Part shown: piece after piece, positions 1 to 64,000 of the stretch
Position numbering within the stretch: position 1 is the stretch's first letter
How the letters are laid out: each line of letters opens with the position of its first letter
Source: Bdellovibrionales bacterium
Lineage (GTDB): Bacteria; Bdellovibrionota; Bdellovibrionia; Bdellovibrionales; UBA1609
DNA: 64,000 bases
Reading direction: 5' to 3'
Assembly (NCBI GenBank): GCA_965219095.1
Contig: CBDCMT010000001.1
Location: 1,120,001-1,184,000 of the forward strand
The notes under the pieces: generated by a model
Told to the model about the DNA's origin: nothing
The model's input: the letters and a program-made list of their open reading frames with translations, nothing else
Databases searched by the model: none
Translations under genes and position numbers: made by a program

Positions 1-596
1 TCAGTAAGGAATTCATTGGTTCCGTTAAACAAAGTATCTACATATTCCATCAGTTTTCTTGAAGATACCTTAAGCAATTGATCTTTAAAGTATAAACTTT
101 CTTTATCTTCTAATTGAGGATTTGTTTCTATTTTTTCCTCAAGATTTTCTATAGAACTCTCTATATGAGAGAATGAACGAGGGTCTATTCTTTCTTTGTT
201 TTTATCTATTAATCCCTTCAAGTCATTAAAGTTATCATCATATTTCTTATGCACCATATTGGATAAGCTTACTAAAGCATCTCCAACTATATACGAATTA
301 GGAGCATTGGAGGCTTTTATAGAGAATTCCTTCTTAATAGTTTCCATCAAAAATTCTATGACAACATTATTGTGATACTCCCCTAATTTTTTAAGAGAGT
401 TGCTAGCTTCTATAAGTTTTTGAGTTGAGCGTCTAGGATTATATTCATCTTGAACTGGGCTTATTTTGTTAAATAAATTATATGCTTCTTCAAGCTTTGT
501 TGAATCAGTCTGTTCTTGTGCGAAAGTTAGCCCATGAAGAGCCGCTAAAATAAAAAAAATGCATAAATATGAAATGATTGTTTTTAATATTTTCAT
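1..596 (-). CDS. Secreted hypothetical protein, runs off window start (not in ORF track)
   Basis: Manual translation from ATG at 596: MKILKTIISYLCIFFILAALHGLTFA|QEQTDSTKLEEAY..., a Sec-type signal peptide; only the N-terminal part was translated by hand. Confidence 0.7.
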   Translation of the reverse strand, partial: MKILKTIISYLCIFFILAALHGLTFAQEQTDSTKLEEAYNLFNKISPVQDEYNPRRSTQKLIEASNSLKKLGEYHNNVVIEFLMETIKKEFSIKASNAPNSYIVGDALVSLSNMVHKKYDDNFNDLKGLIDKNKERIDPRSFSHIESSIENLEEKIETNPQLEDKESLYFKDQLLKVSSRKLMEYVDTLFNGTNEFLT

Positions 597-903
597 GGCT
601 TATCACTATTTTTTATCGAACACCCTCTTTAATTATTTAAAAATCACCAACCTTTAAGTGATTTTAAACTTTGTATTAGAGAAATTCAATAGAGTATGTA
701 TTTTTTTTAATGAAATAATAAAATTTACATAAGAGCTTTATATTATCGAGACATTTTGACAAAAACTAGGCCTATTCTCTGTGTGTGGATTTTGAAGTGC
801 AATCAGTATAGAAGAAAAATCAAAAAGATATCTATGAGAATCTCTTATGACAAAGAGTTTTCTGTGGATTCTGAAAGGGAGATTATAAAAACAAGTTTTA
901 ATA

Positions 904-949
904 AAAACTGCCAGAACCTCCGGGAACCCACAGATTCTTTTGAGGAGGC
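904..949 (+). mobile_element. ISL3 right-end remnant
   Basis: aaaactgccagaacctccggga-ccacagattcttttgaggaggc is the reverse complement of the ISL3 end starting at 25645. Confidence 0.8.
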
Positions 950-1079
950 GATTTTTCTTTTAAGAACTCTTTTCTGAAATTTAAAGGTAAAATCAACTAT
1001 TCTACTCTATCAAAAATTATCAAATCTTGGGAATACTCCACATCCCTTTTGCTTCCAGGAGAATGCGGCACTGTAAATT

Positions 1080-1110
1080 AAATTGTGTAACTGATTTTTT
1101 CATTTTAAAT
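1080..1110. repeat. Dispersed ~30-bp repeat (probable IS-end scar)
   Basis: aaattgtgtaactgattttt..cattt.aaat recurs at 31049-31080, 36069-36100 and inverted at 51941-51967, always in IS-scar regions. Confidence 0.65.
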
Positions 1111-1375
1111 TATGGACTCTTTTTTGTAACATTCTTTGCAAAGCTCTTAATAATCAGGTCTTTCGTTATTACATTTTAAAATCATATAAAGAAGAACACC
1201 TGTACCCTCACAGGTTTATCTAATCCTTTTTTCTTCTTTAAGTTTCTTTAAATCTACCAACTTCTTTTCTCTTTTCCTAGGAGCATGAGCTAAGACTTCT
1301 ATACTCTTAAAAGCAGGCTTTTTTTCGTTTTTTATATTAATAATAATCTGTTCTGCAAAAGATAGGGCTTGTTCC

Positions 1376-2770
1376 GAGGATGTCCCATTTCTCGGTGGAA
1401 TTCTGTTCAAAAATGGAGCAGATAAGAGGACTCCCTGGTGGATTTTTAAGTCCACCTAGGATTTAATAAATATTTAGAATGAATTAAAAATTAAACAAAA
1501 GGAGTCCAAAATGAAGAATACAAAAGAAAAAATATCAATTCAAGAACTATCGGATCACAAGGAGATTCAAGATGCTGTTCATAACTATATGAAGCATAGA
1601 ATTCTTGACGTAATCTACTGGATATTTAATGACGAAGTCACTAAGCTCTGTGGTCCACTATACGATCGAGAGGAAGAATGCATGCGAAATGGAAGCGATC
1701 CTGGGTCTGTTTATGCTCAAGGACAAAGAGTTTCGATTCGAAAGCCCAGAGTTAAAAAAGACGGAAAAGATGTCAAACTGCGAACATACTCTGCTTTGAG
1801 AAACTACGATGTTTTCACTGAAAAGATTCAGAACCACCTTCTCCATGGAGTTTCAACAAGGGACTACGATCCTCTTTTAGAGGAGATCTCTGGTGGCACA
1901 GGAGTTAAGAAGAGTTCTGTTTCTAGAGCTTTTGTAAATTCCTCTAAGAAGGCTTTAGATGAGATAAGCTCTAAGGACTTGTCTAAGCATGAGTTTGTTT
2001 CAGTCATGATAGATGGAGTAGGCTTTGGAGATCGTACAGTGGTGGTTGCTTTAGGTATCGACGTGACGGGCAAAAAGCACATTATAGGGTTACGAGAAGG
2101 AACTACAGAAAATTGCGAGCTGACAAAAGATCTTTTAGAGAACCTTGTTTCTAGAGGTATGGATTCAGATAAGGGCTATCTTTTTGTTATTGATGGTTCT
2201 AAAGCTCTAAGGAAGGCTATCAAGGCAGTTTGGGGAAAAAAGTCTGTTGTTCAACGTTGCATTCGTCACAAAGAAAGAAATATCCTCAATTATTTGCCAA
2301 AAGAAAGACATCAAGAGTTTCGCATTCGTTGGAAAAGACTTCATGGTTCAGTAGATTATGAATCGGCTTTGAAAGAGCATGAGGAGTTAGTTTGTTGGTT
2401 GAAACAGATCAACCATTCAGCTTTAGAATCTCTTGAAGAAGCTTGTAAGGAGACTTTGACTGTGATTCGTCTTAAAGCTACTCCCTCCTTAAAAAAGACT
2501 TTACTGTCTACAAATCCTATAGAGTCCATGTTTTCCTACACAAGGTATAGAACAGGGAGAGTTAAGAACTGGAAAAGAGGAGCAGACCAAGTGAGTCGTT
2601 GGGCTGCTGTTACTCTCTTTGATGCTGAGAAAAGATTTAAACGAATCAGAGGCTTTATGTATTTAAAAAACTTTAAAGAAAACTTAGAAAAAATGGTTGC
2701 AAAACAAAGAAAGGTCGCTTAAACATGAAATCGCCCTCTAACTAATTCCACCGAGAAATGGGACATCCTC
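1376..2770 (+). mobile_element. Complete IS256-family element
   Basis: 27-bp perfect TIR gaggatgtcccatttctcggtggaatt; 8-bp TSD cttgttcc at 1368-1375 and 2771-2778. Confidence 0.95.
1511..2722 (+). CDS. IS256-family (Mutator-type) DDE transposase
   Basis: Motifs GVSTRD, MIDG, FVIDG, QRCIRHK, STNPIES. Confidence 0.95.
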   Translation: MKNTKEKISIQELSDHKEIQDAVHNYMKHRILDVIYWIFNDEVTKLCGPLYDREEECMRNGSDPGSVYAQGQRVSIRKPRVKKDGKDVKLRTYSALRNYDVFTEKIQNHLLHGVSTRDYDPLLEEISGGTGVKKSSVSRAFVNSSKKALDEISSKDLSKHEFVSVMIDGVGFGDRTVVVALGIDVTGKKHIIGLREGTTENCELTKDLLENLVSRGMDSDKGYLFVIDGSKALRKAIKAVWGKKSVVQRCIRHKERNILNYLPKERHQEFRIRWKRLHGSVDYESALKEHEELVCWLKQINHSALESLEEACKETLTVIRLKATPSLKKTLLSTNPIESMFSYTRYRTGRVKNWKRGADQVSRWAAVTLFDAEKRFKRIRGFMYLKNFKENLEKMVAKQRKVA

Positions 2771-3067
2771 CTTGTTCCAGTCTCTTTTTATCTGTATATT
2801 GCCCCAAATGTTGAATGGTTTTTTGGATGACTTTATTCTGCACTCTCTTGTTCTCTACAATCTGAACTGAAATAGAACCATTTTCTCTTGAAATCTTTTT
2901 TACAAACATATTTAAATATTAAAAGAAGTTTCCAGTCCTGAAAAGACCTCAAAAAAAGATTTCTGACACTACAAATGCACTTTCTGGAAAAATACCCCCC
3001 AACTCTGTTTTAAACATAGCCTGCACACTTTTATGAAGTTTTAGTAGTGGAAAATGCTGAAGTCGGG

Positions 3068-3153
3068 ACACTCTAAAAATTTAACAAAGTTTGATCAAAA
3101 AATCAGAACGCTATGCGATAAAAGAATGTCGAATTATTTTTTGGAATTGGTAT
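3068..3153 (-). mobile_element. IS630 type A left-end remnant
   Basis: Reverse complement of tataccatttccaaaaattaattcgac...ttagagtgt, also at 16166, 24915, 36177 and 51842-51925. Confidence 0.8.
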
Positions 3154-3384
3154 GAAGAGGATGTTTCTTAGATTTTAAAGGAGAAGTTTTTATTGATCTT
3201 GTTGTAAAACGACTTTACAGGGACAATCTCGAAAGTTCGCTAAAACATTACAAAAAAAGTCACTTAGGCCTAGCTAAAAATTAGACACTTTAACCCCTTA
3301 AAATTATTACACTTTTTCTGATCCGGGAAAAATCTTTATCAATCTAACAGGGTTGGTCTTTAGGGGATTTTCTAGAAACAAAAA

Positions 3385-3436
3385 AATCAAGCAATTTCAA
3401 TAGGTTAAAAAATGCCTTTTTGGCACACTTTGTGCT
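3385..3436 (+). promoter_or_regulatory. Putative sigma54 promoter with upstream IHF-like site
   Basis: tGGcacactttgtGCt (GG-N10-GC) at 3421-3436; tttcaataggtta at 3395-3407 resembles WATCAANNNNTTR. Confidence 0.6.
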
Positions 3437-3447
3437 TCTAAAAGGGT

Positions 3448-4581
3448 ATGAAAGAGAATATGATAGCTTTTATTTCAGGTATTTTCATAACTTTGTTTTT
3501 CCTCGTTCCTACAAAGAGAGAAAAACAAAGTAGTTTTTATCAAGATAAAAAGTCTTTTTTTGAAGAAAAATCTTATACAACAAAGATGGCAAATAAAAGA
3601 ATTCAGCTTCCTAGAAAACAATCTTACAAAAGAAAAAAACTAAGGCTCTCTAGTCGTGGAAAACAACTAAGGTTCTCTACTCATGGAAAAAAACTTCAAA
3701 AAACAGATTCTCTTATAAAAAACTCTAAAGATAAACGGGTGCATCAAGTGCAAATCGGTAATGAATCAAAGCCTTCAAAAAGCAAACAACTTCAAAAAAA
3801 TAAAGACAAAACAAATAGCAAAAAGGATGGTTCCTTGTCACAAAGCAAAAAAGAGTCTTACAAGAAAGATTCTAAAGCAAAAAAAACAGCACCCTCTTCT
3901 CTAAAGCCTCAAACGGCAATTACTTTATATCCTCCGCACTCTTTTGTTGAAAATGGAAAACGCCCTGCTCATATGAGAACAAAACCTAAAAACTTCCATT
4001 TCACAAATGAAGAAAAAACTCTCAGCCATTGGATGGATCGTATTGTAAAAAAGGAAGACAAAAAAGCTCTAGAAGAGTTTGTCTATTTTTTGAATTTAAA
4101 AAAGATCAAAAATTCTATCTTTAAAGATGTTTTAGAAGCTATGTTAGAAAAAGGATCTCTTTATCCAAAAGCTATGAATCTTTTAGAAAAAAACCCTTCC
4201 TCTCTATCCTTTTATATCTTAAGCCAACACTTAAGAAAGGTGTCAGATGAAGAGAAGGAAAACTCTTTAAGGGAGAGTCTGCATTCTTATTTAGAGCCTC
4301 ATAAAATAAGTTATCTCATACAAGTTTTAAGAAATGAAGGGCTTTCTTCTCAAACGACATACAAAGCTCTTGAAATCCTGTCTCAAAGGGAAGAAAACAT
4401 ACAAAACTTAGCTTATGACACAAAAAGAAACCTCTTTACCGCTTTAGCTTATTTCCAAGAAGAACACAATAAACTTCTTTATTCTCGAAAAGAACTTTCT
4501 AAACTAGAAGAAGAAAACTATAGTCTAGCTTATGATATTATGGGACTTATGAAGAGAATTGGTTCTTCAGAAGCTATTTAG
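3448..4581 (+). CDS. Hypothetical membrane-anchored protein with Lys-rich linker and helical C-terminus
   Basis: 377-aa ORF with N-terminal hydrophobic segment. Confidence 0.7.
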   Translation: MKENMIAFISGIFITLFFLVPTKREKQSSFYQDKKSFFEEKSYTTKMANKRIQLPRKQSYKRKKLRLSSRGKQLRFSTHGKKLQKTDSLIKNSKDKRVHQVQIGNESKPSKSKQLQKNKDKTNSKKDGSLSQSKKESYKKDSKAKKTAPSSLKPQTAITLYPPHSFVENGKRPAHMRTKPKNFHFTNEEKTLSHWMDRIVKKEDKKALEEFVYFLNLKKIKNSIFKDVLEAMLEKGSLYPKAMNLLEKNPSSLSFYILSQHLRKVSDEEKENSLRESLHSYLEPHKISYLIQVLRNEGLSSQTTYKALEILSQREENIQNLAYDTKRNLFTALAYFQEEHNKLLYSRKELSKLEEENYSLAYDIMGLMKRIGSSEAI

Positions 4582-4654
4582 CTTTAGACTTTTTTCTTGT
4601 TTTTGATTTTTTCTCCTGACCTTCATCTATTTTTTTCCTTCTTCAGCTATAGAA

Positions 4655-5065
4655 ATGATTAAAGGTTCCGATAATGAAATAAAGGGGAAGAACATGAAAG
4701 AAGTTATAAAAACTCTAAAAGCCAGGAATTTAATTTTAAAAAATTTTTACAAAAAAAATCGAGAACAAATTTCAAAAATGAAAGTCTCTCGAGATTTTGA
4801 TATTAGAAAATTCTATTTTCAAAAAGAGAGTTTATACCAACAGCTTAACTTTACAAATCAAAACCTTCGTGAATCTATGAAAGAACTTGAAGATCTATCT
4901 GCCTCCCATCTTATGATTTTTAAAAAAGATATTCTAAGAGAGCTTATGGTTAAGGATCATTTATCTAAAGCGATCCTTGATCAAGATCTTGAGATTCTCT
5001 CTATCTTAGATTCTATGAAATCAAACATCATCAGGAAGCTATCCACAGCAGATATTGCAGGTTGA
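4655..5065 (+). CDS. Helical hypothetical protein, possibly FlgN-like (true start may be 4694)
   Basis: Coiled-coil character; sigma28-like tccgataa at 4667-4674; purine-rich RBS before ATG 4694. Confidence 0.5.
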   Translation: MIKGSDNEIKGKNMKEVIKTLKARNLILKNFYKKNREQISKMKVSRDFDIRKFYFQKESLYQQLNFTNQNLRESMKELEDLSASHLMIFKKDILRELMVKDHLSKAILDQDLEILSILDSMKSNIIRKLSTADIAG

Positions 5066-5095
5066 AATTTGATTGAAAAAGTTTAAACTATAGAT

Positions 5096-7000
5096 ATGGA
5101 CTTTCTATGGCTCTCTAGAGGAAACCTGCCCTTGCTTCTAAAAAATTCTTGCTATGCTTTTAAAGAGCTTAGAAAAAATGAAGCTCAAAATATAAAATCT
5201 TCTATCCTTGTTTTTGATAAAAGCTTCAAAGAAGTGTGGCATGAAAACCTTGCATCTGCAGTTAAAGTCTTTTTTTGCCACAACAAAAGTCAAGATCAAG
5301 GGCTTATTGAAGCTGTGAATGGCTTAAAAGTTTTTAGTGTTATCGATGAAGCAAGTTCAGAAAATGAAGTAGACTTTATTTTAAAAAAAGCTTTAAATCA
5401 CTATGAAGAAAAAAGTGCTCAAAAGCTTTTTTTAGAAGGCTTAAAATTAGAAAATGAAAAATTAGTACAAAAAAAATCTAAGAAAGAAAAAGAGTATCAT
5501 AAGTATACTCTAAATTTTAAACATATAAATTCAGAAACTCAAAAAGCTCTAAGAAAAAGAAAAGACATAGTACATTTAGCAAAAAAACTCTCTGGTATCA
5601 CAGTCATTGATGATTTTTTCAAAGTTCTTCAACAAGAGATAAAAATCTTTCATAAGGTTCACAGTCTTTATCTTGTTTATACGGATCATAATAAACAGTC
5701 CTTTCTCTTGTTTTCTAAAGAAAGGTTTATCAAAGAAAAACCCTTAGGAAGGGTTGACCGTCTTCTTCAAGCTTTCAACCATTCTCACAAGCTAGCAAAT
5801 CTTATCAAAAGGCCGGTTTTACCTATAAAACAATTTGTTCTTTTGAAGAATCCTCCTTGTACTCTCATTTTTGAAGCCACTTTAAATGTTGAAGAAGAAA
5901 AGGTGTTTTCGTCTTTTCTAGAGAAAAGACAAAAGATTCTAGAACTTACTTTTGAATTAGCCTTATTTCAAAATCAAATGAGAAAAACCATGCAAACGTG
6001 GGAAAAAGTTTTCAATGGCATACAAAACCCTCTTGCTGTAATCAAAAGAGATGGTTCCGTGATAAGAGCTAATAAACACTTCTTTCAGATGAACTTGTCC
6101 CGTAAATGCTATCAAACTCTACAAAATCAAAATAAGATTCGTGTTAATAGTTTTCTTGAAAACCACCTTTTTGAAGAAAAAACTCAACGAACCCCTATTG
6201 TTGTTAAAGACAAAATTTATGAACTTCATTCTTTTCCTATTAAGTTCTCTTATGAAAAAAAAACCTCTGCTGTTATTAATTATTACATTGATGTAACTAA
6301 GGCAAAAAAGCTTTATAGCCAAATGATACAAAATGAGAAAGCCATGGCTTTGGGACACTTAGCCCAGCAACTCACCCATGAACTTAACAACCCTTTAACA
6401 GGAATCAAGTCTATGGCCCAGATTTTATCTTCAAAAGCCTCGTCTGCGGTCAAAGAAGATCTCAACTACATTCAAGAAGGTGTAAATCAGTGTCTTTCTA
6501 TTATTCAAAATCTTCATGATTTTTCTTGTGAAGCACTTGATCTTAAAGTTGTATCCTTAAGGTTTCTTGTAGAAAAAACCCTTCCCCTTTTAAAATCTGC
6601 AGTCAGTTTTTTTGAAAGAGAGACCACATTGGATCAAAAACAAGATTTTGTAAAAATACAGCCTCAGCTTATACAGCAAGTGATCTTCAACCTTGTCAAA
6701 AACGCCTCCCAAGCTATGGAAAAGCACAAAGGAAAAATTGAAATCAGAACCAAAGTTTTAAAAAACACAGTGCGATTTTCCGTAAAAGATACAGGCTCAG
6801 GGATTGATGACAAGTTAAAAAAGGCCATCTATGAACCTTTTTTTACTACTAAATCATCTTCCGATGGAACAGGCCTAGGCCTTCATTTATGTAAAACTAT
6901 CATTGAAAAAATGGGGGGGGAACTTGACTTTCAAACTTCCCTTTCAAAAGGAAGCCTTTTTTATTTTGATCTACCCCGGATTGAAAGACACTCCCTATGA
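5096..7000 (+). CDS. Sensor histidine kinase (NtrB-like, PAS-like region)
   Basis: H-box HELNNPLT, N-box NLVKNA, DTGSGI, EPFFTTK, GTGLGL. Confidence 0.92.
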   Translation: MDFLWLSRGNLPLLLKNSCYAFKELRKNEAQNIKSSILVFDKSFKEVWHENLASAVKVFFCHNKSQDQGLIEAVNGLKVFSVIDEASSENEVDFILKKALNHYEEKSAQKLFLEGLKLENEKLVQKKSKKEKEYHKYTLNFKHINSETQKALRKRKDIVHLAKKLSGITVIDDFFKVLQQEIKIFHKVHSLYLVYTDHNKQSFLLFSKERFIKEKPLGRVDRLLQAFNHSHKLANLIKRPVLPIKQFVLLKNPPCTLIFEATLNVEEEKVFSSFLEKRQKILELTFELALFQNQMRKTMQTWEKVFNGIQNPLAVIKRDGSVIRANKHFFQMNLSRKCYQTLQNQNKIRVNSFLENHLFEEKTQRTPIVVKDKIYELHSFPIKFSYEKKTSAVINYYIDVTKAKKLYSQMIQNEKAMALGHLAQQLTHELNNPLTGIKSMAQILSSKASSAVKEDLNYIQEGVNQCLSIIQNLHDFSCEALDLKVVSLRFLVEKTLPLLKSAVSFFERETTLDQKQDFVKIQPQLIQQVIFNLVKNASQAMEKHKGKIEIRTKVLKNTVRFSVKDTGSGIDDKLKKAIYEPFFTTKSSSDGTGLGLHLCKTIIEKMGGELDFQTSLSKGSLFYFDLPRIERHSL

Positions 7001-7353
7001 AAGTTTTAGTAATAGATGATGAAGAGCTTATAAGAAGAACTTTGGTGCATGTAGCTGAGAGCTTTGATTTTACAGTCAAAGAAGCTCAAGACAGTCATGA
7101 AGGAGAAAGAATTTGGTGTTCTTTTCAACCCGATCTAGTGTTTGTAGATGTTCTTATGCCAGGTCAAACGGGTCCAGAATTGATAAAAACGATGTCAAAA
7201 AGACATTCCTCAAAAATTGTCCTTATGTCAGCTCTCACTCAAGACTATGACACCAAAAAGGCCCAAGCTTTGGGTGCTGATTGGTTTGTAGGTAAACCTT
7301 TTGACAACATCTTTGATGTTTTTCAAAAAGCTAAGTGTCTCATAGACAAGTAA
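6997..7353 (+). CDS. Single-domain response regulator (CheY-like)
   Basis: VLVIDDE, DVLMP, KPF motifs. Confidence 0.92.
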   Translation: MKVLVIDDEELIRRTLVHVAESFDFTVKEAQDSHEGERIWCSFQPDLVFVDVLMPGQTGPELIKTMSKRHSSKIVLMSALTQDYDTKKAQALGADWFVGKPFDNIFDVFQKAKCLIDK

Positions 7354-7407
7354 GGCAAGACAAGTTTTTTTCTTGACAAGACCTTATAAACCAAAGAAGT
7401 ATTAAGT

Positions 7408-7893
7408 ATGAAGAAAACGGCTCTTTATGCTGGAAGCTTTGATCCCATCACTTACGGGCATATAGATCTTATTGAAAAAGCTCAAAAAATTTTTAATAAA
7501 ATCATTGTTCTTGTCTCTTCTTCTGAAAAAAAACCCCCTCTCTTCTCATTAAAAGAACGTCTCAATCTTGTAAGAGAAAGCGTCAAGCATTTTCAATCTG
7601 TAGAGGTTGATTCCTCTGAAATCCTTACAGCAGAGTATGCTAGAGAAAAAGATATTTGTATTTTGCTAAGAGGCCTTCGTACAGCATCTGATCTTGACTA
7701 CGAACTGCGTTTGAATTGGATGAATCAACAAATCAACAAATCATTGGAAACAGTTTTTGTCACTCCCTGTCCTAAAAATTTCCTTATTTCTTCTCAAATT
7801 ATAAAAGAAATCGCAAAAATAAAACCTAAGGAATTAGAAAATTTTGTTCCTCCTTTAGTGGCTCAAAAGCTAAAAGAAAGATTGAGCCTATGA
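7408..7893 (+). CDS. coaD: Pantetheine-phosphate adenylyltransferase
   Basis: GSFDPITYGH, RGLR, ISS motifs. Confidence 0.95.
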   Translation: MKKTALYAGSFDPITYGHIDLIEKAQKIFNKIIVLVSSSEKKPPLFSLKERLNLVRESVKHFQSVEVDSSEILTAEYAREKDICILLRGLRTASDLDYELRLNWMNQQINKSLETVFVTPCPKNFLISSQIIKEIAKIKPKELENFVPPLVAQKLKERLSL

Positions 7894-9071
7894 ATCAACT
7901 GTCACAAAGAGCTTGCAATTTAAAAAGCTCTCCCACACTTCGTTTAAACCAAAAGACAAAAGAACTAAGAGATAGAGGTGAAAAAGTAATTTCCTTTGCA
8001 ACAGGAGAGCCTCAATGGCAGGCACCTCAATACGTTATTGAAACTGAATATGAAAGCCTTAAAAAAGGGGCCACTCGCTACACTCCTTCTTCAGGAATAG
8101 AGGAGCTTAAAAGTGCTATTGTCAACAAAATTAGAAAGAATCTCTTTCTAGACTATGAAGTAAATGATGTTAGTGTTTCCACAGGAGCTAAGTTTGCCAC
8201 CTTCGCAGGCCTTCAAATTCTTTGTGATCCTAAAGACGAAGTCATTGTGATAGCACCTTATTGGGTTAGTTATCCTGAGATGATTCGTTTAGCAGGTGCT
8301 ACACCTTCTGTGATTTCTACTTCCAGAGAATCAAACTTTAAACTCACAGCCGAACAGTTAAAAAGACACATCAATGAGAATACAAAAGCTCTCATACTTA
8401 ACAATCCTGTCAATCCAACAGCTCAAGTTTACACAAAACAGGAGTTAGAAGGCTTAGCTAAAGTTTTAAGGCGTCATCCTCAAGTTTTTGTTCTTTGTGA
8501 TGATGTTTATTATGATCTCTCCTTTAGTCGTCCTACGCACTTTTTAGAAATAGCTGGCGATTTAAAAGATAGAACCCTTCTTTTAAATTCTGTATCTAAA
8601 AGCTATTCTATGACAGGCTGGAGGATTGGTTGGTCTGTGTGCTCTCATAAAGAGGTCATTTCGGCCATTAACAAATATCAAAGCCAATCCATTAGCTGTA
8701 CTTCTCATGCAGGACAATTTGCTGCTGCTGCAGCTCTTCAATCAGGTGATCTTTTTATTAAAGAATCTCTTGAAAAACTCATTGATAAAAAAAATTTTGT
8801 TATGACAAAACTTTCAGAATTAGATCTTAAAGCTATTACCCCTCAGGCTACATTCTACCTCTGGGTATGTATTGAAGACTATCTTACAGGGCCTTTAAAA
8901 ACCTCTCGTGAATTTTCAGAAGCTCTTCTAGAAAAACATATGGTGGTTGCTGTTCCCGGTATTGACTTTGGACTAGATGGTTACTTACGTTTAAGCTATT
9001 GTCTTAGTTTTGAAGACATTAGAGAGGGGCTGATGCGTTTGAAACTTTTTACATCTTCTTTAAAAAACTAG
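7890..9071 (+). CDS. PLP-dependent class I/II (aspartate) aminotransferase
   Basis: NNPVNPT, DDVY, SVSKSYSMTGWRIG. Confidence 0.93.
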   Translation: MNQLSQRACNLKSSPTLRLNQKTKELRDRGEKVISFATGEPQWQAPQYVIETEYESLKKGATRYTPSSGIEELKSAIVNKIRKNLFLDYEVNDVSVSTGAKFATFAGLQILCDPKDEVIVIAPYWVSYPEMIRLAGATPSVISTSRESNFKLTAEQLKRHINENTKALILNNPVNPTAQVYTKQELEGLAKVLRRHPQVFVLCDDVYYDLSFSRPTHFLEIAGDLKDRTLLLNSVSKSYSMTGWRIGWSVCSHKEVISAINKYQSQSISCTSHAGQFAAAAALQSGDLFIKESLEKLIDKKNFVMTKLSELDLKAITPQATFYLWVCIEDYLTGPLKTSREFSEALLEKHMVVAVPGIDFGLDGYLRLSYCLSFEDIREGLMRLKLFTSSLKN

Positions 9072-9142
9072 TCTTTTATCTAAGTTTACCTTTACAGACC
9101 TTTGTTTTAAAATAAAAGTGTCCTTATATTAGGAATTTAGAT

Positions 9143-9631
9143 ATGGCTTTTCTTATTTTTATACAGATGGTTTTTAATGTGGCTCTTAGTTTTTTTGTAT
9201 TAGCTTTGTTAAAAAAACAAAATGCAGATAGGAAAGATGAAAGACTTAGTCAAGCCCTTAGGCTTTTAGAGAAAAAAATATCACTCCTTCAAGAACTTTC
9301 TAGGCAGATTGATCATCAAGTTTTTTCTACAGCTAACGCATATAAGATGGGCAGATCAAAAATAGAGAAAGCAAAAAAACAAACTCAAACCTTTAAAGAC
9401 AGCTGTGATCAATTTAAAAATAAAAACAGCAAAGACAACTGGCCTTCTAAAGTTTATGACTTTAAAAACCATGTATCCCTAAAAGCTAAGTCTTTTGCTT
9501 ATGATTTAAAGAACGTTGCTTCTAAAGAGCCTCCCTTAACTTTAAAAGATAAGCTTCAAACAAAAAAGGACAAGCCTCAAACAAATTTAAAACTTATTTC
9601 AAAAGATGATTCACCAGAAGACAGCTTATAA
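9143..9631 (+). CDS. Hypothetical membrane-anchored coiled-coil protein
   Basis: N-terminal TM helix followed by coiled coil. Confidence 0.6.
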   Translation: MAFLIFIQMVFNVALSFFVLALLKKQNADRKDERLSQALRLLEKKISLLQELSRQIDHQVFSTANAYKMGRSKIEKAKKQTQTFKDSCDQFKNKNSKDNWPSKVYDFKNHVSLKAKSFAYDLKNVASKEPPLTLKDKLQTKKDKPQTNLKLISKDDSPEDSL

Positions 9632-10126
9632 CTCTTGTTGACTTACACGAATGAAGTGAGTTAAGTAATAACGAACCATAGAGGTTAAGTCCACACGAAG
9701 ATTTTTGAAAGACCATTCTAACTCTCCGTAGGCAATAAATTGTGCTTGAATTTTATGCTCATCTTGCAAATCATTTTTCTTGTCATTTTGAATTAAGTGG
9801 ATGCAAATCTCCCCTGGTTTAAGAGTGTAAAAAACCATCTGAAAACCATGTCGGAACAACATAAATCCAGGTCTTTTTATAGATAGCTTGTAGATTTTAA
9901 GGCGGGCTTTACGACCTTCTTCTGTATCTTCTTTAAACTCATTGAAATAGATAATGTATTTTTCAAAAATATCCTTTATTAAGGATAAAGATTCTTTGGT
10001 TTTTTCTTCTAAAATTTCTTTTGGGCTAGTTTGTACTCCATAAAAATTATTGGACAAAAGCTCGCCTTCTGTCATAGCCTGTTCTTCTAGAACTAGTTTT
10101 TCTAACCAATCATGTTGAATTTCCAA
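9626..10126 (-). CDS. Hypothetical protein
   Basis: 166-aa ORF preceded by a ggaagg RBS-like motif. Confidence 0.65.
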   Translation of the reverse strand: MEIQHDWLEKLVLEEQAMTEGELLSNNFYGVQTSPKEILEEKTKESLSLIKDIFEKYIIYFNEFKEDTEEGRKARLKIYKLSIKRPGFMLFRHGFQMVFYTLKPGEICIHLIQNDKKNDLQDEHKIQAQFIAYGELEWSFKNLRVDLTSMVRYYLTHFIRVSQQEL

Positions 10127-10299
10127 AACACCTTCCTTCTTTTCAATATAACCCTAAGTTTATGGTTATATTGTGATTTATGAAAGTCAACGTAGTTTTT
10201 TTGCTAAGCGTCATAGCTCCATTTTAAACTCAAATCCATCTAAGCTAGTTAGAGAAGGTATAGTAAAATTATAAATAAAACTAAAAAAGGACATTTTTT

Positions 10300-10791
10300 A
10301 TGACAAAAATAAAACAATTTATTTTCTCCTCTTTTCTTCTTATGTTTCTTGCATCTTGTTCTTCTATGAAGGCCAAGGTAGGAGATGTAGAAAAGGATCC
10401 TAGCATTAGTACGACAGAACTTAGTTTTAAACCTCAAGGAAGTGATGCAGGTTTTGATGGTTTAACAACTATTAATTTTGAATTCGATCGTGCGGACTTA
10501 ACAGAAAAAAGTCGCAAAACCCTTGAAGAAAATGCTCACTGGATTAAAACTAATCCTAATTATATTATCGAAATTGAGGGTCATTGTGATAATCGAGGTT
10601 CTGTACAGTACAACATTGCTTTAGGCGAAAGAAGATCTAATATGGTAAGAGGTTATCTTATTAATTTGGGTGTACCTAGAGAGAGGATGTCTGTTATCAG
10701 CTATGGAAAAGAAAAATTAATTGCTTTAGGAAATGATGAGGCCTCTCACTATAAAAATAGACGAGCTAACTTTAAGCCCATCAAGAAATAA
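10300..10791 (+). CDS. pal: Peptidoglycan-associated lipoprotein (OmpA family)
   Basis: Lipobox LASC; EGHCDNRGSVQYNIALGERR; SYGKEK; NRRA. Confidence 0.92.
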   Translation: MTKIKQFIFSSFLLMFLASCSSMKAKVGDVEKDPSISTTELSFKPQGSDAGFDGLTTINFEFDRADLTEKSRKTLEENAHWIKTNPNYIIEIEGHCDNRGSVQYNIALGERRSNMVRGYLINLGVPRERMSVISYGKEKLIALGNDEASHYKNRRANFKPIKK

Positions 10792-10794
10792 ACT

Positions 10795-11136
10795 ATGAAA
10801 AAAACTTTTCTTAAAAGTTTTTCATTTTGTTTTATATCCTTATTTTTCCTACAATGTGCAGGAACGCCTCCCGTTTATATTTACAATCAGGCTTCCCTAG
10901 CTTTAAAAAAAGCCAGAGAAGCTTATGGTAAAACGTACTCTCCTAAAACTCTTAAAATATCTCAAAGGTATTACAACCAAGGAGAAAAACTCTATACAGA
11001 AAGAAGGTACAGAAAAGCGAAAGAAGAATTCCTAAAAGCCATTAAATGGGCTGAAAAAACAGAAAACCTTTCTTTAATAAGAAAGATAAAAGAACAGGAA
11101 GAAATAACAGAAGAAGAAAGAAAGTCAGCACAATGA
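10795..11136 (+). CDS. Small helical lipoprotein
   Basis: Signal peptide ending LQC; helical, Ala/Lys-rich. Confidence 0.65.
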   Translation: MKKTFLKSFSFCFISLFFLQCAGTPPVYIYNQASLALKKAREAYGKTYSPKTLKISQRYYNQGEKLYTERRYRKAKEEFLKAIKWAEKTENLSLIRKIKEQEEITEEERKSAQ

Positions 11137-11873
11137 AAAAAAAATTACTGCTTATCATAACTACTTTGCTTTTTAGCACTTCTTGTTTTAAAACAAGAAG
11201 TGAATTGCAAGGTAGAATCAACACTGTTCCTGAAGCTATACCTCTTGAGTCCCAAGAAAACTCACAAACTACACCCTACAGTAAGAGAAGTATAAGAACT
11301 TGGGATCGGTTGAATGAAATCGAACAACAACTTCAAGAGCTTCGTTCAGAAATTGAGATTTTACAAAATCAAATCTCTCAGGCCAATTACAAGGACAAAA
11401 ATCCTCCCGTCAATTCTTTAAATAAAAACTATTCAAACAAAGCTTACGAGGAGGCTTTGTTTGATTTTGAAAAAAATCTGAAAAATTTAAACAAACGGCT
11501 CAATCAATTGGAAGAAAAACAAAAAGTTTATAAAAAAAAGAGTACAAAAGGAAGTAAAAAGAGTACAAAAAAGAGTGTAAAAAACAAAACCATTGTGAAG
11601 AAAGAAAACATTCTAAATTTTTTACACCATCGTGCTGAGAAAGCCTTTAAGACAAAAAACTGGACTCTTTCCATAGAACTTTATCAAAAGTTAAGGAAGA
11701 ACTCAAAAGGGAAAACTTACAGACAAGCCACTTATAAGATTGGAGAGGCTTTCAGTCGTTTAGGTATGAAAAAAGAAGCCCAACCTTTTTTAGAAGAACT
11801 TGTTAAAAAGTACCCTAAAACTTTAGAGGCTAAACAAGCGAAAATAAAGTTAAATCAGTTTTATCATCAGTGA
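11133..11873 (+). CDS. CpoB/YbgF-like TPR lipoprotein
   Basis: Lipobox TSC, coiled coil, C-terminal TPR (ATYKIGEAF...LVKKYPK); downstream of pal. Confidence 0.75.
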   Translation: MKKKLLLIITTLLFSTSCFKTRSELQGRINTVPEAIPLESQENSQTTPYSKRSIRTWDRLNEIEQQLQELRSEIEILQNQISQANYKDKNPPVNSLNKNYSNKAYEEALFDFEKNLKNLNKRLNQLEEKQKVYKKKSTKGSKKSTKKSVKNKTIVKKENILNFLHHRAEKAFKTKNWTLSIELYQKLRKNSKGKTYRQATYKIGEAFSRLGMKKEAQPFLEELVKKYPKTLEAKQAKIKLNQFYHQ

Positions 11874-12913
11874 TTAAAAAAGTTCTAGCTATTGAAACAA
11901 GTTGTGATGACACAGCTGTGTCTGTTGTCAAAGAACCACAGGAAGTGGAGGTCTCTTTATCTGCAGATCAAATAAAAGCTCACATGCCTTTTGGCGGTGT
12001 TGTACCTGAAATAGCAGGACGCAGGCATTCTCTTGTGCTACTTTCTCTTGTGAAAGAAGCCCTTCGTTTAAGTGAAAGTACTTGGGAGGACATTGATGGC
12101 TTATCTGTTACTAACAGACCTGGTCTTTTAACCTCCCTTTTTGTAGGAGTGATGACAGCAAAAACCTTAGCTCTTTGTCAGAAAAAACCTCTCATAGGAG
12201 TCAATCACTTAGAAGCCCACATCTATGCTCCTTTTTTAAGTGATAAAGAACATAAAGCTCCCCGCTTTTGGAAAAATTCTTTTCTAGCTCTTGCTGTAAG
12301 CGGGGGACATACTCACCTTTACAAAGTACACAAGTTTACTCGCTACGAACTTTTGGGAAAAACACTGGATGATGCTGCAGGAGAGGCATTCGACAAATTT
12401 GCTCAACTTCTTTCTTTGGGCTTTCCGGGTGGCACTCTTGTGGATCGTATGTCTCAAGGTGGAGATGCTCACAAATATCTTCTTCCAAGACCTCTTATAA
12501 AAGAAGATCATTTCAACTATAGTTTTTCGGGGCTTAAAACAGCCTCCTATCGGTTGATTCAAACTATGACTCCGCAGGAGAGAAAGGACCATCTTAAGGA
12601 TCTTTGTGCTAGTTTTCAACAGGCTGTTTCAGAGTCTTTAATGAAAAAACTCAAAAAAGCTCAAGAAAAGTTAAAAATTGACCGTGTTGTTCTTACAGGA
12701 GGTGTAAGTGCTAACTCTCTTTTAAGAAGCATGTGTCTTCAGTGGGCTCAAAAAAAAGGTCTTGAAGTTGCAATACCCCCTTTAAGATATTGCACAGATA
12801 ATGCAGCTATGGTGGGGCTTGTGGGTCTTAAAAGACTTCAACTTTATGGAGGAGAAAGACTTCAAGCCATTCAAGCTATGTCTTGTGTCAAAAAGGACGA
12901 TTTTATTTCATGA
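11870..12913 (+). CDS. tsaD: tRNA N6-adenosine threonylcarbamoyltransferase
   Basis: LAIETSCDDT, NHLEAH, SGGHT, DDAAGEAFDK, FSGLKT, TDNAAM. Confidence 0.97.
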   Translation: MIKKVLAIETSCDDTAVSVVKEPQEVEVSLSADQIKAHMPFGGVVPEIAGRRHSLVLLSLVKEALRLSESTWEDIDGLSVTNRPGLLTSLFVGVMTAKTLALCQKKPLIGVNHLEAHIYAPFLSDKEHKAPRFWKNSFLALAVSGGHTHLYKVHKFTRYELLGKTLDDAAGEAFDKFAQLLSLGFPGGTLVDRMSQGGDAHKYLLPRPLIKEDHFNYSFSGLKTASYRLIQTMTPQERKDHLKDLCASFQQAVSESLMKKLKKAQEKLKIDRVVLTGGVSANSLLRSMCLQWAQKKGLEVAIPPLRYCTDNAAMVGLVGLKRLQLYGGERLQAIQAMSCVKKDDFIS

Positions 12914-13722
12914 ACTCTCAGAGCGTCAAAGATAAGCTCAGACAATTAGGAATCTCTCCTAGAAAATCACTAGGACAAAATTTTCTTATCAATAAAAGCA
13001 TTTGCTATCAAATTATAGAAAAAACCCGTCAACTCAAACCCTCTTATTACGTAGAGATAGGTCCTGGTCTAGGAGCTTTAACACAGTTCTTAAACCCTAA
13101 AAAAAGTCTTCTCATTGAAAAAGAGAAAGCTTTTTTGCCTTATTGGAAAAAGTCAGGCTTTCTTGTTTTAGAAAGGGACGTTTTAAAAGTTGATTTTAGT
13201 ACTCTTCAACTTAAGCCTAAGACTATTCTTCTCAGTAACCTCCCCTACACCATAAGCTCTCGTTTTTTAATTCAGATCTCTTTACAACATAAGAATTTGA
13301 TCGAGTGGATGGTTTTAATGTTTCAAAAAGAGGTGGCACAAAGAATACTAAGCCCTCAAGGGAGTAAAAACTATGGTATTTTATCTGTTATGACCCAAAC
13401 CTTATGGAATATAGAAAATTTTTTAGAAGTTTACCCTAAAGACTTTTATCCTCCTCCCCAAGTTGCAGGACAGGTTCTTGTATTTAAAAAAAAACTCTCT
13501 CCTTTCAAGACCTCTCACCAAATAAAAAAGTTTCTTTTATTTGTAAAAAAAGCCTTTCTTTATAGAAGAAAGTACCTGAAAAGTAACTTAAAGTTAAAAG
13601 ATTTAAAAACCTTAGAGGCTCTTAACATTTCCTACAAAGCAAGAGCTGAGGATCTAAGTCCAAGAGACTTTGTCAAACTTTTTTGCTATATTAAAAAACA
13701 TGAGACAAAAGAATCCACCTAA
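12910..13722 (+). CDS. rsmA: 16S rRNA m6,2A dimethyltransferase
   Basis: KSLGQNFL, EIGPGLGALT, NLPY, MFQKEVA; ATG overlaps the tsaD stop. Confidence 0.95.
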   Translation: MNSQSVKDKLRQLGISPRKSLGQNFLINKSICYQIIEKTRQLKPSYYVEIGPGLGALTQFLNPKKSLLIEKEKAFLPYWKKSGFLVLERDVLKVDFSTLQLKPKTILLSNLPYTISSRFLIQISLQHKNLIEWMVLMFQKEVAQRILSPQGSKNYGILSVMTQTLWNIENFLEVYPKDFYPPPQVAGQVLVFKKKLSPFKTSHQIKKFLLFVKKAFLYRRKYLKSNLKLKDLKTLEALNISYKARAEDLSPRDFVKLFCYIKKHETKEST

Positions 13723-14179
13723 GAATGCTTTGTTTGTTGCAAAAAACAAAAAAGCCAGTTTTAACTATGAAATTTTAGAAAGCTTTGAAGCAGGCCTGCA
13801 ACTCAAAGGTAGCGAAGTGAAGTCGTTGAGATTAAAGCTCTGTAGCCTTTCTCAAGCCTACATTTCTTTTGCCAAAAAGGAGGCTTTTGTACAAGGTATG
13901 CATATTGCCCCTTACCCTCATGGGGGTTTAAATAACCACAATCCTCTACGTCTTAGAAAGCTTCTTCTTCACAGAAGGGAAATTAATCGTTTGATGGGTC
14001 TTTCCGATAAACAGGGAGTTACGTGCGTTCCTTTAGAAATTTATTTTAATAAAAAACAAAAAGTGAAATTGAAAATAGCTCTTGTAAGAGGAAAGCATAA
14101 AAAGGACAAACGAGAAACATTGAAGAGAAGACAAGCTCATAGAGAGATGGCTCGTGAAATGAAAAAGAAAAATCTGTAA
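13700..14179 (+). CDS. smpB: SsrA-binding protein
   Basis: NKKASFNY, EAGLQLKGSEVKSLR, RKLLLH, DKRE. Confidence 0.97.
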   Translation: MRQKNPPKNALFVAKNKKASFNYEILESFEAGLQLKGSEVKSLRLKLCSLSQAYISFAKKEAFVQGMHIAPYPHGGLNNHNPLRLRKLLLHRREINRLMGLSDKQGVTCVPLEIYFNKKQKVKLKIALVRGKHKKDKRETLKRRQAHREMAREMKKKNL

Positions 14180-14209
14180 ACAATATCTATAGCGATAGCA
14201 TTTAATTTT

Positions 14210-14283
14210 GCCTCCTCAAAAGAATCTGTGGGTTCCCGGAGGTTCTGGCAGTTTTCCAAGGTTATGATATAAGGCGATTTTTT
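14210..14283 (-). mobile_element. ISL3 right-end remnant
   Basis: Near-identical to 25645-25718. Confidence 0.85.
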
Positions 14284-14363
14284 AAGTGTAGTGAGGTCTA
14301 GTTTTTTGATAAAATCTTGATAAAGAAGAAGTTTTTTTAAGAACGTAGTTGTATGAGTAAATT

Positions 14364-15740
14364 TTAATTAAGTTTTATTTTCTGATCTTCAAGAATTTCT
14401 TTTGTTTTCTGAGACCTATAAGAAAAAATTTTTTCTAAATTTTTTCTTATAAAATAGTCTGTTACTCCGAGATCTAAAAATCTTAAGGGAAGTGTGTAAA
14501 AAATTCGATCCTTTATAAGAGTTCCCCTTTGAACTTCTTCAAAAAAATGATCATGCATCCAATGATTGTAAGGACCTTTTTTTTGGGAGTCTGTAAAATA
14601 GTGAGGAGGATTCCAGTCTGTGATTTCTGTGATCCAAGAAAGAGGAAATTTAGAGATTTTGAATTTGTAGTGAATGTGGGTGTGTTTTTTTATTTGTTCT
14701 GTTGAGATATGAATGATTTGCAATTGCAAAGAAGGGGGAGTGATCTTTTTAAGATTGTAGGGGTTGGAAAAAAACTTAAAAACCTTTTGAAGAGGTTGAA
14801 AGACCCATAAATTTCTTTCAAGAAGAGAAGCTCCTTTATGAAGATAAAGATCTTTGAAAGCTGTCTGGAGTTGAGGGAATTGAAACTTAAAATTTGTTTC
14901 TTTTGAGAATCTGTGAGGTATAACTTTTTGACTTGCTAAAACTAAGTTGGCTCTTTGTCCTAACATAATCTTAAGAGCTATTTTTGGAGCAGGGAGATTG
15001 AGTTTGAAAAGAGGCTTTAGCTTTAAAGTTTCATAAAAAATTTTTGTAAAATCTTTGTTTCTTATAGGGGAGTTTGTTGTGGCATTAAAAGCCCCGTAGA
15101 GGTTCTCATTGTCTAGAACGTAAAGAAAAAGTCTCACAACGTCTTTAATATGTATCCAGCTCATCCACTGACGTCCAGAAGCTAAGGGTCCTGCTATGCC
15201 TTTTCTAAAAAGAGGTTCTAATTCTTTTAAAAAGCCTTTATTGCGATCAAGGACAAGTCCTAAACGTAAAACAACAACTCTTAAAGCTTTAAGTTCTAAG
15301 AGGGGGTTTTCCCATTCTTCACAAACTTTCGAGAGAAAACCATTCCCCTTGGCAGAATCTTCTGTTTGCTCTTTCTCTCCTTCACCATAAAACCCAATAG
15401 CTCCTGCTGAAATAAAAGCTTTCACATCCGTTCTATGATGATTTAAGGCTTTAACAAGCTTTGTAGTCAGTTGAGAACGGGAGTTAAGAATTTCTTTTTT
15501 TTGAGTTGTGGTCCATTTTTTTGAAGCTATAGCTTCTCCTGCTAAATGAAATACAGCTTCCACACTTTCAAAAGCCTCTTTATTTTCTATGTCATCCCAT
15601 AAAAGAAGTTTGTGGGGGTAAGGAAAGTTAGGTTTTTTTTGTCGACTTACAATTTTTAATTTATAACCTTTTTTAAGTAAACTTTCAGAAAGTTTTTGGC
15701 CGATAAATCCTGTAGCACCTGTAATCATCACATACTTCAT
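14364..15740 (-). CDS. TIGR01777-family NAD-dependent epimerase fused to SRPBCC domain
   Basis: ITGATGFIG, HLAGEAI, QWMSWIHIKD; C-terminal FTDSQKKGPY..WMHDH. Confidence 0.9.
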   Translation of the reverse strand: MKYVMITGATGFIGQKLSESLLKKGYKLKIVSRQKKPNFPYPHKLLLWDDIENKEAFESVEAVFHLAGEAIASKKWTTTQKKEILNSRSQLTTKLVKALNHHRTDVKAFISAGAIGFYGEGEKEQTEDSAKGNGFLSKVCEEWENPLLELKALRVVVLRLGLVLDRNKGFLKELEPLFRKGIAGPLASGRQWMSWIHIKDVVRLFLYVLDNENLYGAFNATTNSPIRNKDFTKIFYETLKLKPLFKLNLPAPKIALKIMLGQRANLVLASQKVIPHRFSKETNFKFQFPQLQTAFKDLYLHKGASLLERNLWVFQPLQKVFKFFSNPYNLKKITPPSLQLQIIHISTEQIKKHTHIHYKFKISKFPLSWITEITDWNPPHYFTDSQKKGPYNHWMHDHFFEEVQRGTLIKDRIFYTLPLRFLDLGVTDYFIRKNLEKIFSYRSQKTKEILEDQKIKLN

Positions 15741-16165
15741 GCTTTGTTAGAGTACCATAAAAGAGAGGCTTAAATATTTAACTTAATAACCCGAGTTTCA
15801 ACTTTTTTCAGGGCTAAGGTCTAGCTTATATAAAAAAACACCTTTAGACCTTTGTAAGATTTTCTTGAAAAAGCAACTTACAAGGAAAAACAACTTGAGA
15901 ATTATAAAAAAAACATACTAAAGAGGTCTAAGATATTTAATTCTAATTATATCAATTTATGTTCCTGTCGATGATTTTTTAACCCCTCTCGTACAACAAT
16001 CCAGAGCTGATTTTTCAAAACAAAAGGAGTTTTTCTTCTGCTTATCTCCCAGAGAAATCATCACTCTCTCTACTTTTCCAAAGTTTTAGGCTTTAGGAAT
16101 CTTAAAGCCTTCTACCAGTTTATAAGAAGTCTATCTTACAATCTTATTTTCCTAAAATGTTGTCT

Positions 16166-16263
16166 TATACCATTTCCAAAAATTAATTCGACATTCTTTT
16201 AACGCATAGCCTCCTGGCTTTTTAATCAAACTCTGTTAAATTTTTAGAGTGTCTATCAAAAAG
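16166..16263 (+). mobile_element. IS630-A left end joined to inverted IS110 right-end stub
   Basis: ...ttagagtGTctatcaaaaag is the reverse complement of the junction at 51829-51848. Confidence 0.85.
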
Positions 16264-16351
16264 AAAATATAGATGACCAGCCTTTTTTTGAAAAACTGGG
16301 ACTTAAAAACCCTGATTAGAAGAGTTAGACTCATCTAAGAAGTAAGCTCAT

Positions 16352-16395
16352 TGAACTTCCCCCAAAAAAGTGGACAGTTTTTTGGGGGAAGATCA
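16352..16395. mobile_element. 44-bp IS3-like MITE
   Basis: tgaacttcccccaaaaaa-gtggacag-ttttttgggggaagatca, TG...CA ends; second copy at 33898-33941. Confidence 0.75.
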
Positions 16396-17378
16396 CTAGA
16401 AATAAAGGTCAATTTCCTAAAGGTATGAGTGGTCCTCTTCAGTATGGTGTAGGCATTAGAGCTTCCATCATCAATTTCATTATAGTTCAGATGCTGTCTT
16501 TTAGAGCGTGTTGGGGAACATTACATGGGGCTTATAGGTCGAATGATTTCTCCTGCAGTTATGTTGAGATACATTGCTGAATTAGGAGAGTTTCTTAAAA
16601 GTTGGGAAGAGCAGATGAAAGAAAAGATACTTGAATCAGAGGTCATTCATGTTGATGAGACCTCTATGAGGGTTAAGGGTAAAAACTACTGGATTCATAC
16701 TTATAGTTCAGGAGAATTAGTCTTGCAGTTTCTCCACCTTTCAGGTGGAAAGGAAGCCATAAAAGATATTGGTCTCTTGGATAGATATGCAGGAGTGCTT
16801 GTGCATGATTGTTGGAGTCCTTACTTTTGTTATGATAAGATAACTCATGCTTTGTGTGTGGCTCACCTTTTGAGAGAGCTTAAATTTATAGAAGAAAGCA
16901 ATGGATTCAAATGGGCTACAAATCTCAAAAAACTTCTTAAAGAGACTGTGGAGCTAGTTCATAAAAAAGAGTCAAGAGTTCTGACTCAAAAAGAGTACGA
17001 AACTCTTCAGAGAAGGTATAGGAGTATTCTTACAAAAGGCTTAAAAGAGCTTCCAGAATTTCCTAAGAAAAATGGCAAGAAAGGACGAATAAAGCATACA
17101 CAAGCTCAAAACCTTTGGCTGCGATTTAAAAAGTATGAAGCAGAAATACTGTGTTTTGCTAAAAGAAAGAACGTAGATCCTACTAATAACAGAGCTGAAA
17201 GAGATCTAAGAATGACTAAAGTGAAAAAGAAAGTGTCAGGGTGTTTCAGAACAGAAGAAATGGCGAAATATTTTTGTCGCATTACCAGCTATGTTAAAAC
17301 AATGAGAAATAGAGGGTATTCTTCTTTAGAAGCCATCTCTATGGCTTTAAATAAAAACTTACGAGAGTGAGCAGTTAC
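16396..17378 (+). mobile_element. IS66-family element, 3' portion (transposase fragment 16525-17370)
   Basis: HVDET, LVHDCW, CVAHLLREL, TNNRAERDLR; right TIR gtgagcagttac. Confidence 0.92.
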
Positions 17379-17380
17379 GT

Positions 17381-18594
17381 TGTAATAGTCGCAACTTAAT
17401 CTGACACGTCTCGAAATGTCAAAGAGATGAAAAGAGGTTACCCTTTTAAATAAACAATACCACCCCAAAGGGTGGAGAAAGGATAACAAAAATGACATAT
17501 CAAGAAAGAATTATAAAATCAAAAGTAGGTCTTTTGCAATTAGCAGAAGAGTTAGGCAATGTATCTCAAGCTTGTAAGGTGATGGGCTTTTCAAGAGATA
17601 CATTTTATCGTTACAAGACACTCAAAGAGGAAGGAGGTTTAGAATCATTAAGAGAGCAAAGTCGTAGAAAGCCTAATTTAAAAAACAGAGTTGATCAAAC
17701 GACAGAAGAGGCTTGTTTAAGGATCGCTATAGAACTTCCTGCCTATGGACAGTTGAGAGCGTCCAATGAGTTAAGGAAAAAAGGAATTTTTATTTCTCCT
17801 GCAGGAGTTAGAGGGGTCTGGCTGAGAAATAATTTAGAGACTTTCAAAAAGCGTTTGAAAGCTTTAGAAAAGAAGTCTGCAGAGGAAGGCTTGGTTTTCA
17901 CAGAGGAGCAGTTACAAGCCCTAGAGAAGAAGAAACAAGAGGATTTAGAGTGCGGAGAGGTAGAGACAGCTCATCCTGGTTATTTAGGCTCACAGGACAC
18001 TTTTTATGTGGGAACTATGAAAGGTGTAGGACGTCTTTATCAACAAACCTTTGTGGACACTTACTCAAAAATTGCTTTCTGTAAGCTCTATAAAACGAAA
18101 ACACCTATTACAGCAGCTGACCTTCTCAATGATAGAGTGTTTCCTTTTTTTGAAGACCATGATGTGCCCCTGCTTCGTATGTTAACAGATAGGGGTACAG
18201 AGTTCTGTGGAGTTCAAGATCGTCACGATTATGAGCTTTATTTGGCTATCAATGATATAGAGCACACAAAAACAAAGGCAAGACATCCTCAAACCAATGG
18301 CATCTGTGAAAGATTTCATAGAACAATTTTAGAGGAGTTTTATCAAGTGGAGTTTAGAAAAAAAGTGTACAAAAGCATAGAAGAGTTGCAGTCTGACCTT
18401 GACTTGTGGCTTGTGAAATATAATGAAAGGAGAACTCATCAGGGAAAAATGTGTTGTGGTCGAACACCTATGGAAACTTTCCTTGACGGAAAACAAAAAG
18501 TAAGGCAAAAGATGATTGAACAGAACGAAAACTGACAGACAGTTTTTTATCAACCCAGAAAGGGTAACTGTCAGATCATATAACGTCTATTACA
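17381..18594 (+). mobile_element. Complete IS481-family element
   Basis: TGT...ACA ends with imperfect TIR; 7-bp TSD gttacgt (17374-17380, 18595-18601). Confidence 0.93.
17492..18535 (+). CDS. IS481-family transposase
   Basis: AEELGNVSQACK HTH; SQDTFYVG, TDRGTEFCG, PQTNGICERFH. Confidence 0.95.
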   Translation: MTYQERIIKSKVGLLQLAEELGNVSQACKVMGFSRDTFYRYKTLKEEGGLESLREQSRRKPNLKNRVDQTTEEACLRIAIELPAYGQLRASNELRKKGIFISPAGVRGVWLRNNLETFKKRLKALEKKSAEEGLVFTEEQLQALEKKKQEDLECGEVETAHPGYLGSQDTFYVGTMKGVGRLYQQTFVDTYSKIAFCKLYKTKTPITAADLLNDRVFPFFEDHDVPLLRMLTDRGTEFCGVQDRHDYELYLAINDIEHTKTKARHPQTNGICERFHRTILEEFYQVEFRKKVYKSIEELQSDLDLWLVKYNERRTHQGKMCCGRTPMETFLDGKQKVRQKMIEQNEN

Positions 18595-18601
18595 GTTACG
18601 T

Positions 18602-19293
18602 TTTATTATTATTTACATTTTTACGTTCTCCATAAGGTTTATATTTTTTCCCAGACTTGAAAACACCTAAAGTTAAAGCTGCAATTCTTCTAGTTGGTAG
18701 CGTTTCTAGCAGTATGTGGTGGTAAATTTTTTTTGATCAATTCTTCATAAAAATCATTAAATTCATTGTTATTTCCTATAACTGAGAGTGCAGCTGTCTT
18801 AAAAACACTTTTCATTTGTGGGCAAAACCTAGACTTCTTAGTTCCATAAGACCTTCCACCACTCATTTTATGTAGCTTTACAAGTCCGCAGTCCACTCCA
18901 CCAGGAATTACGTTTAAATCAGTGAGGCACTACAACCCTATCTTCTTACCTTTCAGAGTTTTTAAATAGGCACGAAGATTCCCAAGATCTGAAATCGTGT
19001 CCATAGTCTTAATATCTTTTGATTTGCCTGTCATCCTTGAAATGGCCATGTTACTTTGTGCCTAATCTACGGCTATATAGTGATCATACATTTTATTTTC
19101 CTCCTTTGTTGGTTGTTCATAAATAAAGTCTTGAAATCCTATTTTACATCTTTTTTTTGCTTTTTCCTTTGAGGCCTTAAAAAGCAGGACAGCTAAAGGG
19201 TTTAGAATTTGTCTCGAAAAGCTCACCTCCTTCTGCAAGTACTTTAGGGTCACTATCATGGCTTAAACCAGTGACCTGTCTTTTTGATTTACC
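18602..19293 (-). pseudogene. IS110/IS1111 remnant with internal deletion and nonsense codon
   Basis: Homologous to 48783-49141 and 51105-51444; MYDHYIAVD followed by TAG; left end joins an IS630-A right TIR (19296-19319). Confidence 0.88.
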
Positions 19294-19448
19294 GTCGAAT
19301 TAATTTCTGTAATTGGTATTACTTGTAGTTTTATAAGAGCTTAGCTTTTGTACTTACTTTTGAAAGCCAGGATTTAATTGTTGTATTATCTCTAGCGACA
19401 TCCTTTCTGGTACTTTTTTATCTGGTACTTTCTTATTTTCCTGTTATA

Positions 19449-20586
19449 TAGTGCTTCCGCTTAGGTTTTCCGTTTTTTTTGAGTTGAGGTCTAGTTTTTA
19501 TTCTAAGGCCTTGATAAAAAGTCATTTATTTTAAAAAATAGTTTCATATGTCAGGGCCTCTATCAAAAAAAGAGCGAAAAGATTTACTCTATGAACTATC
19601 TCTAGAGAAAAATCTTAAATACGCAAAAAGGATTATGACAATTCTCCATTTAGATAAAGGTGAGTTGTGTAAAGATATTTCCCGTTTTCTTTTCCTTGAT
19701 GAGGGCACGATAAGAGCCTATAGAGATCGTTATAACAAAGGCGGGATAGAGTGCTTAATCAACGACAATTACAACCCTAAAAGGTCCTTTTTAACTAAGA
19801 AAGAGGAGAAAATGCTTTTAAAGGAATTAGAGAAAAGAATTTTTCCGTCATCACAGGCCCTTATTCAGTTCATTGAGGAGAATTTTGGTGTTACGTACTT
19901 TAACAAGTGGTGTAATTGATCTTCTCCATCGCCTTGGTTTTTCTTATAAAAAAGCCACAGCAATACCGGGTAAGGCAAAGAGAGAAGAGCAGAAAAAGTT
20001 TGTGCGTAAATACAAGAGAATTAAGAAGAAAGACGGTCCTGTTTACTTTGCTGATTCCACACATCCTGAGTGGGGCCCTACGATTTCATATGGTTGGATA
20101 AGAGAGGGTAAGAAGTTTGAAGTGAAGACCAATTCAGGCTGGAGAAAAAGAGTGAATGTTTGTGGAGCTATTGAGATCAATAGTTTGAAGACGGTAGTCA
20201 GGAGTTATAAGACAGTTAACGAAGTTTTTCTATGTGATATGCTCTATCATATTCATTAAGAAGTATTCCGATGAAAAAGAGATTCATCTTATCTTAGATG
20301 GGGCCGGATACAATAGATCGAAGTCTGTCAAGAAGTTAGCGAAAGAGTTGAATATAAAACTTATTTATCTTCCTCCGTACTCACCGAATTTAAATCCTAT
20401 AGAAAGACTTTGGAAGTTTATGAAAAAAGAGGTCACGGCGAATCGATATTATGAAAACTATGACGATTTCAAGGGAAGTTTAAGTCAATTTTTTAGAGGA
20501 ATACGAAAACACAGAGCTAAATTAGAAACTTTGATAACTGATAACTTCTCTATCTTAGGAAACTGAAAAACTAAACGGAAGCACTA
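19449..20586 (+). mobile_element. IS630 type B element, transposase broken into three ORFs (19548-20566)
   Basis: TIR gtgcttccg.ttag.ttttc, TA flanks; YFADSTHP, LILDGAGY, LPPYSPNLNPIERLW. Confidence 0.92.
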
Positions 20587-20765
20587 TAGATAGTTTCAAC
20601 CTCTTTTGTATTTTCAAGAATTTTATCAAGTTCATTTGCATAAACATGATTTCTTTTCTTCCTTTCATTATTTACGTATTCTTTAGCAAACGAATAGAAA
20701 GAATGTGAATCTCCATCAACATGGGCTTTTAAAATTTTTTTCATATAATCTTTATTTGCACTCAT
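20587..20765 (-). pseudogene. N-terminal fragment of AAA ATPase (IetA-like) truncated by IS630
   Basis: MSANKDYMKKILKAHVDGDSHSFYSFAKEYVNNERKKRNHVYANELDKIL recalls the N-terminus of ATPases paired with S8 proteases; recognised by eye only. Confidence 0.5.
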
Positions 20766-20779
20766 TATAATTTTCCTCT

Positions 20780-23254
20780 CTATTTTTGATTCCAAACTTT
20801 TTCTATTTTTTTCTTAATTTTATTTTCGTTTATTTCGATTAGTTTTTTACAAGAGTCAACATAATTTTTCTCTTTTTCAATTTCAGCGACAAATTCTTTT
20901 TGGACTAAAAGGGAGGGGATGGATAGCTCAAGAGATTTTACCATGGGAACAGTTAATTGTTTAATAGAACTGCCTGTATCTCCAATATAAGCCTTTTGAA
21001 TTGAATAATTTAAAAAATGAACATCTACTTTCTTATTTTTTGGTGTTACAGTAATTAGTCTTATAGCAGGATAAAATCTTTCCAATCGAACTTCGCTGTA
21101 CCCTATAGTTCCTCTTGCTGATATAGTTACGCTTTCTTCTTCAATTTTAGCTTCTTTTGCGTACCCATATAAAGCATTGTTTTCTGTGCCATTTGTATAT
21201 ATGGGTATTTTATACAACTTATCTTTAACCTTAGAGTAGTTTTTTGGAACATCTCCTCCTGCTGATACTTTAAAAAAACTTGCATCTCCCAACTTCACCA
21301 TAGGCCATTTGGGATCAATTTTAAAAGTAGGTTTCCAGTTTTCAACAACTTGTTTAGCTCCATCAATAATTTTTTGATAGCCGTCAATTTCAGCGACAAT
21401 TTCTTTTTGAACTGAGAGAGGAGGGAGGGGGATTTGGATTTTTTTAACTTTATCTATAGTAATAGAATCAAAAACCGATCCTCCACCTCCTTTTATTTCT
21501 TTCTCCATTGCTTTCAAAATTACAAATAAAAAAACTCTGCTAATTTTAATAGATCTAATGGCACAAAGCCCTCTTCCAATGCAAATTTTTTGTTTTGCTA
21601 TATTAACAGGTCCGACAGGGGCTCTAACCGACATTAGAATATCATTTTCATGAGCTATTTTTGTTGTCTTAGATGTCCAAAGTTTAGGTTTGCTAATATA
21701 TTTTTCTGTAAATTCAGCTTTTCCCTGATAAAAAGGTAAGCCTTGTCTTTCTTTGTTATAATACTTACTTTCTGGAGATTGCCCTGCAATAATCTCACAC
21801 ACATCCCCCAATTTCACCATAGACCATTTGGTAATAACTTTCTTTTTAGGTCGATAAAAATTACTGCTTAAACTATAACTTCCCTCTCCTATGATTTTTT
21901 TCTTCTTACACCAAAAAGAAACCTCACTCTTTTCTTTGTTCTCTTTAGACCAAGATTTTAAAACTCGAAAAGCTTCTGGCAAATCATTTTCATCAATCTT
22001 TCTTCGAGTAGCTCCAAGTTCAAAGCCATCATTTTGTACGTCCACAAATAAAATCTCATCGGACTTTTTAGCTCTTTTTCTATCTAAAAACAAAATAGAA
22101 GTTTTAACACCACTATAAGGCTCAAACACTTTAGCTGGAAGACTCACTACAGCCCAAAGGAAACTCCTTTCTACAAGCATTTTTCTTAAAGCCTTGTAAG
22201 CTTTGTCTGATTTAAAGATAATTCCCTCCGGCACAATAATACCTGCTCTTCCATCTAGCTTTAAATGCTCTGCTATGTAATCTACAAATAAAACTTCTGA
22301 GCGATTGGCTCGTACTGAAAACTTATTATGTGGCCTAATACCTCCTTTAGGCGTCATAAAGGGAGGGTTAGCTAATACGACATCAAAATCATTTCCCCAA
22401 CGATTATCACTTGTTAAGGTGTCGTATTCAAAAATTTTAGGCTCTTTAAACTTATGAAGGTACATATTAACTAATGCAAGCTTTACCATATCAGGAGATA
22501 TATCATAACCTTCAAAGTTTTTCTGTAACTGTTTTCGCTCACTCGGCTTTAGTTTTTTACCTTTGTATCTGCCATTACTCTGAATTTGAATAGATAAACC
22601 GTCGTTTTCACTTCTTTCAAAACTGTGTTCAGGTTTTTTTGGATCATAATTCCTAGAGTTATTTTTAACAATATGTTTATAAGATGAAATTAAAAATCCT
22701 CCTGTTCCACAGGCTGGATCAAGAATCGATTCATTTTTCTTAGGATCTAAAACCTCCACAATAAAGTCGATAATATGTCTTGGCGTCCTAAACTGCCCTG
22801 CATCTCCTTGGCTTCCTAAAATAGAAAGTAAATACTCAAAAGCATTGCCTAAATTTTCACTGTCATCATAGCTAAACCAGTCAATTTCTTTTAGGAATAA
22901 GCTTAAAGTTTCTGCATCTCTATAGGGGAGAAAAGCATTTTTAAAAACGTCTTTAAAAAGAGAGGGCAGTGTTTTATGTGTAGGGATTTGGTTAATAGCT
23001 TGAATGTAAAGATCAAGTCGTTCTTGGCCTGATAGCTTTTTTTCAATAATTTTAGGCCAACTGTATTTTTTAAACTCCCCTGTAAAATAGGAAGCGTTTC
23101 CTCCAAGCTCTCTAGACTCTTGATCCATGTCGTCCATAAATTTGTAAATTAAAGCTGTGGTAATTTGATCTACTTGAGCTTTGGGGTCGGGGACTTTACC
23201 TACAAGAATGTTTCTCGCAGAGTCTATTCTTTTTTTTGTTTCTTGATCTAACAT
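20780..23254 (-). CDS. Type I RM fused N6-adenine methyltransferase and specificity subunit (HsdM-HsdS)
   Basis: GQFRTPRH, DPACGTGGFL, NPPF, then two TRDs each starting W.MVKLGD and ending IPLPPL/IPSL..QKE. Confidence 0.92.
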   Translation of the reverse strand: MLDQETKKRIDSARNILVGKVPDPKAQVDQITTALIYKFMDDMDQESRELGGNASYFTGEFKKYSWPKIIEKKLSGQERLDLYIQAINQIPTHKTLPSLFKDVFKNAFLPYRDAETLSLFLKEIDWFSYDDSENLGNAFEYLLSILGSQGDAGQFRTPRHIIDFIVEVLDPKKNESILDPACGTGGFLISSYKHIVKNNSRNYDPKKPEHSFERSENDGLSIQIQSNGRYKGKKLKPSERKQLQKNFEGYDISPDMVKLALVNMYLHKFKEPKIFEYDTLTSDNRWGNDFDVVLANPPFMTPKGGIRPHNKFSVRANRSEVLFVDYIAEHLKLDGRAGIIVPEGIIFKSDKAYKALRKMLVERSFLWAVVSLPAKVFEPYSGVKTSILFLDRKRAKKSDEILFVDVQNDGFELGATRRKIDENDLPEAFRVLKSWSKENKEKSEVSFWCKKKKIIGEGSYSLSSNFYRPKKKVITKWSMVKLGDVCEIIAGQSPESKYYNKERQGLPFYQGKAEFTEKYISKPKLWTSKTTKIAHENDILMSVRAPVGPVNIAKQKICIGRGLCAIRSIKISRVFLFVILKAMEKEIKGGGGSVFDSITIDKVKKIQIPLPPLSVQKEIVAEIDGYQKIIDGAKQVVENWKPTFKIDPKWPMVKLGDASFFKVSAGGDVPKNYSKVKDKLYKIPIYTNGTENNALYGYAKEAKIEEESVTISARGTIGYSEVRLERFYPAIRLITVTPKNKKVDVHFLNYSIQKAYIGDTGSSIKQLTVPMVKSLELSIPSLLVQKEFVAEIEKEKNYVDSCKKLIEINENKIKKKIEKVWNQK

Positions 23255-23263
23255 AATTAAAAT

Positions 23264-24537
23264 TTAATCCATATAAGTATTTAATGTCACATAGTTTTTT
23301 ACATACTCTGGGACTTTGGTCTGCCACTTAGTGTTGCCATTTAATGCCTTGAAATCCGTCATGCTAAAACCTGTGTAGCTATGGAGATCCCCATATTTCT
23401 TACTATCAATGATTTCCCTAAATTCACTATCTACAATATAAGCACTCAAATAATTCTTAATAGGGAGAACGTGCTGATTTTCTGGTTTATAAATAGAAAC
23501 AAATTTCTCACACTCATTTTCTAAAAGCTCTTCTTTAGTTGGAAAACGATCAATAAAGCCAAAAGTTCGCTCTAAAACCTCTTTCCATGAAAGCCTTCTA
23601 TCTAGATTTTCAGATCTTCTTATCTTCTCTAAATTCAAATAAAGCTCTGGTTTATCCTCGTATTTATATCTTACAATATTTTCTGCCACTTGCCAATTCT
23701 CCTCTTCAACAGCCTTTTTGATTCGATTATCATTATAAAAAACCTCTTTAGCCTTATCCCATAATTCTCTATCAACTTTCATGCCAGCCTCACCTACCTG
23801 TATTTCAGAGATAGTGCTTATTTTGTCCGGAACATGGATTTCAATCTCATCTATAGTTATGGGAGGACTTTCTTCTCCACTCCCGGCTTCTACAGTTAAT
23901 TGAGGTAGCTTTAAAGCTTCATCATAATTAAATTTTTCTTCAAAATACTCACAATTGGCAAAAAAATCAAAGAGTTTAAATTTTTCCTTTTCTATCTGAT
24001 GTTTTTTTTTGTTCTTGTCCTCATATTTAAATACAAACTTTCTCGTTCCTCGTCCTTTCATTTGCACAAAGTTAGTTGGAGAAAAAATTAGTCTCATTAA
24101 GCAGAGGTTTAAAATATCTTGGCAATCATAACCTGTTGTCATCATGCCTACTGTGACACAGACTCTTGTTTTACTGGTTTTATAGCCCTCAAAAAATTCT
24201 GTATAACCACGAAGTTTGTTGTTGATAAAAAGAATAGTGTTTTGTTGAGAGTTTTCTGTATCAGAAGTGACTTGTCTAGCAAAATCTGAGTTGTATTTAT
24301 CAGGCCACATCTTTTGAGCCATTTGATTTAAGATATGAGTGATTTTAGAAGCATGTTTTTGACTTACACAAAAAATGATAGATTTGCCAATTTCACCACT
24401 TATAGGATCTTTCAAGGCCTTTTCAAGGAAACTTTTACAAAAGACAATATTCGTTTTCTCAGAAAAGAACTTTTTTTCAAAATTCTTATTAAAAAAGACT
24501 TGTTCTTCTTCACCCTCAGTATTTTCTATTTTAATGC
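23264..24537 (-). pseudogene. hsdR: Type I restriction subunit R, C-terminal fragment
   Basis: KSIIFCVSQKHA, VTVGMMTTGYD, FVQMKGRGTR helicase motifs; frameshift near 24490; 5' portion lost at a MITE. Confidence 0.85.
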
Positions 24538-24611
24538 TATAGTGCTTCCATTTAGATTTTCAGTTTTTTTCTCTAGAGAACCGACCGGAAAATCTAAGCG
24601 TATTCACTATA
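24538..24611. mobile_element. ~72-bp MITE derived from IS630-B ends
   Basis: tatagtgcttcc...gaaaatctaagcgtattcactata; second copy at 24830-24903. Confidence 0.8.
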
Positions 24612-24829
24612 TAGCTGACTTTTTCATGGAGAAGAGAGTGGAACTACGCAATCCAAGTTTAAACATAAATATCTAAGTTATTTTTGCACAGATCCTAATG
24701 AAATATTTCAGGGTCACTGTGGTGCTTAAACTGGTGACTTTCTTTTTAATTTAAAGGAAAAAATTGAAGGAAAATGTATGACAATTTTTGTCACTTTTTT
24801 CTGTCATAACCATGAAACATCTTACATTA

Positions 24830-24903
24830 TATAGTGCTTCCGCTTAAGTTTTCAGGTTTTTTTTCTATAGAATCGACCGGAAAATCTAAGCGTATTCACT
24901 ATA
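24830..24903. mobile_element. ~72-bp MITE derived from IS630-B ends (copy 2)
   Basis: Near-identical to 24538-24611. Confidence 0.8.
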
Positions 24904-24914
24904 TTACAGTAGAT

Positions 24915-25644
24915 TATACCATTTCCAAAAATTAATTCGACATTTTTTTAACTCATTGCGTCCTGGCTTTTTGATAAAACTCTGTTAAATTTTTAGAGTG
25001 TCGAAAAAAGATTTAGTTACACAGATTCAAGGGTATAATTTTCTAGCTACTTACAAAGTAGAAAGAAGTGCCAACATCAAGACAAAATTATTGGCTTTGC
25101 AGCATATGCAAGAAGGAAAATCGATTCAAGAAACAGCAGGTATGGTTTTGTATCACCGTCACAGTATCAAATCCTGGTTACAGTCTTTTTTTGTAGACTT
25201 TGATTACGAGGGATTGATAGATCGAGAAGGCAGAGGACGCAAGCCTCGTTTGCCAGTAACAGAAGAAGAGAGGTTCAAAATCAAGTTAGATGAAATTCAA
25301 GACAAAAGAGAGGGAGGAAGCATAGGAGCAAAGGGAATACAGAAACTTTTAGCAGATGAATTTAACTGTTGCTATTCTCTTTCTGGGGTTTATGTTTCTT
25401 TAGACCGCCTTAATATTGTATGGATCAGTGGTCGTTCTCTTCATCCTAAAAGTTCATTAAGAAGCTATGGAACAGTTTAAGGAACATTTTCCAGAAGAGG
25501 TGGAGAAAATAAAAGAAAAGATTCAGACTCATAAAATAGAGATTTGGTGGCAGGATGAATGCAGAATAAGCTCAGCAAGGTTCTTTGAGCAGGATTTGGG
25601 CAAGAAAAGGCACACGGCCTAGAGTTGTGAGGCAAAGACAATTT
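24915..25644 (+). mobile_element. IS630 type A element, 5' part, interrupted by ISL3
   Basis: Left TIR tataccatttcc; HTH ORF 24998-25480; frameshifted continuation WWQDECR...WARKGTRPRVVRQRQF. Confidence 0.88.
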
Positions 25645-25650
25645 GCCTCC

Positions 25651-26898
25651 TCAAAAGAATCTGTGGATTCCCGGAGGTTCTGGCAGTTTTCCAAGGTTAT
25701 GATATAAGGCGATTTTTATAGCTTTAGAGGTTCTAAAGCCGTAAGATTTTCTCATAGTGAGTTTTACTTTGTTGTTTAAACCCTCTACAATCCCTGAGGA
25801 GAAGGCTTTTTTAGCCTTGAAGTAATTAAGAATAAGTAGCTTATGTCTTCGTATGGTTTTTGCTTCTCTTTTCATAGGTTCAATTTTTGAAAGCATGACT
25901 CGTCTCGTCCAACTGTCTATAAATTTACCAGCCCAAGTTGGTGAAACATAGGTCCATAACTGTCGGAAGTCTTCTTTTAAAAGATAACAGCGGATACTTT
26001 TTAAATTGTACTGTATTAAATGCCTTAATTTTACTTTTTCATAAGATTTTAAATTTTCTGCATTTTTTAACAAGGGCCATCTAGCTTTTGTTAAAAGGGG
26101 TTCATACCCATCTTCTTTCATTTTTTTGTGTTCTGAAGCTCTCACTTCGTCTAAAGCCTTATTGAGTCTTGCTACGATATGAAACCGATCTAATATATTC
26201 AAAGCTTGACTTGCCCTCTCCTTTATGACTTTTAAATAAGGCTTCCACATGTCAGAGCACACAAACCGTATCTCTTTTGACTTCTCTCCTAGTAAATCAA
26301 AGAATTTTCTAAAACTCTTTTCTGTTCTTTTTTCTCCTATCCATAGCAAACAAACACTTTCTTTGCTTATTTCATAGACTAAGGTGAGATACTGATGGTT
26401 CTTTTTCCATTGTATCTCGTCGACTCCTATAGCATATATCCCCTTTAAAACCCTTTGTTTTAAACCATATTCTACGACCCATTCTACCGAAGCATAGACC
26501 TGATTCCAACTGACCTGAAACTTACAAGAAACCTCTTTCCAAGACAGGTGACGACACCAGTCTGCTAAGTACTTCATGTAAAAGATCGTTAAACTCTTCT
26601 TACCATCGGCCCAAGGTAAATACTCAACTTTTACCCCACAGCAAGGACAATTAACTCTTCTTACAAAATAAACAAAAAACACCCTGTAACTTAAAATAGG
26701 AAGGGATTCAAAGTCCCGTGATGATTTACTGCTGTCATACACTGAACAGGGCTTCTTACAAACACTACAAAAAGCTTGGCCATTTTTACGAGCCTTAATA
26801 GGAACATTAATTGACTTTCTATCTTTTGAAAAATAAATGTCTCCGTATACAAAAGACTTCCATCTTAAACAATCATTTAGTATAGTCTTCAAAAGCAT
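25651..26898 (-). CDS. ISL3-family transposase (full-length ORF)
   Basis: CxxC zinc finger, GVDE, CSDMW, DRFHI, SGIVEGLNNKVK..RKSYGFR. Confidence 0.95.
   Translation of the reverse strand: MLLKTILNDCLRWKSFVYGDIYFSKDRKSINVPIKARKNGQAFCSVCKKPCSVYDSSKSSRDFESLPILSYRVFFVYFVRRVNCPCCGVKVEYLPWADGKKSLTIFYMKYLADWCRHLSWKEVSCKFQVSWNQVYASVEWVVEYGLKQRVLKGIYAIGVDEIQWKKNHQYLTLVYEISKESVCLLWIGEKRTEKSFRKFFDLLGEKSKEIRFVCSDMWKPYLKVIKERASQALNILDRFHIVARLNKALDEVRASEHKKMKEDGYEPLLTKARWPLLKNAENLKSYEKVKLRHLIQYNLKSIRCYLLKEDFRQLWTYVSPTWAGKFIDSWTRRVMLSKIEPMKREAKTIRRHKLLILNYFKAKKAFSSGIVEGLNNKVKLTMRKSYGFRTSKAIKIALYHNLGKLPEPPGIHRFF
26581..26898. repeat. 318-bp direct repeat, copy 1 (copy 2 at 28750-29067)
   Basis: Both copies abut the IS1634 TIRs; 10 mismatches in the first 66 bp, remainder identical by eye. 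Confidence 0.9.
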
Positions 26899-28749
26899 CC
26901 TGAGTTCGCCCTCAAGAAAGGATTAAATTTATAACTATTTGATTTCATTGGTATTTTTTTGCTTGACAACATAGTATGTCTTTAGTATGTTCATATTTAT
27001 AGGGGGGGGATTATGTACATAACAAGTCCTAAACGCAAAAACGGTAGCACAGTGGTTCGTCTTGTGGAATCTTTTTGGAAAGAAGGCAAAGTAAAGAATC
27101 GCATTATCAAAACCATAGGACAATCTAAAGATTCCAAGATCGTAGAGAAATACAAACAAGAAGCTAAAAAGCTTCTTGAACAACATAAAAAGGGTCTTCT
27201 TTCACTTTCAAGCCTTTCAGAAAAGATTCCTATTGATCTCCTACGTTTCCAAGGTGAGAGAAGACATAACCATGGTTTTGAGGACATTTTCGGAACAGCA
27301 TGGGAGGATTTAGGTTTTAAAGATTTAATAGAAACTGGAAGAAAAAAAGAGGCTATAAACCAAGTACTCCGTGAGGTGGTTTTTATGAGAGTTTTCTCTC
27401 CTTCAAGCAAGCTAAGAAGCTGTTCTCTAATAGAGAAGTTCTTTAGTAAACAAATATCTCATAAACAGGTCTTGACTATGATGGATAGAGTTTTTAAAGA
27501 GGAGGATGTTTTGAGGCAAAAGGTTTTCGAATCTCTAGCATCCAAAGGTTCGGACTTTAATGTTTTACTGTTTGATGTAACAACCCTATATTTTGAATCT
27601 ACCATGCAGGGAGAATTAAGGGACTTTGGTTATAGCAAGGACGGAAAGTTTAATGAAACTCAAGTGGTTTTGGCTGTGCTAGCCAATACAGAGGGTTTGC
27701 CTTTAGCTTACGAGGTGTTTCCTGGTTGCACATCAGAGACCAAGACTTTGCAATTTGTTTTAAACCAAGCTGTAAAGAAGTATAAGGTAAAACGAATTCG
27801 TGTGGTGGCTGATAGAGCTATGTTTTCAGATAGCAATTTTAAGTTTTTTGAAAGTTTAAATAAGAAAGGAATTGAGGCTGAGTATGTGGTATCCTGCCCT
27901 TTAAAGAAACTACCTAAAGAGAAAAAAGAAAAAATTTTTGAATTTAAAGAACTTAAAAAAGAGAGCCAAAATTCTGAAGTTTATGAGTTTTCCTACAAGA
28001 ATCGCAAGGTATTTGTTTCTTACAGTGAAAAGCGGAGATTACAGGATGAAAAAAAACGACAAAGATTGTTAGAAAAACTCAAAAAAATTTGTAAAGACGG
28101 TAAAATTTCAGCCACTAAGTTAGTAAGTAATCGTGGGGTTCGAAAATACCTTAAAACTCTAAAAGGAAGTGTTCAGATAGATGCAGATAAAATCTTTCAG
28201 GACAGCCTTTGGGATGGCCTCTATGGAGTTTGCTCTAACATAGAATGTGAAACAAATAGGAAACCTTTAGAATTATACCGGTCACTTTGGAAAATTGAAG
28301 AACTGTTTCGTATTAACAAGCATACCTTGAAGATGCGTCCTATCTATCACAGACTCTCTGAAAGAATTAAATCTCATCTTTTTATTTGTTTTTTGGCTTA
28401 CACTGTCTTGAAGTATGTAGAACTCTCTTTAAAAAAAGCTACTCTTCATTACAGCCTTAATGAGCTTATTGATACTTTAAAAGAGGTTGAATCTTTTGTG
28501 ATTGGAGACAAAATGAAAAAACCTTCTGTCTCCTATTTTGTCCCCAGAGCTTTATCCAAAGAAGCCAAACAGATTTATGCTGTATTTAAAAAAGATTACA
28601 TAAAAAAACCTTTTCGCATAGAAAACTCTTCCTAAACTTAAAATAACCCATCTAAAACCTAGTATGTCTAAAATCTGGAGGCAATCCAGAAAAATCTAAT
28701 ATATTCAAATACTTATGAATTTTATCGTTTGTTAAAGGGCGAACTCAGG
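26899..28749 (+). mobile_element. Complete IS1634-family element
   Basis: TIR cctgagttcgccct / agggcgaactcagg. Confidence 0.92.
27013..28635 (+). CDS. IS1634-family transposase
   Basis: LFDVTTLYFES, GYSKDGK, VADRAM, YRSLWKIEELFR..K..LKMRPIYH. Confidence 0.95.
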   Translation: MYITSPKRKNGSTVVRLVESFWKEGKVKNRIIKTIGQSKDSKIVEKYKQEAKKLLEQHKKGLLSLSSLSEKIPIDLLRFQGERRHNHGFEDIFGTAWEDLGFKDLIETGRKKEAINQVLREVVFMRVFSPSSKLRSCSLIEKFFSKQISHKQVLTMMDRVFKEEDVLRQKVFESLASKGSDFNVLLFDVTTLYFESTMQGELRDFGYSKDGKFNETQVVLAVLANTEGLPLAYEVFPGCTSETKTLQFVLNQAVKKYKVKRIRVVADRAMFSDSNFKFFESLNKKGIEAEYVVSCPLKKLPKEKKEKIFEFKELKKESQNSEVYEFSYKNRKVFVSYSEKRRLQDEKKRQRLLEKLKKICKDGKISATKLVSNRGVRKYLKTLKGSVQIDADKIFQDSLWDGLYGVCSNIECETNRKPLELYRSLWKIEELFRINKHTLKMRPIYHRLSERIKSHLFICFLAYTVLKYVELSLKKATLHYSLNELIDTLKEVESFVIGDKMKKPSVSYFVPRALSKEAKQIYAVFKKDYIKKPFRIENSS

Positions 28750-29067
28750 AAAAATTGTTAGGTTTTTCTTCCCATCTGCCCAAGGTAAATACTCAACTTT
28801 TACTCCACAGCAAGAACAATTAACTCTTCTTACAAAATAAACAAAAAACACCCTGTAACTTAAAATAGGAAGGGATTCAAAGTCCCGTGATGATTTACTG
28901 CTGTCATACACTGAACAGGGCTTCTTACAAACACTACAAAAAGCTTGGCCATTTTTACGAGCCTTAATAGGAACATTAATTGACTTTCTATCTTTTGAAA
29001 AATAAATGTCTCCGTATACAAAAGACTTCCATCTTAAACAATCATTTAGTATAGTCTTCAAAAGCAT
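28750..29067 (-). pseudogene. Duplicated 5' end of ISL3 transposase (repeat copy 2)
   Basis: Same N-terminus as 25651-26898, cut by the IS1634 TIR. Confidence 0.9.
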
Positions 29068-29349
29068 CTCTTCCCTCCTTTTTTTTTTTTTTGAATAACA
29101 TTTTAAGGCATCTGGGAAGTAGGTGCTTCTTTTTTAAAATTTTAATGTAATACAGCAAATAAAAGCAAATAAAATGAATGTTTTTGAGTTCAATCACCGG
29201 AGGTGATAGAGGCCAGTAAGGGCCTCAAAGAACTCAAAAATACAAGATAGGATGTCTTACTACTCTTACTTTGATTAATATGAGCCTTTTTGGGGGATTT
29301 CTAGCTACTTTTCACCCACAGATTTCCGGAAGGAGCCGACAATTTTTAT

Positions 29350-31025
29350 CCACGCTAAAAATGATCACTACTGGTTTTCATTTCTCTGAGAAGTTTTTTG
29401 TCAATAGCCTTTATGATATTTTCTTGAATTTTGCTTAGAGCAACTGTTCGAGACATTTGAATTTTTTTCTTTTTATCAGAAAAATAAACTTTGTACAGGT
29501 TCTCTAGCTCTTTTAATGCTTGAATTGGCGAAATATCCAAATTGTAGAGATGCAACTTTAATACGGAAAGCAGAAGATAAGATAAATAACAAATAAAAAC
29601 ATGAGCCACTACTCTGTTGCAAAGCCAGTGTCGCACAGGATTTAAATTTGTAACTCCTTTTAAAATTCTGAAAGCTCTTTCTACGACATCTTTATCAAAA
29701 TAAAATTTGACCATATCTTTACCAGAAATATTCTTTGTAGAAAATATACAGGAGTACCCATCAAATTCTTCTGCTTTTTTCAGTTCCCGATCCTTGATCT
29801 TTCCTGTGGGAGTTAGATATTTTTTCAGCCCCTCCTTAATGGACTTGTTTTGAGATAGACAGTTTTGAGCAGCAACTATCTCATCATATCTCGCCTCTCG
29901 AATTGTATCCTTTCTTTTATGGTTGTAGCAGATTGCCAGTTTTCCTTTAACTTGGCCAAATGTATAATTCATGCTTTTAACGTAAAAAGTATTCTTGTTC
30001 AAAATTACCCTATTTGAAACGTTTACTATAGAACCGGACTTTAAAAAATTTCGTACTGTCTTCTTTTCAACCTCTCTCATAGGAATTCCGCACAATGTAT
30101 TCCAACCCAATCCCCCTATGTGAGAAAGGTTTTTAGACGATGCTATGCCTCGATCATACACCAATAGGCCAGAACGAAGATTGTATTCTGAAAAACTACT
30201 AACAAGTGCCGTCAATGTCCTGCTATCGTGAATGTTACCCTTAAAGGTCTTGTGAAAAACAGGAATCCCTTCTTCTTGAGTTACAGCAAGACCTATCTGA
30301 ATCAGAGGACTCTTCCTTTTCCCATCTTTGCTGTACCCTGGGTTACCTAGTTGACATTTACTTCCATAAAAATAAGTGTTAGTAACATCATAGACAATTT
30401 TATTAGATGATAACTTGTATTCTTTTTTAACATTTTCAAAAATACGTTTCTGCAAAGATGGAGCCTTGGATTCGTTAAGCTGATCGAGAGCTGAAAAAAG
30501 CCTTCTTTCAGTCAGCCCATCTAAGTTTAAAATGCTGTTTAAATCTGTTCGTTCATACCATGATGGCATATTATTGACGCTTCTGTAATCCAAGCAATGA
30601 GCATAGACCATACTTAGTATTTCATCTGAATAATTGCCAAGAACTTCGGGAAGACCAACTTTTTTTGCAAGGGCATGAAGAACAATCAAGGGACCACTGA
30701 TCTTAACTTTATCGAATTGAATGTTCTCGGAAGATATAGAGATAACACGCTTATGATTCACTTCCTTTCCAAGATATCTCAAGTACTTCTGTACGACCTT
30801 GCCCTTGACCCGGACATTTTTCACCTCTGCTAAATAAGTGCTGCCTCCTCTTTTAATCTTCTTTATAAAACTCATAGTAGTTACCATTATGGTAACTACT
30901 TAAAAATAGAAGGGCAAGAGCTTTTCACAGAAAAAAAGGGCAATAAGCCCATTTTTACTGGAAAACTTCCATCTTATGGAACTTATCTTACTGTTAGAGC
31001 AATGTAGTGATCATTTTTAGCGTGG
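29350..31025 (-). mobile_element. Second, divergent IS1634-family element
   Basis: 22-bp perfect TIR ccacgctaaaaatgatcactac. Confidence 0.9.
29355..30887 (-). CDS. IS1634-family transposase
   Basis: VYDVTNTYFYG, GYSKDGK, VYDRG, VERAFRILKG...PVRH. Confidence 0.93.
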   Translation of the reverse strand: MVTTMSFIKKIKRGGSTYLAEVKNVRVKGKVVQKYLRYLGKEVNHKRVISISSENIQFDKVKISGPLIVLHALAKKVGLPEVLGNYSDEILSMVYAHCLDYRSVNNMPSWYERTDLNSILNLDGLTERRLFSALDQLNESKAPSLQKRIFENVKKEYKLSSNKIVYDVTNTYFYGSKCQLGNPGYSKDGKRKSPLIQIGLAVTQEEGIPVFHKTFKGNIHDSRTLTALVSSFSEYNLRSGLLVYDRGIASSKNLSHIGGLGWNTLCGIPMREVEKKTVRNFLKSGSIVNVSNRVILNKNTFYVKSMNYTFGQVKGKLAICYNHKRKDTIREARYDEIVAAQNCLSQNKSIKEGLKKYLTPTGKIKDRELKKAEEFDGYSCIFSTKNISGKDMVKFYFDKDVVERAFRILKGVTNLNPVRHWLCNRVVAHVFICYLSYLLLSVLKLHLYNLDISPIQALKELENLYKVYFSDKKKKIQMSRTVALSKIQENIIKAIDKKLLREMKTSSDHF

Positions 31026-31336
31026 AATTTGGGTAAATTAATTAAATTAAATTGTGTAACTGATTTTTGTCATTTTAAATTTTAACCTCACTTTTTTACA
31101 CTTATTTTAACCCATCAATCAATTCACACAACAAATAGATATACCTGAAATAAACTTATCTTATGAAAACTTAAACTCACCTTAAAAGAAGTTTTTTTAA
31201 AACCTCCTAACTGAAACTTTTCCTTAAGTCAATTTTAAAATTTTAAATTTGAACATGAAAATGTCGAATTAATTTCTGTAATTGGTATAAACTTTCACAA
31301 AAATACAGGCTTAATCGAAAAAAAGGGGAAACACAC

Positions 31337-31490
31337 CCTTTGAGGCCTTAAAAACCAGGCCAGCTAAAGGGTTTAGAATTTGTCTCGAAAAGCTCACCTC
31401 CTTCTGCAAGTACTTTAGGGTCACTATCATGGCTTAAACCAGTGACCTGTCTTTTTGATTTACCGTTATATGATCTGACAGTTACCCTTT
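31337..31490 (-). mobile_element. IS110 left-end remnant fused to an IS481 right-end fragment
   Basis: Reverse complement of 48783-48911 joined at GT (31465-31466) to the reverse complement of the IS481 terminus. Confidence 0.85.
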
Positions 31491-31680
31491 TATATTATAC
31501 GAAGTAAATTCTGATATCTTGGAGATTTAGGTTTAATGAGAAGAAAGTGTAGATTGGATGATTTTTTGACTGGCCGCACTGTTTCTTGGTAAATGAACAT
31601 AGATGAAGTAAAAACTGTCTAATGGCTTTTAGAATGGTTTTTGAAGATGGCAACAAAAAGCTCTGCTATAGAATTTTTTA

Positions 31681-32235
31681 ATGAATGATTCAGTCGAAAA
31701 AGTAAAACTTTCTTTCTGGTCTTTACTAGTTTGGATTTTTGTTGCTAGTTTATTTCGTTTAATTCCCCACCCCCCTAACTTTACTCCTCTTTTGTCTATA
31801 GCTTTATTAGGAGGAGTATATTTTGAAAAAAAGACTTTTAGTTTTTTGCTTACTTTTTTAGTTATTTTTTTAACGGATCTCATTATAGGACTGCATTCTT
31901 TAATATGGGCTGTTTATTTATCGCTAACCTTTATTATTTGCATGGGATTTTTTCTAAGAAAAAAAGTAGGGATAATTTCTGTTTTATTGATATCTTGCCT
32001 TTCTTCTGTTGTGTTTTTCTTAATTACAAATTTTGGCGTTTGGTTAACATATGATATGTACTCTAAAACTTTTTCTGGTTTGATGGCATGCTATGTAGTA
32101 GCTTTACCGTTTTTCCATAATACTTTGTTAAGTTGCTTGTTTTACTCTTCTGTTTTGTTTTTTAGTTTTTCCTTTTTTAGACGAAAAGTTCTAATTTTAA
32201 ACACTCAAAAGTCCCTACATTCATTAAATAATTGA
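31681..32235 (+). CDS. DUF6580-like putative membrane transport protein
   Basis: RLIPHPPNFTPL..IALLGG; FFLITNFGVW; CYVVALPFF. Confidence 0.8.
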   Translation: MNDSVEKVKLSFWSLLVWIFVASLFRLIPHPPNFTPLLSIALLGGVYFEKKTFSFLLTFLVIFLTDLIIGLHSLIWAVYLSLTFIICMGFFLRKKVGIISVLLISCLSSVVFFLITNFGVWLTYDMYSKTFSGLMACYVVALPFFHNTLLSCLFYSSVLFFSFSFFRRKVLILNTQKSLHSLNN

Positions 32236-32256
32236 TAATATTTCTTACAAACAATA

Positions 32257-33296
32257 TAGTGCTTCCGCTTAGGTTTTCAGTTTTTTTTGAGTTGAGGTCT
32301 AGTTTTTATTCTAAGGCCTTGATAAAAAATCATTTATTTTTAAAAATAGTTTCATATGTCAGGGTTTCTATCAAAAAAAGAGCGAAAAGATTTACTCTAT
32401 GAACTATCTCTAGAGAAAAATCTTAAATACGTAAAAAGGATTATGACAATTCTCCATTTAGATAAAGGTGAGTTGTGTAAAGATATTTCCCGTTTTCTTT
32501 TCATTGATGAGGGCACGATAAGAGCCTGTAGAAATCGTTATAACAAAGGCGGGATAGAGTGTTTAATCAACGACAATTACAATCCTAAAAGGTCCTTTTT
32601 AACTAAGAAAGAGGAGAAAATGCTTTTAAAGGAATTAGAGAAAAGAATTTTTCCATCATCACAGGCCCTTATTCAGTTCATTGAGGAGAATTTTGGTGTT
32701 ACGTACTTTAACAAGTGGTGTAATTGATCTTCTCCATCGCCTTGGTTTTTCTTATAAAAAAGCCACAGCGATACCGAGTAAGGTAAAGAAAGAAAAGCAG
32801 GAAAAGTTTGTGCGTAAATACAAGAGAATTAAGAAGAAAGACGGTCCTGTTTACTTTGCTGATTCCACACATCCTGAGTGGGGCCCTACGATTTCATATG
32901 GTTGGATAAGAGAGGGTAAGAAGTTTGAAGTGAAGACCAATTCAGGCTGGAGAAAAAGAGTGAATGTTTGTGAAGCTATTGAGATCAATAGTTTGAAGAC
33001 GATAGTCAGGAGTTATAAGACAGTTAACGAAGTTTTTCTATGTGATATGCTCTATCATATTCATTAAGAAGTATTCCGATGAAAAAGAGATTCATCTTAT
33101 CTTAGATGGGGCCGGATACAATAGATCGAAGTCTGTCAAGAAGTTAGCAAAAGAGTTGAATATAAAACTTGTTTATCTTCCTCCGTACTCACCGAATTTA
33201 AATCCTATAGAAAGGCTTTGGAAGTTTATGAAAAAAGAGGTCACGGCGAATCGATATTATGAAAACTATGACGATTTCAAGGGAAGTTTAAGTCAA
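32257..33296 (+). mobile_element. IS630 type B, 3'-truncated copy
   Basis: Near-identical to the 19449 copy, with the same two frameshifts. Confidence 0.9.
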
Positions 33297-33427
33297 TAAA
33301 AAATGGAAAGGAAATGCAGGAAGTTTTTTCTTAGGTGATTAGAATATTCGTGACCGTATGCAAAAAAAAATTTTTATATTTTTTGTAAATGGAGAAGTGT
33401 TTTTTCTTGACATACTTTTTGATAGAT
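33297..33427 (+). mobile_element. IS110 right-end remnant
   Basis: Matches 51712-51841 and is followed by the same actctaaa flank. Confidence 0.88.
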
Positions 33428-33436
33428 ACTCTAAAG

Positions 33437-33897
33437 TGTAATAGTCGCAACTTAATCTGACACGTCTCGAAATGTCAAAGAGATGAAAAGAGGTTACCCT
33501 TTTAAATAAACAATACCACCCCAAAGGGTGGAGAAAGGATAACAAAAATGACATATCAAGAAAGAATTATAAAATCAAAAGTAGGTCTTTTGCAATTAGC
33601 AGAAGAGTTAGGCAATGTATCTCAAGCTTGTAAGGTGATGGGCTTTTCAAGAGATACATTTTATCGTTACAAGACACTCAAAGAGGAAGGAGGTTTAGAA
33701 TCATTAAGAGAGCAAAGTCGTAGAAAGCCTAATTTAAAAAACAGAGTTGATCAAACGACAGAAGAGGCTTGTTTAAGGATCGCTATAGAACTTCCTGCCT
33801 ATGGACAGTTGAGAGCGTCCAATGAGTTAAGGAAAAAAGGAATTTTTATTTCTCCTGCAGGAGTTAGAGGGGTCTGGCTGAGAAATAATTTAGAGAC
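33437..33897 (+). mobile_element. IS481 5' fragment
   Basis: Matches the 17381 copy; cut by the 44-bp MITE. Confidence 0.92.
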
Positions 33898-33941
33898 TGA
33901 TCTTCCCCCAAAAAAGTGGACAGTTTTTTGGGGGAAGATCA
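33898..33941. mobile_element. 44-bp IS3-like MITE (copy 2)
   Basis: tgatcttcccccaaaaaa-gtggacag-ttttttgggggaagatca. Confidence 0.75.
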
Positions 33942-34529
33942 CCACTCATACCTTTAGGAAATTGACCTTTATTTCTAGCTCCACATGAGGGACAATCCTT
34001 AACTTCAGAAGTTACAGTATGGGTTTGAATTTCATAAAAAATATCAATCTTTTTACGCTTTTCAAGGCTTTTTACCTCTGCTGTCTTTAAACACATCCCA
34101 CACTGAGAACACTCTGAGGGAGAGACAGTCTCCTCACTGTTTGTATCTTTACTGTTATAAAGTCTAGAGCCCCTTTTTCTGACTCCCACTAGCTTTCTTA
34201 TTACGATTCCCTTGACGACTAAAATCTTGCGAAGGAGGAAGACCGCTGTTGCTGGAATTTTTTCGAACCTGTTTTTCTAAAAGCACAACAATCAGAATGT
34301 TCACAACCTTAAAGAGAGATTCAAAAACCACAGAAATCTCAGTAGGCACAGAACCTTTCTTTGCAAGCTTATCAAAGTCACTTCTTATATTTTCAATCTC
34401 ATTTCTGATGGAGGTCTTATTTATTGTCATTTGAAAAGAGTATTTAAAAGAAAATCTGTAAGAGCAAGACTTTTATCTTAAAACAGGTCTAAAGTTAGGG
34501 ATAACTGAACAATGTAGGTGAGCAGTTAC
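33942..34529 (-). mobile_element. IS66 5' fragment
   Basis: Reverse complement of 37609-38195 including left TIR gtaactgctcacc. Confidence 0.92.
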
Positions 34530-34626
34530 TAATTTTCTCCCTTTTAAGGATTTAAACCTTTTCTTTAAGCTTTAAAAAAAAAAAAATATTTTTGTAACTG
34601 CTTGAAATAATTAGCTTTTTTCATCA

Positions 34627-34642
34627 TGGATGTCTTCTTGCA
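34627..34642 (+). promoter_or_regulatory. Putative sigma54 promoter
   Basis: tGGatgtcttcttGCa (GG-N10-GC); IHF-like taactgcttgaaa about 20 bp upstream. Confidence 0.5.
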
Positions 34643-34662
34643 GTAAAAAGGAGGAGGTAAAT

Positions 34663-34828
34663 ATGAAAAAATTATTTTTTACGATGGCAATTTTCCTGAG
34701 CGGAATTACAGCGATGGCTGAATGCGATCATACCCCCTAGAAAGTATCATTTAGAAGATAACACAAATTCTGATTCTAATCAGAATGATCGCAGAGTTCA
34801 GCCTAAATCTTCTGAAGGACGGCAATAA
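34663..34828 (+). pseudogene. Small secreted peptide with +1 frameshift in a C run
   Basis: RBS ggaggagg; MKKLFFTMAIFLSGITAMA|ECDHTP then TAG; removing one C gives a 54-aa ORF ending QPKSSEGRQ. Confidence 0.65.
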
Positions 34829-34832
34829 TTGA

Positions 34833-34876
34833 AACTCTGAAAAAATTTAAAAATATTTTTAAATTTTTTCAGAGTT
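34833..34876. terminator. Perfect 44-bp palindrome between convergent genes
   Basis: aactctgaaaaaatttaaaaat|atttttaaattttttcagagtt. Confidence 0.6.
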
Positions 34877-34933
34877 CGGGGATTAATGAGTTAAGAAGGC
34901 GTAAAAAGAAGTAGAAAAGAAAGAAGTTAATTT

Positions 34934-35224
34934 TCAAAGCTCTTTAGGCTTTTCATCCTTATCTTTTTCGAGTTTGTCTTTATAGGATTCTTTTTTTCTA
35001 TTAAGCTTTATTTTTTCCATAAGCTTTTCTGCTGAAAGGTTTTTAGATGCATATTCCCATAAGATTTTCAAGTTAATTTCTTGAAAGATAGAAGTGAGGG
35101 GAGATTTGTGAATCCAAGACCACAGCCTTTCTTCAAAGGTTTTCTTGCCCCATGAAATCTGCATAAAGATTACAAAGGCAATTGTCAGTACAAAACTTTT
35201 CAGTACAAGTACAAAAGAAGACAT
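34934..35224 (-). CDS. Hypothetical membrane-anchored protein
   Basis: N-terminal TM helix, 96 aa. Confidence 0.65.
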   Translation of the reverse strand: MSSFVLVLKSFVLTIAFVIFMQISWGKKTFEERLWSWIHKSPLTSIFQEINLKILWEYASKNLSAEKLMEKIKLNRKKESYKDKLEKDKDEKPKEL

Positions 35225-35278
35225 GCTAATATATTATAAGAAAGAAAAGGAGAAAAAAAAACTCTTTTTATAGTAATT

Positions 35279-35929
35279 ATGGAAAAAATCCTTTCAAAGC
35301 TACTTGCCTTTGGTGCTAATTTAGTAGGATTTAAGGCTTACGGCTTTATTATTTTAATTTTGATAATTTGTGGATTAGGAGTCCCTATACCTGAAGACAT
35401 TACTTTGATTTTAGCAGGTTTTCTTGCAAGTCAAGGTAATATTAGTCTTTCAGGAGCCTTTGTTGTAGGTTTTGTGGGTGTCCTCATTGGGGATACATTT
35501 TTATTTTTTTTAGGACGAAAGTTTGGTTACAGAGTTTTTAGACTTAAGTTGATAAAAGGGATTTTTAGTGAAAAAAGACTTCAAAAGGCTAAAAATAGGA
35601 TCCATAGAAATTCTAAGTTCATTTGTTTTACAGCGAGGTTTTTACCAGGACTTCGTGCCTCTATTTATCTTGTATCAGGAGCTATGAAAGTTTCACCCTT
35701 TGTTTTTTTATTTCTAGATGGTTTCGCAGCTCTTATTAGTGTTCCTATTTGGGTGTACCTAGGTTGGTATTTAGGAACAGAGATTGATTTTGAAAATTTA
35801 TTTGAAAGTGAAGCATTCCAGCAGATTAAAGACATTCAATTCTACTTTTTTGCAGGCATAGTCTTTATTATTACTATTTATGTCGGTCGATCTTTTTATA
35901 AAAATTATAAAGCTAAAAGAGATCAATAA
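35279..35929 (+). CDS. DedA-family membrane protein
   Basis: GVPIPEDITLILAG, GD..LFFLGR.FG, ARFLPGLR. Confidence 0.93.
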   Translation: MEKILSKLLAFGANLVGFKAYGFIILILIICGLGVPIPEDITLILAGFLASQGNISLSGAFVVGFVGVLIGDTFLFFLGRKFGYRVFRLKLIKGIFSEKRLQKAKNRIHRNSKFICFTARFLPGLRASIYLVSGAMKVSPFVFLFLDGFAALISVPIWVYLGWYLGTEIDFENLFESEAFQQIKDIQFYFFAGIVFIITIYVGRSFYKNYKAKRDQ

Positions 35930-35990
35930 GTTTTTCCTTATAATCCTACATTCACTTTCCGTATGGCAGACTGTGAGAGTATAAAAATTT

Positions 35991-36062
35991 GCCTTCTCAA
36001 AAGAATCTGTGAATTTCCGGTGTTTCTGTCAGTTTTCCAAGGTTGTGATATAAGGCGTTTTT
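35991..36062 (-). mobile_element. ISL3 right-end remnant (diverged)
   Basis: Similar to 25645-25718. Confidence 0.75.
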
Positions 36063-36176
36063 AGAGCTAAATTGTGTAACTGATTTTTTCATTTCAAATT
36101 TTATCTCAGTTCCATTGTTCTGTTGTTAATTCCTATCTTCTTAGCTATCCTTGACCCCCCTTTCTTAGGCTAAAGT

Positions 36177-36435
36177 TATACCATTTCCAAAAATTAATTC
36201 GACATTCTTTTAACGTATAGTGCTCTGGCTTTTTGATCAAACTCTGTTAAATTTTTAGAGTGTCAAAAAAAGATTTAGTTACAAAGCTTCAAGGGTATGA
36301 TTTTATAGCTACTTACAAAGTGGAAAGAAGTGTCAACATCAAGACAAAGCTCCAAGCTCTGCACCATATGCAAGAAGGAAAATCGATTCAAGAAACAGCT
36401 AGGTATGGTTTTGTATCATCGTCACAGTATCAAAT
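36177..36435 (+). mobile_element. IS630 type A 5' fragment
   Basis: Left TIR plus MSKKDLVT... homologous to the 24915 copy. Confidence 0.85.
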
Positions 36436-36535
36436 TAAAACTCAAGAACAGAGGCTTCTGAACAATATATAAAAGTCAAAACTAGGGTAATAGGAGCCTG
36501 TAATAATTACAGGCTCTTCTACAAGCTCTCTATTC

Positions 36536-36968
36536 TTATGGTTTGGGCTCACAAGTAATCTGTTCTCTATAAACTTTTATTAATGTTTCATTTAAAGTAT
36601 TTAAAACATAAACCTTCTTATCCCAAGAACCTACGACAATTTTATTATCATTCATTATAGCAGGAAAGGAATAAACCAAGCCACCTGTTTTAAAAGAAGC
36701 TACTTTAAATAATTCATTACCTGAAAGCTCTAAAACATAAACCTTGAAATCATCAGAGCCTATGACAATTTTATCATCATCCATTATAGCAGGAGAGGAA
36801 CGAACCAAGCCATCTGTTCTAAAAGAAGCTACTTTAACTAACTTCTTACCCCTAAGCTCTAAAGCATAAACATTTTCATCATCAGAACCTATGACAATTG
36901 TTCCATTATTCATTATGGCAGGAGAGGAGCGAACCGCATCACCTGTTCTAAAAGAAGCTACTTTAACT
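36536..36968 (-). pseudogene. PQQ/BamB-like beta-propeller repeat protein, 3' fragment
   Basis: ~41-aa repeats KVASFKTG..VRSSPAIM.D..IVIGS.D..VYVLEL; 5' end cut by an IS66 right-end fragment at 36969. Confidence 0.8.
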
Positions 36969-37043
36969 GTAACTGCTTACTCTCGTCACCACAGGCACAC
37001 AGTAGTGATAGGTTATAAAAGAGTGGTTGGGTTGGGTGTCTTC

Positions 37044-37337
37044 TCATTTCTCCAAGCCTTTCTTCTTTTTTTCTTTAGCATTGTAAACTTGAAGAAAAAT
37101 TTGCTTGTTTTGAAGTTTATCAATAAGAAGAGCTTGACCTCTTTTTAAAGACTTAAAAACATCAAAATCCACTTTCATCTTTTTGGTGTTAAAAAGTGAA
37201 CCTAAGCCTGTTTTTATAGCACTTCCTTGAAGAATTTGGCTTTGAGCTTTTAGGATTGCAAGGTCTTGAGATTCTCCTTCTATCTTCATAAGAAGCCTTA
37301 AATTCTTTTTTTGTTTTTTATACTGTTTAAATTTCAT
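37044..37337 (-). CDS. Hypothetical protein, weak resemblance to a coupling-protein C-terminus
   Basis: TGLGSL...DVFKSLKRGQALLI; tentative. Confidence 0.35.
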   Translation of the reverse strand: MKFKQYKKQKKNLRLLMKIEGESQDLAILKAQSQILQGSAIKTGLGSLFNTKKMKVDFDVFKSLKRGQALLIDKLQNKQIFLQVYNAKEKKKKGLEK

Positions 37338-37339
37338 GT

Positions 37340-37588
37340 CTATATGATCTTGATTTGAAGGTGTTTTGCGTTTTTGAGTTCAAAAACATGTTCATCAGTG
37401 ATAAGAGAAATGGATTTTTGAACAAAGTTTTTTGGGTTTATTTTCTTAGCATAAGAGCTTTGATTAGCTTTTTTAAAAAGATCTTTTGTTTTTAAAAAAG
37501 TACGTTTTTCAAGAATAAGACGTGCTACTTTCTTCTTAACTTTTATGCCTTCTCTTTTTGTGTCTTTATTTAATTTATTTCTTTTCAT
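37340..37588 (-). CDS. Basic hypothetical protein
   Basis: 82-aa ORF with aaagg RBS. Confidence 0.4.
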   Translation of the reverse strand: MKRNKLNKDTKREGIKVKKKVARLILEKRTFLKTKDLFKKANQSSYAKKINPKNFVQKSISLITDEHVFELKNAKHLQIKII

Positions 37589-37608
37589 AAATAAACCTTT
37601 CTTTTTTA

Positions 37609-39141
37609 GTAACTGCTCACCTACATTGTTCAGTTATCCTTAACTTTAGACCTGTTTTAAGATAAAAGTCTTGCTCTTACAGATTTTCTTTTAAATACTT
37701 TTTTCAAATGACAATAAATAAGACCTCCATCAGAAATGAGATTGAAAATATAAGAAGTGACTTTGATAAGTTTGCAAAGAAAGGTTCTGTGCCTACTGAG
37801 ATTTCTGTGATTGTTGAATCTCTCTTTAAGGTTGTGAACATTCTGATTGTTGTGCTTTTAGAAAAACAGGTTCGAAAAAATTCCAGCAACAGCGGTCTTC
37901 CTCCTTCGCAAGATTTTAGTCGTCAAGGGAATCGTAATAAGAAAGCTAGTGGGAGTCAAAAAAAGGGCTCTAGACTTGATAACAGTAAAGATACAAACAG
38001 TGAGGAGACTGTCTCTCCCTCAGAGTGTTCTCAGTGTGGGATGTTTTTAAAGACAGCAGAGGTAAAAAGCCTTGAGAAGCGTAAAAAGATTGATATTTTT
38101 TATGAAATTCAAACCCATACTGTAACTTCTGAGGTTAAGGATTGTCCCTCATGTGGAGCTAGAAATAAAGGTCAATTCCCTAAAGGTATGAGTGGTCCTC
38201 TTCAGTATGGTATAGGCATTAGAGCTTCCATCATCAATTTCATTATAGTTCAGATGCTGTCTTTTAGAGCGTGTTGGGGAACATTACATGGGGCTTATAG
38301 GTCGAATGATTTCTCCTGCAGTTATGTTGAGATACATTGCTGAATTAGGAGAGTTTCTTAAAAGTTGGGAAGAGCAGATGAAAGAAAAGATACTTGAATC
38401 AGAGGTCATTCATGTTGATGAGACCTCTATGAGGGTTAAGGGTAAAAACTACTGGATTCATACTTATAGTTCAGGAGAATTAGTCTTGCAGTTTCTCCAC
38501 CTTTCAGGTGGAAGGGAAGCCATAAAAGATATTGGTCTCTTGGATAGATATGCAGGAGTGCTTGTGCATGATTGTTGGAGTCCTTACTTTTGTTATGATA
38601 AGATAACTCATGCTTTGTGTGTGGCTCACCTTTTGAGAGAGCTTAAATTTATAGAAGAAAGCAATGGATTCAAATGGGCTACAAATCTCAAAAAACTTCT
38701 TAAAGAGACTGTGGAGCTAGTTCATAAAAAAGAGTCAAGAGTTCTGACTCAAAAAGAGTACGAAACTCTTCAGAGAAGGTATAGGAGTATTCTTACAAAA
38801 GGCTTAAAAGAGCTTCCAGAATTTCCTAAGAAAAATGGCAAGAAAGGACGAATAAAGCATACACAAGCTCAAAACCTTTGGCTGCGATTTAAAAAGTATG
38901 AAGCAGAAATACTGTGTTTTGCTAAAAGAAAGAACGTAGATCCTACTAATAACAGAGCTGAAAGAGATCTAAGAATGACTAAGGTGAAAAAGAAAGTGTC
39001 AGGGTGTTTCAGAACAGAAGAAATGGCGAAATATTTTTGTCGTATTACCAGCTATGTTAAAACAATGAGAAATAGAGGGTATTCTTCTTTAGAAGCCATC
39101 TCTATGGCTTTAAATAAAAACTTACGAGAGTGAGCAGTTAC
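37609..39141 (+). mobile_element. Complete single-ORF IS66-family element with frameshifted transposase (37708-39133)
   Basis: TIR gtaactgctcac; 8-bp TSD ctttttta; NSSNSGLPPS, CxxC, DDE motifs; frameshift near 38262. Confidence 0.95.
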
Positions 39142-40084
39142 CTTTTTTATTCTTTTAATTTCTAACTTAAGTGATAGTTTTTTATTTTTTTTCACCCTTT
39201 AGCTTAAGAGTTTTTAAAAAAGCTGAAATAGGGGTCAGGCAGGTTTTTTAAATTTGCAAGAGATAGCTAGAAAATAAATAATTTCAATAAGTTATAATGC
39301 TTAAAAATATTTTTTCACTGTGGAGTTTTCATCATCAATTCATCACTTGTTTTTACTCCCTTTTTTGTTTTTTAAAAGAGTCTTTTTCTTTTTTTTAAAA
39401 ACTACAATCTCTCTTCTCTAAAATGGGCTAAGCTCATTAAATTTTTATCCATGAAATCCTCAAACAGGCTATAAAAATCTTAGAAGGGCTATTAAAAAAA
39501 AAAGACTTTTTTCTTCATCCATTAAGCTATTTCTTCTTCTTTTTTTAAAAAAAATGTATAAAACAGCTAAATTTCAGGCTTTGAAAGTAGCTTTTTAAAG
39601 CTCTTTGAAGCCGATTTTTTGACCTGTAGCTACATAGGATTTGAACCCTGTAAAAACTCTTTTTTATCTTTTAGAGATATAACATTTTCTGTCTATGGCC
39701 TCCTTTTCTTTTATGAAGCGTTGGCATGGGTATTCTTTTTTCTTATTTCTTCGAACAAATAGAGCTTATCTTGACCGGACATGGAAAATTTCCCCCTCAC
39801 TATAGGGGAGGTGCTAACCCCCATGGGGGTTAGATTCCTTCTAAGTAATTGAATTTCTTGGTTTTTTTGTTTTTTAGCTTCTGAACTGGAAATGTTTAAT
39901 TTTTTAGAAATCTTTCGTTCTGTCAAGTCTCATAGAGGGCCATTTGAATCACACTTTTTTTTTACTTGAAAGTAACTGAGAGTAGATTTTTTTAAGAAGC
40001 TGACCTAAAAATTCATCTTTATAAAGCTGCTTTTGGATTTTCTTTTTGCTACTCCTTAAACCTCATCTCGATACGATCCTGATT

Positions 40085-41648
40085 AGTCGAACGTGAAAAA
40101 TTGACAAAAGCCTAGGATTTTTATGCTGTATGATCTTTATTCCTGTTACTTTCTACTATAGAGGGTTAAATATTTTTTCATAACTTAAACAAAACAGTAG
40201 TTTTCAAGAAGGCGTACAGGCCTTTTAAGCCATTTCAGTGAAAAAAACGAAAAAAGACGCACCTCTAGCATTAACTTTCTAAAATTTTGAGAAACTCCTG
40301 ATAAAAGACTATTAATAGCATCCCCTTGTGATCCTAATAAAAAGTTCCTTCCCATACGAGAATCTATTTTCATATGACCAATGATTGCCTCAACTGAACT
40401 TCTTCTTCTGTGAAGTTTTCTTTTGTAGGGACTTAATGTTTTACTCATTCCCCCAATATGAACATTAACTCCCGAAGGATGATGCTCTTTGCCACGATAA
40501 CCTTTATCTACATACAAATTTTTTGCCTTAACCTTTGTTAAGGATTCAACTTGAGATAAGGCTGGCTTTAAACTGTGAACATCTGATACATTTTTTTCAA
40601 ATGACTTTACCCCTAAAACCCAGCAATTTTTTGATGAAGTTGCCACACTCACCTTATTGCCAAATTCATATTTTTTATGGGCTTTGCCCTTCCCTATGCA
40701 ATAAACCTCAGGAGCATGAACACTATACACCTTGTTCTTATCCCCTCTTTTTTGGTTATAAATTCTTACACATAAAGATAAACATCTTTTTAAAGATGTA
40801 TTCTCTTCCAAGAACTTAGGACCTCCTTTTCTTGTAACATCTCTTATCACACGACCTAGATAAGTATGAAGCTTTCTTTGCTGTTTTCTTGCTAAACGTA
40901 TTTTTCTTGTATGAGCATAACGAGCATTCTTAAACAAACACTCCTTGGCCTTTCTTTTATAGCTTTGACGTAAAACTAAACCCTCTTTTTTAGCCCTGTG
41001 AACTAAAGTCTTTAAAGCTTTGTAATAAAGACGGCTGTCTGTAGGAAAAGCTATTGCTTTCTCTTGAACAGTTGTATCAACAACTACATTCTCAAACTCT
41101 TTTTTTTTTACAAAATCCTCTCTCAAAGCTAAATCAATGGTTTCCTCTAAGAGAACTTCTATCTTCTCAGCCCCCATCCTCTTTCTCCAGTTAGTCAATG
41201 AACTTCTATCACAGGGATCTTCATAAGAATAAAAAGGCTGACCACAAAAATACTGCCATTGAGGACTCTCTTTGAACATTTCTATTGTCTTCTCGTCACT
41301 TAAATTATAAATGTATTTCAAGCACTGAAGTCCCACCATTAAACGAGTTGAAAGACCTGGACGACCTTTTTTTTCATCATACTTCGAACCAAAATCTTTA
41401 TCAAAACGATCCCAGTCTATTTTATTAGCTAAAATGACAAGCGGATGCTTCTTATGAACAATGTCGTTTACTCTAAAATTAAGAGGGCTTCTCTTTTGTG
41501 TGCTGAACATGTCTTTTGGCCTCATCTTTTTTCCTTTCTGTTTTGCAAGGTTTTTTATCTGTTTTTCCACTTCCTTGCAATTATTTTTATGCAAAAATTA
41601 CAAAAAAACAAGTGTTTTTAGCTGTTTGTGCATTTTTCACGTTCGACT
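40085..41648 (-). mobile_element. IS5-family element
   Basis: 17-bp TIR agtcgaacgtgaaaaat; gatt on both flanks. Confidence 0.9.
40185..41594 (-). CDS. IS5-family transposase
   Basis: HPLVILANKIDW, GRP, VDTTVQEKAIAFPTD, KGKAHKKYEFG, VDKGYRG, RRSSVEAIIGHMK. Confidence 0.95.
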   Translation of the reverse strand: MHKNNCKEVEKQIKNLAKQKGKKMRPKDMFSTQKRSPLNFRVNDIVHKKHPLVILANKIDWDRFDKDFGSKYDEKKGRPGLSTRLMVGLQCLKYIYNLSDEKTIEMFKESPQWQYFCGQPFYSYEDPCDRSSLTNWRKRMGAEKIEVLLEETIDLALREDFVKKKEFENVVVDTTVQEKAIAFPTDSRLYYKALKTLVHRAKKEGLVLRQSYKRKAKECLFKNARYAHTRKIRLARKQQRKLHTYLGRVIRDVTRKGGPKFLEENTSLKRCLSLCVRIYNQKRGDKNKVYSVHAPEVYCIGKGKAHKKYEFGNKVSVATSSKNCWVLGVKSFEKNVSDVHSLKPALSQVESLTKVKAKNLYVDKGYRGKEHHPSGVNVHIGGMSKTLSPYKRKLHRRRSSVEAIIGHMKIDSRMGRNFLLGSQGDAINSLLSGVSQNFRKLMLEVRLFSFFSLKWLKRPVRLLENYCFV

Positions 41649-41722
41649 GATTAGAAAGTGTTTCATCTCTTAAGCTCAAATAAATGATTCTCTGTTTTAA
41701 GAGAAAGGGCTTTTTTGAAAAT

Positions 41723-41764
41723 ATCTTTGGCTTTAAATAAAAACTTACGAGAGTGAGCAGTTAC
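41723..41764 (+). mobile_element. IS66 right-end remnant
   Basis: ggctttaaataaaaacttacgagagtgagcagttac. Confidence 0.85.
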
Positions 41765-42106
41765 AAAATAAAATTATGAAAAAGAATGTAATAACTACAG
41801 AGCGTAGTGGATTTTATATAAGGAAACTCTCCTTCTTCCATAATGAATCAAAAAAGGGAAGTTCTAGAAAGTTACTGAAGGTGTTCCTAAATCTATTTTA
41901 CAAAATTCCAAGGCATAAAAGGCTAACCAACCCATACATGATCAAACAGTAGCATATAATAATTACACTCTTTACTTAAATCACAATTTTTGCTAATACA
42001 TTATACACTGAATCGTAACTTCAAAAACCCTCTTTTTATCTAAGCTATAAAAATAGGCTTTTAAAGCACAATTAGTATAGTAAAAATCATATGAAAGGAA
42101 AGGATT

Positions 42107-45100
42107 TTGAAAAATTTTAAAAAAAAGTATCTTGTTGCTTTATCCTCTATGTTGGCTCATCAAGCCTTTGCAGGTTTTATGTCTTTAAACCCTCTGTTCC
42201 ATCCCTTAGCTAATGATTTAGTTTGCAACGAAGAAACAAAATTTCTTTGCAAAAAAATAGGCTTAAAGAAAGAAGAAGTTATTGATACAGAAAAACTTCT
42301 CAGCCAATCAGACTTCAAAATAGACTACTCCCTTTTTAATCCTAAGGAGAGTGATATTTGGAAAAATAGAAAGCCTATTAAAATTTCTAATCCTCGTTTA
42401 ATAGAAGATCATAAGAAGGTTAAATTTAGAGAAGTGTCTCCTGTGGGATCTGGCATGTTTCGATTTCTTATAGAAGATAAAAAGGGACAGCAATATCGTT
42501 TTATTATTGGAAGGAAGTCTCACAATATTTTATTACGGCGGGCCCTTCTAAGAAAGCTGGGATATATCGTTCCTGATTCCAGTCACGTTAAAAAAGTGTC
42601 CGTTGAATTCAAAAACTCTGTAGCATGGAGGACTTTTCTAAAAAACATGTCCTACGGTGTAGGAACTTCTAACTTATCTAGATGGGTGACTAATATAGAT
42701 AAAAAATCTCTGGAAGATCATCCAGACAAAACAAAATGGGTTATCAGAAAAGAAGCCTCATATGAGAAGAACACATTAATTCTACAAGATGTTATTGTTA
42801 CAACATCTTGGGATCAACTGTACGATTTATCTATCGTCTTCATTAGTTCTGTTATGAAGAACAGAAGAGTTTTCAATTCTCTTCTGATTCCTTATGCTTT
42901 AGTTGATGTACCAGAAAGTTTCAATAAATTCAATTGGAATATGGGAAAACAAACCAACGAACAAATTTTTTTTAAAAGTGATTTCTTAAAAGACTTTCGT
43001 ATGGGATATGAAGATGGGAAATGGATAGCAAAAAAAATACTTGATCTTGAAAGAAAAGATTTTGAAGACATTGTTAAAGAAGCTGCACTTCCTCAACCTG
43101 TATCTCTTCTAGCTATAGAAAAACTCATTTCTAGGAGGAATTCTTTGTGCCTTATTTTCTTTCCTAATAAACAGTCATGTATTATGGAAATTGATTTTAA
43201 AAAAACAGATCCGCAACATCCTCATCTTTTGAAAAACGGTCGCCTCCTCTTAGATACTAAAAATGGTGATCCTAAAGATTCAGACCATTGGTGGGAGGGT
43301 TATGGCTCTCGATTTTCTTATGGCCCTGATGAAGCTCCTCTTTCACGAAAAGAAATGACAGCCTTTTTTACATCTCAAATCTTTAGTAATCTTATCTCTA
43401 ATTTTGTAAGTGATATCAACAAAGATTTTCTCCCTAACTCAGATAACAGTATTCAAAGGAAAGCCTATAAAGAGTATACTGAAGATTATCAAAACCAAAT
43501 CATCGAAAGAATCATGGAGGGTAAAGAACCTAAAAATAGAATCACCTCTCTTAAAAATTGGTCAAAAGATATTCTTTATGTTCGCCTAAATGCTTCTCGA
43601 GATATTATTTTTGGAGGTTATTTAGGAACAAGCCACAACATTCAATTAGTTCACTCTTTTGGATGGGCTGTAGATGCAGGTTGGTTTTTAGGATCTCATG
43701 GTGGTCCTAGGGATCTCTCTCTTTCTGGAAGATCTGGCTTAGCTTACTCAGAAAATTACACGCAAGTCACCCCCTCTATAAGTATAAAAGAGGCCAATAA
43801 GACTCCTTATAAAAACATCTTTGTTCATTTTATGATGAAAAAAGTAAGTGAGAAATTAAACAAGGTAAATGATCTGAAAAAAAAGAAAGAGATGGATTTT
43901 CAAAACAATCCTCAATCTACGAAAAAAATAAAAGAGGAGGAAGAAAAATTAAGAAACGAATTAAGTGAAATTTTAAATGAGCATTTAAAGGTGGGAGAAT
44001 CTTTTATCATTACAAGAAATATAGGACCTTTTGCAGCTTTAAATGCCATTTTATCTATCAGCCCTCATACAAAATTATCTTTGAATTTAAGAAATCAAAT
44101 TACAGAGTTAGAAAGAGTTCATATTCTTAGAAAAGACCAAAATACAGTTCACATTTATTCCTCTAATGCTACTCGTTTTAATTGGGGCTTCACTCTACAA
44201 TTAAGAAAATGGATACCTATTTTTACTTATAAAAATAGAAAGGCCAGATCTGTTCTGAAGCCTGTAAATGTAAAATTCCTTTCTTTAAATATACTTCCAG
44301 ACATCAAAAAAAACCCTGAATTTGAACAAAATTCTATAGTTTTGAAGAACTTTTTTTCTGAACCTTTAAGCACAGAAAATATTTCAGATTTCATTGATGC
44401 GAAAGATTATGTTGAACTATCTAGCCATTTTACAGAAAGTTTCAAAGATTTTAAATTTTTATGGCAATCCTCATCCACTTTAGAGCAAAATAATATTATT
44501 AAAGTAAAAGAATACAAAAATAAGGAGCCTTTTCAAAAAAAATTCATTTGGGCATCTTCAGGTAAAAGGACTGGAGTTAATTATCAAAGTGTATTTCTTG
44601 ATATCTTAAACCATATTATAGAAGAAAATTTAGGCCTTGAAGACATTAATGTGGGATTAACAAACACAAATCGACCTTCAGAAACTATTTTTGGCCATTC
44701 TACAGTCCAGCAGTCTTTCTATGAGGGAGTGATCGAAGAAGAAACACAAAACGTAAAAGAAGCTTTTGTCAACGTTTCTTATCGCTGGAAAGGCTGGGCT
44801 CTTTCTAAAGAAAAGCTGGAAGCATTAATACGCAAACTCAATTCCTTTCAAAAATCCTTACAGGTCAAAACAAACCTTCCACCTCTTCCTATTAGTTCTT
44901 TTTCTCTAACAAATCAGCTTCAACTTTATTCTATCTTTTATAATATTTATATCTATGAAAAAGGAATCCAAAATATAGCTAATTGGGGAAAGCCTTTGGA
45001 CTCACATAAATTAGATAAAAAAAATTATGAAAAAAGAAGATCCGAAAATCTTTACAAACTTTTTGAAATGTATGGAGGTTTTCATAATGTAAATTGTGAT

Positions 45101-45496
45101 CATACTGAATCTTTTAGTATGGGAGGAGATTGCTACTTGTATGCTAAACGACGTCTCATCGATGCTTTCAAAAAGGCTCAAGATCTTTACCAAAAAACTA
45201 TAAAAACAAGCCAATATAAAAAAATAGCAAGAACTACATTAAATATGACTCTGGCACTTGAGCCGATAAATTTTGATGGTCTGATCAATGCAATAGGAGG
45301 AAGTACTCATATTTACACAAAAACAGGTGCTTTTGGCTATAGAGAAGGGGATGAAGGCAATCACAAACCTATTTTTGGAAATTCGAAAGGAAAGCTCCCA
45401 GAACAAAAAAATTTAGGTCCTATTCAACACACTCGTAATAGATTAGGAATTTCAGAAGGCGAGCTTTATCTTTATTGGCTTTTAAGGAGGCTTTAA
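42107..45496 (+). CDS. Large secreted hypothetical protein (1129 aa)
   Basis: Signal peptide ending AFA; long intact ORF; stop overlaps the start of the S8 protease. Confidence 0.85.
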   Translation: MKNFKKKYLVALSSMLAHQAFAGFMSLNPLFHPLANDLVCNEETKFLCKKIGLKKEEVIDTEKLLSQSDFKIDYSLFNPKESDIWKNRKPIKISNPRLIEDHKKVKFREVSPVGSGMFRFLIEDKKGQQYRFIIGRKSHNILLRRALLRKLGYIVPDSSHVKKVSVEFKNSVAWRTFLKNMSYGVGTSNLSRWVTNIDKKSLEDHPDKTKWVIRKEASYEKNTLILQDVIVTTSWDQLYDLSIVFISSVMKNRRVFNSLLIPYALVDVPESFNKFNWNMGKQTNEQIFFKSDFLKDFRMGYEDGKWIAKKILDLERKDFEDIVKEAALPQPVSLLAIEKLISRRNSLCLIFFPNKQSCIMEIDFKKTDPQHPHLLKNGRLLLDTKNGDPKDSDHWWEGYGSRFSYGPDEAPLSRKEMTAFFTSQIFSNLISNFVSDINKDFLPNSDNSIQRKAYKEYTEDYQNQIIERIMEGKEPKNRITSLKNWSKDILYVRLNASRDIIFGGYLGTSHNIQLVHSFGWAVDAGWFLGSHGGPRDLSLSGRSGLAYSENYTQVTPSISIKEANKTPYKNIFVHFMMKKVSEKLNKVNDLKKKKEMDFQNNPQSTKKIKEEEEKLRNELSEILNEHLKVGESFIITRNIGPFAALNAILSISPHTKLSLNLRNQITELERVHILRKDQNTVHIYSSNATRFNWGFTLQLRKWIPIFTYKNRKARSVLKPVNVKFLSLNILPDIKKNPEFEQNSIVLKNFFSEPLSTENISDFIDAKDYVELSSHFTESFKDFKFLWQSSSTLEQNNIIKVKEYKNKEPFQKKFIWASSGKRTGVNYQSVFLDILNHIIEENLGLEDINVGLTNTNRPSETIFGHSTVQQSFYEGVIEEETQNVKEAFVNVSYRWKGWALSKEKLEALIRKLNSFQKSLQVKTNLPPLPISSFSLTNQLQLYSIFYNIYIYEKGIQNIANWGKPLDSHKLDKKNYEKRRSENLYKLFEMYGGFHNVNCDHTESFSMGGDCYLYAKRRLIDAFKKAQDLYQKTIKTSQYKKIARTTLNMTLALEPINFDGLINAIGGSTHIYTKTGAFGYREGDEGNHKPIFGNSKGKLPEQKNLGPIQHTRNRLGISEGELYLYWLLRRL

Positions 45497-48400
45497 TGAA
45501 ACAAATGTTAATTTTTATTTTATGTTTTTTTTTTCTCTCTCTTCCTGCAACCATAAAACCTCATAGTAATTTTAACCCATACTTCAATGATCCTTTTTTT
45601 GTTTACCAATGGGGGCTTTCAGCTCAAAATCAAATTTTTATCAAAGATTTAACTGACATTAAATCAAAAAAAATTCATATTTCCCCAAAAGCTTCTATTG
45701 GTTTTTTTGAACCCCATAACCAGCCACTCACAGCTAAAATGAAAAAGGAAGTGGTGGTTGCTGTCATAGATTCTGGTTTAGATATATCTCATAAAGATTT
45801 AAAAGGAACTATATCTTTAAGCTCAGATTGTAACGAACTCCACCTCCCTCCAACTGGAAAAGCCCACGACATCAAAGACAAGGATAAGAATGGTTACAGG
45901 GGGGATTGTATGGGATGGAACTTTTCCGTTAAAGATGGAAACAACAAAGTTTACGATGATAAGGGACATGGAACTCACGTATCTAGCATCATATCAGCAA
46001 CTTCTAATAATGATGAAGGAATTGCAAGCCTCTCTGCACAAATTAAAATTCTACCCATTAAAATTTTTCGCAACACAACAGAAAAAGAGAAATCTACATA
46101 TAGAGAAGAAAAAGAAAACTATAGTATTGATTTTTCAGAAAACATCATCAAAAAAGCCATAGATTATGCAGTTTCTAAAAATGTTGATGTTATTAATATG
46201 AGTTTTGGTTGGCCTTTGGTGATTCAACATCCTTCTTTAACAGAATCCCTTCAAAAAGCTCTTGATAAAAATATTACAATTGTTGCTGCTGCGGGAAACA
46301 GCCACCACAATGCCTTTATTTTACCATGTGCTATTGAGGGAGTTTTATGCGTGGGTGCTTCAAATGGACTAGGAAAATTAGCAGAATTTTCTAATTATGG
46401 AGGCCATGTGGATCTCTTAGCTCCAGGAGAAGAAATTTTTGGAGCCCTTCCTCTATCACAAGCCACATATGAAAGAACTTTTTCTATTCCAGGCTATGGT
46501 CCTTTGACGGGAACAAGCCAAGCAGCACCTTGGGTTTCATCTGCTGTTGCTTTTTTAAAAGGAATTTTCCCTCAAATTCAAAATGATGAAATTAAAGCCA
46601 GATTATTTCTAAGTTCCTCTCATTTTGACGAACACAAAAAAACTCTTCATGGACTTTTTAATTTAAAAAAAGCAATTGAAGTCAAAAAAAACCCCGTTAT
46701 AAGACCTATATTTAAAAGTCAGAAGGAAGTGGAATTGATAAATGGTCAAGCTAAAATAAAATTTAAATTAAAAAATTACTGGGAGACGACAAAAAATTCT
46801 ATCAAGATTTCTGTTTCAACAATAGATCCCCCTATTCAAAAGTATAGTTTTACGTATCCACAAGGTTTAAAAAACAAAGAGATCAAAACGATTTCCTTTA
46901 ATCTTTCTCTTCCCTATGAATGGGTACATAGCAAGATTTCTCTTCTTGTCTCCATTCAAGAGGGAGATGGTAAAAAAGAAGATTTTTTTCATGAAGTGGA
47001 TGTTTTTAAAAGCTTTCAACTATTTTCTTCACAAAAAATATCAATCCCAATTAATCATGAAATTCAACTTTTATTAAAAGAACGTTTTAAAAGTAAAAGG
47101 GGCATTACACCTTTCTTTGAAATAGGGAAACCTTCAGGATCTCCTAGTTATTATTTAACCAAAACTGAAGAAGGGGGAACAAAAGTTTTTATTTGGAAAA
47201 AAGGGAGATACGGCCTTGATCTCAAAGAGGTTTTTATTCCTAATCTATTAAATGGACAAGGAACACTATCCCCTTCTCTTATTAAATATGACTTTAATCA
47301 TGACGGGAAAGATGATTATCTTATTAGCGGGCTTTCAAAAAAACATGATGAGTCTAATAAAGATTTTGAACAAACTGTTTTATTTTCTTTTTTCGATCAC
47401 AACCTGGAACCTCTATTTAAAAACATTTCTCATCATTGGAAACAAAAATTTCAAAGAATAGTTTTTAGATGGGAGAATCCTAAAGTGAGATTTTTAACTT
47501 ATTCTTTTGAAGGTGAGAAGATAAGCCTTCCTTTTCTTATAGGAAGAAATTACCCTCCTGAAAAAGATCTTCTTACACATCCAGATGATGCTTTTTTAAA
47601 TAGGAATAGAAATTATATTTTCTATTTACATCCTGTCATTAAAAGAAATTCCCAAGGTAATGAGGAGGTAATTTTAGAAGAAAGGATTCTAGATTCTTAT
47701 CATTTCATGAAAAACTTAAAAGAAAAATTAACTCTACACCAAAAATCAGAGAAAAATATCCCTGAAAATCTAAATGCTGAAAACCCTCTAACTACCTTAC
47801 AGTTTCTTTCTTTGTTTCCTCAAAAAAACAAGGAAGAATTAAAGGGTCTTCTAGCTATAGGGGAGGGGGGAAGCAAAAAATACTACATCATTCACTGGAA
47901 AAGTAAGTTTTTAGAAAATAACTTTAAAGAAGCAGATTATGACATACGCAGCTTAGATTATGGAAATAAAAAATTAGATGGAAACACACTTCAAACTCTC
48001 TTTCGCATTTCTAAAGACAAGGTTCTTCCTTCGGAATCTTATGTCTTTATTCGACATTACAAAGATTTAGAAAAGCCCTCAAGAGTACTCATAAGTGGAT
48101 CAGAGAATAACTCTAAAACTGCTAGTGTGTTTACCCCTTCCTTTAAAAATAAAAGTGATAGGTTGACTTACTTTAAAAAAGCGTATGAAACAGATGAGCA
48201 TTACATTGTTTTTTATGAATCTCAAAATCAAATTATAGCAAAAACTATACCTCTTTCAAAAAAAGACAACTTAGAAAACTTTACAAGAGAAAATAAAGAG
48301 GGAAAAACTTTCTTTAAGCGAGTCATTCGCTCCGCTCTATTTCCAGATGTCTTTTTTAGCGAAAGACTTTCTCCTTTAGTGATTAAGAGAGGGACAGTTT

Positions 48401-48645
48401 TAAAACCAGCTCTATATGTCAATGCATCAGAAATCTACTCTCAAAAAGTTTTCCTTTGGTTCCTTGATGAACACAAGGGAGAATTTTTTGCACCTATAAA
48501 GTACAGCCTTAAAGTTCCTAAAAATTGTCTTAGTTTAAAACCTACTCCTTACGGCGAAGGTGATGAATATAAAGCAGTTTTTATGTGCCAAAGAAAAAAA
48601 GACTCCAACATCTTTTGGACCCTTTATTATTACACTTTTAATTAG
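45496..48645 (+). CDS. Secreted S8 (subtilisin-like) serine peptidase with long C-terminal extension
   Basis: VAVIDSG, HGTHVSS, AAAGN, GTSQAAP; aggagg RBS before ATG 45496. Confidence 0.93.
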   Translation: MKQMLIFILCFFFLSLPATIKPHSNFNPYFNDPFFVYQWGLSAQNQIFIKDLTDIKSKKIHISPKASIGFFEPHNQPLTAKMKKEVVVAVIDSGLDISHKDLKGTISLSSDCNELHLPPTGKAHDIKDKDKNGYRGDCMGWNFSVKDGNNKVYDDKGHGTHVSSIISATSNNDEGIASLSAQIKILPIKIFRNTTEKEKSTYREEKENYSIDFSENIIKKAIDYAVSKNVDVINMSFGWPLVIQHPSLTESLQKALDKNITIVAAAGNSHHNAFILPCAIEGVLCVGASNGLGKLAEFSNYGGHVDLLAPGEEIFGALPLSQATYERTFSIPGYGPLTGTSQAAPWVSSAVAFLKGIFPQIQNDEIKARLFLSSSHFDEHKKTLHGLFNLKKAIEVKKNPVIRPIFKSQKEVELINGQAKIKFKLKNYWETTKNSIKISVSTIDPPIQKYSFTYPQGLKNKEIKTISFNLSLPYEWVHSKISLLVSIQEGDGKKEDFFHEVDVFKSFQLFSSQKISIPINHEIQLLLKERFKSKRGITPFFEIGKPSGSPSYYLTKTEEGGTKVFIWKKGRYGLDLKEVFIPNLLNGQGTLSPSLIKYDFNHDGKDDYLISGLSKKHDESNKDFEQTVLFSFFDHNLEPLFKNISHHWKQKFQRIVFRWENPKVRFLTYSFEGEKISLPFLIGRNYPPEKDLLTHPDDAFLNRNRNYIFYLHPVIKRNSQGNEEVILEERILDSYHFMKNLKEKLTLHQKSEKNIPENLNAENPLTTLQFLSLFPQKNKEELKGLLAIGEGGSKKYYIIHWKSKFLENNFKEADYDIRSLDYGNKKLDGNTLQTLFRISKDKVLPSESYVFIRHYKDLEKPSRVLISGSENNSKTASVFTPSFKNKSDRLTYFKKAYETDEHYIVFYESQNQIIAKTIPLSKKDNLENFTRENKEGKTFFKRVIRSALFPDVFFSERLSPLVIKRGTVLKPALYVNASEIYSQKVFLWFLDEHKGEFFAPIKYSLKVPKNCLSLKPTPYGEGDEYKAVFMCQRKKDSNIFWTLYYYTFN

Positions 48646-49494
48646 GGCATGTCGTCAATTAATCTAACCAAACCATAAAGAAGCTAACATAACTTAAAGC
48701 TAAGAAGTGTTTTCTCTTTTTGATAGACATACCGGGAGACCTTTGAGTGCATATTGATAACAATTACAGAAATTAATTCGACGGTAAATCAAAAAGACAG
48801 GTCACTGGTTTAAGCCATGATAGTGACCCTAAAGTACTTGCAGAAGGAGGTGAGCTTTTCGAGACAAATTCTAAACCCTTTAGCTGGCCTGGTTTTTAAG
48901 GCCTCAAAGGGAAAAGCAAAAAAAAGATGTAAAATAGGATTTCAAGACTTTATTTATAAATAAACCAACAAAGGAGGAAAATAAAATGTATGATCACTAT
49001 ATAGCCGTAGATTGGGCACAAAGTAACATGGCCATTTCAAGGATGACAGGCAAATCAAAAGATATTAAGAAAGACTATGGACACGATTTCAGATCTTGGG
49101 AATCTTCGTGCCTATTTAAAAACTCTGAAAGGTAAGAAGATATTGACTATCGAAGAGACTACAACTTCGATAGTGGTTGTATTCAGAATTAAAGGATAGT
49201 GTTGATGAGTTCATAGTCTGTGATCCTCTTCGGAACAAACTTTTAAGTGAAGGGGCTAAAACTGATAAAATTGATGCTGAAAAACTTGTTTTATTGTTAC
49301 GCTCTGGCCTTTTGAAACCAGTTTTTCACTCAGGTGATGAATTCATTTACCTTCGTAAGATTGTCAGTGGGTATGAAGATGTGGTTAAAAGAGGAGTTCG
49401 TGTTAAAAACCAAAGATCAGCTCTGTTTCGAGCTTCCCATCTTGATGCTAAGAAGCAGACTCAATTAAAACGGGCAGAAGAGATATATTTGTTC

Positions 49495-50954
49495 TAGTGT
49501 TCTGACCAGTAAATTTTTTCACAATTTTCAAGCCTTTAATCCAGGTCATTTTATTAAATTATTTTTATATTAAAAAGAATAAAAGTGAAATGTTTAGAGT
49601 TATACCAATTCCAAAAGTTAATTCTACATTTTCATGTATAAGTTTGGATTTTTACTTCTAGAAATTTATAACTTTTAAGTATGGGTAAAGAGTGTATCAA
49701 ATTCATTGGAAAGATATGATTTTCTAATGTTTATATACAATTTAGTTTACAGGCTCTTACAGGCTCTTACAGGCTCGTCTCATTTTTTATAATGGAACTT
49801 TTCTCTGGCTGATTTTCTTGAAAAATTCCATTTTATTATAATCTTCCGTCTGTTCATAATATTCACCCAAGCCTTGGTTCTTTTTCTTAAAGTTTCTATG
49901 TCAGGTATTCTTGATTTTCCTAAACATTGACGAGAGTACATATTGATTGCAATTTCTGCTTGATTTAACCAACTTCCATGACTCGGAGTATAATGAACCT
50001 CAAAGCGAGACCATAGATGCAAACCTCGATCTTTTCCATAAAAATCAGTAAGACTTTTTTTTCTATGAGTGTTCAAATTATCCATAACTAGAACAATCTT
50101 CTTGGAATCAGAATAATGTCTCTCAACAGAAGATAAAAACTTAGCAAAATCCGGACCTGTCCTTCTCTCTGTTACCTTATTCATATAAAAACCTCTCTTA
50201 GGCTCCACAGCACAGAAAACATTTGCTGTACCCTCTCTTTTATACTCATAATCTACTTTTTTTACTTCCGAGGGATGACAACCCGATGGAGGACGAACAT
50301 CATCAAGTAACTGAAGAGGCTTTTCATCAATACACACAACAGGCTTTCCTTTAATCGGAGGCTTCTCATACACTTTCAAAACATCCTCCATCCTCTCTAT
50401 AAATTCATCATTAAGCTCTGGTACACACCAACTCTTCTGTTGCCAAGGTTTTAGATCATGTTCTAAAAGAATAATCCTAACTTTTTCTTTGCTAATAGAG
50501 TCTACAATCTTGTTTTTTTCTGCCCTCTCTTTAATGAGCTCTAAAGTCCATCGATCAAAGCCCTCCGGAGGATCTGAGCAGACTATAGCTATAATCTTTG
50601 ACTTTATGCGATCATCAAACTTTGGAGGTTTTCCAGGACGAGGATCATCTTCAAGAGCTTTTTTCAGCCCAGAATTCTCATAGTTTTTTTGGATGTTGAA
50701 AACAGTTCTAGGAGTTATCTCTAAGTAATCTGCTGTCTCTATGGCAGTTAAATTTTTGTTCCTTAAGTTTAGAACATTGGCTCGATATATGGCTCTTGGA
50801 TTTTTAGACTTCTTTATAATTTTAAGAATTTCTCTCTTATCTTTTGGCTTTAATAAATTTAACATATGAGTATTAAAACATAAAAAAAAAATAAATAAAA
50901 TGACCTGGATTAAAGGCTTGAAAATTATGAAAAAAATTACTGGTCAGAACACTA
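49495..50954 (-). mobile_element. IS630 type C element
   Basis: ~59-bp TIRs gtgttctgaccagtaa...; TA duplication within CTAG. Confidence 0.93.
49780..50865 (-). CDS. IS630-family transposase (intact)
   Basis: PPEGFDRWTL, CIDEKP, DYEYKREG, VMDNLNTH, TPSHGSWLNQAE. Confidence 0.95.
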   Translation of the reverse strand: MLNLLKPKDKREILKIIKKSKNPRAIYRANVLNLRNKNLTAIETADYLEITPRTVFNIQKNYENSGLKKALEDDPRPGKPPKFDDRIKSKIIAIVCSDPPEGFDRWTLELIKERAEKNKIVDSISKEKVRIILLEHDLKPWQQKSWCVPELNDEFIERMEDVLKVYEKPPIKGKPVVCIDEKPLQLLDDVRPPSGCHPSEVKKVDYEYKREGTANVFCAVEPKRGFYMNKVTERRTGPDFAKFLSSVERHYSDSKKIVLVMDNLNTHRKKSLTDFYGKDRGLHLWSRFEVHYTPSHGSWLNQAEIAINMYSRQCLGKSRIPDIETLRKRTKAWVNIMNRRKIIIKWNFSRKSAREKFHYKK

Positions 50955-51498
50955 GAAGGCTTAGATAAAGCTATCAGTTCTTATGGGGAGGAGAAAGCAC
51001 GTTATGAAGCAGAGTTTAAGAGGCTAAGTAAAAAACACAAAGATATTAGAAATCTTAATAGCATTCCAGGAATTGGTTCTATCAAGGCTATCAAGATTGT
51101 AGCCAGGGTTGTAGTGCCTCACCGATTTAAACGTAATTTCTGGTGGAGTGGACTGCGGACTTGTAAAGCTACATAAAATGAGTGGTGGAAGGTCTTATGG
51201 AACTAAGAAGTCTAGATTTTGTCCACAAATGAAAAGTGTTTTTAAGATAGCTGCACTCTCAGTTATAGGAAATAACAATGAATTTAATGATTTTTATGAA
51301 GAATTGATCAAAAAAAATTTACCACCACACACTGCTAGAAACGCTACCAACTAGAAGAATTGCAGCTTTAACTTTAGGTGTTTTCAAGTCTGGGAAAAAA
51401 TATAAACCTTATGGAGAACGTAAAAATGTAAATAATAATAAAACAACCTTATAAAATCATCTGTTTAAAGTTTCTTGCATAGTAAGTAACAATACAAA

Positions 51499-51713
51499 TA
51501 ATGACTTTATGAGGTGAGGATAGATAGCTTAATAAAAATGATATTTATAAAAAATTCATTTCGACGAATAGCACATCCTCTATTCCTAAAATTTACTATA
51601 ATCTAAGGTTTTAAATCTTTGGAATAAATTCATGATTTAAAACTAAAAAAGGTTCATATAGACGAATAATAGGAATATGTTTGTTTTACAATGTGTAAAG
51701 GAAGAGTCATTAA
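51499..51713 (+). ncRNA. Putative bridge/seek RNA of the IS1111-type element
   Basis: Closing stem taatgact/agtcatta; hairpins gaggat/atcctc and tattccta/taggaata, each carrying TTCAT-[N6]-GAATA with N6 matching the target flank and the element right end. Confidence 0.75.
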
Positions 51714-51841
51714 AAAATGGAAAGGAAATGCAGGAAGTTTTTTCTTAGGTGATTAAAATATTCGTGACCGTATGCAAAAAAAATTTTTTATATTTTTTGT
51801 AAATGGAGAAGTGTTTTTTCTTGACATACTTTTTGATAGAC

Positions 51842-51925
51842 ACTCTAAAAATTTAACAGAGTTTGATTAAAAAGCCAGAGGCTATGCGTTAAAAGAATGT
51901 CGAATTAATTTTTGGAAATGGTATA
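51842..51925 (-). mobile_element. IS630-A left end flanking the IS110
   Basis: Reverse complement of 16166-16250. Confidence 0.88.
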
Positions 51926-52120
51926 ATTATAGGCTTTTACTTGAAATGAAAATCAATTACACAATTTGATTGATAGACTTAGGATCTGATTTACAGAATC
52001 TTTACAAACTCTAAGCGGGCTTCCTTATGTTGGCTACCCGCTTTATTTTTTTCTTTAAATCTGTTCTTATGATCACACTACTACTTTTTGAACTCTATAC
52101 ATACAATTTTACTTCGCATA

Positions 52121-52855
52121 TTACTCAGAAAAAAGAGAGCTTGCAAGAGTCATAACTTGAGAAGAAGTAACGCCTAACTCACTAGCAACTTCTCTCCATA
52201 AAGTGACAAGCTTTTTTGTATCTGATGATGCAGATATAATTTCTGAATAACTCACTCCCAACATGTTTCTGGTCACCTCATCAACTTCATCTTTTGTCCA
52301 AGTATCCTTGTCTGTATTAGAAAATTGAATAGCTAAAGTTGCTACCTCTTGAGCTTTTTGTTGAGAAAAACCAAATTCTGTTACTAATCGATTTTGAACG
52401 CTATTTATTTTTAACCTCTCCACATGAGCATTTAACTGACCTAAATCATGATTAACAGTTTTTGCAATTTTAAACCGCACACCTGTTAAAGGATCTTCAA
52501 ACAAGCTTTCATTTCCATAGACATCTCTAAGATCATGATAGAAGTAGTCGCTGTATCTTCTAAGATAGTTTTCTAAATCTTCCCCTACATTGTAATAATC
52601 AAGATCATAGGCTGTGTATTCATCTAAATCACCGTCATAAACCACAATGTAATCATATTGACGAGTGTTCACCTTTACAAGATCTACGTCATAACCTAAA
52701 AGACGGTTCAACCTTGTAACAAATGCTTCCGCTAACTCTCTGTGAGTGTAATGTCCCCCGGTAACTGACTCGCTACCACTACCTCCTCCACATGCTGTTA
52801 GTAGCAATGATGCTACAGTGACAGCAAAAATAGTTTTTATTATACTTTTTTTCAT
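52121..52855 (-). CDS. Hypothetical lipoprotein
   Basis: Lipobox LTAC; ggagg RBS; hairpin agcggg...cccgct near 52014-52042 downstream. Confidence 0.8.
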   Translation of the reverse strand: MKKSIIKTIFAVTVASLLLTACGGGSGSESVTGGHYTHRELAEAFVTRLNRLLGYDVDLVKVNTRQYDYIVVYDGDLDEYTAYDLDYYNVGEDLENYLRRYSDYFYHDLRDVYGNESLFEDPLTGVRFKIAKTVNHDLGQLNAHVERLKINSVQNRLVTEFGFSQQKAQEVATLAIQFSNTDKDTWTKDEVDEVTRNMLGVSYSEIISASSDTKKLVTLWREVASELGVTSSQVMTLASSLFSE

Positions 52856-53131
52856 TTATCCTCCTTTTTTATTGTTTTTTTGTTTTTATTTTCCTTTGTA
52901 GCTTTTAATTTATTTAATTTATTTAATTTATTAATAAAAGTAAAAACTTTAAAAACTTATCGAAGCTAGTAATAGCTAATCACGATTGAAAGGTCAAGCT
53001 TAAATGGCATTATGTGCTATAAACATTTTGTTTCTAATATAACAGGCTTTTAGAGCTTACTTTAGCGTAAATGAGTGTGAGGAGAAAAGCTGTTTTTAAA
53101 GAAACAATTGTTTCTTTAAAAACAGAATAAG

Positions 53132-53163
53132 AAAAAACCCAAACCTTAAGGTTTGGGTTTTTT
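53132..53163 (-). terminator. Rho-independent terminator after groEL
   Basis: aaaaaacccaaacc-ttaa-ggtttgggtttttt. Confidence 0.8.
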
Positions 53164-53191
53164 AAGATTTTTTTTAGCTTAACTCAAGATT

Positions 53192-54850
<1,659 letters not shown>

Positions 54851-54902
54851 CTATATTTCTATATATTTATTATTTCTTACCTTTACTTTATGTTAGTTCC
54901 TT

Positions 54903-55205
54903 TTAGAAGATGCCTAAAACATCGTCTTCTCTCATCATTAAAAACTCTTCGCCTTTAAATTTGAACTCTGTACCTGAGTACTTGTTGAAAAGCACTTTAT
55001 CGCCTCTTTGGACTTCTAAAGGAATTGTTTTCCCATCGTTGTTCATGCGTCCTTTACCTGTTGCCACGACTTCCCCTTGAATGGGCTTTTCTTTAGCAGA
55101 GTCAGGAATGATGATTCCACCCCTTGTTTTTGTTTCTTCCGCCACACGACGCACTATGATGCGATCATTGAGAGGGCGGACTTCAATATTATTGGTTGTT
55201 GACAT
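54903..55205 (-). CDS. groS: Co-chaperonin GroES
   Basis: [22 protein letters not shown]; start at MSTTNN after aggagg. Confidence 0.97.
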
Positions 55206-55498
55206 ATAAGACCTCCTTTTTGGTTTCATTATTAAAACTTTTCTTATCAGTTTATTTTGTGTATCTAGCAAGGACTTGTCAAGGTAGGTGTGTAAAAAAA
55301 ACATAGTCTCTTTAAGGGTTTGAAAACAAACAGAAATTTGAAAATTTTTCATTTCTCTAGCAAAAAGTCTATTTCTGGGGGCTATGGTAAAAATCTTTTA
55401 AATTCAATAACTTACAAAAGATTTTGACTTTTACAAAACCGTCCTAGTGCAGTAAGATGAAAGTCTAAATTTATGCCTTTTTTTTAAATTATTACGAT

Positions 55499-56002
55499 AT
55501 GAAAGTTTTTTTATCTCTTGTTTTTTTCATGGCTTTAGTGAGGTTTTTTCACAGTGTGTCAGTTTTTGAGCCTCTTGTTGCCACCGTTCTTTTAGCAAGT
55601 CTTTATTACCCTCAGCAAAGAAAAGGCTTTTACATATCTATTTTATCCTTTTTAGCCGTTGATAGCTTTACAGGTTTTAGAGACAGCTATCAGGTTCAAC
55701 TTGCAAGTTATGCAAGTCTCTTCTTTGTTTTTCTTCAAGGAAGTTACGGGCTTTCTTTTTTTAGACGTTTAAGAACAATCCATATTTCAAGCCTATTATC
55801 CATTTTATTTGTTGTTCTCTCAGCTTCATTTACATTCTTTATAACTTATAGTTTTTCTGTGTGGGCTTTTTCCGATTTTTATAGCTTTCACTTTTTCGAT
55901 GTTTTAACGGAGAACTTTTACTCTCTTAAATATCGTATTTTAGGAGATTTGTTTTATAGTTCTTGTTTATTTTCTGTTTATTTTTTTGCTAACAAAAGCT
56001 AA
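55499..56002 (+). CDS. Membrane protein, divergent DUF6580-like paralog
   Basis: Similar TM pattern to the 31681 gene (TFFITYSFSVW, LGDLFYS). Confidence 0.55.
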   Translation: MKVFLSLVFFMALVRFFHSVSVFEPLVATVLLASLYYPQQRKGFYISILSFLAVDSFTGFRDSYQVQLASYASLFFVFLQGSYGLSFFRRLRTIHISSLLSILFVVLSASFTFFITYSFSVWAFSDFYSFHFFDVLTENFYSLKYRILGDLFYSSCLFSVYFFANKS

Positions 56003-56643
56003 TTCATAATATGTTTTAAAAAAGTTCTTAAATCATGGATTTCATCTTTAAGATCAATAGTGTGATTTTTTTTGTATTCTTTCCAAGTTATATCGAATCC
56101 TAATTTTTTTAAGTTATCAACTTCCTTTTTTGTGTTAGCAAGATAGAGGACTTGATCCTCTGTTCCATGGGTTAAGAGGATTTTTTGTTCTTTAGGAGCT
56201 AAAATTAAAGAAGGATCTTTGAAAAGAGATTCTGTACTGTAAAAAGTGCTGACTCCTATAAGAGCACAAAAGTGATATAAATTCTTAAGCATAAGTTCTA
56301 AAGCCATAAAACCACCTTGAGAGAACCCAAAAATGATCATCTTGTTATCTGGGAAGCTTTTTCTTGTCTCTTCGATAAGGTTTTCTAGAAGTTTACGAGT
56401 ATGATCAATTTCTGTTTGTTGAGGGTTTTCTATATCAAACCAAGAATAACCTATCCCGTAGGAATGGGGAGCGTTGACAAGAAGGTAGTTTAAACATGGG
56501 AGGTTGAGACATTGGGGAAAGCTAAGATAACCTTCAATGCTATCACCTAAACCATGGAGAACGATCATAAGATAGGAGGCGGAGTGTGGGGAAAGTTTTG
56601 GAACAAAAAGCGTATCTAAACCGCCAATGTTTTTAAGCGTCAT
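55999..56643 (-). CDS. Phospholipase/carboxylesterase alpha/beta hydrolase
   Basis: LHGLGD, GFSQGG, HGTEDQV, NH. Confidence 0.9.
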   Translation of the reverse strand: MTLKNIGGLDTLFVPKLSPHSASYLMIVLHGLGDSIEGYLSFPQCLNLPCLNYLLVNAPHSYGIGYSWFDIENPQQTEIDHTRKLLENLIEETRKSFPDNKMIIFGFSQGGFMALELMLKNLYHFCALIGVSTFYSTESLFKDPSLILAPKEQKILLTHGTEDQVLYLANTKKEVDNLKKLGFDITWKEYKKNHTIDLKDEIHDLRTFLKHIMN

Positions 56644-57203
56644 AAGCTTTTTGAGTTAAAGTTTCTAGAGTATTTCAACAAGTACTGGAATCCTGAAATC
56701 CAAGATAAAACAAGACCTATAAGGAGGACTACTGTCCCGATAAGAGGGAGGGGCATATGAAAGAAAGACTCAGGTTTGTATAGAATGAGCATAGAAATTC
56801 CTGTCATTTGAAATCCTGTCTTCCATTTTCCTAGTCTGTGAGATTGAATGGAGATTTTGTTTTTTGTTGCCATAATGCGAATGCCTGTGACAGTAACCTC
56901 TCGTACGAGAAACAAAATGGCAATCAAAGAGGAAATATGTTTTAAATCGACTAAAATCAGAAAAGAGCTTAAAACTAAGACTTTATCTGCGACAGGATCA
57001 ATCATTTCTCCTAAAAAAGATTCACACTTCCATTTACGGGCTAAAAACCCGTCTAAAGAATCTGTGATGCTGACCGCAATAAAAAACAACATAGCCAACC
57101 AGTAAGAGTCAAAAGGAGGAAAATAGATAAGACTGTAAAGGGGAAAGATAGCTAAAAGGCGGAAAATGGTGAGAAAGAGAGGGAAGTTTTTTTTACACAA
57201 CAT
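56640..57203 (-). CDS. pgsA: CDP-DAG--glycerol-3-phosphate phosphatidyltransferase
   Basis: TDSLDGFLARK...GEMIDPVADK, GKWKT. Confidence 0.9.
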   Translation of the reverse strand: MLCKKNFPLFLTIFRLLAIFPLYSLIYFPPFDSYWLAMLFFIAVSITDSLDGFLARKWKCESFLGEMIDPVADKVLVLSSFLILVDLKHISSLIAILFLVREVTVTGIRIMATKNKISIQSHRLGKWKTGFQMTGISMLILYKPESFFHMPLPLIGTVVLLIGLVLSWISGFQYLLKYSRNFNSKSL

Positions 57204-57270
57204 AGCCTTTGTATTATAAAAGGAAAAATCTTAATTGTCATATTAGTAGTAAAATGTTTAAACTTCATTT

Positions 57271-58236
57271 ATGGATCGTCATCTGACTTTAGAGTTTGTT
57301 CGTGTTACAGAGTATGCTGCCTTAGCAGTTTCTTATTTTATAGGCCGAGGAGATGAAAAAAAAGCTGACAAAGTAGCTGTGGAGTCTATGAAAAAGGCTT
57401 TTAATACTGTTAAGATCACAGGAAAAGTTGTGATTGGAGAAGGAGAACGAGATGAAGCTCCTATGCTTTGTATTGGAGAAAATTTAGGACAAGGAGGGGT
57501 TGAAGTGGATATTGCCGTGGATCCTTTAGAAGGAACAAAGCTCTGTGCAAACCATGATGAAGGCTCTTTATCAGTCCTTGCTGTTTCTGAAAAAGGAGGT
57601 CTTCTTCATGCTCCTGATACTTATATGAGAAAATTAGCTGTAGGGCCTAAAGCAAGAGGAAAAGTTCATTTAAACCAAAGTGTCTCTGATATTTTCAAAA
57701 CACTAAGTCTATCACTACTAAAGCCTATTGAAAGCTTAACAGTAGCTATCCTAGATAGGCCTCGCCACAAGGATCTGATTGCAAAGTGTCGAAGTGTGGG
57801 GGTCAAGGTGAAACTTATCTCTGATGGAGATGTGTCAGCAGCCCTTGCTACCTGTTGGCCTGATTCAGGAATCGATGTTCTTTTAGGCACAGGAGGGGCT
57901 CCTGAGGGAGTCATAACAGCAGCAGCATTAAAATGCTTGGATGGGGATTTTCAAGGCCAGTTAGATTTTAATGAAGATAAAAACGGAAGTGTTCAGAAAA
58001 AAAGAGCTTTAGAAATGGGAATTAAAGATTTGAATCAAATTTATACCATTGATGAACTGGTCTCAAAACCTGTGATCTTTTGTGCCACAGGAGTGACAGA
58101 TGGACCCTTTTTGAAAGGGGTTTGTGAGCTTTCGGATCAAAAAATCACAACTCAGTCTATGGTTATGCGTTCTGATACAGGTACAGTACGTACAGTATGG
58201 GCTCAACATAATTTGCATAAAAAACAACTTAAATAG
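57271..58236 (+). CDS. glpX: Class II fructose-1,6-bisphosphatase
   Basis: VVIGEGERDEAPML, DPLEGT, DRPRH, DGDV, GGAPEGV. Confidence 0.97.
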   Translation: MDRHLTLEFVRVTEYAALAVSYFIGRGDEKKADKVAVESMKKAFNTVKITGKVVIGEGERDEAPMLCIGENLGQGGVEVDIAVDPLEGTKLCANHDEGSLSVLAVSEKGGLLHAPDTYMRKLAVGPKARGKVHLNQSVSDIFKTLSLSLLKPIESLTVAILDRPRHKDLIAKCRSVGVKVKLISDGDVSAALATCWPDSGIDVLLGTGGAPEGVITAAALKCLDGDFQGQLDFNEDKNGSVQKKRALEMGIKDLNQIYTIDELVSKPVIFCATGVTDGPFLKGVCELSDQKITTQSMVMRSDTGTVRTVWAQHNLHKKQLK

Positions 58237-58352
58237 GCTAAGCAAGGTTAAAAATTAGATAAGAGGGAGGATTTATGAGAAACGAGAGTGTTTCTAGGGT
58301 CTTTTTTTCTTGACACAGAGTTTGAGAAGTTGAAAAATAGTGAAGAAGGCTT

Positions 58353-58781
58353 ATGGCAAAAGCAGAAATTACAGAATACTTTGACTGCACTCCTAAAGAT
58401 TTTTTTAAAATTGTGTCTGATTACGAATCTTATCCTGATTTTTTACCTGAAGTTAAAAATGTTAAAATTCTCAAAGAAGAAAACCACAGAAAACTTGTGA
58501 AGTTTTCTGTTTCTTTGATTAAATCCTTTTCTTATCGCTTGTGGATGGAAGAAAATCGTCCTCATAAGATCACTTGGAGTTTAGACTCGGGAGATATGTT
58601 TAAAGTATCTAATGGTAGTTGGTCTTTGGCCTTAGATAACAATCGCACTAGAGCAACCTATTTTGTAGAAGTAGAATTTAAGGGATTTGTTCCAGGGCCT
58701 ATTGCAAAAGGTCTAGTAAGTTTAAATTTACCTAATATGATGAGTTCTTATAATGAGAGAGTTAAAAGTCTTTCAGGTTGA
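58353..58781 (+). CDS. SRPBCC/polyketide cyclase (RatA/Coq10-like) protein
   Basis: VSDYESYPDFLPEV, GSWSL. Confidence 0.85.
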   Translation: MAKAEITEYFDCTPKDFFKIVSDYESYPDFLPEVKNVKILKEENHRKLVKFSVSLIKSFSYRLWMEENRPHKITWSLDSGDMFKVSNGSWSLALDNNRTRATYFVEVEFKGFVPGPIAKGLVSLNLPNMMSSYNERVKSLSG

Positions 58782-58785
58782 TTGA

Positions 58786-59046
58786 TCATTTAAGCCTGTC
58801 TTGAAGCTTTCCTGATTGCCTTAGTTTTGAAAGCTCTTTAAAGCCTCCTATCATTTCAGATCCTATAAAAATTTGTGGTACAGTTTTGTGTTTTGTTTTA
58901 TTGATAAGCTCCTTGAGTTCTTCCTCTCTACCGTCTAAGCAGATCTCTTCGAAATCTAGCTTTTCTTCTTCTAAAAGTTTCTTAGCTCTTATACAGTAAG
59001 GACAGTATCCCCAAGTATAGATTTTAATTTTTTTTGCATTAGCCAT
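58786..59046 (-). CDS. grxC: Glutaredoxin 3
   Basis: CPYC, TVPQIFI, IGG. Confidence 0.9.
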   Translation of the reverse strand: MANAKKIKIYTWGYCPYCIRAKKLLEEEKLDFEEICLDGREEELKELINKTKHKTVPQIFIGSEMIGGFKELSKLRQSGKLQDRLK

Positions 59047-59073
59047 AAACTTGTATTTGTATAATTTTTAGTT

Positions 59074-59514
59074 TTATTTTTTTCTTGATTTTTTACACAC
59101 AGATTGAGCTATAGAAAGAGCTTTGTTAACATCCTTATCTTTAAAAGTTGTCTTTACTCCTTGTGTGAGTCTTGTTTTTTCTTTTTGGATGTTTTCTAGG
59201 CATTTTGATTTAGAATCAACAAAAAACTTTTCATTCATATTTTCAAAGGTGGCCTGAATTTTAAGAACTTTCCCTAAAGTTTCTTTAGAGACATCTCTTG
59301 TGCCTGCTTTGTTGATCTTTTTTCTAAGCTCTAGGAAAAAAGTTAAAGACAACTTAAAAGTTTTAGATTTTTTGATGCTTCCATGAGAGGTCTTAATAAA
59401 ACTCTCAATACTTTTGTTGTTTTTAAAATTAATTTTTTTCTCTAATCGAGCTTGTAAATAAAAGTTAAGAAAGAGTGTGAAAATTAAAAAGAACGTTGTT
59501 GTTAATTTTTTCAT
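59074..59514 (-). CDS. Secreted basic hypothetical protein
   Basis: Signal peptide ending LQA; aggagg RBS. Confidence 0.7.
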   Translation of the reverse strand: MKKLTTTFFLIFTLFLNFYLQARLEKKINFKNNKSIESFIKTSHGSIKKSKTFKLSLTFFLELRKKINKAGTRDVSKETLGKVLKIQATFENMNEKFFVDSKSKCLENIQKEKTRLTQGVKTTFKDKDVNKALSIAQSVCKKSRKK

Positions 59515-59540
59515 AGGTTTAAGCCTCCTTTAAAAGTAAG

Positions 59541-61229
59541 TTATAGGAAGTCTACGTCTCTGCATTTTTTTTCATTATCTTTTAGTTCTTTTAGGTCATT
59601 TTTTATTTTCTCATTGTATTTTTTAGCACTTTGAGCTTCCCTTGAATTTGTGTCGCATACAAATAAAAGGCCTCCGAGATAGCCTGAATGATAGCCTCCT
59701 GCTAAAGCTTTTGCTTTATTCTCTTTATTTTTATTTATTTTTTGTTTACATTCACTTAATACTTTTGGTTTTACTTTGCTGTATCTTGATGTTTCAATAT
59801 AACCTTCTAAAACTTTTAAATATTGGGCCGAAAGATACAGGCTTTGCTTTAGATTTTCTTTATTCATTTGTATGATTTTACAAACATCTCCTTTTGATTT
59901 TTTATTTCCCAAGAATTCTGAAAGATCAAAAGTTTCTTTTAAGCAAGAATGATTTTTCTTTTTTGTTTTTACATCACTAATGGCAGGACCTGTAATTTGT
60001 CCTATTCCCATACTCCAAGCCCAACCATTTTGCTCTAGAGCATTAATATGAAATCTTGATTCATGGTTTAAAATTTGAAAGAGATTCTTCTTTTCTTGAT
60101 TATCCATAACAAAACATTCTGTTGTTATTTCATCAAAAGCTTCAGCTACAACAGCTCCATAAGTAGGGAGACTTTCACATTTTATTTTTGTTGGTGTTTT
60201 ATCGTCGTCACATGTATAAAGAGTAGACCTGTTTATGGTTTTTTGAGAAGCAGAAATGCATTTTGCTAAATCAGTTGTATCCTCAGAAGAGGGAAAAGGA
60301 TTGCATGGGCTTGTTGTTTGTGAAGGAGAGGGAGTTTTTGGTTTAACTTCTTCTACTTTTGATGGTATTTTATCTTCACATTTTTCAGTTTTAGTACATA
60401 CATCACTTTCTCTACTACTATCATCTATCTCAGAAAAGGAAAGGGAAGCAGGTGACTTTTCTTCATTGAAAGCAGCAAGATCATCGCAATAAGGTGTGGT
60501 TGTTATACTCTTATCGTATGTATGATCGGGACTAAGATCACAGCGAGCTAAAGTGTGTCCTTTGTTATCATATTCTGCAATCGTTCCTCCATTTTTATAT
60601 TGGTTTTCTATTTTTGATTCTTTTACAAACTTCTTACACTTGTGATCAGGACAACTAATAATTTTATTACTTTTACCTTTATTAGAGCCCTGTTCTTTCT
60701 CAATTTTTTCCTTAGTTGTTTTATCAGATTCTTCACCACTACCATAGTCGTCACCACCACCTGAACTTCCCTCATTAGCATCATCACCATCATCGTCATC
60801 ATCGCTGTCGCTAGTTATTTTATCAAATTCTTCACCACTACCATATTCGTCACCACCACCTGAACTTCTCTCATTAGCATCATCACCATCATCGTCATCA
60901 TCATCGCTGTCGCTACTTGATGAACTAAATAAACCAAAGAAACCTTCGCCGATATCTCGAAGCAAACCTGCTCCTAAAATACCGAAAGATTGTCCTGCGT
61001 AGCCGAATTGATGCCCTCCTAATGGGGGGATTTGCAATTGGACTTGTCCGCTAGCCCCTAGACCGAAGAGACTGTTACCACCATAACCACCGTAACTACC
61101 GTAACCACCGTAGGGATAGTTGTTAGCAAAGGAGTAATTACAAGATAATATGTTACAGGCTTCTAATTTGAATGACACAAAAGTTATAGAAAAATTTATA
61201 AAAAGAAAAATATAAAGATACTTCATCAA
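59541..61229 (-). CDS. Secreted protein with C-terminal lytic transglycosylase-like domain
   Basis: ILNHESRFHINA, GIGQIT, GGYHSG motifs; Gly/Tyr-rich and Asp-rich N-terminal region. Confidence 0.7.
   Translation of the reverse strand: MMKYLYIFLFINFSITFVSFKLEACNILSCNYSFANNYPYGGYGSYGGYGGNSLFGLGASGQVQLQIPPLGGHQFGYAGQSFGILGAGLLRDIGEGFFGLFSSSSSDSDDDDDDGDDANERSSGGGDEYGSGEEFDKITSDSDDDDDGDDANEGSSGGGDDYGSGEESDKTTKEKIEKEQGSNKGKSNKIISCPDHKCKKFVKESKIENQYKNGGTIAEYDNKGHTLARCDLSPDHTYDKSITTTPYCDDLAAFNEEKSPASLSFSEIDDSSRESDVCTKTEKCEDKIPSKVEEVKPKTPSPSQTTSPCNPFPSSEDTTDLAKCISASQKTINRSTLYTCDDDKTPTKIKCESLPTYGAVVAEAFDEITTECFVMDNQEKKNLFQILNHESRFHINALEQNGWAWSMGIGQITGPAISDVKTKKKNHSCLKETFDLSEFLGNKKSKGDVCKIIQMNKENLKQSLYLSAQYLKVLEGYIETSRYSKVKPKVLSECKQKINKNKENKAKALAGGYHSGYLGGLLFVCDTNSREAQSAKKYNEKIKNDLKELKDNEKKCRDVDFL
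60715..60915. repeat. ~99-bp tandem duplication encoding an acidic Asp/Gly/Ser repeat
   Basis: SDSDDDDD(D)GDDANE.SSGGGD.YGSGEE.DK twice. Confidence 0.9.
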
Positions 61230-61325
61230 TTATATTGATCGGCTTATTTTGCCTTTATCTATCTAGACGAAAGAACAGAAATTAAAAAAGAAATTTAATA
61301 AAAGTGATTCATTTTGAAACAACAC

Positions 61326-61353
61326 TAAAGAAGAGGAGTTTTCCTGCCGATAA
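61326..61353 (+). promoter_or_regulatory. Putative sigma28 (FliA) promoter
   Basis: TAAAG-N15-GCCGATAA. Confidence 0.7.
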
Positions 61354-61373
61354 GGTGAAAAAGAGGGGGAATT

Positions 61374-61904
61374 ATGCCTTTAGGTAAAGTGATTCATTTT
61401 CATAAGTATTTAAAAAACAAAGATGTGTATAGAAATAAAAAAAGGTCTCGTTTCAAAAAACAGAAAAAAAACCTCTTAGACTTTACTTTGAGAGGACAGA
61501 GGATTGTAAAAAAAGAACAACGAGAGGTTAAGAGAGTTGTTTTAAATGGCCTTGTAGGAATTACTATTATAGTTCCTTTACGAGGTCTTATGAGAGTTGA
61601 GGTGCAGGACATTTCTACAAAAGGAATTTCATTTGATTTTCCTAAATCTTATGGCAGCTTTAGAAGAAAGGAGCTTCTTGAACTGCGACTTTATTTAAAC
61701 CATGAAGTTTATGTACCCTTTTCAGCTAGAGTGGAGAGCAAAAGGATTTATTTTAAAAACGGCACAGAAATTGTTCGTCATGGTTTGAAGTTTCAAGATG
61801 AGCCCTCAAATAAAGAGTCTTTAAATGCTTTTATTTATTTTTTAGAAACCATTGCAGTTCACTGTAGAACTGACTCAGGTGATAAACTCATATTAGATGT
61901 ATAA
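61374..61904 (+). CDS. PilZ-domain protein
   Basis: QREVKR followed by DISTKG. Confidence 0.8.
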   Translation: MPLGKVIHFHKYLKNKDVYRNKKRSRFKKQKKNLLDFTLRGQRIVKKEQREVKRVVLNGLVGITIIVPLRGLMRVEVQDISTKGISFDFPKSYGSFRRKELLELRLYLNHEVYVPFSARVESKRIYFKNGTEIVRHGLKFQDEPSNKESLNAFIYFLETIAVHCRTDSGDKLILDV

Positions 61905-61968
61905 AATTTTTAAAGCTTTTTTGTAGAGCTATTTGACTTTCTTTCTATCTGATAGCCATAATAAAAAT

Positions 61969-63324
61969 ATGGCCTCGTCAAAACTTTTTACAAAAGCCAA
62001 CCCTCCAGAAATTCGATCTCATTGGAAACATAAAATAGTGCTTGATACGAATGTTATTTTATTTGATGGCTTAGCTCTTTTAAAATTTGAAAAGTCTGAC
62101 ATTCATGTTCCCTTTTCTGTTATAGAGGAGATTGATCGCTTTAAAAGAGATCTTGGCGAAACAGGAAGAAATGCAAGACAGTTTAGTCGCTTTTTAGATA
62201 TTTTAAGGGCGAAGGGTTCTTTAGCTTCTGGTGTGGCCCTTAAGACAGGTTCCTTTGTTTATGTCAGTACAGATCATTTTACAAGAAGCCTTTCTCCTGA
62301 AATTAATTCTGAAAAAGCTGACAACCGTATTTTAGCTCTCTCTCTTTATTTGCAGGAGACATATCCTGATTCTGATATCAAATTGATTTCAAAAGATATT
62401 AATTTAAGAATTAAAGCAGATGTCTTAGGTCTTTGTGCTACTGATTTTGAGCCAGAAGGCCCTTCTTTTGAAGACCTTTATTCTGGAGCTATAGAAATTT
62501 TTATATCTAATGAGCAATTTGAAAATTTTGCCTTGAAAAAATCTTTACGTTTAGAAGAAAAATTTCTTCCTAATCAGTATATCTCTATGAAAAATAAAGA
62601 AAATAAATCCCTTTGTATTTTAGGACGCTATTGTACTAAACAGGGTAAGATTCTACCAATTCAGGAAAAAGAAGAGAGTATTTGGGGAGTTCACCCTAGA
62701 AACGTAGAGCAGTCTTTTGCTATAGATGCTCTTTTAGATGATTCTTTAAAATTTGTTTCCCTTATTGGAAAAGCAGGAACAGGAAAAACACTTTTAGCTT
62801 TAGCTGTGGGTCTTTATAAAACTTTAGATGAAGGAAGCTTTAAACGTCTGCTTGTAAGTCGTCCTATTTTTCCTATGGGAAAAGATATTGGTTATTTGCC
62901 AGGAGATATAGAACAAAAATTGAATCCTTGGATGCAACCTATTTTCGATAATGTGGAATTTTTATTAGGCTCAGGGAAAAAAGCTTCTGGTCAAGTGCAA
63001 GAGCTCATAAATCAAGGCATGTTGAACATCGAACCCTTGACTTACATCCGAGGACGTAGCATTCCTAATCAGTTTTTGATCATCGATGAAGCTCAAAACC
63101 TCACTCCCCATGAAATCAAAACTATCATCACAAGAGCAGGGAATGAAACTAAGATCATCTTAACAGGTGATCCTTATCAAATTGATAACCCTTATGTTGA
63201 TTCAGCTAATAGCGGTCTTACTTATTCTGTGGAGCGTTTCAAAAGTTATGATATCTCAGCTCATGTGACTTTTAAAAAAGGGGAACGTTCTGTTTTAGCA
63301 GAACTTGCAGCTAATATCCTTTAG
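61969..63324 (+). CDS. PhoH2-type PIN domain plus PhoH ATPase
   Basis: VLDTNV, DNRIL, SKDINLRIKA; GKAGTGKT, RGRS, DEAQN, GDPYQID. Confidence 0.93.
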   Translation: MASSKLFTKANPPEIRSHWKHKIVLDTNVILFDGLALLKFEKSDIHVPFSVIEEIDRFKRDLGETGRNARQFSRFLDILRAKGSLASGVALKTGSFVYVSTDHFTRSLSPEINSEKADNRILALSLYLQETYPDSDIKLISKDINLRIKADVLGLCATDFEPEGPSFEDLYSGAIEIFISNEQFENFALKKSLRLEEKFLPNQYISMKNKENKSLCILGRYCTKQGKILPIQEKEESIWGVHPRNVEQSFAIDALLDDSLKFVSLIGKAGTGKTLLALAVGLYKTLDEGSFKRLLVSRPIFPMGKDIGYLPGDIEQKLNPWMQPIFDNVEFLLGSGKKASGQVQELINQGMLNIEPLTYIRGRSIPNQFLIIDEAQNLTPHEIKTIITRAGNETKIILTGDPYQIDNPYVDSANSGLTYSVERFKSYDISAHVTFKKGERSVLAELAANIL

Positions 63325-63382
63325 TCTAGCTTGACCAAAGTTTTGAGGTTAAAAAACTTATCTTTTTATCCGATAACATTTT

Positions 63383-64000
63383 ATGAGTTTTTCAAAAGAA
63401 AAGGTTTTTGAAAAAACCGTAAAAAACTTTTTAAAACCTATTTGGGTTTATATGCAGGATAATAAGGTTACAGAGATTATGATCAATGGACATAAAAATA
63501 TTTTTATAGAGGTTGATGGAAAGATTCAAAAAACAAAATCCCAGTTTGATGATGAAGACATGTTAAAAGCTGCGGTAACTAACATTGCTCAGAGTATGGG
63601 ACGTAGAATTGATAATAAAAACCCTTGTTTAGACGCAAGACTACCTAATGGTTACCGCATCCATGCTGTTTTGCCTCCTTGTGCTCGTAATGGCACTACA
63701 GTGGCAATTCGTAAATTTTTTGAAGTTCAAATGAGTTTAAAAGATACGGTTAAAAAGGGAGTTCTCAGCCAAATTGCAGCTATGTTTTTAGATGTATCTA
63801 TAAAAATAGGTAAAAACATTATTGTAAGTGGAGGTACAGGTTCTGGAAAGACAACTCTCTTAAGCACTCTTTGCCAAAGAGTGCTTCAAGGGGAAAGAGT
63901 GATTATAATCGAAGACGCTTCAGAGCTTCGCTGGGATTACGATCATGCTGTATTTTTTGAAACACGTCTTCCTGATTCCCAGGGAAAAGGTGCTATAGGT
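63383..64000 (+). CDS. cpaF: CpaF/TadA pilus assembly ATPase, runs off window end (not in ORF track)
   Basis: VTEIMING, DARLPNG, AIRKF, GGTGSGKTTLL, IEDA; TAAA-N15-TCCGATAA upstream. Confidence 0.9.
   Translation, partial: MSFSKEKVFEKTVKNFLKPIWVYMQDNKVTEIMINGHKNIFIEVDGKIQKTKSQFDDEDMLKAAVTNIAQSMGRRIDNKNPCLDARLPNGYRIHAVLPPCARNGTTVAIRKFFEVQMSLKDTVKKGVLSQIAAMFLDVSIKIGKNIIVSGGTGSGKTTLLSTLCQRVLQGERVIIIEDASELRWDYDHAVFFETRLPDSQGKGAIG

Follow-up and report, generated by a model that had tools for sequence, protein, structure and literature searches.

A decayed composite-type locus of IS630-A and IS110-A, and its probable origin by RNA-guided targeting among insertion sequences

How did a dead IS110-family element come to lie between the two ends of an IS630-family element, with the same junctions at more than one place? 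Locus 16166-19319 of the window, which is the whole 64,000-nucleotide stretch analysed here, raises this question. The initial annotation described it as a later invaded second copy of the composite at 48757-51925, and proposed that the dead IS110 and its non-coding RNA had spread as cargo of a unit bounded by IS630 ends. The window genome (3.11 Mb, 34% G+C, two contigs referred to as C1 and C2) is dense in insertion sequences. IS630-A, named as in the initial annotation, is a 1404-1414-bp IS630-family element with terminal inverted repeats (TIRs) of 25 bp. Its left end consists of the TIR and a leader up to the transposase start codon, and exists as GTG-type and ATG-type. IS110-A is the element at 48781-51841, with the reference copy at C2:601327-602982, and IS110-B is a second IS110-family element. 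The locus and its left flank are composed of the following parts.

15776..16167, + strand: 5' part of an IS982-type element, the left outer flank, ending in a TTA target (PF13612 in another copy of the repeat)
16168..16250, + strand: IS630-A left end (TIR and leader to the start codon, the target of IS110-A guide allele 2)
16251..16263, - strand: terminal 13 bp of the IS110-A right end, comprising sub-terminal inverted repeat and terminal extension
16262..16351, + strand: IS110-B left non-coding end, inserted at an AG core in the IS110-A right end and truncated at the 44-bp element
16352..16395, no strand: 44-bp palindromic end-to-end relic without target duplication, marking a deletion or fusion point
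16396..17378, + strand: 3' two thirds of IS66 (positions 554-1536), inserted in IS110-A at reference position 1262
17381..18594, + strand: intact IS481 (347-aa transposase), nested in the IS66 right end
18600..19294, - strand: IS110-A remnant, reference 1-417 (with a 60-bp leader deletion) and 923-1262, without guide RNA
19294..19318, - strand: whole IS630-A right TIR, adjoining the IS110-A left end at the target of allele 1

Both junctions of the 48757-51925 composite are indeed present in the opposite orientation at 97-99% identity. Specifically, 16165-16263 is 99% identical to 51926-51829, and 18600-19319 is 97-98% identical to 51444-51105 and 49142-48757. At 16166-16263, which had been read as IS630-A left end plus IS110 right end, the junction stands, but the IS110-A portion amounts to only 13 bp. 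The view that 16254-16351 is wholly IS110-B with flipped ends was rejected, as IS110-B right ends continue into the IS110-A right end. Among the later invaders named in the initial annotation, IS66 and IS481 are present, the latter flanked by a GTTACG(T) duplication, whereas 16264-16351 is no MITE but the IS110-B left end. The 44-bp palindrome at 16352-16395, which we take to be IS3-like from its ends, is a repeat with 14 near-full copies, one of which has a 3-bp duplication. The IS110-A remnant covers only 1-417 and 923-1262 of 1656 reference positions. The RNA region (reference ~1330-1490) is absent, so the non-coding RNA did not travel as cargo with this copy. Rfam matched nothing within the 64-kb window.

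The order of the pieces is colinear with one composite after a single large deletion. The rest of the left-flank IS982 copy lies 426 kb away, beside a different right-TIR::IS110-A arm at C2:1562748. The right-flank TTA (19319-19321) is in the middle of a repeat unrelated to the left-flank IS982-type repeat; a single IS982 site was rejected on this ground. The two outer flanks do not rejoin, and their matching TTA is coincidental.

Three other features in the window bear on the locus.

33291..33436, + strand: IS110-A right end followed by the initial bases of the IS630-A left-end site, interrupted by IS481
48758..51923, + strand: complete composite, right TIR :: dead IS110-A (with IS630-B at 49494-50955) :: IS630-A left end
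51510..51670, + strand: predicted bridge/seek-type RNA of IS110-A, allele 1, aimed at the IS630-A right TIR edge, with right-target guide 51533-51540, left-target guide 51559-51566 and donor guide 51658-51664

The recurrence of a junction near 33421-33435 was noticed correctly: IS110-A right end and IS630-A left end meet at ~33417-33436. The flanks of the complete composite, TGA and TAA, do not match. When its flanking DNA was searched for in 20 relatives, one weak 41-bp match was obtained. The genes flanking it are within 4-7 kb of each other in six relatives, never directly adjacent, and the intervening genes from two of these relatives are located elsewhere in the window genome. This gene order would be consistent with a breakpoint, but the compared relatives are other genera. 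The two IS110-A copies of the window differ at 12 of 696 aligned bases, and neither is the closest relative of the other.

We then considered the two elements separately. The 354-aa product of IS630-A scores 210 bits against a cut-off of 100 on the IS630 transposase model NF033545. The rule for the IS630 family is a TA target duplication. IS630-A departs from it with a 3-bp TWA duplication, for which matching flanks are found at 44 of 51 full-length copies; a literature search found no precedent for a 3-bp duplication in IS630. An unbroken frame of 357-368 codons is retained by 18 of these 51 copies, and hence the intact transposase which the initial annotation suggested seeking elsewhere in the genome exists. 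Two internally deleted IS630-A copies of 353 bp have flanks differing from each other, which suggests movement in trans.

In profile searches, PF01548 was above cut-off at 15 of 17 IS110-A matches, and IS110-A is 83-85% identical to whole PF01548+PF02371 proteins. It has a 9-bp sub-terminal repeat at both ends, a one-base core common with the target, and no target duplication. A candidate promoter at its circle junction consists of TTGACA, 17 bases, and then a weak -10. Judged by its DEDD recombinase, sub-terminal inverted repeats and structured-RNA right end, IS110-A is a member of the IS1111 group. No intact IS110-A recombinase gene was found in the genome, every copy being broken against an intact relative. 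Both window copies have frame breaks near codons 234 and 301, confirming the shared 3' lesions, and these breaks occur in every IS110-A copy that covers them. Aside from these, a codon-61 frameshift is found in 17 of 19 copies, of which eight are at the right TIR, three at IS481, one at the left site, two at other sites and three without left end. The copy at C2:919971 lies at a target outside IS630, has a precise IS110 end, and over 800 bp shows no difference from that of the complete composite C2:1748054. Hence, the lesions are not private to a cassette bounded by IS630 ends, and since they occur in IS110-A at every target class, they are no marker of a cargo lineage. The variant patterns of IS110-A copies are mosaic and seem to point to conversion between copies, and gene conversion could also have spread the lesions across flank classes.

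The IS110-A right end offers an explanation for the junctions. We inspected IS110-A relatives at 80 metagenome loci, 64 of which have the whole gene. Their right ends are conserved over ~400 bases and contain two variable stretches matching their own flanks, at 4.45 of 6 bases (40 loci) and 7.2 of 8 bases (41 loci). Shuffled guide-flank pairs give 2.1 and 3.8, with maxima of 2.8 and 4.4 among 2000 shuffles; there are 28 distinct guides for each stretch, and as the loci are related, this comparison is no formal probability. Donor guides co-vary with the element ends at all scored loci (39/39 and 44/44). A two-hairpin fold, derived from the same alignment, holds on nine chosen sequences, with two-sided changes at 11 of 34 pairs.

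Of the RNA region, 21 copies were read in the window genome; they represent three guide alleles and a few damaged copies. All 25 exact genome matches to the 14-base target of allele 2 are the IS630-A start-codon (left) site. The allele-1 target has 56 genome matches at one mismatch, 47 of which are the inner edge of the IS630-A right TIR. The two sites are read in the same direction within IS630-A. IS110-A/IS630-A junctions thus recur mainly because two guide alleles spell the right-TIR edge and the start-codon site. Allele 3 (two copies) fits loosely to a conserved site in the IS110-B RNA and to the IS481 end, and IS110-A copies are found at both. Its target yields no match at one mismatch to these presumed sites, and the fit is a faint hint that allele 3 may be aimed at them. 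The guide carried in cis by an IS110-A copy frequently disagrees with the actual flank, as a guide supplied in trans would predict. That enzyme and RNA can work in trans has been demonstrated for other elements in the available part of one report (PMC11187229).

IS110-B takes part in the same network. The 88 bp at 16264-16351 are its leader, which in other copies continues into a reading frame with 69% identity over 58 aa to P0122 (PF01548+PF02371). This homolog search placed IS110-B in the IS110 family where profile searches had not: profile searches on IS110-B fragments returned no family, and pairwise comparison with an IS110-A relative gave no match. Relatives of IS110-A and IS110-B share only 26% identity. 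IS110-B has a long inverted repeat at both ends, and shows the DEDD recombinase and sub-terminal repeats of the IS1111 group. No intact IS110-B recombinase gene was found in the genome. The right ends of IS110-B are followed by the remainder of the IS110-A right end, indicating that IS110-B inserted into that end; it is present in five of the 21 IS110-A::left-end junctions.

The right-target guide of IS110-B agrees with the IS110-A right end in all its bases (8/8). At the position of this guide, 24 of 30 relative loci yielded a guide, and the 12 distinct guides of relatives match their flanks at 5.75 of 7 bases versus 3.37 for shuffled pairs (0/3000). Among IS110-B right ends in the genome, 13 of 28 match the guide at 6/8 bases or more, versus 1.4% of random sites. 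The left-target guide is A-rich and fits its site at ~6/8, and the 15-base target recovers 29 IS110-A ends in 116 matches, only at two mismatches. From the right-target guide, IS110-B is predicted to be aimed at the IS110-A end. Reciprocally, IS110-A copies are located in the IS110-B guide RNA.

The junctions were then counted across the genome. There are 41 IS110-A left ends: 25 at the IS630-A right TIR (24 distinct loci), four at the left site, four at the IS481 end, two in the IS110-B RNA and six at other sites. Right-TIR::IS110-A junctions face outward at 24 distinct loci and the IS630-A interior at seven; for IS110-A::left-end junctions the numbers are 21 and four. Outward junctions outnumber those facing the interior by 17 at each end, which implies that right-TIR::IS110-A::left-end units were once numerous (~17 of composite type), with two whole IS630-A ends, no transposase of their own, and the cognate transposase elsewhere in the genome. 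The two ends are still adjacent in ten units, seven of which have lost the IS630-A interior (two complete, four decayed and one minimal) and share the same inner junctions with different outer flanks. Segmental duplication was rejected on these differing flanks, the exception being C1:222852 and C2:2394690, which were counted once. Hence, the outer flanks differ as the initial annotation had anticipated, but the duplication it expected to be TA is TWA, and only four of the seven interior-less units have matching 3-bp flanks (chance ~0.43), versus 44 of 51 whole IS630-A. Rejoinable flanks were found for none of the interior-less units, and flanks inside repeats are unrelated.

IS110-A insertions into otherwise whole IS630-A, which the initial annotation had set against its own reading, do exist: three at the right TIR, one at the left site, and one IS630-A hit at both sites (C2:1421796-1423889). 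An empty right-TIR/left-end mini element that could serve as IS110 target has no copy in the genome. Insertion at the inner edge of the right TIR leaves the 25-bp repeat whole, while insertion at the left site destroys the transposase start.

Taken together, the locus is probably a decayed and recombined composite-type locus that arose as insertion sequences targeted one another through RNA guides. Copies of IS110-A that were already dead would have been mobilised by their own ends, with a now lost recombinase and a guide supplied in trans, and placed at both programmed IS630-A sites; this trans-acting source is inferred because no intact recombinase gene of IS110-A or IS110-B was found. Two same-direction IS110-A copies, within one IS630-A or at two loci, would have recombined with loss of the IS630-A interior, giving right-TIR::IS110-A::left-end units many times. 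At 16166-19319, such a unit, or two such arms, would have taken IS66, IS481 and IS110-B. The 44-bp relic would mark the loss of everything between IS110-B base 88 and IS66 base 553, including the IS110-A RNA; one outer flank would then have been exchanged in at least one crossover with another locus. Double hits followed by recombination can be the source of the composite. Against this explanation, independent insertion would require an old left-end lineage to have been saturated by IS110-A: intact-site left ends are occupied in 15 of 15 cases in the A-allele lineage versus four of 31 in the G-allele lineage. Partial-match recombination, as described for IS621 in the accessible portion of a preprint (bioRxiv 10.64898/2026.08.31.748434), may by analogy offer a second route to hybrid junctions in this genome.

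The cargo proposal survives in part. The units are real and numerous and intact transposase is present elsewhere, but the shared junctions and lesions are no proof of it, the former being guide-programmed and the latter found in all flank classes. In its present form it holds that the IS630-A transposase copied one or a few such units, or IS630-A elements with a disabled start codon, as non-autonomous cargo, and that later rearrangement split them and shuffled their flanks. It is helped by the balance of the outward-junction excess, 17 at each end, by both TIRs remaining whole after insertion alongside the 18 intact transposase frames, and by the two 353-bp deleted copies with different flanks. 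Also, a rare left-end allele is nearly confined to occupied ends, being found in 10 of 18 of these versus one of 85 free intact ends (0/26 GTG-type and 1/59 ATG-type), and the true partner of the left arm at 16166-19319 is the right-TIR::IS110-A arm at C2:1562748. However, the junction balance is predicted alike by cassette copying, by collapse of a doubly hit element and by crossover between loci. Moreover, occupied left ends carry both guide alleles (four and three copies), right-TIR arms are spread over several lesion groups, each found at other targets too, and neither the 3-bp flanks of the interior-less units nor any rejoinable unit speaks for copying. Conversion between copies blurs the arguments on both sides. 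We consider cargo copying rather unlikely as the history of the locus, although for a subset of units it is compatible with the RNA-guided explanation.

A different possibility, doubtful but not negligible in our judgement, is that the two arms never formed one unit, and that a left end hit by IS110-A and IS110-B was fused to an unrelated IS66/IS481/IS110-A/right-TIR arm at the 44-bp relic via IS3-type copies. The outer flanks are unrelated, the relic has no surrounding duplication, as in 13 of its 14 copies, and in IS66 insertion point and 5' haplotype the right arm agrees with C2:919970 and not with the 48757-51925 copy. Yet the pieces are colinear and correctly oriented for one deletion inside one composite, and a crossover in the 5' part of IS110-A with the C2:1562748 arm accounts for the flank exchange equally well. 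That the locus is an assembly chimera of repeats is very improbable. It is made of repeats only, and public short-read contigs break at nearly every junction, none spanning the locus and none contradicting it; against this, the assembly has two contigs, every type of junction is found at many loci, where its ends are precise and its flanks differ, and locus-specific variants are present.

Returning to RNA-guided targeting, a broader picture can be offered, in which we place little confidence. The insertion sequences of this genome would be in RNA-programmed conflict, with IS110-A retargeted in place to three sites, namely the right TIR and the start codon of IS630-A and the conserved core of the IS110-B guide RNA, and IS110-B aimed at the IS110-A end; double aiming would build cassettes that are copied by the IS630-A transposase. 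One IS630-A lineage, whose target contains three additional bases, would have escaped. None of its ~61 copies is hit by IS110-A, versus 20 of 47 without the extra bases, which may reflect escape or later expansion.

Identical recurring junctions in IS-rich genomes can therefore come from RNA guides instead of cassette copying, a trap for annotation. Alleles differing only in the guide coexist in this genome and provide natural material on guide re-aiming. The case also bears on whether dead copies and guides of bridge/seek recombinases act in trans, on whether one RNA-guided element inactivates another, and on whether such elements favour escape variants among their targets. Precedents exist for IS1111 elements that target transposon ends and for natural re-aiming. 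In a literature search mostly without subscription papers, we found no case in which IS630 ends or another IS110 are the target of an IS110-family element, none in which composites arise through two guide alleles that address both ends of one IS, and no untouched lineage like that of IS630-A with three extra target bases; this absence is a weak sign of novelty.

Among known systems, IS4321 and IS5075 interrupt the terminal repeat that they target. Like IS1111-group elements targeting the terminal repeats of other mobile elements, IS110-A targets such a repeat; unlike IS4321/IS5075, it targets an IS630-family element at two sites and leaves the 25-bp repeat whole, so that hitch-hiking stays possible. 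Non-autonomous cassettes bounded by IS ends are known as MITEs and mobile insertion cassettes. The present units resemble them in having two whole IS630 TIRs around a passenger and intact cognate transposase elsewhere, but differ in that the flanks show no unit insertion in testable cases and the passenger lesions are not private. The closest layout is that of the IS1111-group elements ISEc11, ISXne4 and ISPa11, which carry a right-end seekRNA/bridge RNA (PMC11187229, PMC11208160). As far as the available parts of these reports describe, IS110-A shares with them the DEDD recombinase, sub-terminal inverted repeats, a long right end with target and donor guides, and the lack of target duplication. 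Natural reprogramming and mini-elements moved by enzyme and RNA in trans are comparable features of that group. Within the same bounds, IS110-A differs in having three guide alleles in one genome that are aimed at other ISs, with all copies dead, and in that a second IS110-family element, IS110-B, is aimed at the end of the first. ISPpu9/ssr9 of Pseudomonas putida (PMC12288879) is similar, in the portion of the report available, in that an IS110-family transposase acting in trans spreads non-autonomous modules; in the present genome it is the dead element that travels as passenger, and IS ends take the place of REP sequences as targets.

The left end of IS630-A, an IS630-family element, holds the transposase start codon, the site at which guide RNA allele 2 of the IS1111-type element IS110-A is aimed. 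Three additional bases at this target mark the most numerous IS630-A lineage throughout the source genome (G000; for example, C1:265969-267380), and the same bases change the start codon from GTG to ATG. Genome-wide, IS110-A insertions amount to 0 of about 61 in the ATG-type lineage versus 20 of 47 GTG-type ends. The ATG-type lineage may be free of IS110-A through escape or through later expansion. A right-end variant of IS630-A with a single change likewise lacks IS110-A insertions in G000 (0/38). IS110-A is also inserted in the most conserved part of the guide RNA of IS110-B, a second IS110-family element, at C2:601327-602982 and C2:1720525, and this conserved site may be the target of a third IS110-A guide allele.

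The target duplication of IS630-A is 3 bp (TWA) rather than TA, as seen in 44 of the 51 full-length copies (for example, L010:99-1503), and the transposase is split over two frames in many copies. One nested element has identical flanks on both contigs, at C1:222852 and C2:2394690, which reflects either a segmental duplication or an assembly overlap.

Derivatives, IS110-A pieces and repeats were located as follows, the last line coming from self-comparison of the window.

G000:C2:492428-492516 and C1:62782, minimal derivative, 89 bp
Window 48643-48730, short repeat with an IS110-A-like right end at its terminus, immediately left of copy 1 (the complete composite)
Window 31288-31466, IS110-A left end within an IS481 terminus, interrupted by an IS630-A right end
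Window 33291-34532, IS110-A right end, then IS481, the palindromic 44-bp relic and IS66
Window 36602-36980, 53090-53163 and 60713-60918, tandem and palindromic repeats

In the 89-bp derivative, the IS110-A left inverted repeat has recombined with an identical 9-mer within the IS630-A left end. The short repeat beside copy 1 has five copies and is possibly an IS110-derived miniature.

Copy 1 is flanked by a subtilase gene on one side and a small predicted lipoprotein gene on the other (window 42107-52855). In two relatives, these two genes are separated by others, which we take to be exbB/exbD-like and sulfatase-like; in G000 the intervening genes are located elsewhere.

Follow-up and report, generated by a model that had tools for sequence, protein, structure and literature searches.

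An IS110-family element between the two ends of an IS630-family element

How did an IS110-family element come to lie between the two ends of an IS630-family element whose own interior is missing? At positions 48758-51923 of the window (the whole 64,000-nucleotide stretch of DNA that was analysed), the right terminal inverted repeat (TIR) of an element that we call IS630-A is followed by an IS110-family element and then by the left end of IS630-A, whose interior of ~1.3 kb is absent. The composite is made up of the following features.

48758..48782, + strand: IS630-A right TIR, 25 bp, outer end first, ending in TTCGAC
48783..49496, + strand: IS110-family element, left part; the left end GGTAAATC starts at 48783
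48788-48796, + strand: subterminal repeat of the IS110 left part, ATCAAAAAG
49497..50952, - strand: nested IS630-family element (IS630-B), terminal repeats of ~55 bp
49780-50865, - strand: IS630-B transposase, DDE_3, 361 aa
50953..51841, + strand: IS110-family element, right part, with the C-terminal half of the recombinase (frames 1, 2, 3)
~390 bp up to 51841, + strand: IS110 non-coding right end, ending in GATAGAC
51821..51841, + strand: right terminus, with a -35-like TTGACA at 51821-26 and terminal AGAC; the right end reads ...TTGACATACTTTTTGATAGAC
51829-37, + strand: subterminal repeat of the right terminus, CTTTTTGAT
51842..51923, - strand: IS630-A left end, 82 bp, bounded on the inside by the split GTG start codon and including the left TIR at its outer edge
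51899-51923, - strand: IS630-A left TIR, 25 bp

The placement of IS110 between the two IS630-A ends had been put forward in the sequence-only reading and is confirmed here; the nested element, the broken recombinase frame and the position of the right-hand cut outside any terminal repeat are additional to that reading. The left flank (48758-48782) reads TAACAATTACAGAAATTAATTCGAC, with two changes from the right-TIR consensus TACCAATTACAGAAATTAATTCGAC, and the right flank (51842-51923) is the reverse complement of the first ~85 bp of IS630-A, the uninserted copy at window 24908-24999 serving as the reference for this end. In the uninserted copy the cut falls within the GTG of the transposase (minus strand, 24990-25009, TTTTTTCGAC/ACTCTAAAAA, with the slash marking the cut here and below), and TTCGAC can be read directly in the window at both cut points on the same strand. 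We refer to the cut at the right TIR as site 1 and to the cut in the start codon as site 2; the latter lies 82-90 bp inside IS630-A and is therefore not within a terminal repeat. The outer flanks of the composite are TGA on the left and TAA on the right, and are not identical.

IS630-B splits the IS110 element and is flanked by a TA duplication (49495-96 and 50953-54). IS110 copies that lack the interruption read ...TTGTTCTAGAAGG... at this point, and contigs of four sequencing runs contain the joint of 49493 to 50952 that corresponds to IS110 copies without IS630-B. The window copy would have been split by this second IS630-family element after the composite had formed, and is probably now a decaying relic.

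IS630-A has 25-bp terminal repeats (TACCA(A/T)TT...AATTAATTCGAC), and the 354-aa ORF of one copy (L007) matches PF13358 (DDE_3) with 91.5 bits as well as PF13592, PF13565 and PF13384. Full-length copies are flanked on both sides by T[A/T]A triplets that are mostly identical, a TA-centred duplication of 2 or 3 bp, and 18 of the 50 full-length copies retain open frames of at least 350 codons.

The IS110 element and the state of its recombinase

The N-terminal recombinase domain PF01548 (DEDD, RuvC-like) gave 17 matches in the genome, 15 of them above the cut-off. The match at window 49234-49428 scored 29.7 bits (cut-off 29) and that of a copy with an unbroken N-terminal part (L011) scored 36.4 bits. 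For PF02371 (Transposase_20), the window fragment at 51148-51354 reached 16.7 bits, below the cut-off of 21.3, and two intact relatives, L013 and L015, reached 43.2 and 54.8 bits; these relatives are 81% and 72% identical over the N-terminal 133 aa. The window recombinase starts at 48987, the frame of its left part is broken (frames 3, 1, 2) and the gene is interrupted several times over its length. All long IS110 copies checked have a frameshifted recombinase gene. An extra base is present at the first frameshift site in all 17 matching copies, and the one copy without it is truncated. The occurrence of a common frameshift suggests that any later IS110 transposition depended on a recombinase that this genome does not show, or else that gene conversion spread the lesions common to the copies.

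Comparison of empty and occupied sites revealed that nothing is duplicated upon IS110 insertion, with only GAC common to TTCGAC and the right end ...ATAGAC. The subterminal inverted repeats (ATCAAAAAG and CTTTTTGAT) lie 5 and 4 bp from the element ends; subterminal inverted repeats of 7-17 bp are given for the IS1111 group in the section of PMC11208160 cited here. Non-coding DNA extends ~390 bp 3' of the last recombinase match (51442), compared with a 204-bp leader upstream of the gene (264 bp in the long form). A circle joining the IS110 ends would give a promoter-like TTGACA-N17-TAAATC, and no such circle joint was present in the contigs of the sequencing runs examined.

IS110 insertions at two sites of IS630-A

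IS110 had been proposed to target IS630 ends, and a genome-wide junction census bears this out for IS630-A. The right TIR precedes 24 of the 39 IS110 left termini and the start-codon site precedes four of the 39, while the 37 right termini are followed by the IS630-A left end in 14 cases and by the interior near the right TIR in seven. Because the copies are kin, independent IS110 insertion events are far fewer than these junction counts. Both TTCGAC sites are real IS110 insertion sites, at which simple insertions with both cognate flanks occur. Unoccupied IS630-A sites are also present in the genome, 92 at site 1 and 30 at site 2.

Where the two ends of an IS110 copy could be paired (n = 10), we found four simple site-1 insertions (two of which represent one duplicated locus), one simple site-2 insertion and two composites. 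One IS630-A (C2:1421797-1423889) holds an IS110 at each of its two sites, in direct orientation. Insertions at one site or the other, double occupancy and the composite all exist in the genome, supporting the earlier suggestion that insertion at both sites was followed by recombination. The reciprocal junction was found nowhere in the genome.

Candidate guide sequences in the IS110 right end

The non-coding right end contains short segments that match the DNA on either side of the cuts.

51532..51540, + strand: predicted guide for the top strand (T), ATAAAAATG (version A), complementary to the DNA right of the right-TIR site, C/ATTTTTAT
51559..51565, + strand: predicted guide for the bottom strand (B), TTTCGAC, which also stands directly left of the cut at both IS630-A sites
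51566-51585, + strand: conserved hairpin directly 3' of guide B, GAATAGCACATCCTCTATTC
51655..51663, + strand: predicted donor-side guide, consensus CAGATAGACG, mutated to ATATAGACG in the window copy

The scaffold is conserved across 21 copies and the two hexamers alone vary, giving versions A (n = 7), B (n = 9) and C (n = 2). In all version A and B copies the second hexamer is TTCGAC, the sequence to the left of both cuts. The first hexamer of each is exactly complementary to the six bases to the right of one IS630-A site: AAAAAT (version A) fits TTCGAC/ATTTTT at the inner edge of the right repeat, and TAGAGT (version B) fits TTCGAC/ACTCTA in the start codon. Version C (AATAGC and GTTAAC) is found at a site 10 bp in from the end of an rve-type (IS481/IS3-like) insertion sequence, of which 42 unoccupied copies are present in the genome. 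The donor-side consensus CAGATAGACG corresponds to the IS110 right end extended by one base, the first of the left end. From these correspondences we infer that an RNA made from the right-end region may guide insertion.

At present, guide versions and flanks no longer correspond consistently, which counts against this explanation. Only five of the 11 version A and B copies with an informative flank are cognate (one A at site 1 and four B at site 2). The other six comprise three A copies beside the left end and three B copies beside the interior, two of the latter being one duplicated locus.

An Rfam 15 scan of window 48600-52000 at E <=1 returned no bridge-RNA family, and two microRNA matches at chance level. 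For the guide region, the minimum-energy fold does not surpass those of shuffled sequences (z = -0.76), and we therefore claim no structure.

Relatives of the element in other genomes follow the same guide-to-flank rule. A core-anchored complement of at least 7 nt to the right flank was found in 13 of 25 own pairs, compared with 22 of 552 mismatched pairs, and a left-flank match of at least 5 nt in 16 of 25 own pairs, compared with 93 of 552. At the level of sequence, the top-strand match lies 5' of the bottom-strand match, the guide order that bears on membership of the IS1111 group, and the ends of the relatives are the same as those of the window IS110. The exact 19-nt scaffold hairpin had no match in genome contigs and one unrelated, GC-rich match in metagenome contigs. 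A DNA search of 30 other genomes of the same family or order yielded no copy, and one match of 30 nt (E = 5e-4).

The left-end leader was also considered as a guide and was dropped in favor of the right-end segments because it showed no consistent covariation with the flanks across 44 left ends. Its hypervariable stretch (~48848-48866, ...GGTGAGCTTTTCGAGAC) contains TTTTCGA. In one variant copy the left leader reads GGTTAAC, like the copy's own left flank.

Loss of the IS630-A interior

The following reading accounts best for the locus, and we put its probability at roughly 0.75, jointly with the assignment of the element as an IS1111-type member of the IS110 family of 1,594-1,654 bp with a putative guide RNA gene in the right-end non-coding region. 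An IS1111-type IS110 would have been programmed for insertion into IS630-A, with the TTCGAC hexamer matching the DNA to the left of the cut and the second hexamer pairing with the DNA to the right. Once an IS630-A carried IS110 in the same orientation at both of its sites, the two copies would recombine, by the homologous route or through the IS110 recombinase acting on the second TTCGAC site, and the 1.3-kb interior would be removed, leaving the right TIR, IS110 and the left end. The chimera would then be copied to new sites by the IS630-A transposase in trans, despite its dead IS110 recombinase. What the genome itself shows are the junctions, intermediates, guide-like hexamers and markers common to copies; the recombination route is our inference.

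The interior could instead have been lost in one step, if a single IS110 at one TTCGAC site recombined its own junction with the second site 1.3 kb away. Its own guide and recombinase would then excise the interior as a circle, and neither a second IS110 nor homologous recombination by the host would be involved. This would explain why the window copy and two other composites carry version A and yet adjoin the left end, as a site-1 IS110 whose right junction recombined with site 2 gives exactly version A beside the left end, and the left-side hexamer TTCGAC fits both sites. IS110 recombinases are reported to carry out programmable excision when donor and target are on one molecule (the relevant part of PMC11208160), and recombination at half matches appears in the abstract of a 2026 preprint. 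However, the doubly occupied IS630-A provides an available substrate for ordinary homologous recombination, the markers along the IS110 right end are mosaic among copies, indicating frequent recombination between them, and version B is also found at left-end junctions (four copies, one of them the simple site-2 insertion). The mosaic pattern makes the crossover point unreadable, and deletion in one step and homologous recombination are indistinguishable from sequence. We consider the one-step route unlikely.

Probable spread of the chimera as a unit

The composite retains both IS630-A terminal repeats and lacks the transposase gene, and autonomous partner copies are present in the genome. With both repeats kept, the IS630-A transposase could copy the chimera in trans, and we consider that it most likely did so. 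Support for spread as a unit is provided by a marker, T27 (GATTAAAAAG), located 27 bp outside the cut and present in the IS630-A left end of the window copy. T27 occurs in 11 of 14 occupied left ends and in only one of 35 empty ones (Fisher p = 1.4e-7). The outer flanks of the copies all differ.

The idea of a mobile composite, raised in the sequence-only reading, has indirect support: copies at different loci have markers in common, but no empty site was found. No locus in the genome matched both outer flanks of either of the two complete composites, for all 38 outer flanks the left and right flank are adjacent nowhere else in the genome, and the contigs of the four sequencing runs (one study), which bridge the outer junctions of the composite, contained no presence/absence joint for it. 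These results would also be expected if each chimera had formed in place by independent insertions and recombination and had never transposed, in which case the T[A/T]A triplets at the flanks would survive as a legacy of the original IS630-A insertion and a paralogous empty site would not exist. In addition, one uninserted IS630-A has a rare right-TIR variant (an extra T) that is also found in three IS110-occupied right TIRs, one of them in a complete composite. Set against formation in place, T27 lies beyond plausible guide contact and marks occupied left ends at different loci. A single unoccupied left end carries it, and an independent origin would require that a T27 subfamily had nearly vanished in its uninserted form. 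We regard formation in place without any transposition as rather improbable.

A different order of events, in which a deletion between direct TTCGACA repeats first produced a 110-bp miniature and IS110 then entered the recreated TTCGAC/ACTCTA, is still harder to sustain. Short IS630-A derivatives do exist (350 bp and 89-94 bp), and version B would fit the recreated junction perfectly. However, the empty deletion junction (AATTAATTCGAC/ACTCTAAAAATT) was not found in the genome at <=2 mismatches, in contrast to the 92 and 30 empty parental sites, and both complete composites carry version A, which is unfit for the recreated junction. The 89-bp element at C2:492428 holds 14 bp of the IS110 left end; it therefore descends from the composite by deletion, rather than being its precursor. 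We judge the miniature-first order very improbable. Chance or an assembly artefact is ruled out by the recurrence of the junctions at many loci and by short-read contigs that span them.

Comparison with known systems

IS1111-type elements that aim at the repeats of other mobile elements are already known, and no new mechanism is revealed here. The sequence-only reading had suggested that the case may be new; the targeting of other transposons' ends by IS1111-type elements is familiar, and the novelty is limited accordingly. Partridge and Hall in 2003 reportedly described IS4321 and IS5075, of the IS1111 group, as inserting at a fixed position in the 38-bp repeats of the Tn21 family. Like these, the present element is of the IS1111 type: it has subterminal repeats, its recombinase gene is followed by a long stretch of non-coding DNA, and its insertion into the terminal repeat of another transposon occurs at a single position and in a single orientation. 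Unlike these, it targets an IS630-family element, the cut is at the inner edge of the repeat so that the full 25-bp repeat is left outside, a second, reprogrammed site lies in the host start codon, and the insertions gave a chimera that was seemingly moved by the host transposase.

MITEs and 'transporter' IS are non-autonomous IS derivatives with passenger DNA. As in those, the two repeats of an autonomous IS flank foreign DNA here and would move it in trans, but the passenger in this case is itself a site-specific, putatively RNA-guided IS whose own choice of target made the arrangement.

According to the portions of PMC11208160 (IS621) and PMC11187229 (ISEc11, ISPa11 and ISKpn4) cited here, bridge RNA and seekRNA systems use two short guide segments that overlap at the cut, one equal to the left target and the other complementary to the right, and a second, constant loop matches the joined ends of the element; the predicted segments of the present element are alike in each respect. 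In IS1111-type seekRNAs the top-strand match comes first and the RNA is located at the right end (the same portion of PMC11187229), with which the guide order and placement found here agree. Unlike those systems, the present element is known from sequence alone, its recombinase is frameshifted in all of the long copies checked, and its genome has at least three guide versions, all three aimed at other insertion sequences.

The IS1111 of Coxiella burnetii inserts in the palindrome of the QMITE2 miniature element (PMC5896051, cited in part), so that there too the landing site of an IS1111-family element is a repeated sequence derived from a mobile element. Unlike IS630-A, QMITE2 is a non-autonomous repeat with no known transposase, and the part of PMC5896051 cited here describes neither replacement of an interior nor joint mobilisation.

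Implications

It is possible, though we offer it tentatively, that this lineage has specialised as a hyperparasite of other insertion sequences. Its guide versions would be directed to points slightly internal to the repeats of IS630-family and rve-type (IS481/IS3-like) elements and would leave the host ends usable; three base changes in a single guide hexamer would have retargeted the element from the IS630-A right repeat to the start codon, and the chimera would multiply on the host transposase after its own recombinase died. If so, target choice among RNA-guided IS elements could be selected for hitch-hiking as well as for safe landing sites.

Bridge/seek-RNA elements are now in use for genome engineering, and this genome offers a natural, internally controlled case of guide reprogramming among them, with one scaffold and at least three guide versions that each fit a different site in other mobile elements. 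It also illustrates an outcome of such targeting, namely the replacement of the interior of one insertion sequence by another and the apparent spread of the chimera by the host enzyme. For annotation, the composite explains the recurrent side-by-side IS110 and IS630 fragments in this IS-rich, Bdellovibrio-like genome.

Structure of the composite and its parent elements

At the window locus, an IS110-family element lies between the two ends of IS630-A, in place of the IS630-A interior. Direct reading of the layout and comparison with an uninserted IS630-A copy bore out the description of this locus in the sequence-only reading. The features are:

48755-48757, + strand: flank TGA, outside the IS630-A right repeat
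48758-48782, + strand: IS630-A right terminal repeat, 25 bp, with TTCGAC at its end
48783-49496 and 50953-51841, + strand: IS110-family element, in two parts
49497-50952: IS630-B, a separate IS630-family element nested in the IS110
51842-51923: IS630-A left end, reverse complement
51924-51926, + strand: flank TAA, outside the IS630-A left end

The right cut splits the GTG start codon of IS630-A, reading AGAGT/GTCGAAAAAA (slash, cut point) at 24995-25009 on the + strand of the uninserted copy (from 24908). IS630-B, which encodes a DDE_3 transposase of 361 aa and has repeats of about 55 bp, interrupts the IS110 at a TA. Compared with an intact relative's recombinase, the frames of the window IS110 run 3, 1, 2, IS630-B, 1, 2, 3. 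IS630-B carries a 10-bp unit (CAGGCTCTTA-like), repeated three times in tandem (49749-49778), downstream of the stop codon of its transposase; a form shorter by 10 bp was seen in contigs of all four sequencing runs, presumably from other IS630-B copies.

IS630-A measures 1,405-1,414 bp, is bounded by 25-bp repeats and encodes a 354-aa transposase with HTH domains and a DDE_3 match of 91.5 bits. Fifty copies in the genome are full-length; in 18 of them a frame is open for 350 codons or more, and most of the 50 have T(A/T)A on both sides. The IS110 element measures 1,594 bp, or 1,654 bp where the leader bears a 60-bp hairpin, and its own N-terminal domain matches PF01548. Intact recombinases of 335-339 aa, matching both PF01548 and PF02371, are found in relatives from other Bdellovibrionota and Ignavibacteria assemblies; these relatives share its ends, reading GGTAAAT... 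and ...CATAGAC. Subterminal repeats (ATCAAAAAG / CTTTTTGAT) are present in the element, as is a non-coding stretch of about 390 bp 3' of the recombinase gene; such repeats and a long non-coding region past the gene are described as IS1111-group features (PMC11208160; PMC11187229).

The leader hairpin is perfect (CCTTTTTTTCGATTAAGCCT...AGGCTTACTCGAAAAAAAGG) and present in many copies (locus L008 is an example of the long form). It is absent from eight, including the window copy (its place is at about 48905-48912); seven of these adjoin an IS630-A right repeat and one follows ...TCTAGAC. Another leader stretch, at 48848-48866 (GGTGAGCTTTTCGAGAC, holding TTTTCGA), varies among copies far more than its neighbouring sequence, with no consistent link to the flanks among the copies compared.

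IS630-A ends as targets of the IS110 element

Probes for both IS110 ends, allowing up to 3 mismatches, identified 39 left and 37 right termini in the 3.11-Mb genome, counts that take in a few related sub-lineages.

Flanks of IS110 termini in the genome
Left terminus; IS630-A right repeat; 24/39
Left terminus; ...AAATCTTTTTTCGAC (start-codon site); 4/39
Left terminus; ...CAGATCATATAAC; 4/39
Left terminus; other flanks; 7/39
Right terminus; IS630-A left end; 14/37
Right terminus; IS630-A interior beside right repeat; 7/37
Right terminus; GTCTATTAC...; 5/37
Right terminus; GCATTAAG...; 3/37
Right terminus; other flanks; 8/37

That IS110 targets IS630 ends had been proposed from the sequence alone, and this genome-wide junction census agrees, with the right repeat and the start-codon site flanking 24 and 4 of the 39 left termini. 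Unoccupied copies number 92 for site 1 (TTCGAC at the inner edge of the right repeat, against the interior) and 30 for site 2 (TTCGAC in the start codon, interior against left end). The empty deletion junction (right repeat against left end) and the reciprocal junction each have a count of 0 in the genome. Other insertion sequences truncate most copies, and therefore only 10 left-right terminus pairs lie within 9 kb of each other. Four of the 10 are simple site 1 insertions, two of these being one duplicated locus; one is a simple site 2 insertion (C1:307487-310843; C1 and C2 are contigs of this genome); two are composites, the window copy and C2:1748053-1749756; and three have mixed or other targets.

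Insertion of IS1111-group elements into the repeats of other mobile elements was already known: IS4321 and IS5075 land in Tn21-family repeats. The same is described for Coxiella IS1111, which lands in the QMITE2 element (PMC5896051). Among the papers listed by literature searches on IS110 insertion into IS630 or other IS ends, none mentioned such a chimera or a target of the IS630 family in its title or abstract opening.

Further IS110 remnants lie in the window. A minus-strand fragment at 18600-19320 adjoins an IS630-A right repeat (19294-19320), and a right-end fragment at 33291-33426 has an IS630-A left end interrupted 8 bp in, by an insertion that starts with bases similar to the end of the rve-type IS described below. 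A solo 25-bp stretch like the IS110 right terminus (GTGTTTTCTCTTTTTGATAGACA), without 10 bp of the consensus, is found at 48706-48730, 27 bp upstream of the composite and directly past the stop of a gene for a 1,056-aa S8-like protease; similar stretches with identical upstream sequence are at C2:2152723, C2:1952883 and C2:1427751.

Predicted guide sequences match the two sites

It is established that IS110 and IS1111 elements choose their targets with RNA guides (PMC11208160; PMC11187229). We examined 25 elements, two from this genome and 23 kept from 79 related loci because they had both a recognisable right end and a left end 1,400-1,700 bp upstream of it. For 13/25 own pairs the right-end region held a core-anchored stretch of 7-10 nt complementary to the right flank, compared with 22/552 mismatched element-flank pairs; a left-flank match of at least 5 nt was present for 16/25 compared with 93/552. 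Where both were present, the left-flank match in most cases lay 26-60 nt downstream of the top-strand match, an order like that described for IS1111-type seekRNAs, in which the top-strand match comes first (PMC11187229).

The right-end non-coding stretch is kept in 21 copies, with a conserved scaffold (TAAT-NNNNNN-GA...TTCAT-NNNNNN-G, then hairpin AATAGCACATCCTCTATTC) that varies at two hexamers only. Sixteen copies have TTCGAC as the second hexamer. In seven of these (version A) the first hexamer is AAAAAT, complementary to ATTTTT on the right of site 1; if neighbouring bases are included, 9/9 pair with C/ATTTTTAT. In the other nine (version B) it is TAGAGT, complementary to ACTCTA on the right of site 2, with 8/8 pairing to C/ACTCTAA. 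Versions A and B differ from each other at three positions, exactly those distinguishing site 1 from site 2. Version C (AATAGC / GTTAAC) occurs in two copies, one adjoining GTCTATTACAC. This sequence sits 10 bp in from the end of an rve-type (IS481/IS3-like) insertion sequence, of which 42 copies are unoccupied. In all three versions a second similar loop reads CAGATAGACG, equal to the IS110 right end plus the first base of the left end, and is the predicted donor-side guide. Among 11 copies with version A or B and an informative flank, guide and flank are cognate in 5 and non-cognate in 6, the latter pointing to exchange between copies or half-matched insertion.

The rve-type end holds a third IS110 target (ATCATATAAC/GTCTATTACA), as in the unoccupied copy L092 (G000:C1:227000-229800), and a 23-bp remnant of that end (window 31465-31487) adjoins a truncated IS110 left end (31336-31464). 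Miniature IS110 derivatives without the recombinase gene, L093 (G000:C2:1616800-1617450, minus strand) and C2:625690, have the guide scaffold fused directly to about 30 bp of left end. In one miniature the hexamers are TTTACC / TCTATC and fit its own left junction (..GCTATC/GGTAAATAG), not an external target; its donor loop, GATAGAT, is like the right ends of its sub-lineage.

Formation and probable spread of the composite

Single insertions at both sites would yield a doubly occupied IS630-A and from it the composite. All stages needed by this model were found in the genome (single insertions at each site, double occupancy and the product), an unusually complete set of intermediates. The doubly occupied copy (C2:1421797-1423889) consists of right repeat, IS110, IS630-A positions 23-1322 and a second IS110 left end, truncated after 51 bp; the two IS110s have the same orientation, and the first is internally deleted and carries guide version A. 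At the second (G000:C2:1423826-1423846) the junction reads TTCGAC-GAC-GGTAAATC, with one extra GAC, the three bases common to the target and the IS110 right end.

The interior may have been lost by homologous recombination, or the recombinase may have acted on the second TTCGAC site; the sequence fits both routes. Version A is found beside a site 2 flank in both complete composites and one more left-end-flanked copy, consistent with a crossover within the last 270 bp and also with a one-step reaction, and right-end markers are mosaic among IS110 copies. The landing site could instead have been a pre-existing miniature IS630-A, but the zero count of the deletion junction means that the genome holds no empty copy of it.

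As to the spread of the composite, T27 (a T at left-end position 27 from the cut) is present in 11/14 IS110-occupied copies of the 82-bp left end compared with 1/35 unoccupied copies (Fisher p = 1.4e-7), a test that speaks only to kinship of the occupied left ends. This position is well outside the roughly 14 bases readable by the guides. A second left-end marker, GGAGGC, behaves like T27 in roughly half of the occupied copies. No two of these copies share their outer flanks, which differ starting at the first base beyond the repeat. These data are most simply explained by the copying of one IS630-A::IS110 lineage, repeat to repeat, into new sites by the IS630-A transposase. An 89-bp miniature (C2:492428-492516) fits spread as a unit, as a product of continued chimera decay: its IS630-A right repeat is followed by the initial 14 bp of the IS110 left end and by an IS630-A left end with GGAGGC. 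It apparently formed by deletion across a shared AAAAAG, and has TTA on one side and TAA on the other. Composite C2:1748053 has TAA on each side and the window copy TGA and TAA; such triplets would also persist after formation in place and alone prove nothing. No empty-site paralog of a composite was found in the genome.

The extra base at the first frameshift site is present in 17/17 copies matching there; the sole copy without it (C2:522034-522803) is truncated. We found no full recombinase gene in the genome and only two PF02371 matches. The lesions are either older than part of the spread or were homogenised via gene conversion; if older, that spread relied on the IS630-A transposase or a lost helper.

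Follow-up and report, generated by a model that had tools for sequence, protein, structure and literature searches.

Results

A predicted IS1111-type insertion sequence with a broken recombinase gene

The window, a stretch of 64,000 nucleotides from a Bdellovibrionales genome, contains an insertion sequence that starts GGTAAATCAAAAAG at 48783 and ends CTTTTTGATAGAC at 51841, as judged from a reading of positions 48600-52100 together with the list of open reading frames (Table 1). It is bounded on both sides by parts of a second mobile element, here called IS-X, a 1.42-kb member of the IS630 family (DDE_3 domain, E = 6e-23) with a frameshifted transposase and about 100 copies in the genome. Copies of the insertion sequence itself that are free of the nested element measure about 1.6 kb. 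The recombinase gene has decayed to fragments spread over several frames, in which the DEDD domain (PF01548) remains detectable (E = 2.2e-07, 31.2 bits on 49177-49494; the least damaged copy in the genome scores 40.1 bits), the motifs HYIAVDWAQ, IEETTTS and KTDKIDAE are legible, and the Tnp domain (PF02371) is split by a frameshift into pieces whose scores, 20.4 and 16.7 bits, both fall short of the 21.3-bit cut-off. Other copies in the genome have the same frameshifts, and six-frame searches of this 94%-complete genome recovered no open recombinase frame of more than 149 aa; the family appears to be extinct here. An earlier reading made from the letters alone (hereinafter the sequence-only reading) had called this recombinase copy inactivated, which the frameshifts and the nested insertion bear out. 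We assign the nested element to the IS630 family because it is bordered by TA duplications and codes for an intact 361-aa transposase (49780-50865) with DDE_3 (E = 3.3e-26) and HTH domains. It has terminal inverted repeats of about 23 bp and is apparently intact; near 49751-49780 it contains about three repeats of a 10-bp unit, CAGGCTCTTA.

Table 1. Coordinates of the element, its flanks and the features of the predicted RNA gene, in window positions
Feature	Position	Strand	Remarks
Left flank, remnant of the IS-X left terminal inverted repeat	48758..48782	+	Ends TTCG-AC, the left target half plus core
Predicted IS1111-type (IS110-family) insertion sequence	48783..51841	+	3059 bp including the nested IS; final AC is the shared core
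Left sub-terminal inverted repeat ATCAAAAAG	48788..48796	+	9 bp; reverse complement of 51829-51837
Recombinase pseudogene, DEDD then Tnp domain	48986..51455	+	Several frameshifts and one IS insertion
Nested IS630-family element	49497..50952	-	TA duplications at 49495-96 and 50953-54
Predicted bridge/seek RNA gene	51499..51713	+	Closing stem P0, target-binding loop, donor-binding loop, 3' hairpin
Target-binding loop module	51516..51579	+	Closed by P1, GAGGAT 51516-21 with ATCCTC 51574-79
Top-strand target guide ATAAAAATG	51532..51540	+	Complementary to core C plus ATTTTTAT
Bottom-strand target guide TTTCGAC	51559..51565	+	Identical to left target half plus core (48777-48782)
Donor-binding loop module	51581..51677	+	P4, TATTCCT 51581-87 with AGGAATA 51671-77; apical hairpin ~51607-51645
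Top-strand donor guide ATTTACTAT	51591..51599	+	Pairs with left end GGTAAAT (one G:U) plus core A
Bottom-strand donor guide TATAGACG	51657..51664	+	Consensus copy GATAGACG
TTGACA, -35-like hexamer	51821..51826	+	Read from sequence
Right sub-terminal inverted repeat CTTTTTGAT	51829..51837	+	Partner of 48788-48796
Right flank, last 84 bp of IS-X	51842..51925	+	First transposase codons to right inverted repeat

The non-coding ends of the element differ in length, the left spanning 203 nt (48783-48985) and the right about 386 nt (~51456-51841), with the longer one downstream of the gene. Its sub-terminal inverted repeats, 9 bp long in the window copy, fall in the 7-17 bp range of the IS1111 group, and homologues of the element (see below) have the corresponding pair TGGAAAAG/CTTTTCCA. 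Insertion is target-specific and proceeds without duplication, a single AC being present at uninterrupted sites and an AC on both sides of occupied ones. The DEDD and Tnp domains, a longer downstream non-coding region and sub-terminal inverted repeats are the hallmarks given for the IS1111 group in section 6 of PMC11187229 and in PMC11208160. Accordingly, the element is, on its sequence features, classed as a predicted IS1111-type member of the IS110 family, and the view of the sequence-only reading that an RNA at the right end and sub-terminal repeats fit such recombinases is upheld by the DEDD domain, the Tnp domain as it stands in intact homologues, the downstream non-coding region and the 9-bp repeat. 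In a circle junction the TTGACA hexamer would sit 17 nt from the TAAATC of the left end and might then serve as part of a promoter; junction promoters are reported for the IS110 and IS1111 families in section 12 of PMC11187229. A search of the window's genome for the circle or tandem junction GATAGACGGTAAAT gave 0 matches. A degenerate remnant of a right end (...GAAGTGTTTTCTCTTTTTGATAGAC) is also seen at 48693-48729, 54 bp upstream of the left end.

A predicted two-loop RNA encoded in the right end

The non-coding region downstream of the recombinase pseudogene has the potential to form a structured RNA: in a minimum free energy fold, 51480-51740 reaches -46.1 kcal/mol (z = -2.5; 1 of 200 shuffles as stable) with two stem-enclosed internal loops, and a closing stem, P0, pairs ~51499-51508 with 51703-51712. 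RNAalifold on a plain MAFFT alignment of 25 RNAs recovered 7 pairs and no more, and a column-wise pair scan was confounded because the subgroups differ by one or two columns in where the stems lie; we therefore tested the stems by the duplex energies of true versus permuted partners. For P0 (22 homologues), P1 (cis mean -11.3 versus permuted -8.3 kcal/mol) and P4 alike, 0 of 5000 permutations were as stable as the true partners. P1 forms in all 25 aligned sequences with differing bases, the stem variants among homologues include GAGGAT/ATCCTC, GAGCGT/ACGCTC, GGGTGG/CCACCC and AGCAGAG/CTCTGCT, and support for P0, P1 and P4 extends across 21-22 distinct homologues of differing sequence. Folding and covariation, the check that the sequence-only reading had proposed, gave a two-loop fold and three co-varying stems, and the details of its structure had to be revised. 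It had described two hairpins built on a common TTCAT-[N6]-GAATA scaffold; this motif is present at 51555-51570 and 51653-51668, with the guides located in internal rather than hairpin loops, and in place of the GAATAG/CTATTC hairpin that it drew, the conserved pairings are P1 (ATCCTC/GAGGAT) and P4 (TATTCCT/AGGAATA). The shared scaffold itself holds for the window copy and is private to it among the copies in the genome: the other 8 of 9 aligned copies read ..TTCAG-ATAGAC-GCATA in the donor loop, and private substitutions of the window copy (51588, 51657 and 51665) created the exact TTCAT..GAATA repeat.

A scan of 48500-52200 against Rfam 15 returned weak, unrelated hits alone (E >= 0.2), a bridge RNA model possibly not being part of that collection. 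Promoter and terminator scans of 51300-51900 found no terminator and a single promoter-like site, where 2.8 would be expected by chance. Among public sequencing runs, none recorded as RNA contains the stretch, and part of it is found in contigs of 4 runs from one study.

Guides for the target and the donor

Each of the two internal loops contains a pair of short blocks that together read both strands of a DNA junction (Table 1). The loop-1 guides jointly specify TTCGAC|ATTTTTAT, which is the terminal inverted repeat of IS-X and occurs at 47 uninterrupted sites. The identity that the sequence-only reading had seen between TTCGAC (51560-51565) and 48777-48782, directly before the left end GGTAAATC, is real, since the second block repeats the left flank together with the core. 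For the right half of the target it had proposed GATAGC as the partner in loop 1; the correct segment is ATAAAAATG at 51532-51540, 5' of TTCGAC, and the poor right-half match that it reported arose because the wrong RNA segment was used and because the flanks of the window copy are chimeric. In the donor loop, ATAGACG (51658-64) equals the right end, the core and the first base of the left end, and ATTTACT (51591-97) pairs with GGTAAAT, such that the donor guides match the joined element ends GATAGAC|GGTAAAT. The donor matches noticed earlier, namely the identity of ATAGAC with the right end (51836-51841) and the pairing of TTTACT with GGTAAA through one G:U, hold as sequence matches with their positions corrected to 51658-51663 (not 51659-51664) and 51592-51597 (not 51593-51598).

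Guides co-vary with flanks and ends in a distant clade

A DNA search of 200 genomes of the same order found a relative of the RNA region in G109 alone (74% identity), where it adjoins an intact 338-aa recombinase. Protein-guided scans added four more lineages in genome contigs (44-68% identity; assemblies labelled Omnitrophota, Chlamydiae and Bacteriovoracaceae), and a metagenome scan yielded 38 loci. The intact recombinases of these homologues are 329-346 aa long and score above the cut-off for both Pfam domains, as seen in those of 329-338 aa (Tnp 39-48 bits); a profile of three of them matches the IS621 transposase 8wt6 (E = 1.2e-5), with their SGG aligned to its ESG serine motif. They form a distant clade, as the nearest plasmid-borne IS110-family transposases are ~27% identical.

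Twenty-five RNA regions share the scaffold ...AGAGTTCA-[9 nt]-GAT...CA-[7 nt]-GGTTAACC...AATTTATTGTAGCCC...GAGAGCTCA-NATAGACG-CA..., in which the two target blocks differ almost everywhere. When the reverse complement of the 9-nt guide was compared with the core C and right flank of its own locus, at least 7 contiguous bases matched in 10 of 12 loci, among which two pairs have a guide in common, as against 0 of 128 pairings with the flanks of other loci, and 0 of 20000 permutations reached the observed sum. The two misses are L128, where the guide matches 3 bases and the flank is one that the L124 guide fits, and L129, where the guide matches 7 bases with a one-base offset; L145, counted apart from the 12, matches 8 bases by eye. 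For instance, L139 and L142 differ by one guide base (TTCAGAATG versus TTCAGGATG) and show the complementary change in their flanks (ATTCTGAGG versus ATCCTGAGG). The 7-nt guide gave a weaker signal than the 9-nt guide against the left flank (cis mean 4.4 versus permuted 2.2 contiguous bases; 0 of 20000), five loci sharing GTC or TC alone. The sequence-only reading had named an unchanged TTCGAC in homologues with other targets as the observation that would speak against it; TTCGAC is not kept, and the guide blocks change with the flanks.

The donor guide, in turn, tracks the right end of the element, reading ATAGAC in most homologues and AAAGAC, AACGAC and ATGGAC in L049, L122 and L126, respectively. 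In 13 of 17 rows, the six bases that precede its final G are those with which the right end closes; in the other 4 the right ends were miscalled, three of these (L145, L148 and L149, one element) resolving as matching and the right end of L043 not being found. The top-strand donor block is kept as AATTTAT or AATTTAC. The dinucleotide before the left end is AC in the window and TC or CC in homologues, and the right end always has AC; the base before the core C is thus A at all right ends and A, T or C at left junctions. As this base varies and the top-strand target guide reaches only the C of the core, the two-base core of IS621 does not strictly hold in this clade. At L126 the target is palindromic and REP-like (GATCGCC-TC|GCTGGGGCGATC), and the bottom-strand guide ends in AC with a left junction that reads TC.

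Copies, flanks and target sites within the genome

A search of the window's own genome with the right-end region gave 41 matches, and 40-nt probes located 35 left and 30 right ends. The junction AC|GGTAAATC recurs in 34 of the 35 left ends and GATAG|AC in 28 of the 30 right ends, in both cases beside several different flanks that are parts of other repeats. Left flanks comprise ...AATTAATTCG or close variants (23), ...TCTTTTTTCG (4), ...GATCATATA (4) and singletons (4), and right flanks comprise ACTCTAAA (15), ATTTTTATG (7), GCATTAAG (3), GTCTA (3) and singletons (2). The commonest left flank is the IS-X left terminal inverted repeat, of which ATTTTTATG is the continuation, and ACTCTAAA coincides with the opening codons of the IS-X transposase gene. 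Uninterrupted sites with a single AC are represented by TTCGACATTTTTAT (47), TTCGACATTTTCAT (39) and TTCGACACTCTAA (25), and further uninterrupted sites by CATATAACGTCTATTA (37) and GTTAACGCATTAAG (4). IS-X itself is exemplified by G000:C2:125439-126858, with inverted repeats of ~30 bp (TACCAATTACAGAAATTAATTCGACATTTT) and the transposase in two frames. A subfamily of 25-30 IS-X copies lacks three start-codon bases (...CGACATGACTC... becoming ...CGACACTC...), a loss that creates the second target site of the IS1111-type element.

Across nine aligned copies of the RNA region from this genome, variation is concentrated in 51532-51540 and 51559-51565, the remainder being ~97% identical; variable columns make up 8 of 16 in the guides and 11 of 198 in the rest of the RNA (Fisher p = 6.9e-6, a value that overstates independence because the copies are related). 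Among the 13 copies with a target loop, three guide sets can be told apart: V1 (ATAAAAATG + TTCGAC, 7 of 13), V2 (A[G/T]TAGAGTG + TTCGAC, 4 of 13) and V3 (ATAATAGCG + GTTAAC, in the block TGTTAAC, 2 of 13). In register from the core C, the reverse complements of their first blocks read C|ATTTTTAT, C|ACTCTA[A/C]T and C|GCTATTAT; V1 and V2, which begin C|ATTTTTAT and C|ACTCTA, are hence cognate to the two commonest right flanks (7 of 30 and 15 of 30, respectively). The GTTAAC of V3 equals the flank GGTTA|AC, and its first block fits GTCTATTA with a one-base offset only. Each set is cognate to a different repeated site: one in the IS-X inverted repeat, one at the opening codons of the IS-X transposase gene and one in a further repeat. 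The donor guide, by comparison, reads GATAGACG in 17 of 20 genome copies.

A given copy seldom sits at the site that its own guides specify. The window copy has V1 guides beside a V2-type flank, and its top-strand guide matches its own right flank ACTCTAAA over 2 contiguous bases. Ten copies possess a target loop as well as a right flank; 2 of these sit at a right flank that fits their guide in register, and 1 more comes close with an offset of one base, so that guides usually do not fit the flanks of their own copy in this genome. Possible sources are RNAs acting in trans, later recombination between copies, and half-matched recombination, which a 2026 preprint reportedly describes for IS110 systems. 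For the window copy, whose left-flank 24-25 nt precede 23 of the 35 left ends and start ~90 uninterrupted IS-X copies, the flanks are chimeric, since the IS-X left repeat lies on the left and the last 84 bp of IS-X lie on the right; this is the product expected from a deletion, homologous or RNA-guided, between two insertions in one IS-X.

Two further kinds of sequence accompany these copies. Internally deleted versions of 713 bp (G000:C2:1421822-1422534) and 1261 bp (G000:C1:222877-224137), as well as L048 of G109, have lost most of the recombinase gene without losing either end or any of the RNA gene; guides that fit both flanks are seen in the 713-bp version and in no other copy. Further, a second short repeat occurs at 13 places (e.g., G000:C2:890861 and G000:C2:715128), with terminal 13 bases equal to the CTTTTTGATAGAC of the element's right end, and adjoins right flanks from the same set as the element does (ACTCTAAA, GTCTATTAC and ATTTTTATG). 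Extension over 2.6 kb upstream revealed neither a recombinase gene nor a long repeated body in it. In one of its copies the junction GATAGAC|GCATAATAGG falls precisely on the donor guide, inside the RNA gene of another copy of the element.

Discussion

A probable bridge RNA gene and rival readings

The most probable interpretation by far is that 51499-51713 encodes the bridge (seek) RNA of an IS1111-type insertion sequence, within the non-coding part of its right end. The anatomy of this gene, the co-variation of its guides with flanks and element ends, and that of its stems are demonstrated at the level of sequence. One might still ask whether short A/T-rich words resemble each other by chance in an A/T-rich non-coding tail, given that the matches first noticed were just 6 nt long. 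Such an origin is contradicted by the permutation controls (0 of 20000) and by the concentration of variable positions in the guide blocks (the Fisher test above), and the matches moreover persist in the G+C-richer homologues; we attach virtually no credence to it. Slightly better placed, and in our estimation still very unlikely, is the proposal that the blocks act as DNA rather than RNA, as recombinase binding sites that copy the junctions or as leftovers of earlier insertions. The DNA of the donor guide, GATAGAC|G, is identical to the right-end half site, and the short repeat joined exactly inside another copy's RNA gene would fit a DNA site; however, compensatory changes in three stems find no explanation here, and neither does the fixed register and order of the blocks, one complementary and one identical to the top strand, across ~25 divergent homologues.

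A further question is whether the RNA genes are still in use, with the guides of recombinase-dead copies acting in trans on a recombinase encoded elsewhere, be it in the unassembled 6% of this 94%-complete genome or in a related element; in that case the family would still be capable of moving, with the window copy as a working donor of guides. The ends are common to all copies, and any guide set could therefore move any copy; copies are often found at sites cognate to the guide sets of others, and the 713-bp and 1261-bp deletion derivatives retain their ends and RNA gene. Against this, the six-frame searches of the whole genome gave broken recombinase frames only (<=149 aa), the frameshifts are common to copies, the donor-guide region of the window copy is privately substituted, and homologous recombination between copies would equally yield mismatched flanks. 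We consider present-day use in trans improbable, and return to the bridge RNA gene of a decayed family: the window copy is a relic, with its recombinase destroyed, its donor guide privately substituted and its flanks chimeric. A bolder suggestion, which we judge rather unlikely, concerns the past of the family, namely that guide RNAs served in trans as a shared library, that recombinase-dead, RNA-bearing copies persisted as donors, and that the family was selected to disable a competing insertion sequence.

By analogy with IS621 and ISEc11, an intact member would be excised as a circle joining ...GATAG-AC-GGTAAAT..., and its RNA would be produced and bound by the DEDD/Tnp recombinase. The donor loop would then read both strands of the circle junction and the target loop both strands of the target, with ATAAAAATG pairing to the top strand at C-ATTTTTAT; strand exchange by the recombinase at the shared (A)C would leave the target unduplicated. 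Read together, the two target blocks of the window copy predict as their cognate target the terminal inverted repeat of IS-X, an abundant member of the IS630 family.

Relationship to known IS110-family systems

We set this locus beside published elements by their descriptions. Its intact homologues resemble ISEc11, ISKpn4, ISPa11 and ISPst6 as described by Siddiquee et al. 2024 (PMC11187229) in the combination of DEDD and Tnp domains, and the locus resembles the IS1111 group as portrayed there in the longer downstream non-coding region, the sub-terminal inverted repeats, site-specific insertion without duplication, and a -35 hexamer in the right end. The IS1111 seekRNAs of that account likewise have two short segments that match opposite target strands and overlap at the insertion point, and its sections 9 and 12 place the match to the top strand 5' of that to the bottom strand; in each loop here, the segment complementary to the top strand is 5' of the segment identical to it. 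The accounts in PMC11187229 and PMC11208160 give the reverse guide order for IS110-type RNAs. In contrast to the descriptions of IS1111, the conserved GL-P----SG motif reads GL(V/I)K....SGG in the present clade, and the published short seekRNAs are 82-96 nt long with target matches only, whereas the predicted RNA here spans ~215 nt and has an equally clear donor loop. Likenesses to IS621 as described in PMC11208160 and PMC11208158 are that one RNA has target- and donor-binding internal loops and that, in either loop, the bottom strand is read for the left half and the top strand for the right half. The homologue profile match to 8wt6, which aligns the DEDD residues as well as the SG serine, is a further likeness. 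Unlike in the IS621 descriptions, the RNA is located at the right rather than the left end, and the guide order within the loops is reversed. The top-strand target guide, moreover, reaches the second core base only, and the base before its reach differs between the target (A, T or C) and the donor (A). We looked in the RNA for IS621-like handshake positions and recognized none.

The targeting of another mobile element's inverted repeat or transposase gene reportedly has a precedent in IS4321/IS5075. Such targeting is also described for ISEc21 in section 12 of PMC11187229. The present case differs from these precedents in that the host is an IS630-family insertion sequence, and in that guide variants within one genome address its inverted repeat, its first transposase codons and other repeats. 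Taken together, the window RNA is best filed, on sequence comparison, as a predicted IS1111-type bridge/seek RNA of a distant, previously unnamed clade.

The window copy itself is a dead relic, and the mechanism had been described before. RNA-guided IS110/IS1111 recombinases are, at the same time, under development as programmable DNA insertion tools, to which this locus adds a distant clade (<= ~27% identical to plasmid-borne members) with intact members in metagenome-assembled genomes of several phyla. Its target and donor guides are both legible directly from sequence, and a single conserved scaffold already comes with many natural pairs of guide and target. Within the clade a variable first core base is tolerated, and a few substitutions within a single genome bring about retargeting.
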